The position numbers and the translations under genes were made by a program. Below are positions 1 through 44,825 of a DNA stretch of 44,825 nucleotides, one piece after another. The notes below the pieces were generated by a model. It did not search any database and was not told the origin of the DNA. It saw nothing but the letters and a program-made list of their open reading frames with translations. Source of the stretch: an uncultured bacterium. Its GTDB lineage: Bacteria > Desulfobacterota > Binatia > HRBIN30. Position 1 is the stretch's first letter; each line of letters begins with the position of its first letter. The stretch lies in contig CALJUJ010000119.1 of NCBI GenBank assembly GCA_937975525.1, positions 1 to 44,825 of the forward strand, given 5' to 3'.

Positions 1-564
1 GACGCGCGCGCCGGCCGCCGCCTCGCCGCCGTCGTGCCGGTCCTGCCGTGGGCCCGCCGCTTCGAACTGCGCGCGCTGTGCCAGTGGCGTTCGGTGCGCG
101 GCCCGTTCGTGCTGTCGAGCCTCGACGCGCTGCCCGTCGGCCCGGAACCCGCGCCGTTCGACAGCCGTCTGGAAGAGCGCCTCGCCGCGGCGCTCGCGCG
201 CGAGCTGGTCGGCTGGGAGGTGCTGCGCGAACCGGCGCCGCTGCCGGTCGGTGGCGGTCGCCTCGGGTTCCCGGACTTCGGGCTGTGGCGGTGCGGCGGG
301 GACGAACGGCCGTGGTGGGTGGAGCTGGCGGGGTTGCGGGATGGGGCGGGGTGTGGGGATCGGGCGGAGCTACGGGATGGAGCTGGGCTTGCCGGCAAGG
401 TCGAGGCGCTGCGGGCGGAGGAGCGCTACGTGCTGTGTCTGGAGGAGCGGTGGGTGAAGGGGGAGCTGGTCGGGCATCCGCGGGTGGTGGGGTTTCGGCG
501 GGGGGCGGTCGGTGGGGTGGTGGGGCGGTTGGTTCGGGTGCTGGGTGGCAGCGGATCGGCGTAG
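1..564 (+). CDS. C-terminal part of a DUF790/Bax1-like restriction-endonuclease-fold protein (5' end outside window)
   Basis: Frame is open from nt 1 to TAG at 562-564. GFPDFGL...WWVELAG resembles the nuclease core of DUF790. Contains an imperfect LRDGAG...LRDGAG internal duplication. Confidence 0.35.
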   Translation, partial: DARAGRRLAAVVPVLPWARRFELRALCQWRSVRGPFVLSSLDALPVGPEPAPFDSRLEERLAAALARELVGWEVLREPAPLPVGGGRLGFPDFGLWRCGGDERPWWVELAGLRDGAGCGDRAELRDGAGLAGKVEALRAEERYVLCLEERWVKGELVGHPRVVGFRRGAVGGVVGRLVRVLGGSGSA

Positions 565-683
565 CGATGCGAGAGCAGACGCTTCCCGCGCTTCGTTCGG
601 GCGCTCGGCGGCAGCCAGGGCGTTGCCTGGACCTTCAAGGGCTCGCGATGGGGCGGTCCCGGTCGCCTACGAGTCCCGGTTGC

Positions 684-999
684 CTACGATCTGCCGAGCA
701 TGGCCCGGAGCGGACCGACGAGGCCGTCGAGGTCCTGTTGGATCGTGTCCCACACGATCTTCGCATCCACGTCGAAGTAGGCGTGCACCAACGTGTTCCC
801 TATGCCTCGCATGACGCGCCACGGGACGTCGGGGTGCGCGGAGACGACCTCGTCGGGCACGCTCGCCGCAGCCTCGCCGATCACGATGAAGTCCGCGATC
901 ACGGCCTTGCGCGTCCTGGCGTCCTGCCGGAACTCGTCGAAGCTCGCGGACGAACGAACGGATTTCGTCGATCGCAGCGAGCATGTCCTCGATCCGCAT
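684..999 (-). pseudogene. hepT: HepT (DUF86) toxin of a HepT/MntA pair, disrupted by a 1-nt frameshift near 942
   Basis: N-terminal MRIEDMLAAIDEIRSFVRE lies in the frame of ORF 667..1044. C-terminal FDEFRQDARTRKAVIADFIVIGEAA...NTLVHAYFDVD lies in the frame of ORF 684..902. The span is 316 nt, not a multiple of 3. It starts 10 nt after the mntA stop. Confidence 0.6.
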
Positions 1000-1009
1000 C
1001 TCCCAGCGC

Positions 1010-1300
1010 CTACGCGACACGGACGGCCTCCGCGAGCGCGGCATCCCGGATGCTCGGCCGGAGGCTGTCCGGGGTTCCGAGATCGACCGGGCGACCGAGC
1101 ATCTCTTCGAGCAACAGCCGCACCCGGATCAGCCCGAGCAGTCCGGTCGGTCGCGAGAACTCCACCAGCATGTCGACGTCGCTGTCCGGGCGTGCCTCGT
1201 GCCGGGCGACGGACCCGAAGACCATGAGGGAGGCGACGCCGAGGGCCGAGAGCTGCTCCCGGTGCCTGCCGACGACCCGGCGGACGTCTTCGAGTTGCAT
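1010..1300 (-). CDS. mntA: MntA-type nucleotidyltransferase antitoxin
   Basis: 96 aa with the minimal nucleotidyltransferase motif GSVARHEARPDSDVDMLV (GS...DxD). Sits directly upstream of the DUF86 gene, the canonical MntA-HepT order. Confidence 0.8.
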   Translation of the reverse strand: MQLEDVRRVVGRHREQLSALGVASLMVFGSVARHEARPDSDVDMLVEFSRPTGLLGLIRVRLLLEEMLGRPVDLGTPDSLRPSIRDAALAEAVRVA

Positions 1301-1493
1301 GGCGTCGTCAGCTTAGCCGACGAGCGATGCCGGTGACGAGCGGCTTGGATCGGCGCAGCGTGGCACCGGTGCCGTCGTACGACCGTGACTCGAACGGCCC
1401 GGGTCCGGCCTCCCACCTCGCCTCGGGGTCGCAGGCATGGGAGGCTCCCGCATCCGGATGGTCGATGCCGTCCGCGGACCGATGGCAGCGCTC

Positions 1494-1643
1494 ATGCAAC
1501 AGATCGCCGGAGTCGACGGGTGTCGGGATGGCTGGGTCGTCGTGCGTCGCGAGACCGGGGGCGGCACGCCGCACGTGGAGGTGTTCGACGAGCTGCGCAA
1601 CGTGTTCGCGGATCCGGGCCTTCGTGTCATCGCCAAGCGGATC
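1494..1643 (+). pseudogene. N-terminal relic of a DUF429-like (RNase H-fold) protein
   Basis: MQQIAGVDGCRDGWVVV matches the typical DUF429 N-terminus. Only about 50 codons remain before the frame runs into the tRNA fragment at 1644. Confidence 0.3.
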
Positions 1644-1691
1644 GAATGGAGCGGGTGATCGGGATCGAACCGACGACATTCAGCTTGGGAA
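1644..1691 (-). repeat. attL: 48-bp copy of the 3' half of tRNA-Gly(CCC), distal island boundary
   Basis: gaatggagcgggtgatcgggatcgaaccgacgacattcagcttgggaa is identical, base for base, to 38603-38650. It lacks the 5' 30 nt of the tRNA. Confidence 0.85.
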
Positions 1692-1835
1692 ACCGGTCTG
1701 GTGGTGAGGAGGCGAATGAGGTCGACGGCGGACAGGCGCGGGCAAGTGCCGGCAATAGGGCGGGTTCCGGCAAACCCGAGCATGGGACTTGTGATGATGA
1801 TGAGGGCGACGAGGGACAGGCGAGGGTCGATTAGG

Positions 1836-1855
1836 TGGCACCAAAGTGGCACACG
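1836..1855 (+). promoter_or_regulatory. Arm-type repeat TGGCACCAAAGTGGCACACG (left arm), candidate integrase/Xis binding site
   Basis: 19/20 identical to 38541-38560 and in the same orientation. Lies 145 bp inside attL. Internally it is two TGGCAC units spaced 11 bp apart. Confidence 0.5.
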
Positions 1856-1902
1856 CACGCGCGAGGGCTTGCGCCGAGCCCGCGTGCTACGCGCGTAGTT
1901 TG

Positions 1903-2394
1903 CTAGCCACGCATGTTCGAGGCGGACGCTCTACCGGAGTCGCACGCATGGCACCCACATCCGCAGGCGGATGTGCGGGCCAGCGCCCGGCAGAGCGCTG
2001 CCTCGGCGCGCTCGAGGTCCCAGCCTTCGTCCTCAGCCTCTGCGCGCAGTCGTGTGAGAGCCCTTCCCATCGCGCGGTGAGCGCGGTCCAGGTCGATGTC
2101 AGGGGCGAAGTCGAGGAAGTGGACGACGAGTTTCGTCGACTCGCGCGAGACGAAGACGAAGCCCTCGCCGACGGCCATTCGTTCGCGGGCCCCGCCTTGG
2201 TGGACCACGCTCATGGCGCCGCAGCGGGTGACCGCGAGCAGGGGAGCGTGGCGAGGCAGCAGGCCGAAGTCTCCGTCGACACCGGGCAAGCGCACCGAGC
2301 GCACGGGTCCGACGAAGACGAGGCCTTCGGGTGATCGGATCCTGAGGTGGAGATGGCGATCGGATCGGGTCGGTGCGTCGTCGTGATGCGTCAC
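1903..2394 (-). CDS. ATP synthase epsilon (AtpC)-like protein with a Cys-rich C-terminal tail
   Basis: LHLRIRSPEGLVFVGPVRSVRLPGVDGDFGLLPRHAPLLAV follows the F1 epsilon beta-sandwich consensus, then comes a helical region. Tail is TSACGCGCHACDSG. No other ATP synthase genes are nearby. Confidence 0.7.
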   Translation of the reverse strand: MTHHDDAPTRSDRHLHLRIRSPEGLVFVGPVRSVRLPGVDGDFGLLPRHAPLLAVTRCGAMSVVHQGGARERMAVGEGFVFVSRESTKLVVHFLDFAPDIDLDRAHRAMGRALTRLRAEAEDEGWDLERAEAALCRALARTSACGCGCHACDSGRASASNMRG

Positions 2395-2407
2395 AGCCGC
2401 TGCAGCC

Positions 2408-3225
2408 TCAGCCTTCTCGTCCGGGTGTGTTGCCGATGGGCAGCGTCTGGCCGAATCGGCGGACCGCGCATTCGCGCAGGCAGTGCACGGCTGCGTCGAC
2501 GTCGTCGGTCAGCGTCAACCGCTCGAGATCCAGAGGGTCGATCGCTCCGCCTGCGAGTGGCGAATCGCGCAGGAAGCCGAACATCGGATCCCAGTAGTCT
2601 CGGCCCATCAGGATGATCGGGAAGTCGTACACCTTGCCCGTCTGAATCAGGGTCGCCGTCTCGAACACCTCGTCGAACGTGCCGAAACCGCCGGGCAGCG
2701 CGACGAAGCCGACGCTGTGCTTGAGCAGCATGACCTTGCGCACGAAGAAGTGGCGGAACTCCGCCCATCGCTGCACGTACGGGTTGGGCTTCTGCTCGTG
2801 AGGCAACACGATGTTGCAGCCGACGGACACGCCCTGGGCGTCCGTCGCGCCGCGGTTCGCGGCCTCCATGATCCCGGGGCCTCCGCCGGTCATCACGGCG
2901 AAGCCTTCGCTCGCGAGCCGTCCGCCGAGGGTCCTGGCCATCTGGTAGTAGCGGTGGCTCTCGTCGAAGCGCGCGGATCCGAACACCGTGATCGTCGGCG
3001 GAAGCCCGCGGAACGCGCGGAATCCCCTCACGAATTCGCCTGCGATCCTGAGCACGCGGCCCAGGTCCCTCAGGCGGCTGCCAGGACCAGCCAGGAAGTT
3101 CCTTTCCGAGTGATCGGGTGAGTGGCTGGCCCACTTCGCGTGCCCGAACTGGCACCAGTCAGCCGTGCGCTCGGCGCAAGGCGGGGACGCATCTCCGCCG
3201 CGGGCACCGTCGTGGTCTCGTGCCA

Positions 3226-3226
<1 letters not shown>
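2408..3226 (-). CDS. LOG/TIGR00730-family Rossmann protein (nucleotide 5'-monophosphate nucleosidase-like)
   Basis: Motifs VMTGGGPGIMEAANRGA and LPGGFGTFDEVFE (PGGxGTxxE). The ATG at 3226-3224 overlaps the cusA TGA at 3228-3226 (ATGA). Confidence 0.85.
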
Positions 3227-7135
<3,909 letters not shown>

Positions 7136-7146
<11 letters not shown>

Positions 7147-9475
7147 GGCGATCCTCGCGGGGCTCGAGGACCTCGATCGCGGTGCCGCAGTCCGACATGG
7201 CGGCGCCGTAGTAGGGGTTCTGCACCTGATCCGAGCCCTGCAGCCATCGTGCGCCGCGGCCGTCGAACGCCATCGGACAACGCATCACGTGGACCTTCGC
7301 TGGTGAGCCGAGTCCGCGGAGCGCCGCCTCCACACCATTCGAGACGCGCTCGAACGCCGCTCGTGCACCATCGATGTCCTCGCTCTCTGCGAGCTGCCGG
7401 GCGTTCGTGGCGACCGTGCCCGTCAGCGTCTGCCAGGCATCGCGTGCCACGGCCGGGAGGGCCGCCGCTTCGACGCCTTCGGTTGTGTTCGCCAGCTTCG
7501 CGGCGGCCGACTGCGCGCGGCTGAGGTCATCCGCTGCGAGGCCGGCGTGCAGCTCGGAGTAGGCCTCCCAGCCCCGCGCGAGGGCCGCGCGAGCGGGTTC
7601 CGGTAGCGCGACGGGCTTGCTCGATGGCGGTTCTGCACTCGTCCCGAAGTGCTTGCGCATCATCTCGACCGACTCGGTGAGCTTCGCGAGGCTGGCCCTC
7701 GCGGCCTGCGCATCGGCGGACGTGCGGCCCTCGAACGCGTCGTTCGACAGGCGCATCGAAAGCTCCATCCACATCTTGTGGGATTCCCCCTCGAACAGCT
7801 GCATCGGCGTGCCGGCAACGGTCTCGCCGAGCCGGTCGAACTGTTCCTTGACGCGATCGACGTCGCCCGCATCGACGGCAGCGGTGATGTCGGCGTAGGC
7901 CCGTTCGATGCGCTGTAGGCGCGCGCGTGCATCCGCCGAGAGCATGGCGGTGTGGCCCTGGCCCGATGGCATCGCCATCTTCTTGGTCTCCGCACCGCCG
8001 CCGTGGTTGTGCCCGCCTGCGGGTTGGCCGCCAGCTGGGCTCATCATGCTCGGTCTGGCCTGGAGCTGGAGTGCGCTGTCGATCTTGAAGTTGCCTTCGG
8101 CAACCACGAGCTCGCCCGCCTGCAGGCCATGAAGGACGACGTACTGGTCGCCCGCTCGCGGGCCTAGCACCACCTCCCGCCCCTCGTAGGTCGGGGCCTG
8201 TCGCTCGGGCAGCTCGACGTAGACGATGGCGCGCGTGCCGGTGACGAGCGCGGCGGAGACCGGGATGACGAGCGGCGCTTCGTCTTGCGCCTCGGAGACG
8301 GATACGTAGCCGAGCTCGTGTGCGGGGACGAGGTCCATGCCGCAGATGTCGCACTTGCCGGGGCCGTCCTTCACGATCTCGGGGTGCATCGGCGAGATCC
8401 ACTTGCCGACGAGGGATGGATCCATGACCTTGCCGGCGCCGGCGATGCGGGCCGAGACGGTCGCGTGCACGAACATGTCCGGCTTGAGCAGGCCGTCGGG
8501 GTTGGGCACGTTGACCCGGACCTTGACCGTGCGCGTGTGACGGTCGAGGACGGGGTCGATGAAGGAGATGCGGCCGCGGAACTGCCGTCCGCCGTAGGCC
8601 TCCGTCTCGAACGAGACCTGCTGCCCGTAGCGTAGCCACTCGAGATCGCTCTCGTAGGCGTCCAGCTGCACCCATACCTGGCTCAGGTCCGCGATCGTGA
8701 AGATGCGTGTGCCCGTCTGGACGTACATGCCTTCCTGGGCGCTGCGGTGGATCACCAGACCCGAAGAGGGTGCGTGGATCGTGACGTGCTCCTCGGCGGA
8801 TCCGCGCTCCTCGATGGCGTCGATCTGCTCCTTCGAGATGCCCCAGAGGCGCAGCTTCTCGCGCGCCGAATCGATCGTGCCTCGAGCCGACGCACGGAGG
8901 GACTCGAACTCGCTCTTCTGCAGGTCGGTGAGCGCGGCCTTCGCCTGAAGCAGCTCCTCCTGCGCGCTGTAGAGCTCCGGGCTGTACAGCTTGACCATGT
9001 GGTCGCCCTTCTTGACGGTCACGCCGGTGAAGTCGACGTACAACTCGTCGATCCGTCCGGGAACCCAGGCGGTGATGTAGCCGAGCCGGGTCTCGTCGTA
9101 GGTGACCTTGCCGACGAGGCGCACCCGTGCATCGGGGAATCGCTTCTCGACGGGGACCGTTCGCACGCGCATGAGGGCACGTTGTTCCGGTCGTATCGTC
9201 AGCTGTCGGAGTCCGCCCGAGTCGCCGCCGCTCGCGGCCCGGATCAGGTCCATCCCGCAAATGGGGCACTTGCCCTGTGACGGCATGCGGATCTGTGGAT
9301 GCATCGAGCAGGTCCACACCTCGGCTGCGGGTGCATGGCCCTCGTGTGCGGTCGTCGAGGGGGGCGAGTGCGAGGGCGCAGCTGCGTTGCCCCAAAGGAA
9401 GTAACCGGCGCCGAGGCCCACGATGATGGCGGCGGCGAGCAGCGCGGTCAGACGGTAGGGCTTCCTTGCGTTCAT
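7136..9475 (-). CDS. cusB: CusB-like periplasmic adaptor with two Cys-rich heavy-metal-binding motifs and a long helical C-terminal extension (779 aa)
   Basis: Start chosen at MNARKPYRLTALLAAAIIV (TM/signal). WTCSMHPQIRMPSQGKCPICGMDL and WISPMHPEIVKDGPGKCDICGMDL flank the membrane-fusion core. The C-terminus ends MRCPMAFDGRGARWLQ (DUF3347-like). Overlaps the cusA start by 11 nt. Confidence 0.85.
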
Positions 9476-9479
9476 CTTC

Positions 9480-10883
9480 CTAGTTCTCCTTGGTGGGCTG
9501 TTCCACGCCCGAGTCCTTCGTGGGGATCGCGTGGCCGACGAGTCGCTCGAGCACCGCACGCCACTGTCCGTGGTCCGCGCGCGACCGCTCGAAGGACAGT
9601 TCGAAGGACAGCAGCATCCGCTGGGCATCCACCAGGTCGGAGAAGCTCCCGCTCCCTGCGCTGTATGACGCCTGTGTCGTGGCCAGCGACTCGCGCGCCT
9701 TTGGCAGCAGCGTGTCGCGGTAGAGAGCGATCTGTCGTTCTGCGTCGCGGATGCGGAAGAGGGCCGTCGCCGCCTCCGCCTGGAACTTGTTGAGCAGGTC
9801 TCCTCGCTTCAGGGCCGTCGAGAACTGGCGCGCCTGGGACTCGCGGACGGCCGCGCGGTACTTGCCACGGGCAAGCGGTAGATTGAAGGAGACGCCGGCG
9901 ATGACGGCGTCGTCGCCGCTGCCCGCGACCCCGGACATGCGTGCATCGCCGGTGGCCAGGTAGTCGACGCCGAACGTGAAGTCGGGGTAGAAGTCCTTCT
10001 CGGCGCGTTCGGCCGCGGCCCTCGCAGCGTCGATCTCGTGCCGCATCGCGAGGAGCTCCGGATTGCTCGTGGCGATCCACCCGAGGACCTCCTCGTCGGG
10101 GGCTCCGAGCGGATGGACGTCGGCCTGCGTGGGGAACGGAATCGGTGTCGACTTCGGGCGATTGAGCGCGGCGTTCAGTCGCGCGACGAACGGCGCCTTG
10201 CGATCGCCGAGGCTGGCGAGCTGGTTCTCCAGCTGGCCGAGCTCGACCTGAGCACGGATGATGTCGGGGTGGTTGGCGGCTCCGGCTCCGTAGCGGGTGC
10301 GGGCGACTCGCTCGAGCTGCTGGATGAGGTCGCGGTTGCCGCGGACGACCTCGACGGCCCGCCCCAGATGGTAGTACTCCAGGTAGGCATCGATGACCTC
10401 GGCGACCAGCGAGTCCTTCTTCGCCTCGAACCGCTCCTTGGCGGCGTCCGCAGCGCGGGAAGCGATCTGGCCCTGGAGTTCGAGCTTGCCGAACCAGGGC
10501 AGCGTCTGGGAGAGCCCGAACGCGTGCTGCTGCGGGCCGACGCGGGTCTCGACCTCCTGGATGTAGTACCGGTAGCTGAGCCTCGGGTCCGGGAGCGCTG
10601 TCACCTGGGGAATGCGCTCCATCGCGGCGACGTAGTCCTGGAACGCGGCTTCCAATCCGGGGTTGTTGAGCAGCGCGTAACGGATGTAGGTATCGAGGTC
10701 CGAGTTGATCGTGAAGTCCGGCAGCTGCGGCCGGTCGGCGCGCATCCCGGCCGGCGCGCTGGTGTAGGGGCCGATTGGCGTCGCGCGTGGGTAGGACCTG
10801 CACGCCGCCATCGTGATCAGGAGGCAACAGAGGCCGTATCCGACGTGGACTCTCGTCCTCTTGCATGGTGCTGTCGTCTTCAT
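9480..10883 (-). CDS. cusC: CusC-like outer-membrane factor lipoprotein
   Basis: Start chosen at MKTTAPCK..., with lipobox LLITMAAC. Two-repeat OMF helical pattern. Its stop lies 4 nt before the cusB ATG. Confidence 0.85.
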   Translation of the reverse strand: MKTTAPCKRTRVHVGYGLCCLLITMAACRSYPRATPIGPYTSAPAGMRADRPQLPDFTINSDLDTYIRYALLNNPGLEAAFQDYVAAMERIPQVTALPDPRLSYRYYIQEVETRVGPQQHAFGLSQTLPWFGKLELQGQIASRAADAAKERFEAKKDSLVAEVIDAYLEYYHLGRAVEVVRGNRDLIQQLERVARTRYGAGAANHPDIIRAQVELGQLENQLASLGDRKAPFVARLNAALNRPKSTPIPFPTQADVHPLGAPDEEVLGWIATSNPELLAMRHEIDAARAAAERAEKDFYPDFTFGVDYLATGDARMSGVAGSGDDAVIAGVSFNLPLARGKYRAAVRESQARQFSTALKRGDLLNKFQAEAATALFRIRDAERQIALYRDTLLPKARESLATTQASYSAGSGSFSDLVDAQRMLLSFELSFERSRADHGQWRAVLERLVGHAIPTKDSGVEQPTKEN

Positions 10884-10974
10884 CAGTGTGTCGACTCGCT
10901 GTGTGCAGATCGTGGAGGCCGCTCTCCTCGAGGGCGGCACACCGAAGCCATCGGTGCGAAGGCGGGCGGGTGGA

Positions 10975-11973
10975 TCAGTATCCCGCCCCGCTGATGATCT
11001 TCGCCTGCAGGATCAGTGAGTGCAGCTGGTGGGAGTCCTTGTTCTGCGGGTCGATCTCACAGGCCTTGTTGCACCACTCGCTCGCGTCCGACAGTGCCTC
11101 GCGTTCGAGATAGATCTGGCCGAGGGCGAGGTAGGCTGCGGTCAGGCGGCTCTGCAATTGTGTCTGAGCAGCCGCAAGACGGTCGGCAGCGCCGGGGGCA
11201 CTCGTCGACGTGGACGCGGCGGCTGCGTCCTCTGGACCTACCAGGTCGTGAACGCCCTTCCAGACCTTCTCGAGCCGGGCGATCCCTCGTTGCAGGCGGC
11301 GTTGGTCTCGCATCTTGCCGTGGGCGGGAGCCGCGAGGTCCTCCGTGCTGCGATCCAAAGCGCGACGGATCCTCTTGGTGGCCGCAACGGCCTCCTTCTC
11401 GCCGACGATGCGTGCGTCCGTTGCGGCGAGGGAGCGCAACTTCGCGAGCAAGTCTCGCGCGGCACGGGCGGCGGGCGTGTCCGCGTAGTCGCGGAGGATC
11501 GCCTCTGCGGCGAGCCTGGCGGAACCGTAGCGGCCGGCGTCAGCATCGGAGGTCGCGGCGTGCAGGATCTCGTCGGCGATCGACTGTCGCAGGCCTTCGA
11601 CGAGATGCTGGCTCGCTTCGGCAAGGGCGGGGTCGCGGCGGGCAGCTTCGCGTGCTTCGGCGATGCCGAAGGCGAACAGGCCGAGTTCGCGACAGGTCTG
11701 GGCGAGTTCGAGGTGCGCCTTGCCGCTGGTTTGATCCAGACGCCCGGAAAGGATGGCATACATCGAGCTTGGCTTGATGTCGGAGCGATCGAGCACGCGC
11801 GTTTCGACGCGAGGGAAGGTCACGGCGATCTCGACGGTAGATGCCTTCACGTTCACCACGCTTCCGATGACGATCTCACCGCCTCGGAGCGCGATCCCCT
11901 GTGCTGGGGCGGTTGCAGCGAGCAGGAGGGTGGTGGCGAGCGCGATGCAAGCCATGGGGATGAGTCGGGTCAT
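10975..11973 (-). CDS. Secreted helical/TPR-like protein, first gene of the sigma54-driven cus operon
   Basis: Start at MTRLIPMACIALATTLLLAATAPAQG (signal peptide). The C-terminal end AAYLALGQIYLEREALSDASEWCNKACEIDPQN is TPR-like. A sigma54 promoter lies about 70 nt upstream. Confidence 0.55.
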   Translation of the reverse strand: MTRLIPMACIALATTLLLAATAPAQGIALRGGEIVIGSVVNVKASTVEIAVTFPRVETRVLDRSDIKPSSMYAILSGRLDQTSGKAHLELAQTCRELGLFAFGIAEAREAARRDPALAEASQHLVEGLRQSIADEILHAATSDADAGRYGSARLAAEAILRDYADTPAARAARDLLAKLRSLAATDARIVGEKEAVAATKRIRRALDRSTEDLAAPAHGKMRDQRRLQRGIARLEKVWKGVHDLVGPEDAAAASTSTSAPGAADRLAAAQTQLQSRLTAAYLALGQIYLEREALSDASEWCNKACEIDPQNKDSHQLHSLILQAKIISGAGY

Positions 11974-12043
11974 GAGACTGCTCCGGTGGTAGGTGCTGGC
12001 GTGTCCCCGGGAGCTGGCGCCGCGGGCAGCCGCGCGACCCTGG

Positions 12044-12058
12044 GCAACATGCGTGCCG
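12044..12058 (-). promoter_or_regulatory. sigma54 -24/-12 promoter (CGGCAC-GCATG-TTGC) for the 11973-to-1903 operon
   Basis: The reverse complement of 12044-12058 reads CGGCACGCATGTTGC, an exact GGCAC-N5-TTGC. It is about 70 nt upstream of the ATG at 11973 and next to a gene for a sigma54 activator. Confidence 0.6.
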
Positions 12059-12075
12059 ATGGGCGGCGAGACCTC

Positions 12076-12091
12076 AGGCACGGTCGTTGCT
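12076..12091 (+). promoter_or_regulatory. sigma54 -24/-12 promoter (AGGCAC-GGTCG-TTGCT) facing the sensor kinase gene
   Basis: Exact GGCAC-N5-TTGC on the plus strand, 120-140 nt upstream of the kinase start and divergent from the promoter at 12044. Confidence 0.45.
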
Positions 12092-12099
12092 TCCGGTTC

Positions 12100-12121
12100 G
12101 GCACGTCACTTGGGACGTGCC
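12100..12121. promoter_or_regulatory. Perfect palindrome GGCACGTC-N6-GACGTGCC, candidate enhancer/activator binding site
   Basis: 8-bp arms with a 6-nt spacer in the divergent intergenic region, 45-75 bp upstream of the minus-strand sigma54 promoter. Confidence 0.4.
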
Positions 12122-12230
12122 CATGCCCTGTAGCTTGCCGCAGGCGTTCCGAGCAGGTTTCCTTGGCGACTGCACCGTGGGTGTGCGCACTTGCGCGTAG
12201 CTGACCCGGTTGCGCCGCGACCAGATCCTG

Positions 12231-14114
12231 ATGGCCTCCTCACCAGAAACTGAGCACGACGAAGGGCGCCGTGTCGCTGCGGCGCCGACGCGCGGTGTCG
12301 GAGGCTACCTGCGCCGACGCCTGCTGCTGTGGTCGCTGGGCATCGCGTTGCTGCCGATGCTCTTCCTTGCAGGGCAGGGCTACCACTGCGCTCGATCCGC
12401 GGTGTTGGACGCCGCGACGGCGAGGTTGGCGCAACTCGCGGCCTCTCGCGAGCGTCAGCTCGAACTCTGGTTCAGCGAGCGGATGGCAGATGCCGGGTTC
12501 CTGGCGAACTGTCCGGCTGTGCGCCATCGGTGCACCGATGGTGGGTCGCGAGGTCGCGCGGATCATGGCACGACCGCTCTGCTGGAGCAGTTCGTGGCGA
12601 AATACGGTCTCTACGAGTCGGTCGGGCTCTATGACCTGGAGTGGCGCGAGCTGGCCGGAGCGGGCACCGACGTCCACGGCATCGAGGACTTCGGCCGGTC
12701 GGACATCCAGAAGGCCGTTCGGGCCTCGACCTTTGGGGCCGCCGGGCGCATCCACAGGCATGAGAACGGGCGGCTGGGCATGCACTTCGGTGCTGCGGTG
12801 ATGGGAGAGGATGGTGCCGTCACGGGCTTCGTGCTGACGGCGCTCGACGAGGCGGAGCTCGAACACATCCTGTCGGATGCTGGCGCAGGGCTGTCGAATA
12901 GTCGCTGCTACCTGGTGTCGTCGGAGGGGCGCGTGTTGACCGAGTCCGGCGGCCGTGAGTTCGGTGATGCGCTGGAGACCCGGATCGACACCGTCGGGTT
13001 TCGGCGGGCGAGACTCGGTGAGTCGGGGGCGGCGCTGTACCCCGATGCCAACGGTCGTGAAGTAGTCGGTGGCTTCACGTCACTCCCCCAGATGGACTGG
13101 GTGCTGCTGCTCGAGCAGGACGCGACCGAGGCTTTGGCCTGGCTTCCCGAACTCGGCTGGAGGGCGGGGATCACCGCTCTCGCGGTTGCCGTGATCGTGA
13201 TCCTGATCGTGCGAGTGGGGGCTCGTCAGCTCACCGCTCCGCTGCAGCAGTTGGTTCGCGTCGCGCATCGTGTCGGCGGTGGCGACCACGCTGCCCGCGT
13301 CCTGCCCCTGGCCCAGCCCGAAGTGGATGCGGTAGGTCGGGCGCTCAACCGGATGCTCGACGAGTTGGCCCAGGCTCGGCAGCGGATCGTGCATTCCGAG
13401 ACCTTGGCGGCGATGGGGGAGATGAGCTCGGCCGTGGTCCATGAGATGCGCAACCCGCTGTCATCGATCAAGCTGAACCTCCACGCCATCCGCGCGGGGC
13501 TGCCGGCCGGAAGCAGGCACGTCGAACTCGCCGAGATCGCGCAGGAGCAGGTCGCCCGCCTCGAGCGGATGTTCAGCGACCTGCTGTCCCTGAGTCGGCC
13601 GTTGTCGATGGACTACCGCGTGCATCGACTTCGGGATGTGATCGTCGCGGCTCTCGAGGAGGTCGACAACGAGGCCGGAAAACTTCGCTGCCGTATCCGT
13701 GTTCTGGACGGTCACGAGGCACTCGAGATTCGGATCGACTCGGAGCGGATCCGGCAGGTGCTCGTCAACCTCCTTCAGAATGCGATGGCCGCAACCGGGC
13801 CGAACGGGCAGATCGACGTTGCGGTCTCGCTCGACGCGTCGGCGCGCCTGGTGGTCCTCGAAGTGTCGGATGACGGTCCGGGTTTCCCGGAAGATAACCG
13901 CGAGCGACTGTTCCAGCCCTTCTTCACGTCCCGCGAACAAGGTACGGGGCTCGGACTCGCGATCGTCAGGAAGATCGTCGAGTACCATGGCGGTCGTGTG
14001 AGCGCCGCGAATCGCGTGGATGATCACGGTGCGGTCGCGGGTGCCGTGTTCCGAATCGAGTTACCCCATGAGCCAGAGCCAGCACGACACGCTTCGCATC
14101 CTGATCGTCGATGA
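12231..14114 (+). CDS. Sensor histidine kinase (periplasmic Cache-like sensor, HAMP, HisKA, HATPase)
   Basis: Two TM segments flank a ~270-aa sensor domain. H-box is VVHEMRNPLSSIK; N and G boxes are NLLQNAM, DDGPGF and GTGLGLAIV. Start is ATG 12231 or TTG 12210. Confidence 0.85.
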   Translation: MASSPETEHDEGRRVAAAPTRGVGGYLRRRLLLWSLGIALLPMLFLAGQGYHCARSAVLDAATARLAQLAASRERQLELWFSERMADAGFLANCPAVRHRCTDGGSRGRADHGTTALLEQFVAKYGLYESVGLYDLEWRELAGAGTDVHGIEDFGRSDIQKAVRASTFGAAGRIHRHENGRLGMHFGAAVMGEDGAVTGFVLTALDEAELEHILSDAGAGLSNSRCYLVSSEGRVLTESGGREFGDALETRIDTVGFRRARLGESGAALYPDANGREVVGGFTSLPQMDWVLLLEQDATEALAWLPELGWRAGITALAVAVIVILIVRVGARQLTAPLQQLVRVAHRVGGGDHAARVLPLAQPEVDAVGRALNRMLDELAQARQRIVHSETLAAMGEMSSAVVHEMRNPLSSIKLNLHAIRAGLPAGSRHVELAEIAQEQVARLERMFSDLLSLSRPLSMDYRVHRLRDVIVAALEEVDNEAGKLRCRIRVLDGHEALEIRIDSERIRQVLVNLLQNAMAATGPNGQIDVAVSLDASARLVVLEVSDDGPGFPEDNRERLFQPFFTSREQGTGLGLAIVRKIVEYHGGRVSAANRVDDHGAVAGAVFRIELPHEPEPARHASHPDRR

Positions 14115-15432
14115 CGATGCGGCCATCTGCCGGTCGCTGCAGATCCTCCTGGAAGAACAGGGGCACGCCGTCGCGACGCGTACGAAGGGCGGAGCGGCTA
14201 GCGAGGCGGTGGGCGACTTCGGGCCGGACATCGTCTTTCTCGATCTCCGCCTGCCCGATCGCGATGGGTTGCGGGTCCTGAAGGACCTGATCGATGCCGC
14301 GGAAGCGCCCGAGGTGGTCATGATCACCGGGGTTCAGGACATGAAGTCGATGATCGAGGCGATTCAGATCGGTGCCCTGGACTACGTCCGCAAGCCGCTG
14401 GCGGTGGAGGATGTGCTCGTCGCGATCGAGAAGTGCCGGCAACGACGCCGGCAGCGTCGACCGCTGACGCAGCGGGCGGACCTCGTCCCGATCACGCCCG
14501 GTGCAGAGCACCCGGATGAGATCATCGGGGCAGATCGACGCATCCTGGAGCTCCTGAAGCAGGTTGGGCTGCTGTCCAGGAGCCAGGTCACTGTGCTGAT
14601 CGAAGGCGAGAGCGGCACGGGCAAGGAGCTCGTGGCTCGAGCGATCCACAACGCGTCATCGCCGACCGAGCCGTTCGTGGCGATCAACTGCGCGGCAATC
14701 GTGCCCACGCTCCTCGAGAGTGAGCTGTTCGGGCACGAGAAAGGCGCGTTCACCGGGGCGGATGCCAAGAAGCCCGGCAGGCTCGAGGATGCAGGAAAGG
14801 GCACGGTCTTCCTCGACGAGATCGGCGACATGCCGCTCGAGCTCCAGGCGAAGCTACTGCGGGCTCTGCAGGAGCGAGCGTTCGAGCGGGTCGGGGGCAA
14901 CCGCAGCGTCTGCTTGGAGCGGCGGGTGCGCGCGGGCTGCCAGCGTGGCCTCGCAGGGATGGTGGAGCGGGGTGAGTGCCGGGAAGCCCTGCTGTACCGC
15001 TTGTCGGTGGCGCGGCTCGAGATTCCACCGCTCCGGGAGCGACCTGGAGACATCCGGATCCTGGCCACGCACCTCCTACACCGGATCGGGCGACGTCTGG
15101 AAAGCGAGGTCGCCGCGATCTCGGAGGCGGCTCTGAAGCAGCTCGAGCTGCATTCGTGGCCTGGCAACGTTCGCGAACTGGAGAACGTGCTCACCCGTGC
15201 CGTGGCGCTTGCCCGAGCAGACGTGATCGAGGAGGTGGACATCTCGCCGCCGCGGCCTTCTCCCGAAGCCGTGGCCGAGGGCGGTCAGGTCAAGAAGCTC
15301 TGGGAGGTGGAGCGGGACCACGTCCGCCGTGCATTGGATACAACGGGATGGAACATCACGCGGACGGCGCAACTCCTGGACATCTCGCCGACCACGCTCC
15401 GAAAGAAGATCGTCGACTACGAACTGCGCTGA
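14068..15432 (+). CDS. NtrC-family sigma54-dependent response regulator
   Basis: Receiver LIVDDD...FLDLRLPD. AAA+ domain has GESGTGKE, the GAFTGA loop (EKGAFTGA) and WPGNVRELEN. C-terminal Fis-type HTH is RTAQLLDISPTTLRKKI. Overlaps the kinase end by 47 nt. Confidence 0.9.
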   Translation: MSQSQHDTLRILIVDDDAAICRSLQILLEEQGHAVATRTKGGAASEAVGDFGPDIVFLDLRLPDRDGLRVLKDLIDAAEAPEVVMITGVQDMKSMIEAIQIGALDYVRKPLAVEDVLVAIEKCRQRRRQRRPLTQRADLVPITPGAEHPDEIIGADRRILELLKQVGLLSRSQVTVLIEGESGTGKELVARAIHNASSPTEPFVAINCAAIVPTLLESELFGHEKGAFTGADAKKPGRLEDAGKGTVFLDEIGDMPLELQAKLLRALQERAFERVGGNRSVCLERRVRAGCQRGLAGMVERGECREALLYRLSVARLEIPPLRERPGDIRILATHLLHRIGRRLESEVAAISEAALKQLELHSWPGNVRELENVLTRAVALARADVIEEVDISPPRPSPEAVAEGGQVKKLWEVERDHVRRALDTTGWNITRTAQLLDISPTTLRKKIVDYELR

Positions 15433-15480
15433 GGTCCATCGCGAGCGCGCCGATTGGGCGAACGGCTCGCAGGTGTCGCT

Positions 15481-16029
15481 TCACTCGGTGCTGGCACGCG
15501 ACAGGATGCGTTCGACCATCTGGGCGATGCGCCAGTCGCGCGTTTGACCTGTTGGAACGAACTCCATTGGGCTTGGCCGCTCGCTTCGAGAAGCGGTCCG
15601 GAGCGTGTGGCGGCAGCGGCCCGTCCAGGCTTGCCGTGGACCCCTGTCAAAGAACGTGATGGTCAACGTACCCACCTCCTCGTTCTCGGCAGCGAAGAGG
15701 TCGTAGTCGAAGTCGTTCAGGTGTAGCCGCACGGCAAGGTCCAGGGTCGCAGTGACAAGCACCTCAGCCTCCTCGTGAGTGGATGGCCTGACTCCGAGGC
15801 GCTGCAGGTGGTTGTCGATTGCGCTTCGCGTCTCGGTGAGCAGGCGTTCCTCCGATCCCTCCACGGCCTCTCCTGAGAAGCTCGGCGGGTTGAGCCACGC
15901 GTAGCGCTTGATCGTCCGGAGGTCGAAGTCTGGGCGTCCACTGGTCCGGATCGTCGAGCAACTGCCGAGCAAGGATACTGCGAGTGCTGTAAGCAGCGAT
16001 GCTGCGTGGGCACGCGGGCTAGGTTGCAT
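15481..16029 (-). CDS. DUF4136-like lipoprotein
   Basis: Start at MQPSPRAH..., with lipobox LLGSCST. About 180 aa, last gene of the minus-strand MCO operon. Confidence 0.55.
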   Translation of the reverse strand: MQPSPRAHAASLLTALAVSLLGSCSTIRTSGRPDFDLRTIKRYAWLNPPSFSGEAVEGSEERLLTETRSAIDNHLQRLGVRPSTHEEAEVLVTATLDLAVRLHLNDFDYDLFAAENEEVGTLTITFFDRGPRQAWTGRCRHTLRTASRSERPSPMEFVPTGQTRDWRIAQMVERILSRASTE

Positions 16030-16143
16030 GGGACGGTTCGCATGTGGGCGGTAGGTGAACGCCGCGGCGTCTTCCGCACGGTGTCCGCGCGGCGAGCACG
16101 GGCCGGCGCGGACTCGCCGGTCGACGTGCGGCAATGCCGATCA

Positions 16144-16392
16144 CTACTTCTTCAGCTTCGCGAGGAAGCGCTCCTGGTCCTCCTCGAACTCCTTGACGCA
16201 CGGGCGGCAGCAGAACTTGACCTCCTGGTTGCCGTAGACCTTGACGACGGGGTCACCCATCGAGCCGAGCTTGTTGTCGGTGACGATGCAGAGGTCGCTC
16301 GTGTAGGGGATGACGTCTGCGCTCGGGCCCGAAGCGCAGGCGGCGAACAGGACGAGTGCGAGCAGGGGAGACTTGGAGCGGGTCGTTTTCAT
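16144..16392 (-). CDS. Small lipoprotein with one TRASH-like Cys module
   Basis: Lipobox LFAACAS. C-x23-CC-x2-C pattern (YTSDLCIVTDNKLGSMGDPVVKVYGNQEVKFCCRPCVKEF), the same module as in 18701-19408. Confidence 0.65.
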   Translation of the reverse strand: MKTTRSKSPLLALVLFAACASGPSADVIPYTSDLCIVTDNKLGSMGDPVVKVYGNQEVKFCCRPCVKEFEEDQERFLAKLKK

Positions 16393-16423
16393 GTTGGGTA
16401 TCTTCCTTTGGAGTCGTTGGCAA

Positions 16424-18526
16424 TCAGAAGGTGAAGACCATGCCGAGGCCATAGCCATGGTCTGAGTGATACGAGGTCGAGAAGCCCAGGTTCGGCGTGA
16501 GCGTGTAGTCGATGCCGACGAGCCACTCGAACTGCGTGTTGGTGTCGTATTCGACAGAAGCTCCGACACCGAGCCGGTCGGTGAGCTGCAGGCCCTTGTC
16601 GAGTGTGAGGCGGAAGTCCCCGCGGCTGTCCACGCTGAGGTTCGACATCACGAGGTAGGGAAGTCGATAGCGCACGCCGGCGAACGCTCGGCTCGTCGCG
16701 CCATCGCCGTCGGCATAGCGCCAGCCGAGCTCGGTGGCGAAGTTCCGATCGACGTAGCGGGACCATCCCAGGTCGATCTCGATGTTGTCTTCGTGCCCGC
16801 CGTCCTGGTGGTCGTCACCGAATGCTGATGGCAGCCCGATGTCCCACCGCACGAAGACGTCGTTTCGCCCCTTCATGAGCATTGCCCGGCCCATGGTCAT
16901 GTGGTTCTGCACGGTGGCATCGAAGAACAGGTAGGCCGGTTCCAGGAGCTTCGGATCGACGGTAGGGCGGTAGGCCGGATCCTGCTCGTAGCTGAAGACG
17001 CGGGCCATGCCGGCATCCATGTGGTAGAGCAGGTGGCAGTGGAAGAACCAGTCTCCGCCCTCTTCGTCGGCGATCCACTCGATCGTGCGCTTGCCCATCG
17101 GGGGAACGTCCACGGTGTGCTTGAGCGGCGAGCGTTCGCCTTGACCGTTCAGCACTCGGAAGAAGTGACCGTGCAGGTGCAGGGGATGGTGCATCATCGT
17201 GTCGTTGATCAGCTCGATGCGCAGCACCTCGCCCTTGCGGACACGGATCGTCGAGTTCTCGGCCAGCGTCTCGTTGTCGAAGCCCCACAGATACCGGCGC
17301 ATGTCGCCGGTGAGGCGCATGGTCAGTTCGCGGACTTCTGTGTCGGGGCCGACAATGGTCGTGTCGGAAACGGCGCGCAGCAGGCCGTACGGCGCGAACG
17401 GGCGCTCCGCCGTTGCGGCTTCGAGCGCGCGCTTGGGCATCTGGCTCGCGAGTCCGGCGGCGAGCATTTCGTCCATCACGTATAGGTTGGCGCGCGGCGG
17501 GTCGACCGCCTCGATCAGGGGGCCTTCGCCCAAGAGCATCGACGCGTGCCCGCTGCCATCCTGCGCCGTGGCCCGGATCTCGAGCGTGCATCGATCCGCT
17601 GGCATCGTGACCAGCACGTCATACGTCTCGGCCATGCCGATCAGCAGTCGACGGACTTCGACCGGCTGTACGCGAATGCCGTCGCTGCCGACGATCGTCA
17701 GGTTGCCCTCGCCGGCGCCGACGTGGAAGTAGGTCGAGGCTCCCGCGTTGACGAGGCGCAAGAGCACGCGTTCCCCAGGGCGGGCATCGAGCCGCAGTTC
17801 TCGCTTGCCGTTGGCCAGGAACGCGTCGTAGGCCACGTCCGACAGGTCCATCGCGGGCATGCGGTCTCCCTCACGCTCGAAGTAGTTCGAGACGGCGCCT
17901 CGCCGCCAGGCTCCGAGCAGAGACTGCTGCGTCCCCTTCTTCACGGAATACCACTCGCTGCCGCGCATCAGCCAGCGCATGACCGTGGTCGGATCATCGT
18001 CGGTCCAGTCGGCGAGCACGACGACGTGCTCTCGATCGAACGCCACGTCGGGTTCGTTCGGCTCGATGACGATGGCGCCCTGCACGCCGAGCTGCTCCTG
18101 CAGGCCCGTGTGCGAGTGGTACCAGTAGGTGCCGGACTGCCGAAGCCGGAACTCGAACGTGTGTTCGCCACCGGCGGGGATCGGAGGGGTCGTCAGGTAG
18201 GGGACCCCGTCCATCTCGTTCGGCACGAGCAGTCCGTGCCAGTGGATGGAGGTCTCTTCGGACGGCAGCCGGTTCTTGACGGTGATTCGGGCGAGGTCGC
18301 CCTCACGGAATCGCAGCACCGGCCCAGGAGACGTCCCGTTGACCGTGAGCACGGTCGTCTGTGTCCCCGCCGGCGCACCGGGGGTCGCAGCGATGACGAG
18401 TTCGTAGCGGACGGCGTCATCGCCTTGGATCGCTCCGGGTTTCCGGGCCTGCGCAGCGCATCGATGCGATACAGCGATCGAGATTGCGGCAAGGAGAGGG
18501 AGCAGGCTCCACGCGGGTCGGTTCAT
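16424..18526 (-). CDS. Multicopper oxidase (CopA/PcoA-type) fused to a CopB-like outer-membrane beta-barrel domain
   Basis: Start at MNRPAWSLLPLL. Copper sites are IHWHGL, WYHSH, HPLHLHGH and FHCHLLYHMDAGM. The last ~190 aa have alternating beta-strand character with D/G-rich turns and end in GLGMVFTF (terminal Phe). Confidence 0.85.
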   Translation of the reverse strand: MNRPAWSLLPLLAAISIAVSHRCAAQARKPGAIQGDDAVRYELVIAATPGAPAGTQTTVLTVNGTSPGPVLRFREGDLARITVKNRLPSEETSIHWHGLLVPNEMDGVPYLTTPPIPAGGEHTFEFRLRQSGTYWYHSHTGLQEQLGVQGAIVIEPNEPDVAFDREHVVVLADWTDDDPTTVMRWLMRGSEWYSVKKGTQQSLLGAWRRGAVSNYFEREGDRMPAMDLSDVAYDAFLANGKRELRLDARPGERVLLRLVNAGASTYFHVGAGEGNLTIVGSDGIRVQPVEVRRLLIGMAETYDVLVTMPADRCTLEIRATAQDGSGHASMLLGEGPLIEAVDPPRANLYVMDEMLAAGLASQMPKRALEAATAERPFAPYGLLRAVSDTTIVGPDTEVRELTMRLTGDMRRYLWGFDNETLAENSTIRVRKGEVLRIELINDTMMHHPLHLHGHFFRVLNGQGERSPLKHTVDVPPMGKRTIEWIADEEGGDWFFHCHLLYHMDAGMARVFSYEQDPAYRPTVDPKLLEPAYLFFDATVQNHMTMGRAMLMKGRNDVFVRWDIGLPSAFGDDHQDGGHEDNIEIDLGWSRYVDRNFATELGWRYADGDGATSRAFAGVRYRLPYLVMSNLSVDSRGDFRLTLDKGLQLTDRLGVGASVEYDTNTQFEWLVGIDYTLTPNLGFSTSYHSDHGYGLGMVFTF

Positions 18527-18700
18527 CTGGGTGTCGTTGCACGCTCGTTCCGTCGCGAGTCGTCGTCGTGACGGCTCGTCACTGCGACAGAAACTACCCG
18601 CGGACCGTGGCGAAGGCGCCAGCGAGATCGGGCGGATGATCTTGGGCATGTCCGAGGATCGGTTCCGGGTACGTCCAGCGACCGGTCCTCGAGCAGGTGG

Positions 18701-19408
18701 CTACTCCTTCTTGCCGTCCCGAGGCTCTTCCGGTGACTTGTCGGCCGCCGCCTTGTCGATGGTCGCAAGGAACGCGGCAGGTGTCTTCTCGAGCTTCTTC
18801 GTGCAGCTTGCACAGCAGAGGCGGATCAGGCGGCCGGCGACGACCACATCCTTGGCCTTGCCCATGCTTCCGAGCGGCTCGTCGCTCACCACGCACTTCT
18901 TCAGCGGGTAGTCCTTGCCCTGAGCGGCTTTCACGGCGTCGTCCAGCAGCTTCAGGTACTTCTCGGGCGCCTTCAGGATCGTGGCCTTCTCCTTCGCCGT
19001 GGCCACCAGGATGAGGCGGTTCCCGAGGACCATGCTGACCGGCTTCTCTGGCAGCTTCTCCCCCGAGACCACCGACTTCGTCAGCGGGTAGATGGGGCGC
19101 TGATCGGCGAGGATCTTCTGGTCGAGCTTGGCGAAGCTGGCGTCGAGGTCCTTCTCGAACTTGCCGGTGCAGCCACCACAGCAGAAGCGCACCTCGCGAC
19201 CGTCGTAGACCTTCACCTCGGGGTCGCCCATGGCTCCGAGCTTCTTGCCGGACACGGGGCACGTCTCGAACGGGTAGGGGTCACCAGTTCTCGCAACCTT
19301 GGCGGCCGGATTCTGGTGGCCATGGTGGTCACCGTGCTGGGCGGCCATCGGTACGCAGAGCAGTGCGGTCGCGGCTGCGGTGAGGAAGGCAGAGGGGATC
19401 AACGACAT
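18701..19408 (-). CDS. Secreted protein with three tandem TRASH-like modules (the middle one Cys-less) and an N-terminal His-rich stretch
   Basis: Signal peptide, then HGDHHGHQ. Repeats are YPFETCPVSGKKLGAMG...FCCGGCTGKF, YPLTKSVVSGEKL... (no Cys) and YPLKKCVVSDEPLGSMG...LCCASCTKKL. Confidence 0.7.
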   Translation of the reverse strand: MSLIPSAFLTAAATALLCVPMAAQHGDHHGHQNPAAKVARTGDPYPFETCPVSGKKLGAMGDPEVKVYDGREVRFCCGGCTGKFEKDLDASFAKLDQKILADQRPIYPLTKSVVSGEKLPEKPVSMVLGNRLILVATAKEKATILKAPEKYLKLLDDAVKAAQGKDYPLKKCVVSDEPLGSMGKAKDVVVAGRLIRLCCASCTKKLEKTPAAFLATIDKAAADKSPEEPRDGKKE

Positions 19409-19531
19409 TCTGGTGTCCTCCTTGGATCGGACTGGAACGCTCGGGTCGGGCCCAGCACCGGAGTGGAGTTGGGCTGACGCGGATGCGGCGGGCTCCCCTC
19501 TCGTGAGGGGCAGGTGCCGGGCATCGGATCA

Positions 19532-19546
19532 GCAAGGCCCGTGCCG
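19532..19546 (-). promoter_or_regulatory. sigma54 -24/-12 promoter (CGGCAC-GGGCC-TTGC) for the TRASH/MCO operon
   Basis: The reverse complement of 19532-19546 is CGGCACGGGCCTTGC, about 125 nt upstream of the ATG at 19408. Confidence 0.55.
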
Positions 19547-19633
19547 GGGGCTGCCAGGCGGCGGCGGGACCTTGGCTGGATATGGCGAGCCGTAGGTCAC
19601 GGCGAGCGGCTACGGTCGTAGGTCAATAGAGTC

Positions 19634-20188
19634 ATGCCCGATTCCGCAGATCGTCAACGCCTCTCGATCCTGCTCGCCAGCCGTAGCCAGTTTCTGGCGT
19701 TCGTCGAGCGGCGGATCGGCTCTCGCGAGGAGGCAGAGGAGGTCCTGCAGGACGCGTTCGCGAGCAGCGTCGAGCACGTCGAAGGCGTGCGCGACGAGGA
19801 CAGCATCGTGGCCTGGTTCTACCGGGTGCTCCGGAATGCCATCGTGGATTGGCATCGCCGGCGGGCGCGGGAGCTCCCCGGCCTCGAGGGCGACTCCGAC
19901 CTCTTGCAGGCGCCTCCGGATACCGCCCTACAGCGTGACCTCTGCGTCTGCATCGAGGGGTTGCTGCCGCTCATCCATCCGGACTATGCAGAGCTGGTCC
20001 GCCTCGTAGACCTGGAGGGCCGGTCCGTCGGGGCGGTCGCCAAGGATCGCGGCGTCAGTGCGGGGAGTGCCCGCGTTCGCCTGCACCGCGCTCGGGCGGC
20101 CCTGCGCCGGGAGGTGCAGCTCACCTGTCGCACCTGCGCCGAACACGGCTGTCTCGACTGTACTTGCGCGAGGCCGTCTGGGGCCTGA
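19634..20188 (+). CDS. ECF sigma factor with C-terminal Cys-rich domain (CorE-like)
   Basis: Sigma2 region (VLQDAFASSVEH...WFYRVLRNAIVDWHRRR) and sigma4 region (YAELVRLVDLEGRSVGAVAKDRGVSAGSARVRLHRAR). Tail is QLTCRTCAEHGCLDCTC, plus CVC in the linker. No anti-sigma gene is adjacent. Confidence 0.8.
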   Translation: MPDSADRQRLSILLASRSQFLAFVERRIGSREEAEEVLQDAFASSVEHVEGVRDEDSIVAWFYRVLRNAIVDWHRRRARELPGLEGDSDLLQAPPDTALQRDLCVCIEGLLPLIHPDYAELVRLVDLEGRSVGAVAKDRGVSAGSARVRLHRARAALRREVQLTCRTCAEHGCLDCTCARPSGA

Positions 20189-20247
20189 CGGGGCGTCGTC
20201 TGGCGCGGTAGGTGTAACGTCCGCCCGGTCCGCTCGTCAGCGTAGGC

Positions 20248-22533
<2,286 letters not shown>

Positions 22534-22570
22534 TTCTGTGAGCCGGCGGCGACCGAGCGGGTAGTGCCGC

Positions 22571-24346
22571 TCAGTTCGCCGTCAAGGCCTGGAACGTCGT
22601 CAGGACGAGGTCGCCCGAAGGTGCGTCGATGCCGACGCCCTGGATGCCGACCCGCGTGCCCACGATCGCGGGGTTGTTGGGCAGTGCGTAGGGGAACGTG
22701 GCCTCACCGGACGGTGACGTAAGGGCAGCGCCGAGCGGCGAAGCGGTTGCAGGATCAAGGACCAGCAGACCGAGATTCGGGATCTGGCTCCACTGCTGCA
22801 GCTCGGCTGGCCCGGCGAACAGCGCGACGACTTGTCCCTGGGTCCATTGCACGCGGATCACGTCACTGGCGCCCGGAGTGAACGCGCTCGCGAAGCTGCT
22901 GATCGTGACGACCGGGATGTCGGCCGTGGGTTCCATGTCGCTACGCGTCTCGATGCCGTCGCCATCGTCGTCGCCGAGATAGTCGAAGATGGTCATCATG
23001 CCGGCCCCCATGTGGTCGGCGTTGTGGCAGTGGAACAACCAACGTCCGGGGTTGTCCATCGTGATCTGGCTCGTGAAGGAGCTGCCCGGTTGGCCCGCCG
23101 GCCGGATCAGGATCGTGTCCTTGATCGGGGGCGCGGTGGTCCCGCCTGCCGTGCCCATCAGTCGGAAGAAGTGACCGTGGATGTGCATCGGGTGATAGAA
23201 CGGCATCATCATCATTCCGCCGTTGCTGATCGTCAGCTGCACGTTCTCACCGGTCGACGTCAGGAAGGGGGTGACGTTCGGCCAGGCCTGACCATTGATC
23301 AGATGTGCCATGCCGCCAGGTCCCATACCCATCCCGAGCGAGGCCGTGTAGGAGCGGTCGGGCGTCGATGTGATCGGTTGCACCGGGTGGAAGGAGGCGA
23401 GCTGGCTGTAGCTGAGGAGCGAGCCTCCCGACAGGTTGGCGGGCACGTAGTTGGCCGCCGGGATCGGCGCTCCCTGCCCCGTGTAGCGGATCACGCCGCG
23501 GACCAAGGTGCTGGTGCGGTTCGCGATGTCCGAGACCGCGAAGCTCCAGGTGCCGGGGTTGTTGCAGTCGACGATCACGTCCCATCGTTCGCCGATGCCG
23601 ATCGGGATCGCCTGCGTGACGACGGGCTGCACGCGGTTGCCGTCGGCGTGCGTGACCGTCATCGGGTGGCCGTCGAGCGCGAACACGTAGTTGGTCGTCG
23701 AGGCGACGTTGACGACCCGGATCCGCAGCTTCTGTCCCGGCTGGACGTCGAACGGGACCTGTCCGAGGCTACTCCGTCCGTTGAGCAGGTGTCCAGAGAA
23801 GGCTCCCCCGAGAGGGTTGCTCCAGTCGTCCAGGATGATCGTGTGCTCTACATCGAAGGTGGGGTCGCTGGCCGCGTTGGCCGGATCGACGATGAGCATG
23901 CCGGCGGGGCCCTTGGAGAGCTGGGTCTCGTTGCCGTGCGGGTGGTACCAGTACGTGCCGGGAACCAGGTCGTTCAGCTCGTAGATGAACTCCTGGCCGG
24001 GGGCGACCGCCGGGCGTGAGATCGACGGGACGCCGTCCATGCCGAGCGGCACGGGTTGGCCGTGCCAGTGCACGGCCGTGGCCTCCGGGAGTTCGTTGCG
24101 GAACCTGACGCGGAGCGTCTGCCCCTCCGTGATCCGTAGCGTCGGGCCAGGCAACGAGCCGTTGTAGAGCCAGGCGTTGACGCTGGTGCCGGGTGCGACC
24201 TGCGCGGTGCCAGGAGTTGCGGTCAGGTTGACTTCGACGACCTGAGCACGGACCGCAGTGGAGCAGAGCAGGGCAAGCGCTGATGCGGTGGCGAGCCGCA
24301 GGTTCCTGACGGGAGCAGCGAAGCCGGCATGTTGGCGGGATTTCAT
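22571..24346 (-). CDS. Secreted multicopper oxidase with a ~135-aa non-oxidase C-terminal extension
   Basis: Start at MKSRQHAGF (ATG 24346-24344). Copper sites are VHWHGQ, WYHPHG, HPMHIHGH and FHCHNADHMGAGM. The extension begins after DYLGDDDGDG. Confidence 0.85.
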   Translation of the reverse strand: MKSRQHAGFAAPVRNLRLATASALALLCSTAVRAQVVEVNLTATPGTAQVAPGTSVNAWLYNGSLPGPTLRITEGQTLRVRFRNELPEATAVHWHGQPVPLGMDGVPSISRPAVAPGQEFIYELNDLVPGTYWYHPHGNETQLSKGPAGMLIVDPANAASDPTFDVEHTIILDDWSNPLGGAFSGHLLNGRSSLGQVPFDVQPGQKLRIRVVNVASTTNYVFALDGHPMTVTHADGNRVQPVVTQAIPIGIGERWDVIVDCNNPGTWSFAVSDIANRTSTLVRGVIRYTGQGAPIPAANYVPANLSGGSLLSYSQLASFHPVQPITSTPDRSYTASLGMGMGPGGMAHLINGQAWPNVTPFLTSTGENVQLTISNGGMMMMPFYHPMHIHGHFFRLMGTAGGTTAPPIKDTILIRPAGQPGSSFTSQITMDNPGRWLFHCHNADHMGAGMMTIFDYLGDDDGDGIETRSDMEPTADIPVVTISSFASAFTPGASDVIRVQWTQGQVVALFAGPAELQQWSQIPNLGLLVLDPATASPLGAALTSPSGEATFPYALPNNPAIVGTRVGIQGVGIDAPSGDLVLTTFQALTAN

Positions 24347-24384
24347 GGGAAGTGCTTTGGGAAGATGGCTGCGAGACGGGGGGA

Positions 24385-24693
24385 TCACTGTTCCGACTGC
24401 ATGTGTTTTCTGATGCAGTCGAGGACTCCGAGGATGCTCGGGTGCGAGACGCGGTATGGGCGCGTTCGGCCTGCCGCGATGGGCGACAGGATGCCGAGTT
24501 GGCGAAGACCCTGAAGGTGCTGGCTGATCTGCGAGAGCGGCAGCCCGATCGCCTCGGCCAACTCGCTTGGGGTCGCTTGTCCGTCGCGAATGAGGTCGAG
24601 GATCTGCAGGCGGACCGGGTGCGCCACGGTGCGAAGAATCGGTGCGACCGATTCCAGGACGTCCGGTGGGATCAGCGGCGGGGAGGCGCTCAT
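24385..24693 (-). CDS. ArsR/SmtB-family metalloregulator
   Basis: 102 aa with HPVRLQILDLI...TPSELAEAIGLPLSQISQHLQGLRQLGIL (winged HTH). Ends 38 nt upstream of the MCO gene. Confidence 0.85.
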   Translation of the reverse strand: MSASPPLIPPDVLESVAPILRTVAHPVRLQILDLIRDGQATPSELAEAIGLPLSQISQHLQGLRQLGILSPIAAGRTRPYRVSHPSILGVLDCIRKHMQSEQ

Positions 24694-24732
24694 GACTCGA
24701 ACGATAGTGGCGGGAGGGAGAGAGGTCACAGG

Positions 24733-24765
24733 TTCTAGAAGGTGAGAACTCAGGAACTCTAGAAG
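24733..24765. promoter_or_regulatory. Candidate ArsR operator: TTCTAGAA palindrome plus a second TCTAGAAG copy
   Basis: GGTTCTAGAAGGTGAGAACTCAGGAACTCTAGAAGCC lies 40-70 nt upstream of the arsR-like ATG and is locally AT-rich in a GC-rich genome. Confidence 0.4.
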
Positions 24766-24955
24766 CCTCGAACACGGAGGGCCGCCACCCAGGCGGGCTG
24801 ACGTCGCTGAATTGCCGTCTTTGACCGGGCGTGTCGAAATGCAGTTTCTGCAAGCGTCCGGAACACGTCTCAGTTCGCGAGGAGGATCCGTAACGCAATG
24901 TTGCGAAGATGCTTGCGACGACTGGCGGGGTCGTGCCAGAGAGTCTTGCTGGGTT

Positions 24956-24971
24956 TGGCGCGCTCGTTGCA
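24956..24971 (+). promoter_or_regulatory. sigma54-like promoter TGGCGC-GCTCG-TTGCA for the lipoprotein/OMF/MCO operon
   Basis: One mismatch to TGGCAC-N5-TTGCA. Lies 32 nt upstream of the ATG at 25003. Confidence 0.45.
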
Positions 24972-25002
24972 CATCCGCAGCGACCGAACGCCGAGTTCCC
25001 CG

Positions 25003-25287
25003 ATGACCATGCACGAACCTCGATCGCCATCGCGCCCCTTCTCTCGTCCTCTGACAGCTCTGCTCCTCGCGTCCGCGAGTGCAGGCTCATGCGCGAGCAC
25101 CTTCGATCTCGATCTGCCGCCGGATCATCCGGCGTGCGTGACTGCGCCGAGCGGCGGGGCCTTGAACGTGCCGGATCCCGCAGCGGTCCCGGAGCAAGTC
25201 GAGGCCGTGAGCCCGGCGAACGAGATGCAAGGCATGGGCAGTGATGAAGACGCCATGCATCCGGGCCACGCGAAGGAGCAGCGGTGA
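25003..25287 (+). CDS. Small lipoprotein with a Met/His-containing C-terminus
   Basis: Start at MTMHEPRS..., with lipobox SAGSCAS. Ends NEMQGMGSDEDAMHPGHAKEQR. Its stop overlaps the OMF start (GTGATG). Confidence 0.45.
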   Translation: MTMHEPRSPSRPFSRPLTALLLASASAGSCASTFDLDLPPDHPACVTAPSGGALNVPDPAAVPEQVEAVSPANEMQGMGSDEDAMHPGHAKEQR

Positions 25288-26744
25288 TGGCGCGCAGTCG
25301 ATCGTTGCACCGACCTCGGGCACTCCGATCCCGTCTTGCTTACTGCGGTTCGCTCGCACTGCTGGCCGGTGCGTGTGCCGTGCCTCAGCGTGAGCGGGTG
25401 CTCGCCGACGTGCAGGACGCCGTGCACGAACGACTCGGTGCCGACGTGGACATCGAGGCGCGGCCACTCCGTCCGGAGGGGATCCGCGAGTTGCTCCAGG
25501 ACGAGCAGATGGACGCCGACGAAGCCGTCCGCCTCGCGATCGCCAACAACCCGATGCTGCATGCGGAACTCGCCGAGCTCGAGATCGCTCGCGCCCAGAT
25601 CTGGCAGGCATCGCTCGCGCCGAACCCTGTGATCGACGCGCAGCTTCGCTTCGCCGAGGCCGGCGGTGGCGACATCCTCGAACTCGGGGTCGCGCAGAGC
25701 ATCGTCGATGTCCTGCTGATCCCGCGGCGCCGCCAGGTCGCGGCCGAACGTCTGGCCCAGGTCGAAGCGCGGGTCACCGGCGCAGTGCTCGACCTTGCGA
25801 CCGAGGTGCGAGCCAACTACCGGGCGCTGCAAGCGGATCAACAGCTCGTCGAGCTCTTCGAGGCCGCGACCGATGCTGCGCGATTGACCCTCGATGCGAC
25901 GCGACGTCTCCGAGAGGCCGGCAACGTCATCGAGCTCGAGCTGCTACAGGAGCAGGCGGTGTTCGAGGATGCGCGGTTGGCGCTGACCGAAGCCCGGAAG
26001 AACGTCCGCCGACATCGTGAGAACCTGAACGTGCTGTTCGGGCTGTCGGGCCCCGAGGGGGAGAGCTGGCAGGTCGAAGGCCGGATGCCCGAACCGGCGC
26101 CGCTCTCGATCGAGCCCGCCGAGCTCGAGCGGCGGGTGGTCACCGGAAGCCTCGATCTCGAAGCAGGTCGGCGTGAACTGACGATGCTGGGCCATCGCCT
26201 CGGGCTCGAGCAGCTGAGCGCCGCGTTTCCGACGGGGGGCGTCGGCGTCAACGGCGAGCGCGAGGCCTCGGAGAGCTGGATCGTGGGAGGCAACGTGTCC
26301 CTTTCGCTGCCGGTCTTCGACTTCGGGCAGGCGGTCTCGGCACACGTGCGAGCTGAGATCGAGCAGGCGTTCCATCGGCTGACCGACCTCGCGATCCGCA
26401 TCCGGCGTTCGGCGCGCGACAGCCTCGTGGCCTCGGAGGTCAGCGGCAACAACGCTCGTCACCTGTTCGACGTCGTCGTGCCGCTCCGCACGCGGATCAC
26501 GCAGCAGACGCAGGAGCAGTTCAACGCGATGCAGATCGGCGTCTTCCGGGTCGTCGACGCCAAACGAGCCGAGCTCGACGCGGCCCGGCGCTACATCGAA
26601 GAGCTCAAGATGCACTGGATCGCGCGCAGCCAGCTCGAGTCGCTCCTGCTGGGGCGCCTGCCCGCGACGCGCTTCGGAATCACCGGGCCCGGACTCGGTT
26701 CGGTGTCCGCCATTGCGGGGGCCGGCGGCAACGGCGGCCACTAG
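25284..26744 (+). CDS. TolC/OprM-family outer-membrane efflux lipoprotein
   Basis: Lipobox LLAGACA and a two-repeat OMF helical pattern. Start is GTG 25284 or ATG 25287. Confidence 0.85.
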   Translation: MMARSRSLHRPRALRSRLAYCGSLALLAGACAVPQRERVLADVQDAVHERLGADVDIEARPLRPEGIRELLQDEQMDADEAVRLAIANNPMLHAELAELEIARAQIWQASLAPNPVIDAQLRFAEAGGGDILELGVAQSIVDVLLIPRRRQVAAERLAQVEARVTGAVLDLATEVRANYRALQADQQLVELFEAATDAARLTLDATRRLREAGNVIELELLQEQAVFEDARLALTEARKNVRRHRENLNVLFGLSGPEGESWQVEGRMPEPAPLSIEPAELERRVVTGSLDLEAGRRELTMLGHRLGLEQLSAAFPTGGVGVNGEREASESWIVGGNVSLSLPVFDFGQAVSAHVRAEIEQAFHRLTDLAIRIRRSARDSLVASEVSGNNARHLFDVVVPLRTRITQQTQEQFNAMQIGVFRVVDAKRAELDAARRYIEELKMHWIARSQLESLLLGRLPATRFGITGPGLGSVSAIAGAGGNGGH

Positions 26745-26787
26745 TCCCGCGCGACTGCCTTTCCTCATCCCACCGAACACACCCGAC

Positions 26788-28104
26788 ATGAATACTCGAC
26801 GCAACTTCCTGTTCTCCGGCGCCGCCGCAGGTGCGGCGGCCGCCTTGACCACCGCCGAACGGGCGAGCGCACGTAGCATCCGGCGCGATCTGGATCGCGC
26901 GAGCGTCGGTGGCGCGCAGCCGCGCGACCATCGGCCCGTCATCGTTCCCAGCGGCAGCAAGGCGCCGATGCGGGACGTCGACGGGGCCAAGGTCTACCAC
27001 CTCGTCGTCGAGGAGTTCGACCACACGTTCGCTCCGGGGCTCGTCGCGCGGTGCTGGGGCTTCAACAGGATGGTGAACGGTCACGTGATCGAGGCGGTCG
27101 AGGGGGACCGGGTTCGCATCTACGTCACCAACAGACTGCCCGCCCCGACGTCGACGCACTGGCACGGCCTGATCCTGCCCAACGGCATGGACGGTGTCAG
27201 CGGTCTGACGCAGCCGCCGATCCCGCCGGGGGAGACCTGGCTCTACGAGTTCGACCTGCGCCAGAACGGGACGCACATGTTCCACAGCCATCACGACACC
27301 ATGACGCAGGAGGGCCTCGGCCTCACGGGCATGTTCGTGATCCACCCGGCAGACGCCGGCGAGCCGATGGTGGACCGCGACTTCGCGCTGATGCTGCATG
27401 AGTGGCGGATCGACGCCGGGGCACGTCGGCCGAACCCCAACGAGATGAGCGACTTCAACGTGCTCACGATGAACGGCAAGGTCTTCCCGTTCCTCGATCC
27501 ACTGGTCGTGCGCAAGGGCCAGCGCGTCCGCATGCGGATCGGCAACCTGTCGGCGATGGACCATCACCCGATCCACCTCCATGGCTACGAGTTCCACGAG
27601 ACCGCGGTTGACGGCTGCAGGATTCCCGCGGAGCAGCAGCGCCGCCGCGTGACGACCCTCGTCGGCGTCGGTGAGACGCGTGACATCGAGTTCGACGCAG
27701 TCAACGTGGGCGACTGGGCCTTCCACTGCCACATGACCCACCACGTCATGAACCAGATGGGCCACGCATTCCCCAACATGATCGGCTTCGATGCGAAGGG
27801 CTTCGACAGTCGCGCGCGTTCGCTGCTGCCGGGCTACATGACGATGGGCGCGAAGGGCATGGGGGACATGACCGACATGGGCATGCCGTTGCCCGAGAAC
27901 AGCGTGCCGATGATCAAGGCCGAGGGCGGCTTCGGCAAGGACGTCAGCCTCGGTGGCATGGCCGGCGTCCTGAAGGTCCGGGAAGGGTTGTCCGACGAGG
28001 CGCTCGAGGCGAATCGAGATCCGGGTTGGTACGAGCATCCCAAGGGCACGGTCGCCGGCCCCGCGTCGGCGGAGGATCGTCGGCGAGATGGCATCGTCGA
28101 GTAG
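26788..28104 (+). CDS. Tat-exported multicopper oxidase with a Met-rich C-terminal region
   Basis: Twin-arginine signal MNTRRNFLFSGAAAGAAAAL. Copper sites are THWHGL, FHSHHD, HPIHLHGY and FHCHMTHHVMNQM. Met-rich stretch is GYMTMGAKGMGDMTDMGMP. Confidence 0.85.
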   Translation: MNTRRNFLFSGAAAGAAAALTTAERASARSIRRDLDRASVGGAQPRDHRPVIVPSGSKAPMRDVDGAKVYHLVVEEFDHTFAPGLVARCWGFNRMVNGHVIEAVEGDRVRIYVTNRLPAPTSTHWHGLILPNGMDGVSGLTQPPIPPGETWLYEFDLRQNGTHMFHSHHDTMTQEGLGLTGMFVIHPADAGEPMVDRDFALMLHEWRIDAGARRPNPNEMSDFNVLTMNGKVFPFLDPLVVRKGQRVRMRIGNLSAMDHHPIHLHGYEFHETAVDGCRIPAEQQRRRVTTLVGVGETRDIEFDAVNVGDWAFHCHMTHHVMNQMGHAFPNMIGFDAKGFDSRARSLLPGYMTMGAKGMGDMTDMGMPLPENSVPMIKAEGGFGKDVSLGGMAGVLKVREGLSDEALEANRDPGWYEHPKGTVAGPASAEDRRRDGIVE

Positions 28105-28180
28105 CTGCCTCGACATGTGAACGCCCGGAGAGGGTGGCGGGTTCTTCCCGGGGGAGCAAGCTCGGGCTAGAGTCGCGCCG

Positions 28181-28483
28181 ATGAACCGAACCCCCATACT
28201 TGTTGCGGCGATGGCCGCATTCACCCTCGCCGCCTGTCACTCCGCGCCCGCAGAACCTCAGCTTGCCAGCACGCAAGTGCACCTCGTGTTGGACAAGACC
28301 CCTACTTGAGGCGGGTGTGCTGCCACCGTGCGTGGCGTCGTCACCAAGCTGCCCGGCGTTTCCGGCGTGGAGGTCGAGCCCGGTTCCGCAGACATCGTGG
28401 TCAGCCTCGACCCGAACGCGACGAGCGTGGAGCAGTTGCTGGCCGGCATGAGTGCCGGTGGGCAGCCCGCGAAGCGCAAGTAG
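28181..28483 (+). CDS. HMA-domain lipoprotein interrupted by an in-frame TGA (28307-28309) at the first Cys of CxxC: selenocysteine candidate or pseudogene
   Basis: MNRTPILVAAMAAFTLAAC (lipobox) ...VHLVLDKTPT-TGA-GGCAATVRGVVTKLPGVSGVEVEPGSADIVVSLDPNATSVEQLLAGM. The frame stays open to TAG 28481-28483. A GCCAC-CGTGC-GTGGC hairpin lies at 28322-28336. Confidence 0.55.
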
Positions 28484-28738
28484 CATCACGTTTCCGCAGG
28501 CGCGCGAGCGGCCGCGTCTCCTCGCTCCGCCGGGAACCGCTTGATTCCATACGGGAGGCCGTCGCGCCGCTGGCGCTTCGAGTTGCACTAGGTGATGGCA
28601 GGCTAGGTGTGCAGCGATGTCCGTGGCAGACAGCGCGCGAAATGCGTCACAGCTCATGCGGCTGCGATTGAGTTGCTCGCTGGAAGTGGGCCGGCGGTCT
28701 CGTGCCTCTGCTCCGGTGGCGCTTCTTGCACAGCGAGG

Positions 28739-29185
28739 CTACGTCATGAATGTCGGGTTGCCAGCGTCGGTGGAGAACACGCGCATGGTCTCCACCGGCA
28801 AGTAGGTGAAGCTCTGTGGTGCCGTGACCCCATCATGGATCTCGTGGAGCGTCAGTGGTTCTGCGAGCGAAGTGGCCTTCTTCACGAGAATGGCAACAGC
28901 CGTACGGCTTCCCGCGTAGTATTCGCGGAACAACCGACGTGGAATCGCGCCATGGCCGCCATGTCTCTTCCATACAGCGGTCGGTGTGTCTTCATCGAGG
29001 TCTTGCACCTGGAAGTACCCCACGACCCTCTGGGTCGGGGCAGTGGCGTAGAGCAGCACGAACTGAATCTCCGGAGCGAGCTTCCGCTTCCTGAACTCGA
29101 CACTCTTGCGACCCTCTAGGATCGCAGTCGCGTGTTCTGGGTGAATGGCTAGAAGTGCTACGCGCTGAACTGATCGATCAGCCAT
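28739..29185 (-). CDS. Stand-alone ASCH (PUA-like) domain protein
   Basis: 148 aa. RVALLAIHPEHATAILEGRKSVEFRKRK...VVGYFQV...APQSFTYL follows the ASCH pattern. AGGAGG lies upstream of ATG 29185. Overlaps the upstream gene by 28 nt. Confidence 0.75.
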   Translation of the reverse strand: MADRSVQRVALLAIHPEHATAILEGRKSVEFRKRKLAPEIQFVLLYATAPTQRVVGYFQVQDLDEDTPTAVWKRHGGHGAIPRRLFREYYAGSRTAVAILVKKATSLAEPLTLHEIHDGVTAPQSFTYLPVETMRVFSTDAGNPTFMT

Positions 29186-30609
29186 TGGGTTCCCTCCCCT
29201 CCTACGCACATGATCGACTGCGGAGCCCGGGCGAAGACGCGGGCGTTCATGAGTTCTTCCGGAGTCTTGCATGGGGCGACAACTCTCACTTGGCGGAAGC
29301 GGATGGCAAGAACTTCTCGTGCCTCGCACAGGTCCTGGATCTCTTGGGCAGAGTAGACCGTTCTTCGCGCCACTGCTCGAACGACGACGGCTGGGTCTCG
29401 GGTGACGGTCGTGTCCTCGACGACTCCGATCGCGATCAGGCCTTGACGCCGTTGTGTGCGGTAGAATGCCAGAACGCTTCCCGGAACGAGTTGTCGTGAC
29501 GGGGCGTGGCACAGGTACGCCTTGCGGATCGCGTTGCCGAACGACAGTTGGCCCTCGAACAAGTTGCGCGTTGCGCAGGTCTCGGGGAAGAGTGCGTCGG
29601 AGAAGCGCGGTTGAATAGGTACCAGATGCCAGTCTTGCTGCGCATCGAAGCGAGGCGGACCATACTTGATGTGGTAGTCCAGTCCGGAAATGCCAGCTTG
29701 GGGTTCCAGAAGTTTCGTTAGAATGAGCTCGCCGACGTCGGTTGTCTCCGCGTGCGGCGAAAACCCGAAGTCGTCGAGGAGTTCGAGGAGGGTTTGGTGC
29801 TTCTCGAACACGGTCACGAACATTCCTGTGGCCCGCTTGCCGTGCGCGTGTTCGAAGACGGTCTTGAGGAGTAGCTCTCCGTACTTCAGGCCGTTGAATT
29901 GCTCGGCGACTTTGAAGCTGCAGATCTTCAGTGGGCGGTCACCTAGCGGCAGGCCTGGATGCACGTCGTTCTCTTTGACGATGCAGATGCCGGCCAAGCG
30001 GTCCCCGCCATCGATTGTCCACGTCTGGCGATGGTCGCGGCAGCACCTTGCAAACCAATCGTCGAACGTGGGGTAGTCGGCACGAAAGGAATCGAAGATG
30101 GGGTCGCGCTTGTCCAGGGCGTGCGGCTTGATGGATCTGACCGCGGGCGGTGCTGCGATGCTGGCGGGAGCACCGAGCAGTCGGACGGCTTCATCAATTG
30201 TCAGGACACGATGGTCGATCCCAAGGCGTCGGGCCTTCTTGCGGATCCCTCTGTCCTCGGAGATCAGGAAGTCGATGGCGTCAGCATCGAGTGCAACGAT
30301 CAGGTTGTTGTCGACCCAGTCGTTTGATCCACGCGCGGGGGAGCCGATGACAGACTCGTGAGCGGGAGTGATCGGCGGTGGATCTGGGAGTTCCGGGTAC
30401 TTGCCTGCGAGGACGCGCCGAAGTTCTGCTCGACTCGTGTCCTTGTCGCGGTCGATGTCGTGCGAGTGGGCTGGGTGGAGGTAGGTGGTGTGACCACCTT
30501 CCTGCGCTCGGCGATTGATGAGAGCTGCGGCCTCTGAGTTGGTCGCCACGTCAGCTGTGGACGCAGGCTCCAGTGGAATGAAGATGTTGGTGTCGAGGAG
30601 CAGCTTCAC
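29158..30609 (-). CDS. Triple-domain protein: N-terminal PIN nuclease, central GNAT acetyltransferase, C-terminal ASCH-like domain
   Basis: PIN: MKLLLDTNIFIPLEP...DNNLIVALDADAIDFLISEDRGI. GNAT: AGICIVKEN...LKICSFKVAEQFNGLKYGELLLKTVFEHA...LLDDFGFS. ASCH-like: HLVPIQPRFSDALFPE...GSVLAFYRT...LIAIGVVED...APQSIMCV. Confidence 0.75.
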   Translation of the reverse strand: MKLLLDTNIFIPLEPASTADVATNSEAAALINRRAQEGGHTTYLHPAHSHDIDRDKDTSRAELRRVLAGKYPELPDPPPITPAHESVIGSPARGSNDWVDNNLIVALDADAIDFLISEDRGIRKKARRLGIDHRVLTIDEAVRLLGAPASIAAPPAVRSIKPHALDKRDPIFDSFRADYPTFDDWFARCCRDHRQTWTIDGGDRLAGICIVKENDVHPGLPLGDRPLKICSFKVAEQFNGLKYGELLLKTVFEHAHGKRATGMFVTVFEKHQTLLELLDDFGFSPHAETTDVGELILTKLLEPQAGISGLDYHIKYGPPRFDAQQDWHLVPIQPRFSDALFPETCATRNLFEGQLSFGNAIRKAYLCHAPSRQLVPGSVLAFYRTQRRQGLIAIGVVEDTTVTRDPAVVVRAVARRTVYSAQEIQDLCEAREVLAIRFRQVRVVAPCKTPEELMNARVFARAPQSIMCVGGEGTQWLIDQFSA

Positions 30610-30649
30610 GAGGAGTGGGCTTCGGACCGAGCAAGGCGCGCGGCGGGCT

Positions 30650-31195
30650 TCATCTCGAACCGAACTCTACCCATGCGGCGTCGAGCACACCGTCGATGAT
30701 GTCTCCGCGGATTGGGTGGTTCGGGTGCGCCTCTAGCATCTTGGCAACTTCTCGGTGAGCCGTGGCCTGCGCCTTGACGACCTCGCAGCAGCGTGCATGA
30801 GAGGCCGCGAGCGTGCTGGCCATGGCATCGACGCCCACGGTGGGTTGTTGTTCGCGCCAGAGGCGTAGCGCCTCGAAGTGGTCTTGACACTTCACGCGGG
30901 GCGTTTGCCCCATCTCGAAGTCGAAGGCCATTCTGTCGAGTGCCTGCGCTCGTGGTGGCTCAAGTCGCGAGCCGAGGACCTCGCACTCGGCCGCGGGTCC
31001 GCCGAGGATCACGTCGAGTTGGACGTCGAATGGCTCATGGCGCAGTTCGCAGTGGCTTGCGCGGCCAGAGCCATCATCGCAAGCGATGGCCCGGCGGATG
31101 AAGAGTTGGTGATGCCGAAGGAGTAGAACGTGCCCAGCTTCGTGGACGGCAGCTCGTCGGAGCTCAGTTGCGTGAATGATAGGATCTTGCGTCAT
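30650..31195 (-). CDS. Stand-alone M41 (FtsH-type)-like zinc metallopeptidase domain protein
   Basis: Start at MTQDPIIH (AAGGGAG SD upstream). AAVHEAGHVLL (HExxH) followed by VILGGPAAECEVLG parallels HEAGHA...GGRAAEE of FtsH. No AAA+ module or TM segment. Confidence 0.6.
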   Translation of the reverse strand: MTQDPIIHATELRRAAVHEAGHVLLLRHHQLFIRRAIACDDGSGRASHCELRHEPFDVQLDVILGGPAAECEVLGSRLEPPRAQALDRMAFDFEMGQTPRVKCQDHFEALRLWREQQPTVGVDAMASTLAASHARCCEVVKAQATAHREVAKMLEAHPNHPIRGDIIDGVLDAAWVEFGSR

Positions 31196-31261
31196 GGCTC
31201 CCTTGGCGCGAAAGCGTCGTCGCTTTGCCAAGCCCGAGTAGGCATGGTACCCTCCCGCCAT

Positions 31262-31279
31262 GGAGCTCCAAGGAGCTCC
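31262..31279. promoter_or_regulatory. Tandem 8-bp palindromes GGAGCTCC-AA-GGAGCTCC, candidate operator of the peptidase/PIN-GNAT-ASCH/ASCH operon
   Basis: Two identical self-complementary octamers 10 bp apart, 67-84 nt upstream of ATG 31195. A long imperfect palindrome CTTGGCgcgAAAGCG-tcgt-CGCTTTGCCAAG at 31202-31233 abuts the SD. Confidence 0.35.
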
Positions 31280-32750
31280 TCGTCGTCAGAACTCGAAACA
31301 CAGTCTGACGTCGCCTCGAAGTGCCGCAGCATCGCCCGGCAAACCTGGCAGCCACCAGGCTAAGGGGGCAGGGTTCACCGCCTGCCGTGATGCCGGCTCG
31401 TAGCGCTGGATGCCCGGAGACGGGCTCGTCCAGTGCGAGAGAGGCTTGAGCGAGTAATCCGTTCGAATCCAGTTGGGCCAAGGTGTCCGCGCTCTCGGGA
31501 TCGGTTCCGAGGGGTGCGGTGCCCCTCTCCCAGACGCTTGTCGAACGTCAATCCGCTCATTCTATCTCATGGTGATCCCGCGCTTCGGAGGCGGGACGAC
31601 CGAGACACGCCACGCGGCGAAACTCCGTGTGGTCGTGGATGACGAAGTCGGTGAGGTAGCGAAGGCGCCGAACACCCCGCTTGCCCCGCACGATGATGAC
31701 TCGTGCGACTGCTCGTCCGCCGTGGCGGGTGCAACCGAGCAAGCGAGGAAGTGGCGTGCTGCCAAATCCACCTGCGGGGTCCGGGCCCGGTTGTCGTGTT
31801 CGACGCCGCGTCCGTTCAACGCAAGCCAGCGCCGGGAGCTCGATCGCCGCGAGGCGAATCGACCGGGCCCGACAAGCCCGGGGACCGAGGGAAAGCCCCT
31901 CGGCCGTGAAAAGTTCAACGGTGAAAGGCCCGCGAGGGCTTGCTGGTCAGAAGCATGGGAGACGGTGCCGAACTGCGAACGCACCTGTCCGGTCTGTAAG
32001 GCGGAGCTTCTGCATTCTGCCGCCTGAAATCCCGGAGGACCTGCTCTGGGGAGAGTGAAGCATCGGTCGGGAGACCAGGCTTCACGGGCTCGTGCCGCGG
32101 CGTGAAACGCCGCTAGCAACGTGACCCATGCTTCGACGTGATCCACTAATCGGGGAAGGACTCGAGCTGCCGGGGAGGTGCCCGGTGCCTGGCTGTCGAC
32201 CAGGTGATTCAAAGGCTCGAGTCTGGGAGCGAGCTGCAAGTAGAAGTCGGGCGGGAGCCCGAGCGGTGGCGAGACCGAAGGGTCTCGAAGGAGTCTTCGT
32301 GCGACTCCTTCCTGGCAAGGCAGTCAGGACCCGCGTTCGCGCACGCCGGTTGGCCCCGGCGAGCACACGCGACGACGAAAGCAGCGACGAGCGAACGAAA
32401 CGTCACTCGAGGTGACGGTTGCTTGGTAAGCACGACTTGTGGCTGCAGGGGGTAAGGAAGTGCTCCGGGAGGAGCCGCCCCCTGCGGCGACAGGATGACG
32501 ATGGACGCCGGAGGTTTATCCGGCGGCCGTCGCAAGGAGGTCTTGCGCAACCATCATGGATTGGACACGCCCTGCGGGCGTGCGATCTGGAATGTGGGTA
32601 TGCGCGCAACGAGGTTGCCAAGGAGGTGATCAGCATGGTTGGGGCGATGGCCGCTGGCCGGAAGGTTCAGCGGCTTGGAGCGTGCCCGTGAACGCTCCGC
32701 ACTTGTCCGTTCCGTGGAGCGGAGAGGTGCCAGGAAGTTGTAGGTGCAGT
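31280..32750. other. ~1.45 kb ORF-poor, hairpin-dense region (candidate large structured RNA, origin-like region or decayed genes)
   Basis: No ORF with protein-like sequence in any frame. Many short GC stems, several with GNRA-type or GAAA-containing loops: GCCC-GCGA-GGGC near 31928, GCGGCG-TGAAA-CGCCGC near 32097, GAGGG-AAAG-CCCCTC near 31887. Confidence 0.3.
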
Positions 32751-32751
32751 T

Positions 32752-33450
32752 GTGAACTACAGGTGTGAAGCCACGTCCGTGGCGGGGTTCGTCCAGCAGC
32801 TCGCGTGCTGCTACGTCCGCCACGGCTACCACCACTACGTCGTCGGCGAGATCCCGCCGCACAAGGACCCGCGCGCCGTGGATGCGCGGATGGTCGAGCG
32901 CTACGAGCTCGGTGTGTCGAAGTTCGTGCGTGCGCGGCGCAAGCGTGCGGGCCTACCCAACGTTCAGTACATCAGGTTTCGGCGCTTCTTCGTGCTCTGT
33001 GCGACCTCACCGCGCGAGGGGCACCGGTTCTACGAAGAGCATGCAGCCAGCCAGATCCGGAGCATCCACGAGCAGCCGATCGCCTTCGCTGGCTACTCGA
33101 TCGGCTGGCATCGGGGTGCTGATCGTCGCTGGCACGTCTCGGTGCGGATCCACCCCGAGCGCTACCGGTCGCTGAAGGCCTACCTGCTCGAGCTAGCGTG
33201 CCGGCGCTCTGTCAAGCAGATCGCCGGCGAGTTCACGCGACTGGGATTCGAGCCCTACGCGCCAGTGCGGCGGCAGTTCTTGTCGTTGCTCAAGGCCGTG
33301 AACAAGGAACGCAAGGTCGCAGGCATGGCGCAAGTGCCTGTGGAGTGTCTGCGCCTTCGGCGTGAGGTGGTTCGGCCGTTCGGCTTGGTCAGCCGCATTG
33401 CCTGCGACGACGAGGTCCACTGCGAGTCAGATGTCCGGAGGGCGGTGTGA
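32752..33450 (+). CDS. Hypothetical protein (232 aa), function not recognised
   Basis: Protein-like composition with high third-position GC. Translationally coupled (GTGA) to a small zinc-ribbon ORF. The start could be an internal GTG near 32779. Confidence 0.5.
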   Translation: MNYRCEATSVAGFVQQLACCYVRHGYHHYVVGEIPPHKDPRAVDARMVERYELGVSKFVRARRKRAGLPNVQYIRFRRFFVLCATSPREGHRFYEEHAASQIRSIHEQPIAFAGYSIGWHRGADRRWHVSVRIHPERYRSLKAYLLELACRRSVKQIAGEFTRLGFEPYAPVRRQFLSLLKAVNKERKVAGMAQVPVECLRLRREVVRPFGLVSRIACDDEVHCESDVRRAV

Positions 33451-33599
33451 AACCGATTCGAGTCTGTCACGACTGCGGCACGCCCTGGGCGCGACACGTT
33501 GCGCGGTGTCCGGGGTGTGGGCAGTGCCGAAACGGTGCTGAGCAGCTCGCCATGCTGGTTGTTCTTGTCGCGTGGCTCGTCGGAGTGTTTCGCTGGTAG
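33447..33599 (+). CDS. Small zinc-ribbon protein with a C-terminal TM helix (50 aa, absent from the ORF track)
   Basis: VKPIRVCHDCGTPWARHVARCPGCGQCRNGAEQLAMLVVLVAWLVGVFRW has CxxC-x12-CxxC then a hydrophobic tail. GTG 33447 overlaps the upstream TGA. Confidence 0.4.
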   Translation: MKPIRVCHDCGTPWARHVARCPGCGQCRNGAEQLAMLVVLVAWLVGVFRW

Positions 33600-33788
33600 T
33601 GCGGCGCAAGTCTGAGATTCTTGGCTCTCACCTACTCTCTCCGGCTCGCGCGTGATTGAGTCCACCCTGGGTCGGGTCCAGGCAAGAGCCTGACGTGTGC
33701 TCCCATCGATACGCAGATCGACCGACGAGCTGGTGCACCGGTTGGTGGGGGCAGTGTTCGTCAACCCGCCACCAGTCCGGCTACGTAC

Positions 33789-33811
33789 AAGACGCACTCT
33801 CAGTGCGTCTT
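33789..33811. terminator. Bidirectional hairpin between convergent genes
   Basis: AAGACGCAC-TCTCA-GTGCGTCTT is a perfect 9-bp stem, located between the ends of 33447-33599 (+) and 33816-34538 (-). No U-tract. Confidence 0.45.
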
Positions 33812-33815
33812 CACG

Positions 33816-34538
33816 TCAGGCGCGAGTTGTCTCTCGAGACGGCATCTCGTCCCAGACCCTGCCGTCGAGCAGGCGCCCGGTCTTCTTCTTGTTCGTGCCT
33901 CCCCACTGCTTGAAGAAGAACGGGACACCATCCGCTGCGCAGGCGTCCCGGAGGTGTCGAACCCACTCGGGGGCAATCAGCCGTGCGCCAGGTCCGGACT
34001 CTCCACCGACGATGACCCAGCCGATGCCGGTCAGGTCGATCTCGGTCAGCGGGCCCAGCAACGGCTCGAGCGAGAGGAAGCGGACGTTGGCGGGGACGGT
34101 TCGCAGGTCGTCGATCCGGTCGAGGTAGTCGGCGCTCTCGACACTCACACCCATCCAGACGTTCTCAGGCCAGGGCAGCTGTGGGGCGACTTCTCGAAGT
34201 CGATCCGCGCGCTTCGTCAAGATCTGGAAGGTGTGCTGAGGCGCTTGCTCCATCGTCCGGAACACGCGTTGGATGAACGGTGTCGGCACGTCCTTGTGGA
34301 ACAGGTCGCTCATCGAGTTGACGAACACGAGTCGGGGTTTCCGCCAGCGAAGCGGGATGTCGAGCATGTGCTCCTGGAGCGTGAGCTGGAATCCCCTGGC
34401 GTAGTTGGCTTGTCCCATCGCCTGTAGGCGTTTGGCCATGCGCTCCGCGTAGCAGTGTTTGCAGCCTGGGCTGGTCTTCGTGCAGCCCGTCACCGGGTTC
34501 CACGTGGCGTTTGTCCACTCGATTGTTGATCGACTCAT
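33816..34538 (-). CDS. DUF5131 (phage Gp37/Gp68 family) three-Cys-motif protein
   Basis: [38 protein letters not shown] is the hallmark N-terminus. AGGAGG lies 5 nt upstream of ATG 34538. Confidence 0.85.
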
Positions 34539-34655
34539 CGGCACCTCCTAGTTGTTGTGATGTGGCCTGTCCGGCGGTCGGCGCGCGCCGATGACTGCGT
34601 GGACGCTCACACTCTTGTGCAACGAAGCCAGCAGGTGAGTGAGAGACGCGAGGCC

Positions 34656-34832
34656 CTAGTCCGGGAGAAGTCGAAGCGTCGAGCTCACGCCTTCTGCGAC
34701 GGCGCCTTGGACATCGCGTTGGCGCGTGAGGGAATCGAAAGACGCGATCAGCCGTAGGAGGTCGCACGCGAAGTCGCGGGCGCCAACTACTTGGCCGGGA
34801 TCGCGATCTCGAGAACTGGGTGGTGGGATCAT
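34656..34832 (-). CDS. Possible small protein (58 aa) between the ClpX-like and DUF5131 genes
   Basis: ATG preceded by AGGTGA at 8 nt. Helical-looking FACDLLRLIASFDSLTRQRDVQGAVAEGV. No recognisable family. Confidence 0.25.
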   Translation of the reverse strand: MIPPPSSRDRDPGQVVGARDFACDLLRLIASFDSLTRQRDVQGAVAEGVSSTLRLLPD

Positions 34833-34999
34833 GCTCGGCGTCACCTGCTGTGGTCTGGGTTGCTGGGTGCTTCCAAACCACCGTAGGTCGCGGATTCCGT
34901 AGGACCATCCCACCCGGCGGCCCTCTCGTTTCCGTATACGTGCACACGTCGCGAAGCCGCTGCCGCGGATCGCGTTCGGTTGCGGCCGTCCGTCGATGT

Positions 35000-36493
35000 T
35001 TACTTTTGAGGCCCCTCCGTGAAGCCGAGGTCTTGCCCGTCTCGGGCCCCGTCCGCGGATGGGTTCAGCTTCGGCTTCGAGTCCAGCTCGTCCTTCAGCC
35101 GCTTGTAGTCCAGGTAGTGGAAGATGCCCTGGATGCTGTTCGTCGCCGAACAGACGAACGCCGTGAAGAGCTCGGCGATGGTCGCCTCCCTCTTCGTCAG
35201 CTCCTCCGCGACGCGGAGCACGACGCGCGGATCGGGCTCGCGCGCGTCCACGAATCGTTGCCACCATGTCCGGGCGGACTTGGGAGCTGCCTCGATCTCG
35301 AGGCTCGGAAGAACCTCTTCGAGCCGTTCACGAATCTGGTCGTGGGTCCAGCCCCTCGTGTTCGTGATGCCATCGACACGGCCGAACTCGCGCGTGACGA
35401 ATCGAGGAAGCGCCGGGCGGTCCTCCTCCGCCGCCCGCCTCGAAGCGCCGTAGAAGAAGCGGGCCTTCTGTCCCTCGTCCACGGTCCTGCGGGTGACCTC
35501 GATGCGATCCACGGTCCTCTGGTCCTGAAGAAGACGCCAGATCGTCGGCTCGAGCGCCTGCGTTGCGACCCGGTCCAGCGCTCGAGCTCCCGTCCCGAGG
35601 GACAGCGCACGTCGGGCGATGGCTCGCATGGCTCCCTTCGAAACCGAGAGCTTTGCGCCGTGTCTTGCGGCGAATGCTTGGGTGCTGTGGATGACCGATG
35701 CCTTGGAGTCCGAGAGCACGCGTTCGAGCTCGTTGAGCGTCAGGGGTCGCAGCCGGGCGACGGTCGTGAAGCGCCCGAGCAGCTCCGGGATCATGCCGAA
35801 CTCGACCAGAGCTCCGTGGCCATCGAGTTCCAGGGTGCCTGTATCGGGATCACCTTGGATGCATGCGAACCCGAGAGACCCATGCTGGTGGTGGGAGTCG
35901 AGGATCTGCTCGATCCCAGGGAACGCACCGGCGCAGACGAACAGGATCCCGCGCGTGCTGACCATCATGGTTTCGTCTTCTCGGCGAATGGCAACCTTGG
36001 CGCCGTCCATGAGCTTCAGCAGGGACTGCTGCACGCCTTCGCCAGAGACGTCCCTCGAGATGTCACTTACCCGCCGCTTCTTGTCGATCTCGTCGATGAA
36101 GATGATCCCGCGTTCGGCGCGTCGGACGTCCCCCTCTGCTGCGTGTAGTAGGCGATGAACGACGCTGTCGACATGCTCTCCCGAGTAGCCGACCTCCACG
36201 AGGTTCGTCGCGGAGCACGTGGCGATGGGGGTGTCGATCAGCCTGCCGAGCTCGCGGACGAGCCGGGTCTTGCCGCAGCCGGTCGGGCCAACGAGCAGGA
36301 CGTGTTGCGGGCCGAACGCGGGCGTGTTGTGTCCCGAGTCCATCGAGAGTCCCAGCTGGTGGCGGTAGACGGCCAACGACAGGGCGCGTTTTGCGTTGTC
36401 CTGGCCGATGATGACCCCGCCCGAGATCGGGTGTGATGCGGTCCGCGATCTGGTCGTCCGGTACGTCGAGCAGACCGGTGATCGGGAGTTCAT
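35000..36493 (-). CDS. ClpX-like AAA+ unfoldase without the N-terminal zinc finger, with a ~150-aa C-terminal extension
   Basis: VIIGQDNAKRALSLAVYRH; Walker A GPTGCGKT; pore-loop region EVGYSGEHVDSVV (GYSG versus ClpX GYVG); Walker B IIFIDEIDK; HGSLGFA at the position of the ClpX IGF loop; GRFTTVARLRPLTLNEL. Start is ATG 36493 or TTG 36529. Confidence 0.8.
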   Translation of the reverse strand: MNSRSPVCSTYRTTRSRTASHPISGGVIIGQDNAKRALSLAVYRHQLGLSMDSGHNTPAFGPQHVLLVGPTGCGKTRLVRELGRLIDTPIATCSATNLVEVGYSGEHVDSVVHRLLHAAEGDVRRAERGIIFIDEIDKKRRVSDISRDVSGEGVQQSLLKLMDGAKVAIRREDETMMVSTRGILFVCAGAFPGIEQILDSHHQHGSLGFACIQGDPDTGTLELDGHGALVEFGMIPELLGRFTTVARLRPLTLNELERVLSDSKASVIHSTQAFAARHGAKLSVSKGAMRAIARRALSLGTGARALDRVATQALEPTIWRLLQDQRTVDRIEVTRRTVDEGQKARFFYGASRRAAEEDRPALPRFVTREFGRVDGITNTRGWTHDQIRERLEEVLPSLEIEAAPKSARTWWQRFVDAREPDPRVVLRVAEELTKREATIAELFTAFVCSATNSIQGIFHYLDYKRLKDELDSKPKLNPSADGARDGQDLGFTEGPQK

Positions 36494-36521
36494 GCGGGCA
36501 TGGAAGGTCGTCACGCGATCG

Positions 36522-36926
36522 ATGCCCAACCCGAGTCACTTCGTTCGGCAGGTCGCGGAGGGGCGCGACGCGGACCTCGAGCAGATCGAAGAAGACTGTC
36601 TCAGCGGCGAGGTAGGGGCCTCAACCGCAACCTTGCTCGCGAGGTTCTACGACGCGTACGAGCGGGACATCGAGGAACTCGAGACCTTCATCACGTGCCA
36701 ACGTCTGGTGGGTGGACTCATCTCCGCAACGCTGAAGGATGCTCACCGGCGCATTCGTGCGGTCGAAGCGTCGGAGCGGGCGCGAAGGATCAAGCGCAGG
36801 GAAAGCGAGAATCGCGGTCCCTACTCGGTCAGCAACCGGACTCCCGTTCAGTCGCTCGCGGAACGACGAAAGCTGCTGGGAATCGCGATCCAGCAGTCCG
36901 TGCCCAAGACGAAGAGGGGTTGGTAA
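36522..36926 (+). CDS. Hypothetical protein upstream of xis/int
   Basis: Open frame with helical, charged sequence (ARFYDAYERDIEELETF...). Same strand as xis and contiguous with it. Start uncertain (36396-36522). Confidence 0.4.
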   Translation: MPNPSHFVRQVAEGRDADLEQIEEDCLSGEVGASTATLLARFYDAYERDIEELETFITCQRLVGGLISATLKDAHRRIRAVEASERARRIKRRESENRGPYSVSNRTPVQSLAERRKLLGIAIQQSVPKTKRGW

Positions 36927-36952
36927 GTTTGGGCGAGTTCTCTCCAGAACCG

Positions 36953-37291
36953 ATGCGCGACGAAGGTGGTCACCTTCTCCCATCCGTGCCCGATTCTGAC
37001 GTCGGTCCGCGGCACACCGATGTGCTCGCGAACCTCGTTGCGCGGCTCGAAATCGCTCTGGAGAAGAAGCTCGAAGAGATCGAACAGCGCCTACGCACAC
37101 GCACGACCCTGCGAAAGATGTTCACCGAACGCGACCTTGCCGAGCTCCTTCAATGCGACGTGCGAACGGTCCGTCGGCTGGAGAAGGCTGGCGACCTGCC
37201 GGCAGCGATCCGCTTCGGCGGCTCGAAGCGGTGGCGGGTGCGCACGATCGAGGAGTGGCTGGACGCGATGTCCGAGGAGTCGAACCGGTGA
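36953..37291 (+). CDS. xis: Excisionase-family (AlpA/MerR-like HTH) DNA-binding protein
   Basis: MFTERDLAELLQCDVRTVRRLEKAGDLPAAIRFGGSKRWRVRTIEEWL is the typical excisionase HTH plus wing. Its TGA overlaps the integrase GTG (GTGA at 37288-37291). Confidence 0.75.
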   Translation: MRDEGGHLLPSVPDSDVGPRHTDVLANLVARLEIALEKKLEEIEQRLRTRTTLRKMFTERDLAELLQCDVRTVRRLEKAGDLPAAIRFGGSKRWRVRTIEEWLDAMSEESNR

Positions 37292-38655
37292 GGGGGCGTG
37301 CGCTAGGTCGGGGCCGCCTCGTGAAGCGGCGCAACAAGGGCGGAACCGTCTACCTCGGCGATTGGACCGACGCGAGCGGCAAGCGCCGTCGCCAGGTGCT
37401 GTCGACCGACCGGCGTGTCGCCGAGCGTCGACTCGGAGACATCATCCGCAGGCGGGATCTCGAGATCGCTGGGCTCGGTCGCGAGGAATCGCATGACCGC
37501 CTGCTGGAGGAGGTTCGCCGACTCTACGAGTCCGACCTCGAGCCGAGAGTCAGCGCCGGACACCTCAGCAACCTGAAGGGGCGACTCAAGCGCGTGCTCG
37601 GCGGGCTCCGCGCCAGGCGAGTCTCTGAGCTGCAGACAAGCGACCTGCTCGAGTGGCGTCGCAAGCGCGTGGAAGACGGTGCGTCCAACCGGACGGCGAA
37701 CCTCGACGTGGCGGCCGTCCAGGGGATGCTGCGATGGGCGGTCGATTGCGACGTCATCGCATCGAACCCGCTGGCGAAGCTCAAGCGCCTGCCGCAGGGG
37801 CAGAAGCACCAGCGCTACCGTCGGCGCGCCCTGTCGGAAGCGGAGATCGAACGGTTCCTCACGGCCGCGATCGAGGATGACGCCGAGCAGGCGCGCCACG
37901 TGGCGGCAGAGCGCACGATCAAGAACGGCACGAAGGGAAGTCGCTACGCCGGCCGCGAGCGCTCGCATCGCGTTCCGCAGTATCCGCTCTGGCTCGCGCT
38001 CGTGGAGACTGGTGCCCGTTGGGGAGCCCTCAGCCAGACCGTCTGGCAGGACCTCGACGAGGGAGCCGCGACGCTTCGGCTGCGCGCGGAGACGGCGAAG
38101 TCCGGTCGCGAACAGACCAACCCCGTCCGCCAAGAGTTGGTCGATGAGCTCGTCGTGCTGCGAGAACTCCAGACCGAGCTACTCGGTGACGTGCCCGGGG
38201 ACGGCGATCGGATCTTCCTGACTCCGAGGGGCGAGCCGTGGGGCAAGCAGAGCCGCAACGCGATGCGTATCTTCGACCGGCTGCTCGACCGCGCCGAGCT
38301 CGAGAAGATCGACGCGTCGGGCCAGAAGCTCGACATCCACGCCCTGCGGCACACCTACGGAACGCGGCTCCTCCGTGCCGGCGTCGGCCTGCACCAGGTG
38401 CAGAAGCTCATGGGCCACAGCTCTCCCGAGCTGACGGCCAGGGTCTACGCGCACCTCGTGTCGGATGACCTGCGCGACGCAGTCGAACGGCTGCCTCGCG
38501 GCGGGGGCGGTGGCAGCCGTTCGCTGCGTCGCGGACTTCCTGGCACCAAATTGGCACACGGGAAGGGGAGCTTCGGGCGCGTCGCGCGTAAGTCCCTGGA
38601 AGGAATGGAGCGGGTGATCGGGATCGAACCGACGACATTCAGCTTGGGAAGCTGA
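37288..38655 (+). CDS. int: Tyrosine recombinase/integrase
   Basis: Catalytic region ETGARWGAL...HALRHTYGTRLLRAGVGLHQVQKLMGHSSPELTARVYAHL (R...HxxR...H...Y). Convergent with the tRNA, and the ORF tail runs through attR. Confidence 0.9.
   Translation: MRGRALGRGRLVKRRNKGGTVYLGDWTDASGKRRRQVLSTDRRVAERRLGDIIRRRDLEIAGLGREESHDRLLEEVRRLYESDLEPRVSAGHLSNLKGRLKRVLGGLRARRVSELQTSDLLEWRRKRVEDGASNRTANLDVAAVQGMLRWAVDCDVIASNPLAKLKRLPQGQKHQRYRRRALSEAEIERFLTAAIEDDAEQARHVAAERTIKNGTKGSRYAGRERSHRVPQYPLWLALVETGARWGALSQTVWQDLDEGAATLRLRAETAKSGREQTNPVRQELVDELVVLRELQTELLGDVPGDGDRIFLTPRGEPWGKQSRNAMRIFDRLLDRAELEKIDASGQKLDIHALRHTYGTRLLRAGVGLHQVQKLMGHSSPELTARVYAHLVSDDLRDAVERLPRGGGGGSRSLRRGLPGTKLAHGKGSFGRVARKSLEGMERVIGIEPTTFSLGS
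38541..38560 (+). promoter_or_regulatory. Arm-type repeat TGGCACCAAATTGGCACACG (right arm)
   Basis: 19/20 identical to 1836-1855 and in the same orientation, 43 bp inside attR. Confidence 0.5.
38603..38650 (-). repeat. attR core (within the intact tRNA-Gly)
   Basis: 48-bp perfect match to 1644-1691. Covers the tRNA from the anticodon loop to CCA, plus 3 nt. Confidence 0.85.
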
Positions 38656-38680
38656 CGTTCTACCACTGAACTACACCCGC
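38606..38680 (-). tRNA. tRNA-Gly (anticodon CCC), CCA encoded
   Basis: Folded by hand: acceptor GCGGGTG/CACCCGC, D stem GTTC/GAAC, anticodon stem TCAGC/GCTGA with loop TTCCCAA, T stem GTCGG/CCGAT with loop TTCGATC, discriminator T, then CCA. 75 nt. Confidence 0.9.
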
Positions 38681-38746
38681 TCACGGGTAGCAGCCAGTCC
38701 CGCGATACTCCCTGCCGCGCCCCGACCCGTCAAGCTCGGCGCGCCG

Positions 38747-39847
38747 CTACTGGAACTCGAAGCGCCACACGTGCGCGAGGTGCACCGTCAGGTTGCCCTG
38801 CGCTTCGCTCGGGTCGCCTTCGCACAGCGCCATGTCGAGCGTCGGCACCGAGGCGGCGACGGTCCACTCGATGGCGTTGCTGGTCGCCATCTGCGACCAC
38901 TCGAGCCACTGCGTGGTCATCGTGACGCCGAGCGCGGACGGGTCGCCGGGCAGCTTGAGTTCGATGTCGGCGCGGCCGCCGCGGTCGACGAGCGCCGGGT
39001 GCGGGTCGGGCAGCAGCACGGTCGCGAGCAGGCCGTCGACGGTCGCGAGGTGCAGGTCGCAGCCGGTCGGCGCGGGCAGGCCGAGCAGGCTCAGCGGCAC
39101 GCCGGCGGCGCTGCGGGTGCCGAATGCGGCGATGGCGAGCGACATCGGGGGTCCGTAGGCGAAGAAGTGCGCGTAGGCGCCGGGCAGCAGGCTTCGGGGC
39201 TCGACGTAGGACCATTCGCGCGCGGGTCCGCCGTAGGCGCCGCAGCCACCGCCGAGGTCGGTGGTCATGCCCTGCAGGTCCTCGAACTCGGCGTCGGCCA
39301 TCCACCAGTTGGCCTCCTGGCCGGGGACGGCCTGGCCGAGCACGTCGATGCACAGGGTGCCGCCGTTGTAGACGAACGGCGTCGTCAGCGGGATGCGCAC
39401 GACGTTGTTCTGGGTCCATGCGACCGGGCTGCCGGCGCCGCCGGCGATCGGCGGCGACGTCGGGAAGGCGACCGGGCCGCTGAACACCTGCACGGTCGTG
39501 GTTCCGGCATTGGCGGCGAACGTCGACGACGCCCCGAGGGGGGTGTTGGGGGAGATCGACAGGGTCACCGTCAGGTCCGCGGTGCCGCCGTCGTAGGTCT
39601 CGTTCGCGGCCGTGCGGCGCAGCTCGAGCGCGGTCAGCGTGCGGCCGACGAGGGGTGTGAGGTGGCCGGCGCCGATCAGGGTCTGCTGGCGCACGTCGCG
39701 GCTCGCGCCGGCGATCCAGTTGTAGCTGACGGCGTCGGCCGTCGCGTAGCCCGCCGGCACGACGAGGTGCTGCTGCGCCGGTGCCGCGAACGGCAGCGCC
39801 AGCACGGCTGCGGCGAACGGGAGGCAGCTAGGCGGGTTCGGGTGCAT
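38747..39847 (-). CDS. Secreted hypothetical protein
   Basis: Signal peptide MHPNPPSCLPFAAAVLALPFAAPAQQ. Protein-like 366-aa frame. Its C-terminal module resembles the tails of 41494-42885 and of the MCO at 22571. Confidence 0.6.
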   Translation of the reverse strand: MHPNPPSCLPFAAAVLALPFAAPAQQHLVVPAGYATADAVSYNWIAGASRDVRQQTLIGAGHLTPLVGRTLTALELRRTAANETYDGGTADLTVTLSISPNTPLGASSTFAANAGTTTVQVFSGPVAFPTSPPIAGGAGSPVAWTQNNVVRIPLTTPFVYNGGTLCIDVLGQAVPGQEANWWMADAEFEDLQGMTTDLGGGCGAYGGPAREWSYVEPRSLLPGAYAHFFAYGPPMSLAIAAFGTRSAAGVPLSLLGLPAPTGCDLHLATVDGLLATVLLPDPHPALVDRGGRADIELKLPGDPSALGVTMTTQWLEWSQMATSNAIEWTVAASVPTLDMALCEGDPSEAQGNLTVHLAHVWRFEFQ

Positions 39848-39886
39848 GGTGGTCTCGTTGGGTTGGTTCGTTTAGACGTGGCTGCG

Positions 39887-40093
39887 TCAGGGGCCGGTCG
39901 AGACGACCTCGACGAGGATCAGGCGCCTTCGTGCGCCCTTGCCGACCGTGACTTCGATGATCGTTCCGGCCGGCACGGACGGCACAGGAAGCGTGGCGGT
40001 CTTGCCAGGAGCAACGGGGTGACTGGTGACGGCGCCGTTGGCTCCATCGCCGACCGTGACGGTGGTCTCGTTCGGGCCGACTTCGACCTGCAT
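39887..40093 (-). CDS. Small beta-rich hypothetical protein (68 aa)
   Basis: MQVEVGPNETTVTVGDGANGAVTSHPVAPGKTATLPVPSVPAGTIIEVTVGKG. Weak AAGGTGG SD. Lies downstream of 40147-40620. Confidence 0.35.
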   Translation of the reverse strand: MQVEVGPNETTVTVGDGANGAVTSHPVAPGKTATLPVPSVPAGTIIEVTVGKGARRRLILVEVVSTGP

Positions 40094-40146
40094 CGTGCCA
40101 CCTTGCACGACGACGCCGCCCGTCCGAATGCCTTCGCCGTGTTGCG

Positions 40147-40620
40147 TCACCGGACCTTGCGCAGCTCCGGGACGCGGTGGACGAAGGAACGGGTGACGGT
40201 CGGGTTGGCCTTCTCGATGACTTGCGCAACCCAGCGCGAGAAGATGCGGCGATCCGGAAGGTTGGAGTCCGTCAGCGCAACCTCGGCCAGTCGCTCGACA
40301 CCGCGCCAAGCAACGACGTCGTTTGGATAGGTGGTGTACAGGTGGTTCAAGAAGTCGAGACGCTTCGCGACGAGTTCCTCGATCGGCGCCGTCGTTGCCA
40401 ATCGCCGCAGCTCGTCGAGCAGCGCGTCGCCCGACGACTCGGGCGTCTCCTCACTCGCCTTCCCACCCCCCTCCTGCCCAACCCCAACCGCATACCCCCC
40501 AACCCCACCACAAGCCGCCCCGACCACGAACGCCCCGCCGGCGAACAGGAACCCGCGCCGCGGCGCAACGGACCTCGGCGCCCGCGTGGGCGCCAACAGG
40601 TAGACGGGCTCGAGTCGCAT
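40147..40620 (-). CDS. Hypothetical protein with a Tat-like/TM N-terminus
   Basis: APRRGFLFAGGAFVVGAACGG followed by a helical domain. No family recognised. Confidence 0.5.
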   Translation of the reverse strand: MRLEPVYLLAPTRAPRSVAPRRGFLFAGGAFVVGAACGGVGGYAVGVGQEGGGKASEETPESSGDALLDELRRLATTAPIEELVAKRLDFLNHLYTTYPNDVVAWRGVERLAEVALTDSNLPDRRIFSRWVAQVIEKANPTVTRSFVHRVPELRKVR

Positions 40621-40745
40621 GGTCCTTCCCGGGTGCTGGCGGCAGCCGGACGCGCGCGGCCGGGAGGTGGGTAGGGAGATCTTCCGGGGCTGTGTGGGGC
40701 CCCGTCAAGCGCCGAGGGCGTCGGCGGCGCCTCTAGCATGCCTGC

Positions 40746-41309
40746 ATGCGCCGTCCCGGCTCCACCGCCTTCGACCTCTCCGAGGCGACCGCGCTGCTCG
40801 CGCGCACGCCGCCCTTGCTCGACGCCTGGCTGCGCGACCTGCCCGACGCCTGGCTCCGCTGCGACGAAGGGCCCGACACGTGGAACCCCACCGACGTGCT
40901 CGGCCACCTGCTCGAGGGCGAACGGCACGACTGGCTTCCGCGCGTGCAGCACGTGCTCGCGCACGGCGACGCCACACCGTTTCCGCCGTTCGACCGGTTC
41001 GCGCAGCTGCGGCGCGGACCGATCCCGCTCGGCGAGCTGCTGGACGCGTTCGCGGTGGCGCGGCGCGCGAGCCTCGCGCAGCTCGCGGCGCTGCAGCTCA
41101 CCCCGGCCGATCTGGACCGGCGCGGCCGCCACCCCGAATTCGGCGTGGTCACGCTGCGCGAGCACCTGGCGACGTGGGTCGCGCACGACCTGACGCACGT
41201 GACCCAGATCGCGCGCGTCTGGGCCGGCCGCTACGCCGCGGCCGTCGGGCCGTGGCGCGCGTATCTGCGGGTGGTGCAACAGGCAAGCGACGTGCACCGC
41301 GGCGCGTAG
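40746..41309 (+). CDS. DinB-superfamily protein
   Basis: WNPTDVLGHLLEGERHDW...EHLATWVAHDLTHVTQI shows the His triad spacing typical of DinB/YfiT-like four-helix bundles. Confidence 0.75.
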   Translation: MRRPGSTAFDLSEATALLARTPPLLDAWLRDLPDAWLRCDEGPDTWNPTDVLGHLLEGERHDWLPRVQHVLAHGDATPFPPFDRFAQLRRGPIPLGELLDAFAVARRASLAQLAALQLTPADLDRRGRHPEFGVVTLREHLATWVAHDLTHVTQIARVWAGRYAAAVGPWRAYLRVVQQASDVHRGA

Positions 41310-41493
41310 GCGCGCGCGGCGGAGGGGGCGGGGGCGAGCGGTCCGGTACGTGCTGCAGCGCTTCGGGACGAACGCGAGACGATCGAATCAGGGAAAACCC
41401 GGACGGGGTCGGGTCCGGAAGGGCGCATGTTGGTCGTGGGCGTCGGCGGGATGCGGCGCCCGATTTCCCTTCTCGTCACTCCATGGTCCAGCC

Positions 41494-42885
41494 ATGCACC
41501 TCTCGTTCCCCCTCTCGTCTCTCTCCGCGCGCGGCTGCCCGCTCGCGTGTCTGGCCGCCCTGGCCGCCTCGGCGACGGCCCAGATCGAGCCCAACCAGGT
41601 CGTCGTCTCCCGCTTCCAGGGCGGCGGCGGGTCGGCGCCGCTCGGCGGCCTGTCGGTCTTCGACCTCGCCAACCCCGGCAGCGGCGTCGAGATCACCGGG
41701 CTTTCGCCCGACCTGACCGGCAGCACCAGCGGCTCGGGCAACGTCGAGGGCTCGGCGTCGGTGCTCGTCGACCGGCGCACCGGGTTCCTGGTCGTCGGCG
41801 AGCACGCGCTGCCGGGCGCCGACACCGAGATCCACGTGCTCTACCTGACCGGGACCACGGTGGCGCAGGACGACGCCTACAAGCTGGGCTCGGCGCCGAC
41901 CGGCGGCGGCTGGGTCGACCAGATGGCGTGGCTCGGCGACGACGTCGTGTTCTCGGTCCGCGGCCGCGCCCTGACGACCGGCGTGATGACCGGACACCTG
42001 GTCGGCGTGCTGCGCCCGCAGGTCGGTCCGCCGGGTTCGCCCGGCACCGTGACGCCGGTGCCGATGAACCCGCTTCCCGTCGGCTCCGTCAACGCGCTCG
42101 CGGTCGACGAAGCCTCGGGCACCGCCTACTTCGCGATGTTCCAGGGCGGCGGCGTGCCGAACGAGATCTACAGCGTGCCGGTGCCCGGCGACGGCGTGAC
42201 GCCGGCGACCCCGACGCTGGTCGCGACGGTGGCGAACGGCGTCCTCAACCTCGGCATGGACGGCGAAGGGCAGCTGCTGGTCGGCGCGATCGGCGCGCTC
42301 CTGCGCGTCGACGTGACCCAGTCGCCGGCGACGGTGACGACGCTGCAGCCGATCGCCGACGTCAACGCGCTCAGCGTCGAGAACACCAGCGGCGACGTCG
42401 TGATCGCCGTGTCGGGGACGGGCACGATCTACACCTGGCAGCCGGGCCCGTCGTTCGTCACCCTCGGCAACGTCGCCGGCGGCGCCTCGGGCATCGCGAT
42501 CCGCCAGAGCCTGATCCCGTACGGCCCGGCCACGCCCGGCCAGAACAGCTACGACTGGGTGCTGGCGCCCAACGCCGGCGGCGCGCCGACGGTCGGCAAC
42601 CTCGGCTTCGGCATGACGGTCGCGATGTCGCCCGGCGGCGCGCTCGGCATCGCCGGCCTCGCCCTCGGCGAGACGCAGCTGCCGGTGCTCGGCGTGACGC
42701 TGCTGCTCGAGCCGGCCACGCTGGTGCTGACCGAAGCGCTGCTGCCGGCGGCGCAGGCGACGGTCTCGCTGCCGATCCCGAGCAGCACGGCCAACATCGG
42801 CCTCGTGGTCTACGCGCAGACGTTCTTCCTCGAGGCCGCGGGGCTCGCGTCGTCGCGCGCGCTGCAGGTCACGATCCTGCCCTGA
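41494..42885 (+). CDS. Secreted repeat (beta-propeller-like) hypothetical protein
   Basis: Start at MHLSFPLSSLSARGCPLACLAALAASATAQ (signal peptide). 463 aa, Gly/Val/Thr-rich. Confidence 0.6.
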   Translation: MHLSFPLSSLSARGCPLACLAALAASATAQIEPNQVVVSRFQGGGGSAPLGGLSVFDLANPGSGVEITGLSPDLTGSTSGSGNVEGSASVLVDRRTGFLVVGEHALPGADTEIHVLYLTGTTVAQDDAYKLGSAPTGGGWVDQMAWLGDDVVFSVRGRALTTGVMTGHLVGVLRPQVGPPGSPGTVTPVPMNPLPVGSVNALAVDEASGTAYFAMFQGGGVPNEIYSVPVPGDGVTPATPTLVATVANGVLNLGMDGEGQLLVGAIGALLRVDVTQSPATVTTLQPIADVNALSVENTSGDVVIAVSGTGTIYTWQPGPSFVTLGNVAGGASGIAIRQSLIPYGPATPGQNSYDWVLAPNAGGAPTVGNLGFGMTVAMSPGGALGIAGLALGETQLPVLGVTLLLEPATLVLTEALLPAAQATVSLPIPSSTANIGLVVYAQTFFLEAAGLASSRALQVTILP

Positions 42886-43033
42886 CCGGGCTCGGGCGGG
42901 CCCCGCACGGCCCGCCGGCCCCGGTCCCGCCGCCGGCCGCCCGGGAGGGAGCTGGCGCCGTATCCGACGGCCATTGCTAGGCTTGGCCTCGACCTCCGCG
43001 GTCGGGCCCGCCGGCGAGGGCGGGCCGGATTCC

Positions 43034-43089
43034 CCGACAAATTCAATTGTCGGCAGCTTGACGGCGCCGCCGACAACTGTATTTGTCGG
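43034..43089. promoter_or_regulatory. Twin inverted repeats CCGACAA-N6-TTGTCGG (43034-43053 and 43070-43089) flanking a TTGACG -35-like hexamer
   Basis: Two copies of the same 7-6-7 palindrome 36 bp apart, 30-85 nt upstream of the SRPBCC/ArsR-like operon. Confidence 0.5.
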
Positions 43090-43120
43090 TTGGTCCCCGT
43101 CCTTCCCGAGGAGCCATGAG

Positions 43121-43933
43121 ATGACCGACCGCCAGTTCGAGATGTCCCTGACCATCGAAGCCCCGCGCGATGCCGTCTGGCAGGCGCTGACCGATGCGGC
43201 GCACCTGACCCGCTGGTTCGCACCCGAGGCCGTGTGCGAACCGAGGGTCGGCGGCCGCATGGTCTGGCGGTGGGGCGCGCAGCACTGCTGGGAGCAGCGC
43301 ATCGACGCGCTCGCGCCCGGCGAGCACCTGCGCACGCGCTACGACTCGGCCGTAGCCGACGGCGCCGGCGGCCGGCGGCCGCTGTTCGTCGACTTCCACC
43401 TGAGCGGCACCGGCGGCACGACGTCGCTGCGGCTGGTGCACTCGGGCTTCGGGCCCGAGGCCGCCTCCACCCCCGCGGTCGCCGGCATCCGCTCGGGCTG
43501 GCCGGTCCAGCTGAGCAGCCGGCGCCTCGCCCTCGAGCGACACCCGGGGCGCGAACGGCAGCTCGCGTGGGGCGTCGCGCGCACGTCGCTGCCGGCCGAC
43601 GCCGCCTGGCGGCAGCTCTGCGAACGCATGGACGTCGCCTCGCTGCCGGCTCTGCGCGAGGGCGCGCCGTTCGCGGTCGACGTGCCGGGTGCCGGCCCGA
43701 TCCGCGGCACCGCGCTGGTCGGTCCGTCGACGCGCGAGTTCTCCGGCGTCGCGGCCAACCTCGACGACGGCTGGTTCCGCGTGCACTGCGAGGAGTGGGC
43801 CGGCGCCACCCAGGTGTGGCTGTGGCCACGGGTGTACACAGGTCCGGGCCGGCGCCGCGACGAGTTCCAGCGCGCGTTCGACGCGCTGCTCGCCGAGCGG
43901 TTCGCCGGCGCGCCGGCAGCGGAGGGCGCGTGA
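43121..43933 (+). CDS. SRPBCC/AHSA1-domain protein
   Basis: FEMSLTIEAPRDAVWQALTDAAHLTRWFAPE is the typical START/AHSA1 N-terminus. GAGGAG SD upstream. Confidence 0.7.
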   Translation: MTDRQFEMSLTIEAPRDAVWQALTDAAHLTRWFAPEAVCEPRVGGRMVWRWGAQHCWEQRIDALAPGEHLRTRYDSAVADGAGGRRPLFVDFHLSGTGGTTSLRLVHSGFGPEAASTPAVAGIRSGWPVQLSSRRLALERHPGRERQLAWGVARTSLPADAAWRQLCERMDVASLPALREGAPFAVDVPGAGPIRGTALVGPSTREFSGVAANLDDGWFRVHCEEWAGATQVWLWPRVYTGPGRRRDEFQRAFDALLAERFAGAPAAEGA

Positions 43934-44562
43934 GCGGCGAAGCGGTCGCCGTGATCGACGACGTCGAACGCGCGCAGGCGCTGCTCGACCCGACCCGGCA
44001 GCGCATCCTGCAGAGCCTCGCGGAGCCGGACTCGGCGGCGGGGCTCGCGGCCAGGCTCGGGCTGCCGCGCCAGCGGCTCAACTACCACCTGCACGCGCTC
44101 GCGAAGCAGGGCCTGGTCGAGGTCGTGCGCCACAAGCAGCGCGGCAGCGTCAGCGAGCGCGTCTACCGCCGCACCAGCGACAGCTGGGCGATCTCGGTCG
44201 ACGTGCTCGGCGCGCTCGGCGCCCGGCCGGAGCTGGTGCAGGACCGGTTCTCGTCCGGCTACCAGGTCGCGGTCGCGAGCCGCGCGATCGCCGAGCTCGC
44301 GGCGCTGCGCGCGGGCGCCGCGGCGGCCGCGCAGGCGCTGCCGACTTTGACGATCGAGGTCGACGTGCGCTTCGCCGACGCCGCCGCGCGCAGCGCGTTC
44401 GCGGCGGAGCTGTCGGACGCCCTCGCGGCGATCGCGCGCAAGTACCACGACGAGCTCGCGGCGAGCGGGCGCACGTTCCGTCTGTATCTCGGCGCGTATC
44501 CGAAGCCCAAGGGGTCGCCGCCGTCCGGTCCCGAGGTCGCCGGGGGGTCGGCGGCCGGCTGA
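43930..44562 (+). CDS. ArsR-family winged-helix regulator with a C-terminal extension
   Basis: ALLDPTRQRILQSLAEPDSAAGLAARLGLPRQRLNYHLHALAKQGLV. GTG 43930 overlaps the upstream TGA (GTGA). Confidence 0.7.
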   Translation: MSGEAVAVIDDVERAQALLDPTRQRILQSLAEPDSAAGLAARLGLPRQRLNYHLHALAKQGLVEVVRHKQRGSVSERVYRRTSDSWAISVDVLGALGARPELVQDRFSSGYQVAVASRAIAELAALRAGAAAAAQALPTLTIEVDVRFADAAARSAFAAELSDALAAIARKYHDELAASGRTFRLYLGAYPKPKGSPPSGPEVAGGSAAG

Positions 44563-44673
44563 CGATCGGCGTCGCGGCAGCGCCGGCGGACCCGGCGTTC
44601 GGGCCCCGGCGGGCGAACGGCTGCGCGCCCGGCGCCGCGCGCCGCACCGCATCGACGCCGGCGCCCCCCGCGA

Positions 44674-44825
44674 TCACTGGAACGTGCCGACGAACCCGAC
44701 CACGCGCCCGTAGTAGCCGGTCGGCGACAACGCGCAGGTCGTCTGCGCGGCGTAGCTCGACCGATGCACCCTCTGCGCGGGGCCCGGCGGCGGCACGGTC
44801 GCGCCGATGCGGACCTGCCACGCGT
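44674..44825 (-). CDS. Possible 3' end of a gene continuing beyond the window
   Basis: Frame ends ...SPTGYYGRVVGFVGTFQ-TGA (44676-44674). An aromatic-rich terminus of this kind occurs in beta-barrel proteins. Too short to judge. Confidence 0.2.
   Translation of the reverse strand, partial: AWQVRIGATVPPPGPAQRVHRSSYAAQTTCALSPTGYYGRVVGFVGTFQ

What the first reader, a model, noticed from the sequence alone, without database searches (positions are those of the whole stretch)
28181..28483. In-frame TGA exactly at the first cysteine of the CxxC metal site of an HMA lipoprotein: selenocysteine candidate
From ATG 28181 the frame encodes a lipoprotein signal (LAAC), then VHLVLDKTPT, then TGA (28307-28309). 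It then continues in frame as GGCAATVRGVVTKLPGVSGVEVEPGSADIVVSLDPNATSVEQLLAGM up to TAG 28481. Aligned to the HMA consensus (GMxCxxC...V...L..GV..V.V), the TGA occupies the first Cys, giving U-G-G-C.

Twelve nt after the TGA a hairpin GCCAC-CGUGC-GUGGC (28322-28336) can be extended by an outer GGUG/CACC stem. This puts its apical loop 18 nt from the UGA, within the range reported for bacterial SECIS elements.

The alternative is a TGC-to-TGA nonsense mutation, that is, a recent pseudogene. A 5-bp stem in GC-rich DNA is weak evidence on its own.
Basis: partly seen in the sequence, partly recalled or inferred. Interest (0 to 1): 0.7.

Follow-up and report, generated by a model that had tools for sequence, protein, structure and literature searches.

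The report
Selenocysteine copper-binding lipoprotein gene, misannotated
The "stop" codon inside this small metal-binding lipoprotein gene very probably encodes selenocysteine, marking an apparently undescribed selenoprotein family that travels with mobile copper-resistance islands and that databases record only as truncated fragments.

Summary
The pseudogene alternative is rejected.

- **The gene.** ATG 28181 to TAG 28483 encodes a lipoprotein signal (LAAC), then an HMA domain. TGA 28307-28309 sits on the first Cys of the CxxC metal site.
- **TGA conservation.** 52 copies in 41 fetched loci carry TGA at the same place (31 to 35 distinct sequences; contig GC 57-75%). None has TAA or TAG. One full-length Cys homologue exists.
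- **Translation past the TGA.** Close pairs give dN/dS of 0.07-0.24 downstream. Against near-identical island copies, all 7 downstream differences are synonymous.
- **The hairpin.** GCCAC-CGUGC-GUGGC, 12 nt after the UGA, has no synonymous variation, while flanking conserved codons vary freely. A tandem paralogue subfamily supplies compensatory changes (G-C to A-U, C-G to U-A).
- **Genetic code.** TGA is the normal stop of 15/24 window genes.
- **Known families.** No NCBIfam (seleno)protein model reaches its cutoff. The papers found do not list the family. Databases hold only fragments of about 50 aa.
- **Setting.** The gene lies in a 37-kb integrative copper-resistance island inserted at tRNA-Gly.
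- **Untested.** Whether the host has selA/B/C/D: none is in the window or the fetched flanks.

It is a new member of a known kind, the HMA-fold selenoproteins.

The parts
28181..28483 (+). Complete selenoprotein gene: 100 codons including Sec43, then TAG. It encodes an HMA-fold lipoprotein with a U-G-G-C metal site.
   Evidence: sequence and frame. (Pfam HMA, 37.2 bits). (aligned to solved HMA domains). (13 synonymous against 2 non-synonymous differences from near-identical copies).
28181..28237 (+). Signal peptide with lipobox L-A-A-C. Cys19 (28235-28237) is the predicted lipidation site.
   Evidence: Read directly from the sequence. A signal peptide ending in a small-residue + Cys box is present in most family members that hold the N-terminus. 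No dedicated lipoprotein predictor was run.
28307..28309 (+). In-frame UGA, read as selenocysteine (Sec43). It occupies the first metal ligand of UxxC.
   Evidence: TGA at the homologous codon in all 52 copies in 41 loci. It aligns to Cys in P0012 and in solved HMA domains.
28316..28318 (+). TGT, Cys46: the second metal ligand of the U-G-G-C motif.
   Evidence: Invariant Cys in all copies, encoded by either TGT or TGC.
28321..28337 (+). SECIS core hairpin. The stem is 28321-28326 paired with 28332-28337 (6 bp, including the closing U-G pair). The loop is CGUGC at 28327-28331. It starts 12 nt after the UGA and is encoded by the A-T-V-R-G codons.
   Evidence: 15 nt invariant in 32 of 34 main-family copies. 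Codon entropy is 0 at these codons against 1.5-1.9 bits at flanking conserved codons. 98.3% of cells are paired, 3 of 6 pairs show compensatory double changes, and 0/500 shuffles reach the covariation score.
26713..28104 (+). Upstream neighbour: a multicopper oxidase with a weak TAT-signal match (below Pfam cutoff), probably a periplasmic partner. The ORF just before it is an outer-membrane efflux protein (25284-26744).
   Evidence: Pfam Cu-oxidase_3 and Cu-oxidase_2; TAT_signal 21.3 bits against a cutoff of 22.7; OEP. The same gene order is seen in near-identical islands L121-L125.
1644..38650 (.). Integrative element of about 37 kb that carries the gene. It is bounded by 48-bp direct repeats (1644-1691 and 38603-38650) at tRNA-Gly(CCC), with the integrase at 37153-38655. 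Cargo includes CusCBA, three multicopper oxidases, a P-type ATPase, a TRASH/YHS lipoprotein, an ECF sigma factor and a sigma-54 two-component system.
   Evidence: annotation. (repeat, and GC of 0.64-0.68 inside against 0.70-0.75 outside).

Best explanation
The gene at 28181-28483 is an intact selenoprotein gene.

**Translation (inferred mechanism).** UGA at codon 43 is decoded as selenocysteine. A short SECIS hairpin (6-bp stem, CGUGC loop) begins 12 nt downstream and lies inside the codons for A-T-V-R-G. It would recruit SelB carrying Sec-tRNA(Sec) to the ribosome paused at the UGA.

**Product (part shown, part inferred).** The product has a lipoprotein-type signal peptide. It would be exported, cleaved and lipidated at Cys19, leaving a membrane-anchored periplasmic HMA (ferredoxin-like) domain of about 80 residues. 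Its metal-binding loop is U-G-G-C instead of C-x-x-C.

**Function (inferred from context).** It most likely binds Cu(I), or possibly Ag(I), between a selenolate and a thiolate. It would act as a periplasmic metallochaperone or buffer for the neighbouring multicopper oxidases and the CusCBA/OEP efflux system.

**What is shown.** The conserved TGA, translation past it, nucleotide-level constraint and covariation of the hairpin, HMA homology, and the copper-resistance context.

**What is inferred.** SelB dependence, actual selenium incorporation, lipidation, metal specificity and the partner proteins.
For: 1. **TGA conservation.** 34 copies in the first 31 loci and 52 copies in 41 loci with the relaxed motif all carry TGA, never TAA or TAG. 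Contig GC ranges from 0.57 to 0.75 and protein identity falls to about 33-40%.

2. **Independent protein-level signal.** An exhaustive HMMER search of 1.84 billion proteins returned 9 clusters (at 50% identity) of truncated ORFs of about 50 aa among its top 14 hits. Seven start at the residue matching GTG 28328 and two start nearby. One full-length Cys-form lipoprotein was also found, P0012 with FCDSC.

3. **Translation beyond the TGA.** dN/dS is 0.07-0.24 for close pairs. In the window's own lineage, L121 and L124 differ at 15 of 303 nt. All 7 differences after the TGA are synonymous third-position changes. Overall the split is 13 synonymous to 2 non-synonymous.

4. **SECIS.**
- The codons GCC ACC GTG CGT GGC are fixed in 31/31, 31/31, 31/31, 29/31 and 31/31 distinct sequences.
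- The adjacent Gly codon uses all four synonyms.
- Codon entropy is 0 at the hairpin codons against 1.5-1.9 bits at flanking conserved codons.
- CGT is only 10% of Arg codons in the window.
- The Cys-form hit L112 encodes the same ATVRG with GCG ACG GTG CGC GGC, which breaks the stem.
- Paralogue copies carry ACCAC..GUGGU and ACCAU..AUGGU, which are compensatory.
- Across 30 sequences, 98.3% of cells are paired, 3 of 6 pairs show double changes, and 0/500 shuffles reach the covariation score.

5. **TGA is a normal stop here.** It ends 15/24 window genes and many family genes themselves.

6. **HMA homology spans the TGA**.

7. **Copper context recurs.** The window, islands L121-L125 and the marine loci with MCO, a TRASH/YHS lipoprotein, then the Sec-HMA gene next to CusCBA.
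Against: - No selA, selB, selD or tRNA-Sec was found in the window or in about 1.2 Mb of fetched flanks. The host's ability to insert Sec is therefore untested.
- The gene rides on a mobile island, which could have landed in a host without Sec machinery.
- The hairpin alone is no more stable than shuffled sequence.
- An alternative register is equally well paired, at 98.1% of cells.
- The compensatory changes come from one paralogue clade and may reflect few evolutionary events.
- One of the two scan patterns required GC[VA]ATVRG, which biases recovery toward SECIS-bearing members.
- Metal specificity and lipidation rest on context and motif only.
- No Rfam family matches the hairpin.
Confidence: 0.88

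Rival explanations
1. Recent pseudogene: a TGC-to-TGA nonsense mutation inactivated an ordinary CxxC HMA lipoprotein.
For: A single in-frame stop at a Cys codon is one mutation away from TGC. The hairpin alone is not significant. Databases annotate only a 51-aa fragment.
Against: The TGA is at the same codon in 52 copies in 41 loci, across GC 0.57-0.75 and down to about 35% identity. dN/dS downstream is 0.07-0.24. In the window's own lineage, all 7 downstream differences are synonymous. No frameshifts or extra stops were found.
Confidence: 0.01
2. The family is a genuine selenoprotein family, but this host lacks Sec machinery. The island was acquired horizontally, so here the gene yields only a 42-residue truncated lipopeptide and is silent cargo.
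For: The gene lies in a 37-kb integrative element with lower GC than its flanks. No Sec genes are in the window. Sec decoding is patchy among bacteria, which is established knowledge (PMC1794560).
Against: Near-identical island copies from several samples keep the gene, the TGA and the hairpin intact, with only synonymous change downstream. The nearest taxon by the adjacent MCO is Planctomycetota, and several members of that phylum have full Sec sets (PMC4807772). That taxon assignment rests on island genes and is weak.
Confidence: 0.08
3. UGA read-through without selenium. The conserved hairpin would stimulate near-cognate decoding (Trp, Cys or Arg) or act as a translational attenuator. Alternatively the organism reads TGA as a sense codon.
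For: Structures downstream of stop codons can promote read-through. Sec machinery has not been demonstrated here.
Against: TGA terminates 15/24 window genes and many family genes, so the code is standard. The codon sits exactly on a metal-ligand Cys. A Cys-form homologue exists. By my recollection, the hairpin geometry (12-nt spacer, GU in the loop) matches the minimal E. coli fdhF SECIS. HMA-fold selenoproteins with U at this motif are already curated (NF041115 and NF045683).
Confidence: 0.03

Closest known systems
[quoted passage not shown]
   Same: A small HMA-like metal-binding protein with selenocysteine in the CxxC-type metal site. It is detectably homologous (E = 1.3e-6).
   Different: The score is 28.5 bits against a cutoff of 95, so this gene is not a member. 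That family has two Sec residues (UxxU), whereas this one has U-G-G-C. This family also has a lipoprotein signal and sits in copper-resistance islands.
Cation-transporting P-type ATPase selenoprotein (UxxC; TIGR01525; PMC13188914, PMC2398784)
   Same: Sec replaces the first Cys of a UxxC motif in a heavy-metal transport protein. I infer that the motif lies in the N-terminal HMA domain.
   Different: That is a large cytoplasmic-membrane pump, with Sec in an appended cytoplasmic domain. This is a stand-alone, exported lipoprotein of 100 aa. The P-type ATPase in this window (20248-22533) has no in-frame TGA.
NCBIfam NF045683 'MerT/CopZ fusion-like heavy metal transport selenoprotein'
   Same: A heavy-metal transport selenoprotein. 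This protein aligns weakly to positions 149-226 of the 235-position model, which by the family name is the CopZ-like part.
   Different: The score is 16.6 bits against a cutoff of 375. There is no MerT membrane domain here and the architecture differs.
MerP (TIGR02052) and CopZ (NF033795): Cys-containing HMA metallochaperones
   Same: The same fold and the same metal-site position. MerP is also periplasmic. MerP is the best NCBIfam hit, at 34.3 bits.
   Different: All scores are below cutoff (34.3 against 92.55, and 27.6 against 91). MerP and CopZ use Cys-Cys. No mer genes are present. CopZ is cytoplasmic and has no signal peptide. The 'MerP' selenoprotein in the GOS data set (…GTUCQSGV…) is unrelated in sequence.
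E. coli fdhF-type bacterial SECIS (compared from memory, not tested with a tool)
   Same: A hairpin inside the coding sequence immediately 3' of the UGA. The spacer to the minimal upper stem is about 11-12 nt, and a G-U is exposed in the apical loop about 22-24 nt from the U of UGA.
   Different: Here the conserved part is only a 6-bp stem with a 5-nt CGUGM loop. There is no conserved bulged U and no conserved lower stem. It is almost invariant across a diverse protein family.

Membership tests
Bacterial selenoprotein gene (UGA-Sec with bacterial SECIS) | The in-frame UGA aligns with Cys in homologues (a Sec/Cys pair). | tested here: met
   P0012 has FCDSC at the aligned position. Alignments to ATP7B metal-binding domains place a Cys there, and MerP and the Menkes domain match over the same region. 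L112 has TGC.
Bacterial selenoprotein gene (UGA-Sec with bacterial SECIS) | The UGA is conserved among orthologues, and the coding sequence downstream is under purifying selection. | tested here: met
   52 copies in 41 loci all carry TGA. dN/dS is 0.07-0.24. All 7 downstream differences from near-identical copies are synonymous.
Bacterial selenoprotein gene (UGA-Sec with bacterial SECIS) | A stem-loop shortly 3' of the UGA with G in the apical loop, conserved as a structure. | tested here: met
   A 6-bp stem with a CGUGM loop, 12 nt after the UGA. 98.3% of cells are paired, 3 of 6 pairs show compensatory changes, and 0/500 shuffles reach the score. There is no synonymous variation in the stem codons. 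Caveat: an alternative register is also well paired.
Bacterial selenoprotein gene (UGA-Sec with bacterial SECIS) | The host encodes selA, selB, selD and tRNA-Sec. | not testable with these tools
   None was found in the window or in about 1.2 Mb of flanks. The rest of the host genome is not available here.
Bacterial selenoprotein gene (UGA-Sec with bacterial SECIS) | Selenium is incorporated at the UGA position. | not testable with these tools
   This needs 75Se labelling or mass spectrometry.
HMA domain (Pfam PF00403) | Score above the Pfam gathering threshold, with the metal motif in the loop between strand 1 and helix 1. | tested here: met
   37.2 bits against 24.8 with U read as C. The tandem paralogue scores 36.0 bits. 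The AF2 model of the Cys homologue shows strand-helix-strand-strand-helix topology with the Cys at the end of that loop, but at low confidence (pLDDT 55).
NF041115 UxxU metal-binding (seleno)protein | Score at or above 95 bits, and a UxxU motif. | tested here: not met
   26.5-29.2 bits for four family members. The motif is UxxC in all copies.
NF045683 MerT/CopZ fusion selenoprotein | Score at or above 375 bits, and a MerT membrane domain. | tested here: not met
   16.1-27.3 bits. The protein has 100 aa and no MerT part.
MerP (TIGR02052) | Score at or above 92.55 bits, and a mer operon context. | tested here: not met
   29.4-34.3 bits. The neighbours are copper-resistance genes, and the Pfam scans showed no mer genes.
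Bacterial lipoprotein (signal peptidase II substrate) | An N-terminal hydrophobic region followed by a lipobox [LVI][ASTVI][GAS]C. | tested here: inconclusive
   FTLAAC at residues 14-19. Similar boxes (LAGC, FAGC, SAC, GAAC, VGC) occur in most family members. This was judged by inspection only, with no predictor or experiment.

The most novel reading that the evidence does not exclude
The family may be a selenium-dependent periplasmic Cu(I) chaperone that spreads between bacteria on integrative copper-resistance islands. Its 15-17-nt SECIS core is almost invariant across sequences that are otherwise only about 35% identical. That would suit a compact, 'portable' SECIS that works with the SelB of whichever host receives the island. 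If so, copper tolerance would depend on selenium supply, and the element would be a minimal SECIS cassette (encoding A-T-V-R-G) of practical use for making recombinant selenoproteins.
Probability: 0.3. Interest if true: 0.7.

Novelty: new member of a known kind. Interest (0 to 1): 0.6.

Why it matters
- **Annotation.** It adds an apparently undescribed selenoprotein family. Public collections hold these proteins only as fragments of about 50 aa, one of them named 'copper chaperone CopZ'. A family model that reads TGA as U would correct many records.
- **Biology.** It places selenocysteine directly in a Cu(I)-type metal site of an exported, probably lipid-anchored protein within copper-resistance islands. 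It therefore suggests a link between selenium availability and copper or silver tolerance.
- **Mobility.** A selenoprotein gene carried on an integrative element works only where the host supplies Sec machinery. That makes it a natural test case for the horizontal spread of selenoproteins.
- **RNA.** The very short, nearly invariant SECIS embedded in five codons is a clean example of dual protein and RNA coding. It could serve as a compact SECIS for engineering.

Tried and rejected
- **Word-index homology search.** A search with the read-through protein found nothing. Members are too short or truncated in that index.
- **Orthologues next to MCO homologues.** I looked in 80 reference genomes and found none. 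This used the only genome-contig scan, so family members could not be tied to named genomes.
- **Rejected inputs.** Only the 57 aa after the TGA could be used. An 11-sequence alignment was too diverse for locus scanning and was replaced by a 3-sequence one.
- **Hairpin energy.** It is not significant when taken alone.
- **The window's extended lower stem.** It is not conserved.
- **RNAalifold's register-shifted structure.** It is well paired, but it explains fewer compensatory changes and is broken by L082a.
- **Rfam.** No family reaches its gathering score at the locus.
- **Neighbouring TRASH/YHS lipoproteins.** I checked them for in-frame TGA because a YHS selenoprotein family is known. They use Cys.
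- **The GOS 'MerP' selenoprotein.** It is unrelated in sequence.
- **Sec machinery.** tblastn with E. coli SelA, SelB and SelD, plus ARAGORN, over the window and all flanks gave no hits.
- **Window source record.** Exact look-ups of two other window proteins failed.
- **Structure.** The AF2 model of the Cys homologue was too low in confidence (pLDDT 55) to justify a fold search.

Full report
**1. Observation**

- ATG 28181 opens a frame encoding MNRTPILVAAMAAFTLAAC..., which is a signal peptide with lipobox LAAC.
- After ...VHLVLDKTPT comes TGA at 28307-28309.
- The same frame continues GGCAATVRGVVTKLPGVSGVEVEPGSADIVVSLDPNATSVEQLLAGMSAGGQPAKRK and ends at TAG 28481-28483.
- Third-position GC is coding-like on both sides of the TGA: 0.69 before it and 0.86 after it.
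- With the TGA read as Cys, the protein matches Pfam HMA above threshold, at 37.2 bits against 24.8.
- phmmer alignments to ATP7B metal-binding domains put the TGA codon on the first Cys of GMTCxxC. MerP and the Menkes domain match over the same region.
- The hairpin GCCAC-CGUGC-GUGGC lies at 28322-28336, 12 nt after the TGA.

Taken alone, the hairpin is not better than chance in this 67% GC sequence. Its z-score is -0.9 on a short stretch and +1.1 on a longer one.

**2. What the comparison shows**

*Protein-level search.* An exhaustive HMMER search used the 57 residues after the TGA against 1.84 billion representative proteins.
- Nine of the top 14 hits were proteins of about 50 aa (one runs to 84 aa) from different 50%-identity clusters.
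- Seven of the nine begin at the residue that corresponds to GTG 28328. One starts at the second Cys and one three residues later.
- One hit was a full-length lipoprotein homologue with FCDSC (P0012).
- This pattern is what gene callers produce when an upstream in-frame stop is conserved.

*DNA of the orthologues.* Two of these hits carry TGA at the same codon and an identical 15-nt hairpin. A metagenome scan then used peptide patterns that force neither TGA nor any codon choice. It returned 31 loci.
- Together with the two orthologues and the window, these gave 34 copies with TGA at the first-Cys codon and none with TAA or TAG.
- Contig GC ranged from 0.57 to 0.75, and identity fell to about 33-40%.
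- With a relaxed motif, and after further look-ups, the count is 52 copies in 41 loci.
- Only canonical cytoplasmic-type HMA hits (L112, L113) had TGC.

**3. Translation continues past the TGA**

- For closely related pairs (dS 0.1-0.55), dN/dS of the region after the TGA is 0.07-0.24.
- The window's own 51-residue C-terminal product occurs unchanged on 13 contigs from several samples, including two NCBI assemblies.
- Two of these contigs (L121, L124) differ from the window gene at 15 of 303 nt. All 7 differences after the TGA are synonymous third-position changes.
- Overall the split is 13 synonymous to 2 non-synonymous. The TGA and the hairpin are untouched.
- This rules out a recent pseudogene, both for the family and for this lineage.

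**4. The hairpin is under RNA-level selection**

- In 31 distinct sequences, the five codons GCC ACC GTG CGT GGC are fixed in 31/31, 31/31, 31/31, 29/31 and 31/31.
- The neighbouring Gly codon uses GGC, GGT, GGA and GGG in 11, 10, 5 and 5 sequences.
- Codon entropy is 0 bits at codons +5 to +8. At flanking, equally conserved G, A, L and V positions it is 1.5-1.9 bits.
- CGT makes up only 10% of Arg codons in the window.
- The Cys-form hit L112 encodes the same A-T-V-R-G with GCG ACG GTG CGC GGC, which destroys the stem.
- The more distant Cys homologue P0012 has a different peptide there, TSNVH.

A tandem paralogue subfamily was found just upstream in several loci (L082, L083, L087, L090 and L096, with the same gene pair also in L116-L120). 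It supplies real covariation.
- Four copies have ACCAC-CGUG[C/A]-GUGGU. Here the first stem pair has changed from G-C to A-U.
- L082a has ACCAU-CGUGC-AUGGU. Here the fifth pair has also changed from C-G to U-A, at the price of two amino-acid changes (T to I and R to H).

On 30 sequences, the 6-bp stem is paired in 98.3% of cells. Three of its 6 pairs show double changes, and 0 of 500 shuffles reach the covariation score. RNAalifold's register-shifted alternative is equally well paired (98.1%). It accounts for only one compensatory change, and L082a breaks it. The window's outer GGUG/CACC extension is not conserved.

From memory, and not tested here: the geometry resembles the minimal E. coli fdhF SECIS, with a 12-nt spacer and G-U in the loop about 22-23 nt from the U of UGA.

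**5. It is not a recoded genome**

TGA ends 15 of 24 genes in the window. It also ends many of the family genes themselves.

**6. Context**

The gene is the last of a block made of an ECF sigma factor, a P-type ATPase, a multicopper oxidase, an OEP and a second multicopper oxidase with a weak TAT-signal match (below the Pfam cutoff). Further left lie CusCBA, a sigma-54 two-component system, a third multicopper oxidase and a TRASH/YHS lipoprotein.
- In a marine subgroup, the order is an MCO (77% identical to the window's MCO1), then a YHS/TRASH lipoprotein, then the Sec-HMA gene, next to CusCBA.
- Other members stand as tandem pairs without copper genes nearby.
- Some are fused to C-terminal domains.
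- In the window, the whole cluster lies in a 37-kb integrative element. It is bounded by 48-bp direct repeats (1644-1691 and 38603-38650) at tRNA-Gly(CCC), with an integrase at 37153-38655 and lower GC than the flanks.
- Near-identical islands elsewhere have different downstream junctions, including a transposase.

**7. Mechanism proposed**

*Shown:* a conserved Sec codon in the metal-binding loop of an HMA domain, preceded by a lipoprotein-type signal, with a conserved SECIS, in copper-resistance neighbourhoods.

*Inferred:*
- SelB with Sec-tRNA(Sec) decodes UGA43.
- The protein is exported, lipidated at Cys19 and faces the periplasm.
- U43 and C46 bind Cu(I), or possibly Ag(I), in a two-coordinate selenolate-thiolate site.
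- The protein buffers Cu(I) or passes it to the adjacent multicopper oxidase or the Cus/OEP efflux system.
- A chemical rationale, which is inference only: the selenol has a low pKa and high affinity for soft metals, and a Se-S bond is easier to reduce than a disulfide in an oxidising compartment.
- A MerP-like role in mercury handling is less likely, because no mer genes are present and the MerP model scores far below its cutoff.

**8. What remains open**

No selA, selB, selD or tRNA-Sec lies in the window or in about 1.2 Mb of fetched flanks. The host genome could not be reached. The nearest named relative of the adjacent oxidase is a Planctomycetota MAG at 74% identity. Several Planctomycetes have full Sec gene sets (PMC4807772). 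Island genes are a weak guide to the host, however. Because the gene is on a mobile element, I give about 8% to the possibility that this particular host cannot decode it.

**9. Comparison with what is known**

HMA-fold and metal-transport selenoproteins are a known kind.
- NCBIfam holds NF041115 (UxxU metal-binding selenoprotein) and NF045683 (MerT/CopZ fusion selenoprotein).
- Reviews list a UxxC cation-transporting ATPase (PMC13188914, PMC2398784).
- This family scores 28.5 bits against a cutoff of 95, and 16.6 bits against 375, so it is not a member of either NCBIfam family.
- Term searches of the 2026 review found no such family. Full-text literature searches found no such family either.
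- The 'MerP' selenoprotein of the GOS study is an unrelated sequence.
- Public collections hold the family only as fragments of about 50 aa. One is named CopZ and none is marked as a selenoprotein.

**10. Verdict**

This is a real Sec-encoding gene (confidence about 0.88). It is a new member of a known kind.

It is of moderate to good interest for four reasons:
- a metal-ligand Sec in an exported lipoprotein;
- carriage on a mobile copper-resistance island;
- an unusually short and nearly invariant SECIS;
- systematic misannotation in public databases.

Noticed in passing
window 1644-1691 and 38603-38650; integrase 37153-38655; tRNA-Gly(CCC) 38606-38680 (-): A 48-bp exact direct repeat that covers the 3' part of tRNA-Gly brackets a segment of about 37 kb. 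The segment has lower GC (0.64-0.68 against 0.70-0.75 outside) and a phage-type integrase at its right end. It is an integrative element carrying the whole metal-resistance cluster.
   Followed up: partly
L082:130-159, L083:1213-1242, L087:5753-5782, L090:5753-5782, L096:5741-5770, L116:9546-9869 (also L117-L120): A second lipoprotein HMA subfamily lies in tandem, immediately upstream of the main copy. It also has an in-frame TGA (motifs U-G-S-C, U-K-Q-C, U-G-Q-C, U-E-G-C, U-A-G-C) and compensatory hairpin variants (ACCAC..GUGGU, ACCAU..AUGGU). The window has only one copy.
   Followed up: partly
L098:1702-, L107:545- ; L099:932-, L101:5997-, L110:634-: Some family members continue past the HMA domain into C-terminal fusions. 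L098 and L107 carry an intradiol-dioxygenase-like domain (Pfam Dioxygenase_C, E = 4e-18). L099, L101 and L110 carry a domain of about 320 aa with no Pfam match.
   Followed up: partly
window 22534-24925 (multicopper oxidase on the minus strand, 22571-25090): This segment is missing from the otherwise 95-99% identical islands L121 and L122, which hold other small ORFs there. The 839-aa oxidase therefore looks like a later insertion or replacement within the island.
   Followed up: no
window 18701-19408 (-); L081:220-474, L084:~770-1030, L086:~5550-5810, L091:~5545-5805: A TRASH/YHS-type protein with FCC..C motifs (two repeats in the window copy) sits directly upstream of the Sec-HMA gene in the marine loci, where it has an N-terminal lipobox. 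It uses Cys, not Sec, although a YHS-domain selenoprotein family is described in the literature.
   Followed up: yes
window 28328-28483 and homologues P0001-P0046: Public gene calls split the gene into an N-terminal stub of 38-70 aa and a fragment of about 50 aa that starts at an internal GTG or ATG. One such fragment is named 'copper chaperone CopZ' by IMG. This is a systematic annotation error for the family.
   Followed up: yes
window 7136-9628 (-): The CusB-like membrane-fusion protein is unusually long, at 830 aa. It carries two heavy-metal-binding HMBD motifs and DUF3347 repeats in addition to the HlyD_D23 core.
   Followed up: no
L062, L063, L065, L048, L049 (about 1-1.5 kb downstream of the MCO homologue): In several Gammaproteobacteria loci, the oxidase is followed by proteins with a 'HKTP[TSW]CGCC' motif. 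It superficially resembles the DKTPT-U-GGC stretch here. They are probably an unrelated copper-binding family and were not examined.
   Followed up: no

Follow-up and report, generated by a model that had tools for sequence, protein, structure and literature searches.

We have re-examined three neighbouring genes on a 44,825-nucleotide contig from an uncultured bacterium (CALJUJ010000119.1, the whole of which is called the window here). On their profile matches, two of them, a PIN-GNAT-PUA fusion and the free-standing ASCH gene that follows it, are the PADLOC phage-defence candidate PDC-M11, i.e. the PIN-GNAT-EVE plus ASCH operon, which is already catalogued. We hold it to be probable, rather than secure, that these two genes form a self-contained and horizontally mobile conflict module, an RNA-targeting toxin/antidote or abortive-infection pair that travels as cargo of a tRNA-Gly island, and that the M41-type peptidase gene upstream of them is a lineage-specific neighbour. 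The coordinates of all features are collected in Table 1.

Table 1. Features of the island and of the three-gene cargo, in window coordinates.
Feature	Coordinates	Strand	Remarks
Integrative island in tRNA-Gly(CCC)	1644-38650	.	37 kb, bounded by 48-bp direct (att) repeats
Variable cargo slot of the island	28484-31256	.	Exactly three genes: peptidase, fusion and ASCH
Stand-alone ASCH gene (PDC-M11B)	28739-29185	-	148 aa; predicted antidote or regulator
A/B gene overlap	29158-29185	-	28 nt; GGAGG ribosome-binding site within the 3' end of A
PIN-GNAT-PUA fusion gene (PDC-M11A)	29158-30609	-	483 aa, GTG start; predicted effector or toxin
C-terminal PUA-like domain	29161-29652	-	About aa 320-483, ending APQSIMCV; Foldseek and family Pfam
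GNAT-fold domain	29695-30132	-	About aa 160-305; PF00583 E 4.2e-5, aa 175-283
PIN-like domain	30166-30609	-	About aa 1-148; Pfam PIN families and invariant acidic residues
M41-like peptidase gene	30650-31195	-	181 aa from ATG at 31195
Tyrosine integrase	37153-38655		
tRNA-Gly(CCC)	38606-38680		

The physical description given in the original prediction holds. The ORF coordinates confirm three intact, co-directional genes, the peptidase and the fusion being separated by 40 nt (30610-30649) and the fusion and the ASCH gene overlapping; a longer peptidase ORF of 203 aa, with a start at 31261, is also possible. The good Shine-Dalgarno sequences noted for the first and last genes were found (AAGGGAG ahead of the ATG of the peptidase, and GGAGGGGAGGG ahead of that of the ASCH gene), and the sequence upstream of the fusion GTG contains no ribosome-binding site. 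The overlap between the two downstream genes, together with the ribosome-binding site internal to the first, makes their translational coupling probable. The placement in a lower-GC part of a tRNA-integrated island was also correct: a perfect 48-bp direct repeat, which includes the 3' end of tRNA-Gly(CCC), is found at 1644-1691 and 38603-38650, and GC content is 0.663 in the island and 0.599 at 29001-30000 (0.59-0.63 across the three genes), as compared to 0.715 and 0.738 in the flanks outside it. The island is a copper-resistance island. Its cargo slot is delimited by related contigs, one of which (sister contig L013) is 89-100% identical to the window at the DNA level on both sides of the slot, down to about 31256 and then from 28483, and another (L101) 86% identical down to 31275; homology to both stops exactly at the peptidase start.

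Both downstream proteins match PDC-M11 over their full length, the fusion through PDLC04421 (PDC-M11A, E 1.2e-167, residues 1-481 of 483) and the 148-aa protein through PDLC04425 (PDC-M11B, E 2e-39), and the genes are adjacent, co-directional and overlapping. There is no structural difference from PDC-M11, itself a candidate only, except that the peptidase lies outside the PADLOC definition. The PIN-GNAT-EVE plus ASCH operon was reportedly first described, computationally, by Iyer in 2013. PIN-GNAT-PUA systems with an ASCH operon (PIN_15 and PIN_17) appear in Matelska 2017 (PMC5499597) and (PIN)-GNAT-EVE plus ASCH operons in Bell 2020 (PMC7641849), and both cite Iyer 2013. The combination, suspected at first to be undescribed and unnamed, is thus neither, and the toxin-antitoxin or defence reading proposed for its fusion and free ASCH is in line with PADLOC as well as with three papers on comparative genomics. 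As in the published operons, the window has the same three-domain fusion, a second PUA-like (ASCH) gene and a context of defence or mobile elements; it differs from them in having neither an HTH on the ASCH protein nor an AAA_17 ATPase or type I R-M genes alongside, and its C-terminal domain is nearest to ZmASCH structurally and nearest to EVE by Pfam. HTH-ASCH fusions occur in alpha-proteobacterial versions (PMC5499597; plasmid records). We found no experimental test of PDC-M11, by phage protection or biochemistry, in the literature searched.

A phage-borne version carries explicit names. In Escherichia phage PhiR47_2 (GenBank PV340567.1), the GevT toxin and GevA antitoxin genes lie between cI and kil in the same order and likewise overlap; GevT matches PDC-M11A (2e-133) and GevA matches PDC-M11B (7e-52), with 28% and 37% identity to the respective window proteins. 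Unlike the window fusion, GevT (357 aa) has no PIN domain. A paper behind these names was not found in the literature searched, so "toxin" and "antitoxin" are the depositor's annotation only. Among better-known systems, the type II GNAT toxins TacT, AtaT, ItaT and KacT are single-domain proteins, neutralised by RHH/DUF1778 DNA-binding antitoxins whose genes lie upstream. The window pair resembles them at the level of the GNAT fold and in having a small partner gene next to it; aminoacyl-tRNA has been proposed by analogy as a possible target (Bell 2020, PMC7641849). With VapBC the pair shares a PIN domain that is VapC-like and keeps its acidic residues, and PIN_15 and PIN_17 were placed in the VapC group (Matelska 2017, PMC5499597), but the window PIN is fused to GNAT and PUA-like domains and its partner is a downstream ASCH protein, not an upstream DNA-binding antitoxin. 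More generally, the two genes overlap, in a layout kept across 86 loci, as would be expected of the small, adjacent and co-transcribed genes of type II systems, whereas the DNA-binding domain that classical type II antitoxins use for autoregulation is absent from the 148-aa protein, on which profile searches detected ASCH only.

What recurs in other genomes is the pair. When metagenome contigs were searched with a family alignment (a search of genome contigs with a single protein gave only 4 loci), the ASCH gene was found directly downstream of the fusion, on the same strand, in 86 of the 86 related loci with room downstream. The overlap could be measured in 73 loci with a cleanly called start and is 28 nt in 36 of them, 25 nt in 12 and 34 nt in 10, i.e. 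one of these three lengths in 58. All-against-all clustering of neighbouring ORFs yielded no third conserved gene, no other family being present in more than 4 of 93 loci. The peptidase HMM had zero matches in the 91 other fusion loci, among which are 54 distinct ones (<95% identical) with at least 700 nt upstream. Of the expectation that the genes recur as neighbours, the part concerning fusion and free ASCH was therefore borne out, the trio with the peptidase was not seen again in these loci, and the idea of a three-gene operon as a conserved unit has to be given up. The pair itself is present in more than 428 metagenome loci, plus copies in plasmids, archaea and phages; fusion homologues number at least 664, mostly of about 487 aa, and 33 plasmid records carry one. 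Its flanks are variable and rich in mobile-element and defence genes, including DarT/Macro together with a helicase-MZB-PLD cluster, an AAA and S8 peptidase pair, MazE/PIN, integrases and transposases.

The three-domain architecture proposed for the fusion, for which the AF2 model has a pLDDT of 91.2 and a pTM of 0.85, stood for the PIN and GNAT domains and needed qualification at the C-terminus. For the N-terminal domain, Pfam matches are to PIN families only (PIN_3, PIN_5, PIN and PIN_4); among 20 members, PIN_3 was found in 17 (best E 1.3e-5), PIN_5 in 7 and PIN in 4, and the window's own sequence is weak, with PIN_5 as its best match (E 0.14). The family alignment has D6, N8, E14, D55, D100 and D119 as invariant and D51 and E118 as nearly so, and the acidic residues D6, E14, D55, D100 and D119 would be consistent with an active PIN domain. 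Strands and helices alternate in the model as they do in PIN domains; there was no PIN entry among the 50 Foldseek matches listed for the fusion model, and a sequence-profile search of this domain against solved structures gave zero PIN matches. The GNAT assignment is supported by PF00583 (24.2 bits, gathering cut-off 20.7; found in 61 of 69 family members) and by Foldseek matches to many solved GNATs, including PaiA, HP0935 and NatC/NatD, with a Foldseek probability of 1.0 against PaiA, HP0935 and Naa50. The C-terminal domain is PUA-like, with ZmASCH as its top Foldseek match in solved structures (5y6b/5gus, TM 0.77), and hhalign places it in register with the free-ASCH family (E 9e-4, probability 23%). 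Despite this fold, the sole Pfam family match is EVE, in 4 of 69 members (best E 8e-5) and not in the window's own C-terminal sequence, and ASCH was found in none of the 69, so "ASCH-type" is only approximately right.

The downstream 148-aa protein was correctly identified as an ASCH protein. PF04266 scores 20.1 bits on it, below the cut-off of 21.2, and is found in 38 of 44 family members; the family profile matches ZmASCH (PDB 5GUS) over its full length with an E-value of 5.6e-30. G25, K27, E30 and R32 (a GxKxxExR motif), Y46 and P123 are invariant in the family and Q124 nearly so. ZmASCH (ZMO0922; PDB 5GUQ, 5GUS, 5Y6B and 5Y6C) has a functional residue, Tyr47, that corresponds to the invariant Y46, and its Ser128 lies within a PQS motif that the window protein has as APQSFTYL; its Lys53 is not conserved (Q52 in the window protein). 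ZmASCH binds nucleic acids and carries out Mg-dependent, ssRNA-specific cleavage in vitro (PMC5615036). The RNase activity, as reported, is weak. We also considered ZmASCH as a member of an M11 operon and rejected this, because the 375-aa protein encoded next to it, on the upstream side, shows no relation to M11A.

It had also been suggested that the free ASCH protein could be an eraser resembling YqfB, an idea that belongs with a proposal that Bell 2020 (PMC7641849) and Matelska 2017 (PMC5499597) both attribute to Iyer 2013. According to this proposal, the operon would serve nucleic-acid acetylation and not toxicity: GNAT would write an acetyl mark into a base of DNA or RNA, to be read by the two PUA-like domains and erased by the ASCH protein. 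The GNAT fold with its conserved cofactor loop, the presence of two PUA-like domains in one operon and the citation of the idea in both papers speak for it, and we nonetheless regard it as unlikely. Beyond ZmASCH, the free-ASCH profile has only non-significant matches among solved-structure sequences (E >= 0.085), namely the small hypothetical proteins 2dp9 and 1wk2, with E about 0.1, plus a pair of unrelated chains. Among the chains listed at E <= 10, none bears the name YqfB. A YqfB-like deacetylase is therefore unsupported, ZmASCH being the one solved ASCH protein with a sequence match. In addition, the operon is sporadically distributed, follows mobile elements, plasmids and phages and has variable flanks; its PIN nuclease, which is always present, is easier to reconcile with destruction than with an epigenetic function; and the GNAT-EVE protein GevT is labelled a toxin. 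All of this argues against the acetylation proposal.

A different possibility, and in our view a quite improbable one, is that the pair is simply a PIN-RNase toxin and its ASCH antidote, in which GNAT is catalytically dead and would be a scaffold or a ligand sensor with the PUA-like domain (Matelska 2017). The same study regarded motif A as degenerate and the domain as probably inactive (PMC5499597), and in the window the loop N-G-L-K-Y-G departs from the motif A consensus Q/R-x-x-G-x-G/A, the middle Gly being replaced by Lys, while the Tyr usual before the GF motif is replaced by Leu in LLDDFGF; the invariance of the PIN acidic residues points the same way. However, K228, K233, G240 and E245 are invariant in the family and G244 nearly so, the solved GNATs NatD (4ua3) and 9y12 have a loop of the same form that aligns with G240-x3-G244, and PF00583 exceeds its gathering cut-off. 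Moreover, GevT, the GNAT-EVE version that lacks PIN, carries the toxin annotation on its own, so that toxicity would not need PIN.

The upstream peptidase is a stand-alone FtsH/YME1 M41 protease domain, as had been read from its HEAGH and GGPAAE motifs and from the lack of an ATPase. Its family profile matches the YME1 protease domain with an E-value of 2.1e-12 over 169 of 175 profile positions, every significant Foldseek match of its AF2 model (pLDDT 92.9) in the solved-structure library is an FtsH/FtsHi chain, and all of its 181 aa correspond to the protease domain. It thus shares the HEXXH and GGxAAE motifs, the profile and the fold of these proteins, and has neither their AAA+ module nor their membrane anchor. 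In FtsH, the third zinc ligand lies in a G-x-S-x-D segment; this segment is not clearly aligned in the window family. As a single sequence, the peptidase gave nothing significant in PADLOC, Pfam, NCBIfam and PHROGs; a word-based search returned the query alone, and an exhaustive HMMER search was needed to find its family, which is tiny (13 representative clusters in 1.8 billion proteins). Its relatives sit in integrative elements, beside integrases, DUF5131 and ArdC-N, or a STAND NTPase, and no M11 genes accompany them; on the sister island L013, a homologue overlaps the gene of a DUF4062 protein by 4 nt. The AAA+ ATPase encoded elsewhere in the island (35000-36529) was considered as an unfoldase partner and rejected, as it is 4 kb away, beside DUF5131, and the link is unsupported. 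We conclude that the peptidase is a gene of the island itself and not a conserved part of the pair, its adjacency being lineage-specific.

A three-component system, in which the peptidase would regulate the pair, for example by cleaving the ASCH antidote or the linkers of the fusion to release PIN, is very unlikely: the co-directional genes and short gap, the slot with exactly these three genes, the L013 homologue overlapping another conflict-type gene and the homology break at the peptidase start, from which it follows that the peptidase varies together with the genes downstream, are set against its absence from all other fusion loci, the M11-free surroundings of its relatives, its lack of a PADLOC match, and the expectation from FtsH that an M41 domain without an AAA+ unfoldase cuts unfolded peptides only. 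The gap and the composition of the slot count against a strictly two-gene view, and they make a local functional coupling with the peptidase conceivable. As a long shot, this rare peptidase may have been recruited here as a third, proteolytic layer of control of PDC-M11; more generally, its family could be a swappable "lead gene", exchanged with different downstream effectors at one integrative-element hotspot (the M11 pair in the window, the DUF4062 protein in L013 and an integrase end in L101), and could act like an ImmA/IrrE-type switch.

Returning to the two-gene module, we infer that it most likely works as a toxin/antidote or abortive-infection pair that targets RNA and is coupled in translation. 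The large protein would be the RNA-directed toxic effector. Its PUA-like domain would dock on RNA at a nucleotide that may be modified, with tRNA or phage RNA as the likeliest targets; its GNAT domain would acetylate the bound substrate or sense acetyl-CoA, and its PIN domain would cleave RNA. The small ZmASCH-type protein, made in a fixed ratio through translational coupling, would restrain the effector, whether through binding to it or because it competes for, or processes, the RNA that the effector targets. This balance would be upset when a phage infects or the module is lost, and growth would then be arrested, as abortive infection or addiction. Counting against this model are the GNAT motif A called degenerate (PMC5499597) and the weak PIN match of the window sequence, as well as an ASCH protein that has no DNA-binding domain and whose solved homologue is a weak RNase encoded by a gene that is not beside M11A.

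In conclusion, the window copy is little more than one further clean example of the pair, carried by a high-GC bacterium in a copper-resistance island. It does indicate that two genes, rather than three, should be cloned as the unit, and that the YqfB analogy is the wrong starting point for the free ASCH protein, for which ZmASCH, a solved and biochemically probed homologue, provides ready-made mutants (Y46 and S125). The pair is widespread and has been flagged four times computationally, yet we found no published biochemical or phage-challenge data on it. Because a nuclease, an acetyltransferase fold and two PUA-like nucleic-acid-binding domains come together in it, working out how it functions could uncover a new means by which RNA is sensed or marked when phages infect.

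The window very probably carries a two-gene member of PDC-M11, a PADLOC phage-defence candidate pair, with the M41-like peptidase lying outside the conserved unit. All three ORFs are intact where the original prediction placed them (see table), with its 40-nt gap between peptidase and fusion and its 28-nt overlap between the fusion and free ASCH genes. The ribosome-binding sites it read before the first and last genes are also present (AAGGGAG before the peptidase ATG, GGAGGGGAGGG before the free ASCH ATG); none was found in the window sequence before the GTG of the fusion. The lower GC content likewise held (59-63% for the three genes, 66% for the whole island, 71.5% and 73.8% for the flanks beyond it), and the tRNA-integrated island is confirmed by direct repeats holding the 3' end of tRNA-Gly(CCC), together with a tyrosine integrase.

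Coordinates of the three genes and of the island features in the window
Feature	Position	Strand	Remarks
Peptidase	30650-31195	-	181 aa from ATG at 31195; alternative open 203-aa reading from 31261
Fusion	29158-30609	-	483 aa, GTG start
Free ASCH protein	28739-29185	-	148 aa
Perfect 48-bp direct repeats	1644-1691 and 38603-38650		bound the 37-kb island; contain tRNA-Gly(CCC) 3' end
tRNA-Gly(CCC)	38606-38680
Tyrosine integrase	37153-38655
HTH_17 protein	36500-37291		within island
AAA+ ATPase	35000-36529	-
DUF5131 protein	33816-34544	-
Copper P-type ATPase	20248-22533		within island
Multicopper oxidases (two)	22571-25090 and 26713-28104		within island
Outer-membrane efflux protein	25284-26744		within island

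Our census covered 93 loci with a fusion homologue, which group into 79 clusters at 95% identity. Recurrence of the fusion with a free ASCH gene was borne out in full: in 86/86 loci with downstream room, an ASCH gene lies directly 3' of the fusion on the same strand. The ORF caller placed its start cleanly in 73 of these, the remaining 13 being over-extended and still overlapping the fusion 3' end. Among the clean loci the overlap is most often 28 nt (n=36), 25 nt (n=12) or 34 nt (n=10), with the frame relation unchanged; translational coupling of the strictly paired genes is probable. Every other neighbouring protein family was seen in four of the 93 loci at most. Elsewhere the fusion is flanked by genes of the kind expected in mobile and defence regions: a DarT/Macro plus helicase-MZB-PLD cluster, an AAA plus S8 peptidase pair, MazE/PIN, integrases and transposases. 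The fusion homologue is also found in 33 plasmid records, the alpha-proteobacterial ones having an HTH on the ASCH partner. Separately, ORFD of the archaeal Methanothermobacter phage psiM100 (8233-9453, H26/H27), within 'inserted fragment IFa', is a PIN-GNAT homologue covering fusion residues 1-397 (28% identity, E 2e-36).

The operon had been proposed as undescribed, which does not stand for the pair. The fusion matches PDC-M11A over its full length (E 1.2e-167) and the 148-aa protein matches PDC-M11B (E 2e-39); judged from these matches, the two genes belong to a known module, catalogued as a candidate only. Matelska et al. (2017) described PIN_15/PIN_17 as PIN-GNAT-PUA proteins whose operon always includes another PUA/ASCH gene (PMC5499597). 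Bell et al. (2020) reported that "(PIN)-GNAT-EVE" operons nearly always encode an ASCH protein and often lie close to defence genes, type I R-M among them, and stated that none of these modules had been characterised (PMC7641849); both papers credit the first description to Iyer et al. (2013). Our literature search turned up no experiments testing PDC-M11. In the record of a lambdoid E. coli phage, PhiR47_2 (PV340567.1), a GNAT-EVE version is labelled "GevT toxin" (PDC-M11A, 2e-133) and the overlapping ASCH gene "GevA antitoxin" (PDC-M11B, 7e-52); the paper behind these names was not found in the same search. GevT and GevA are 28% and 37% identical to the fusion and free ASCH protein respectively, and GevT, unlike the fusion, has no PIN domain. 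The GevT/GevA pair's gene occurs in at least eight E. coli phage records, and in Escherichia phage PhiR47_2 (L106:2456-3884) the pair comes immediately after cI and ahead of kil. In lambda, rexAB occupies this position.

The AlphaFold2 model of the fusion, built with 69 homologues, is confident and has three globular parts (pLDDT 91.2, pTM 0.85). For the GNAT domain, the window protein exceeds the PF00583 gathering cut-off, 61/69 family members match PF00583, and Foldseek matched the domain to many solved GNATs. The PIN assignment stands for the family. The N-terminal 150 residues reach PIN families only (PIN_3 in 17/20 members, best E 1.3e-5, then PIN_5, PIN and PIN_4), and acidic residues D6, E14, D55, D100 and D119 are invariant. 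The sequence search of solved structures matched no PIN structure, and for the window's single sequence the assignment is weak. The supposed ASCH-type end is indeed PUA-like, its top solved-structure match being ZmASCH, the ZMO0922 protein of Zymomonas mobilis (TM 0.77), but EVE is the sole Pfam family reached (4/69 members). Against the free ASCH family the domain aligns in register but weakly (profile-profile E 9e-4, probability 23%), and both proteins have a P-Q-S motif at their ends.

The free downstream protein is an ASCH protein, as predicted: PF04266 matches 38/44 members of its family, and the GxKxxExR residues G25, K27, E30 and R32 are invariant. Its profile matches ZmASCH end to end (E 5.6e-30), and ZmASCH in turn matches PDC-M11B (3e-29); it alone among the relatives of the free ASCH protein has been studied biochemically. 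ZmASCH binds nucleic acid. In vitro it cleaves only ssRNA, weakly and in an Mg/Mn-dependent manner, with a preference for pyrimidine-A bonds, and Tyr47, Lys53 and Ser128 contribute to this activity (PMC5615036). The counterpart of Tyr47 in the free ASCH protein is the invariant Y46, and that of Ser128 is the serine of the P-Q-S motif (S125 in APQSFTYL); Lys53 is not conserved. We rejected ZmASCH as a member of an M11 operon, its upstream neighbour not being an M11A protein: the gene (L099:6001-6447) follows an unrelated 375-aa protein, not a GNAT-EVE gene, that has no Pfam or PADLOC match.

How the pair works can be proposed only tentatively, and we put a toxin/antidote, RNA-targeting mechanism at a little under an even chance. 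The fusion would be an RNA-directed effector: its PUA-like domain would dock onto a nucleotide, which may be a modified one, its GNAT domain would either acetylate the substrate held there or act as an acetyl-CoA sensor, and its PIN domain would cleave RNA. The free ASCH protein would restrain it, by binding the fusion or competing for the same RNA, and infection or loss of the module would release the toxin. A non-toxic system that writes and reads an acetyl mark is unlikely; the related analogy to a YqfB-like eraser is without sequence support, since among solved-structure sequences at E <= 10 the free ASCH profile found no chain named YqfB. Beyond ZmASCH it returned only non-significant matches: two to unrelated chains and two, at E about 0.1, to 2dp9 and 1wk2, which are small hypothetical proteins. 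A PIN-based toxin whose GNAT domain is dead is likewise unlikely. Matelska et al. (2017) viewed GNAT motif A as degenerate in PIN-GNAT-PUA proteins (PMC5499597); in our family the G-x3-G cofactor loop is conserved and aligns with the equivalent loop of the solved GNATs NatD (4ua3) and 9y12.

The first gene does encode an M41-like peptidase lacking the ATPase. A profile built from the 13 relatives known matches the YME1 protease domain almost from end to end (E 2.1e-12) and also FtsH, and all significant Foldseek matches of the model (pLDDT 92.9) are FtsH/FtsHi chains. The family is tiny, with 13 representative clusters in 1.8 billion proteins. Recurrence of the whole trio failed: the peptidase HMM matches only L005 and L016, both 99% identical copies of the window, and none of the other 91 fusion loci, among which are 54 distinct versions with 700 nt or more of upstream sequence. 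The sole other match at E <= 0.01, in L063, was discarded as noise (E 0.009, 13.9 bits, opposite strand). In the sister contigs L013 and L101, which share the island backbone, the DNA is 86-100% identical to the window from about 33389 down to 31256-31275, where identity collapses exactly at the peptidase start (L013:5001, L101:3226). Backbone proteins upstream are 61-84% identical, and the peptidase itself only 42% in L013 and 28% in L101. In the window it is followed by the M11 pair, and in L101 by an integrase in convergent orientation. In L013 the next gene encodes a 378-aa protein with an N-terminal DUF4062 (L013:5687-6823); it overlaps the peptidase homologue by 4 nt at the stop codon, takes the place of the M11 pair and is followed by a symporter. 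Of the other relatives, the one in L097 neighbours an integrase and a STAND NTPase, and the one in L103 is preceded by ArdC-N, DUF5131 and a 126-aa gene and followed by an integrase. On this evidence we take the peptidase as a fast-changing gene of an integrative-element family, at the edge of a cargo hotspot (28484-31256), and not as a partner travelling with M11. That it regulates the pair as a three-gene unit is improbable, the abrupt loss of homology at its start codon being the only evidence for such local coupling, against its absence from the other fusion loci and its varied cargo neighbours elsewhere. One relative of this stand-alone peptidase, P0133 (296 aa), carries a PolB-like 3'-5' exonuclease domain as a fusion (PF10108, E 4.7e-19).

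Upstream of the peptidase, window 31292-32129 (-) holds homologues of two L101 genes, of 190 aa and 86 aa, which lie ahead of the peptidase there. The matches spread over more than one reading frame, with the 75-aa gene called in contig L014 split between two, a pattern that may reflect frameshifts or mis-called small genes of the backbone operon. Elsewhere in the island, a DUF5131 (phage Gp37/Gp68) protein matches the PADLOC candidates PDC-M41B (E 3e-121) and PDC-M30B (E 1e-114) and adjoins an AAA+ (AAA_2/ClpB-D2-small) ATPase with no strong PADLOC match; together they may form a second candidate defence module.

Taken as a whole, the reading of a PDC-M11 gene pair that excludes the peptidase and has a toxin/antidote, RNA-targeting mechanism is one we hold to be fairly likely. 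The window copy is of modest interest, and the PDC-M11 family itself is a worthwhile experimental target.
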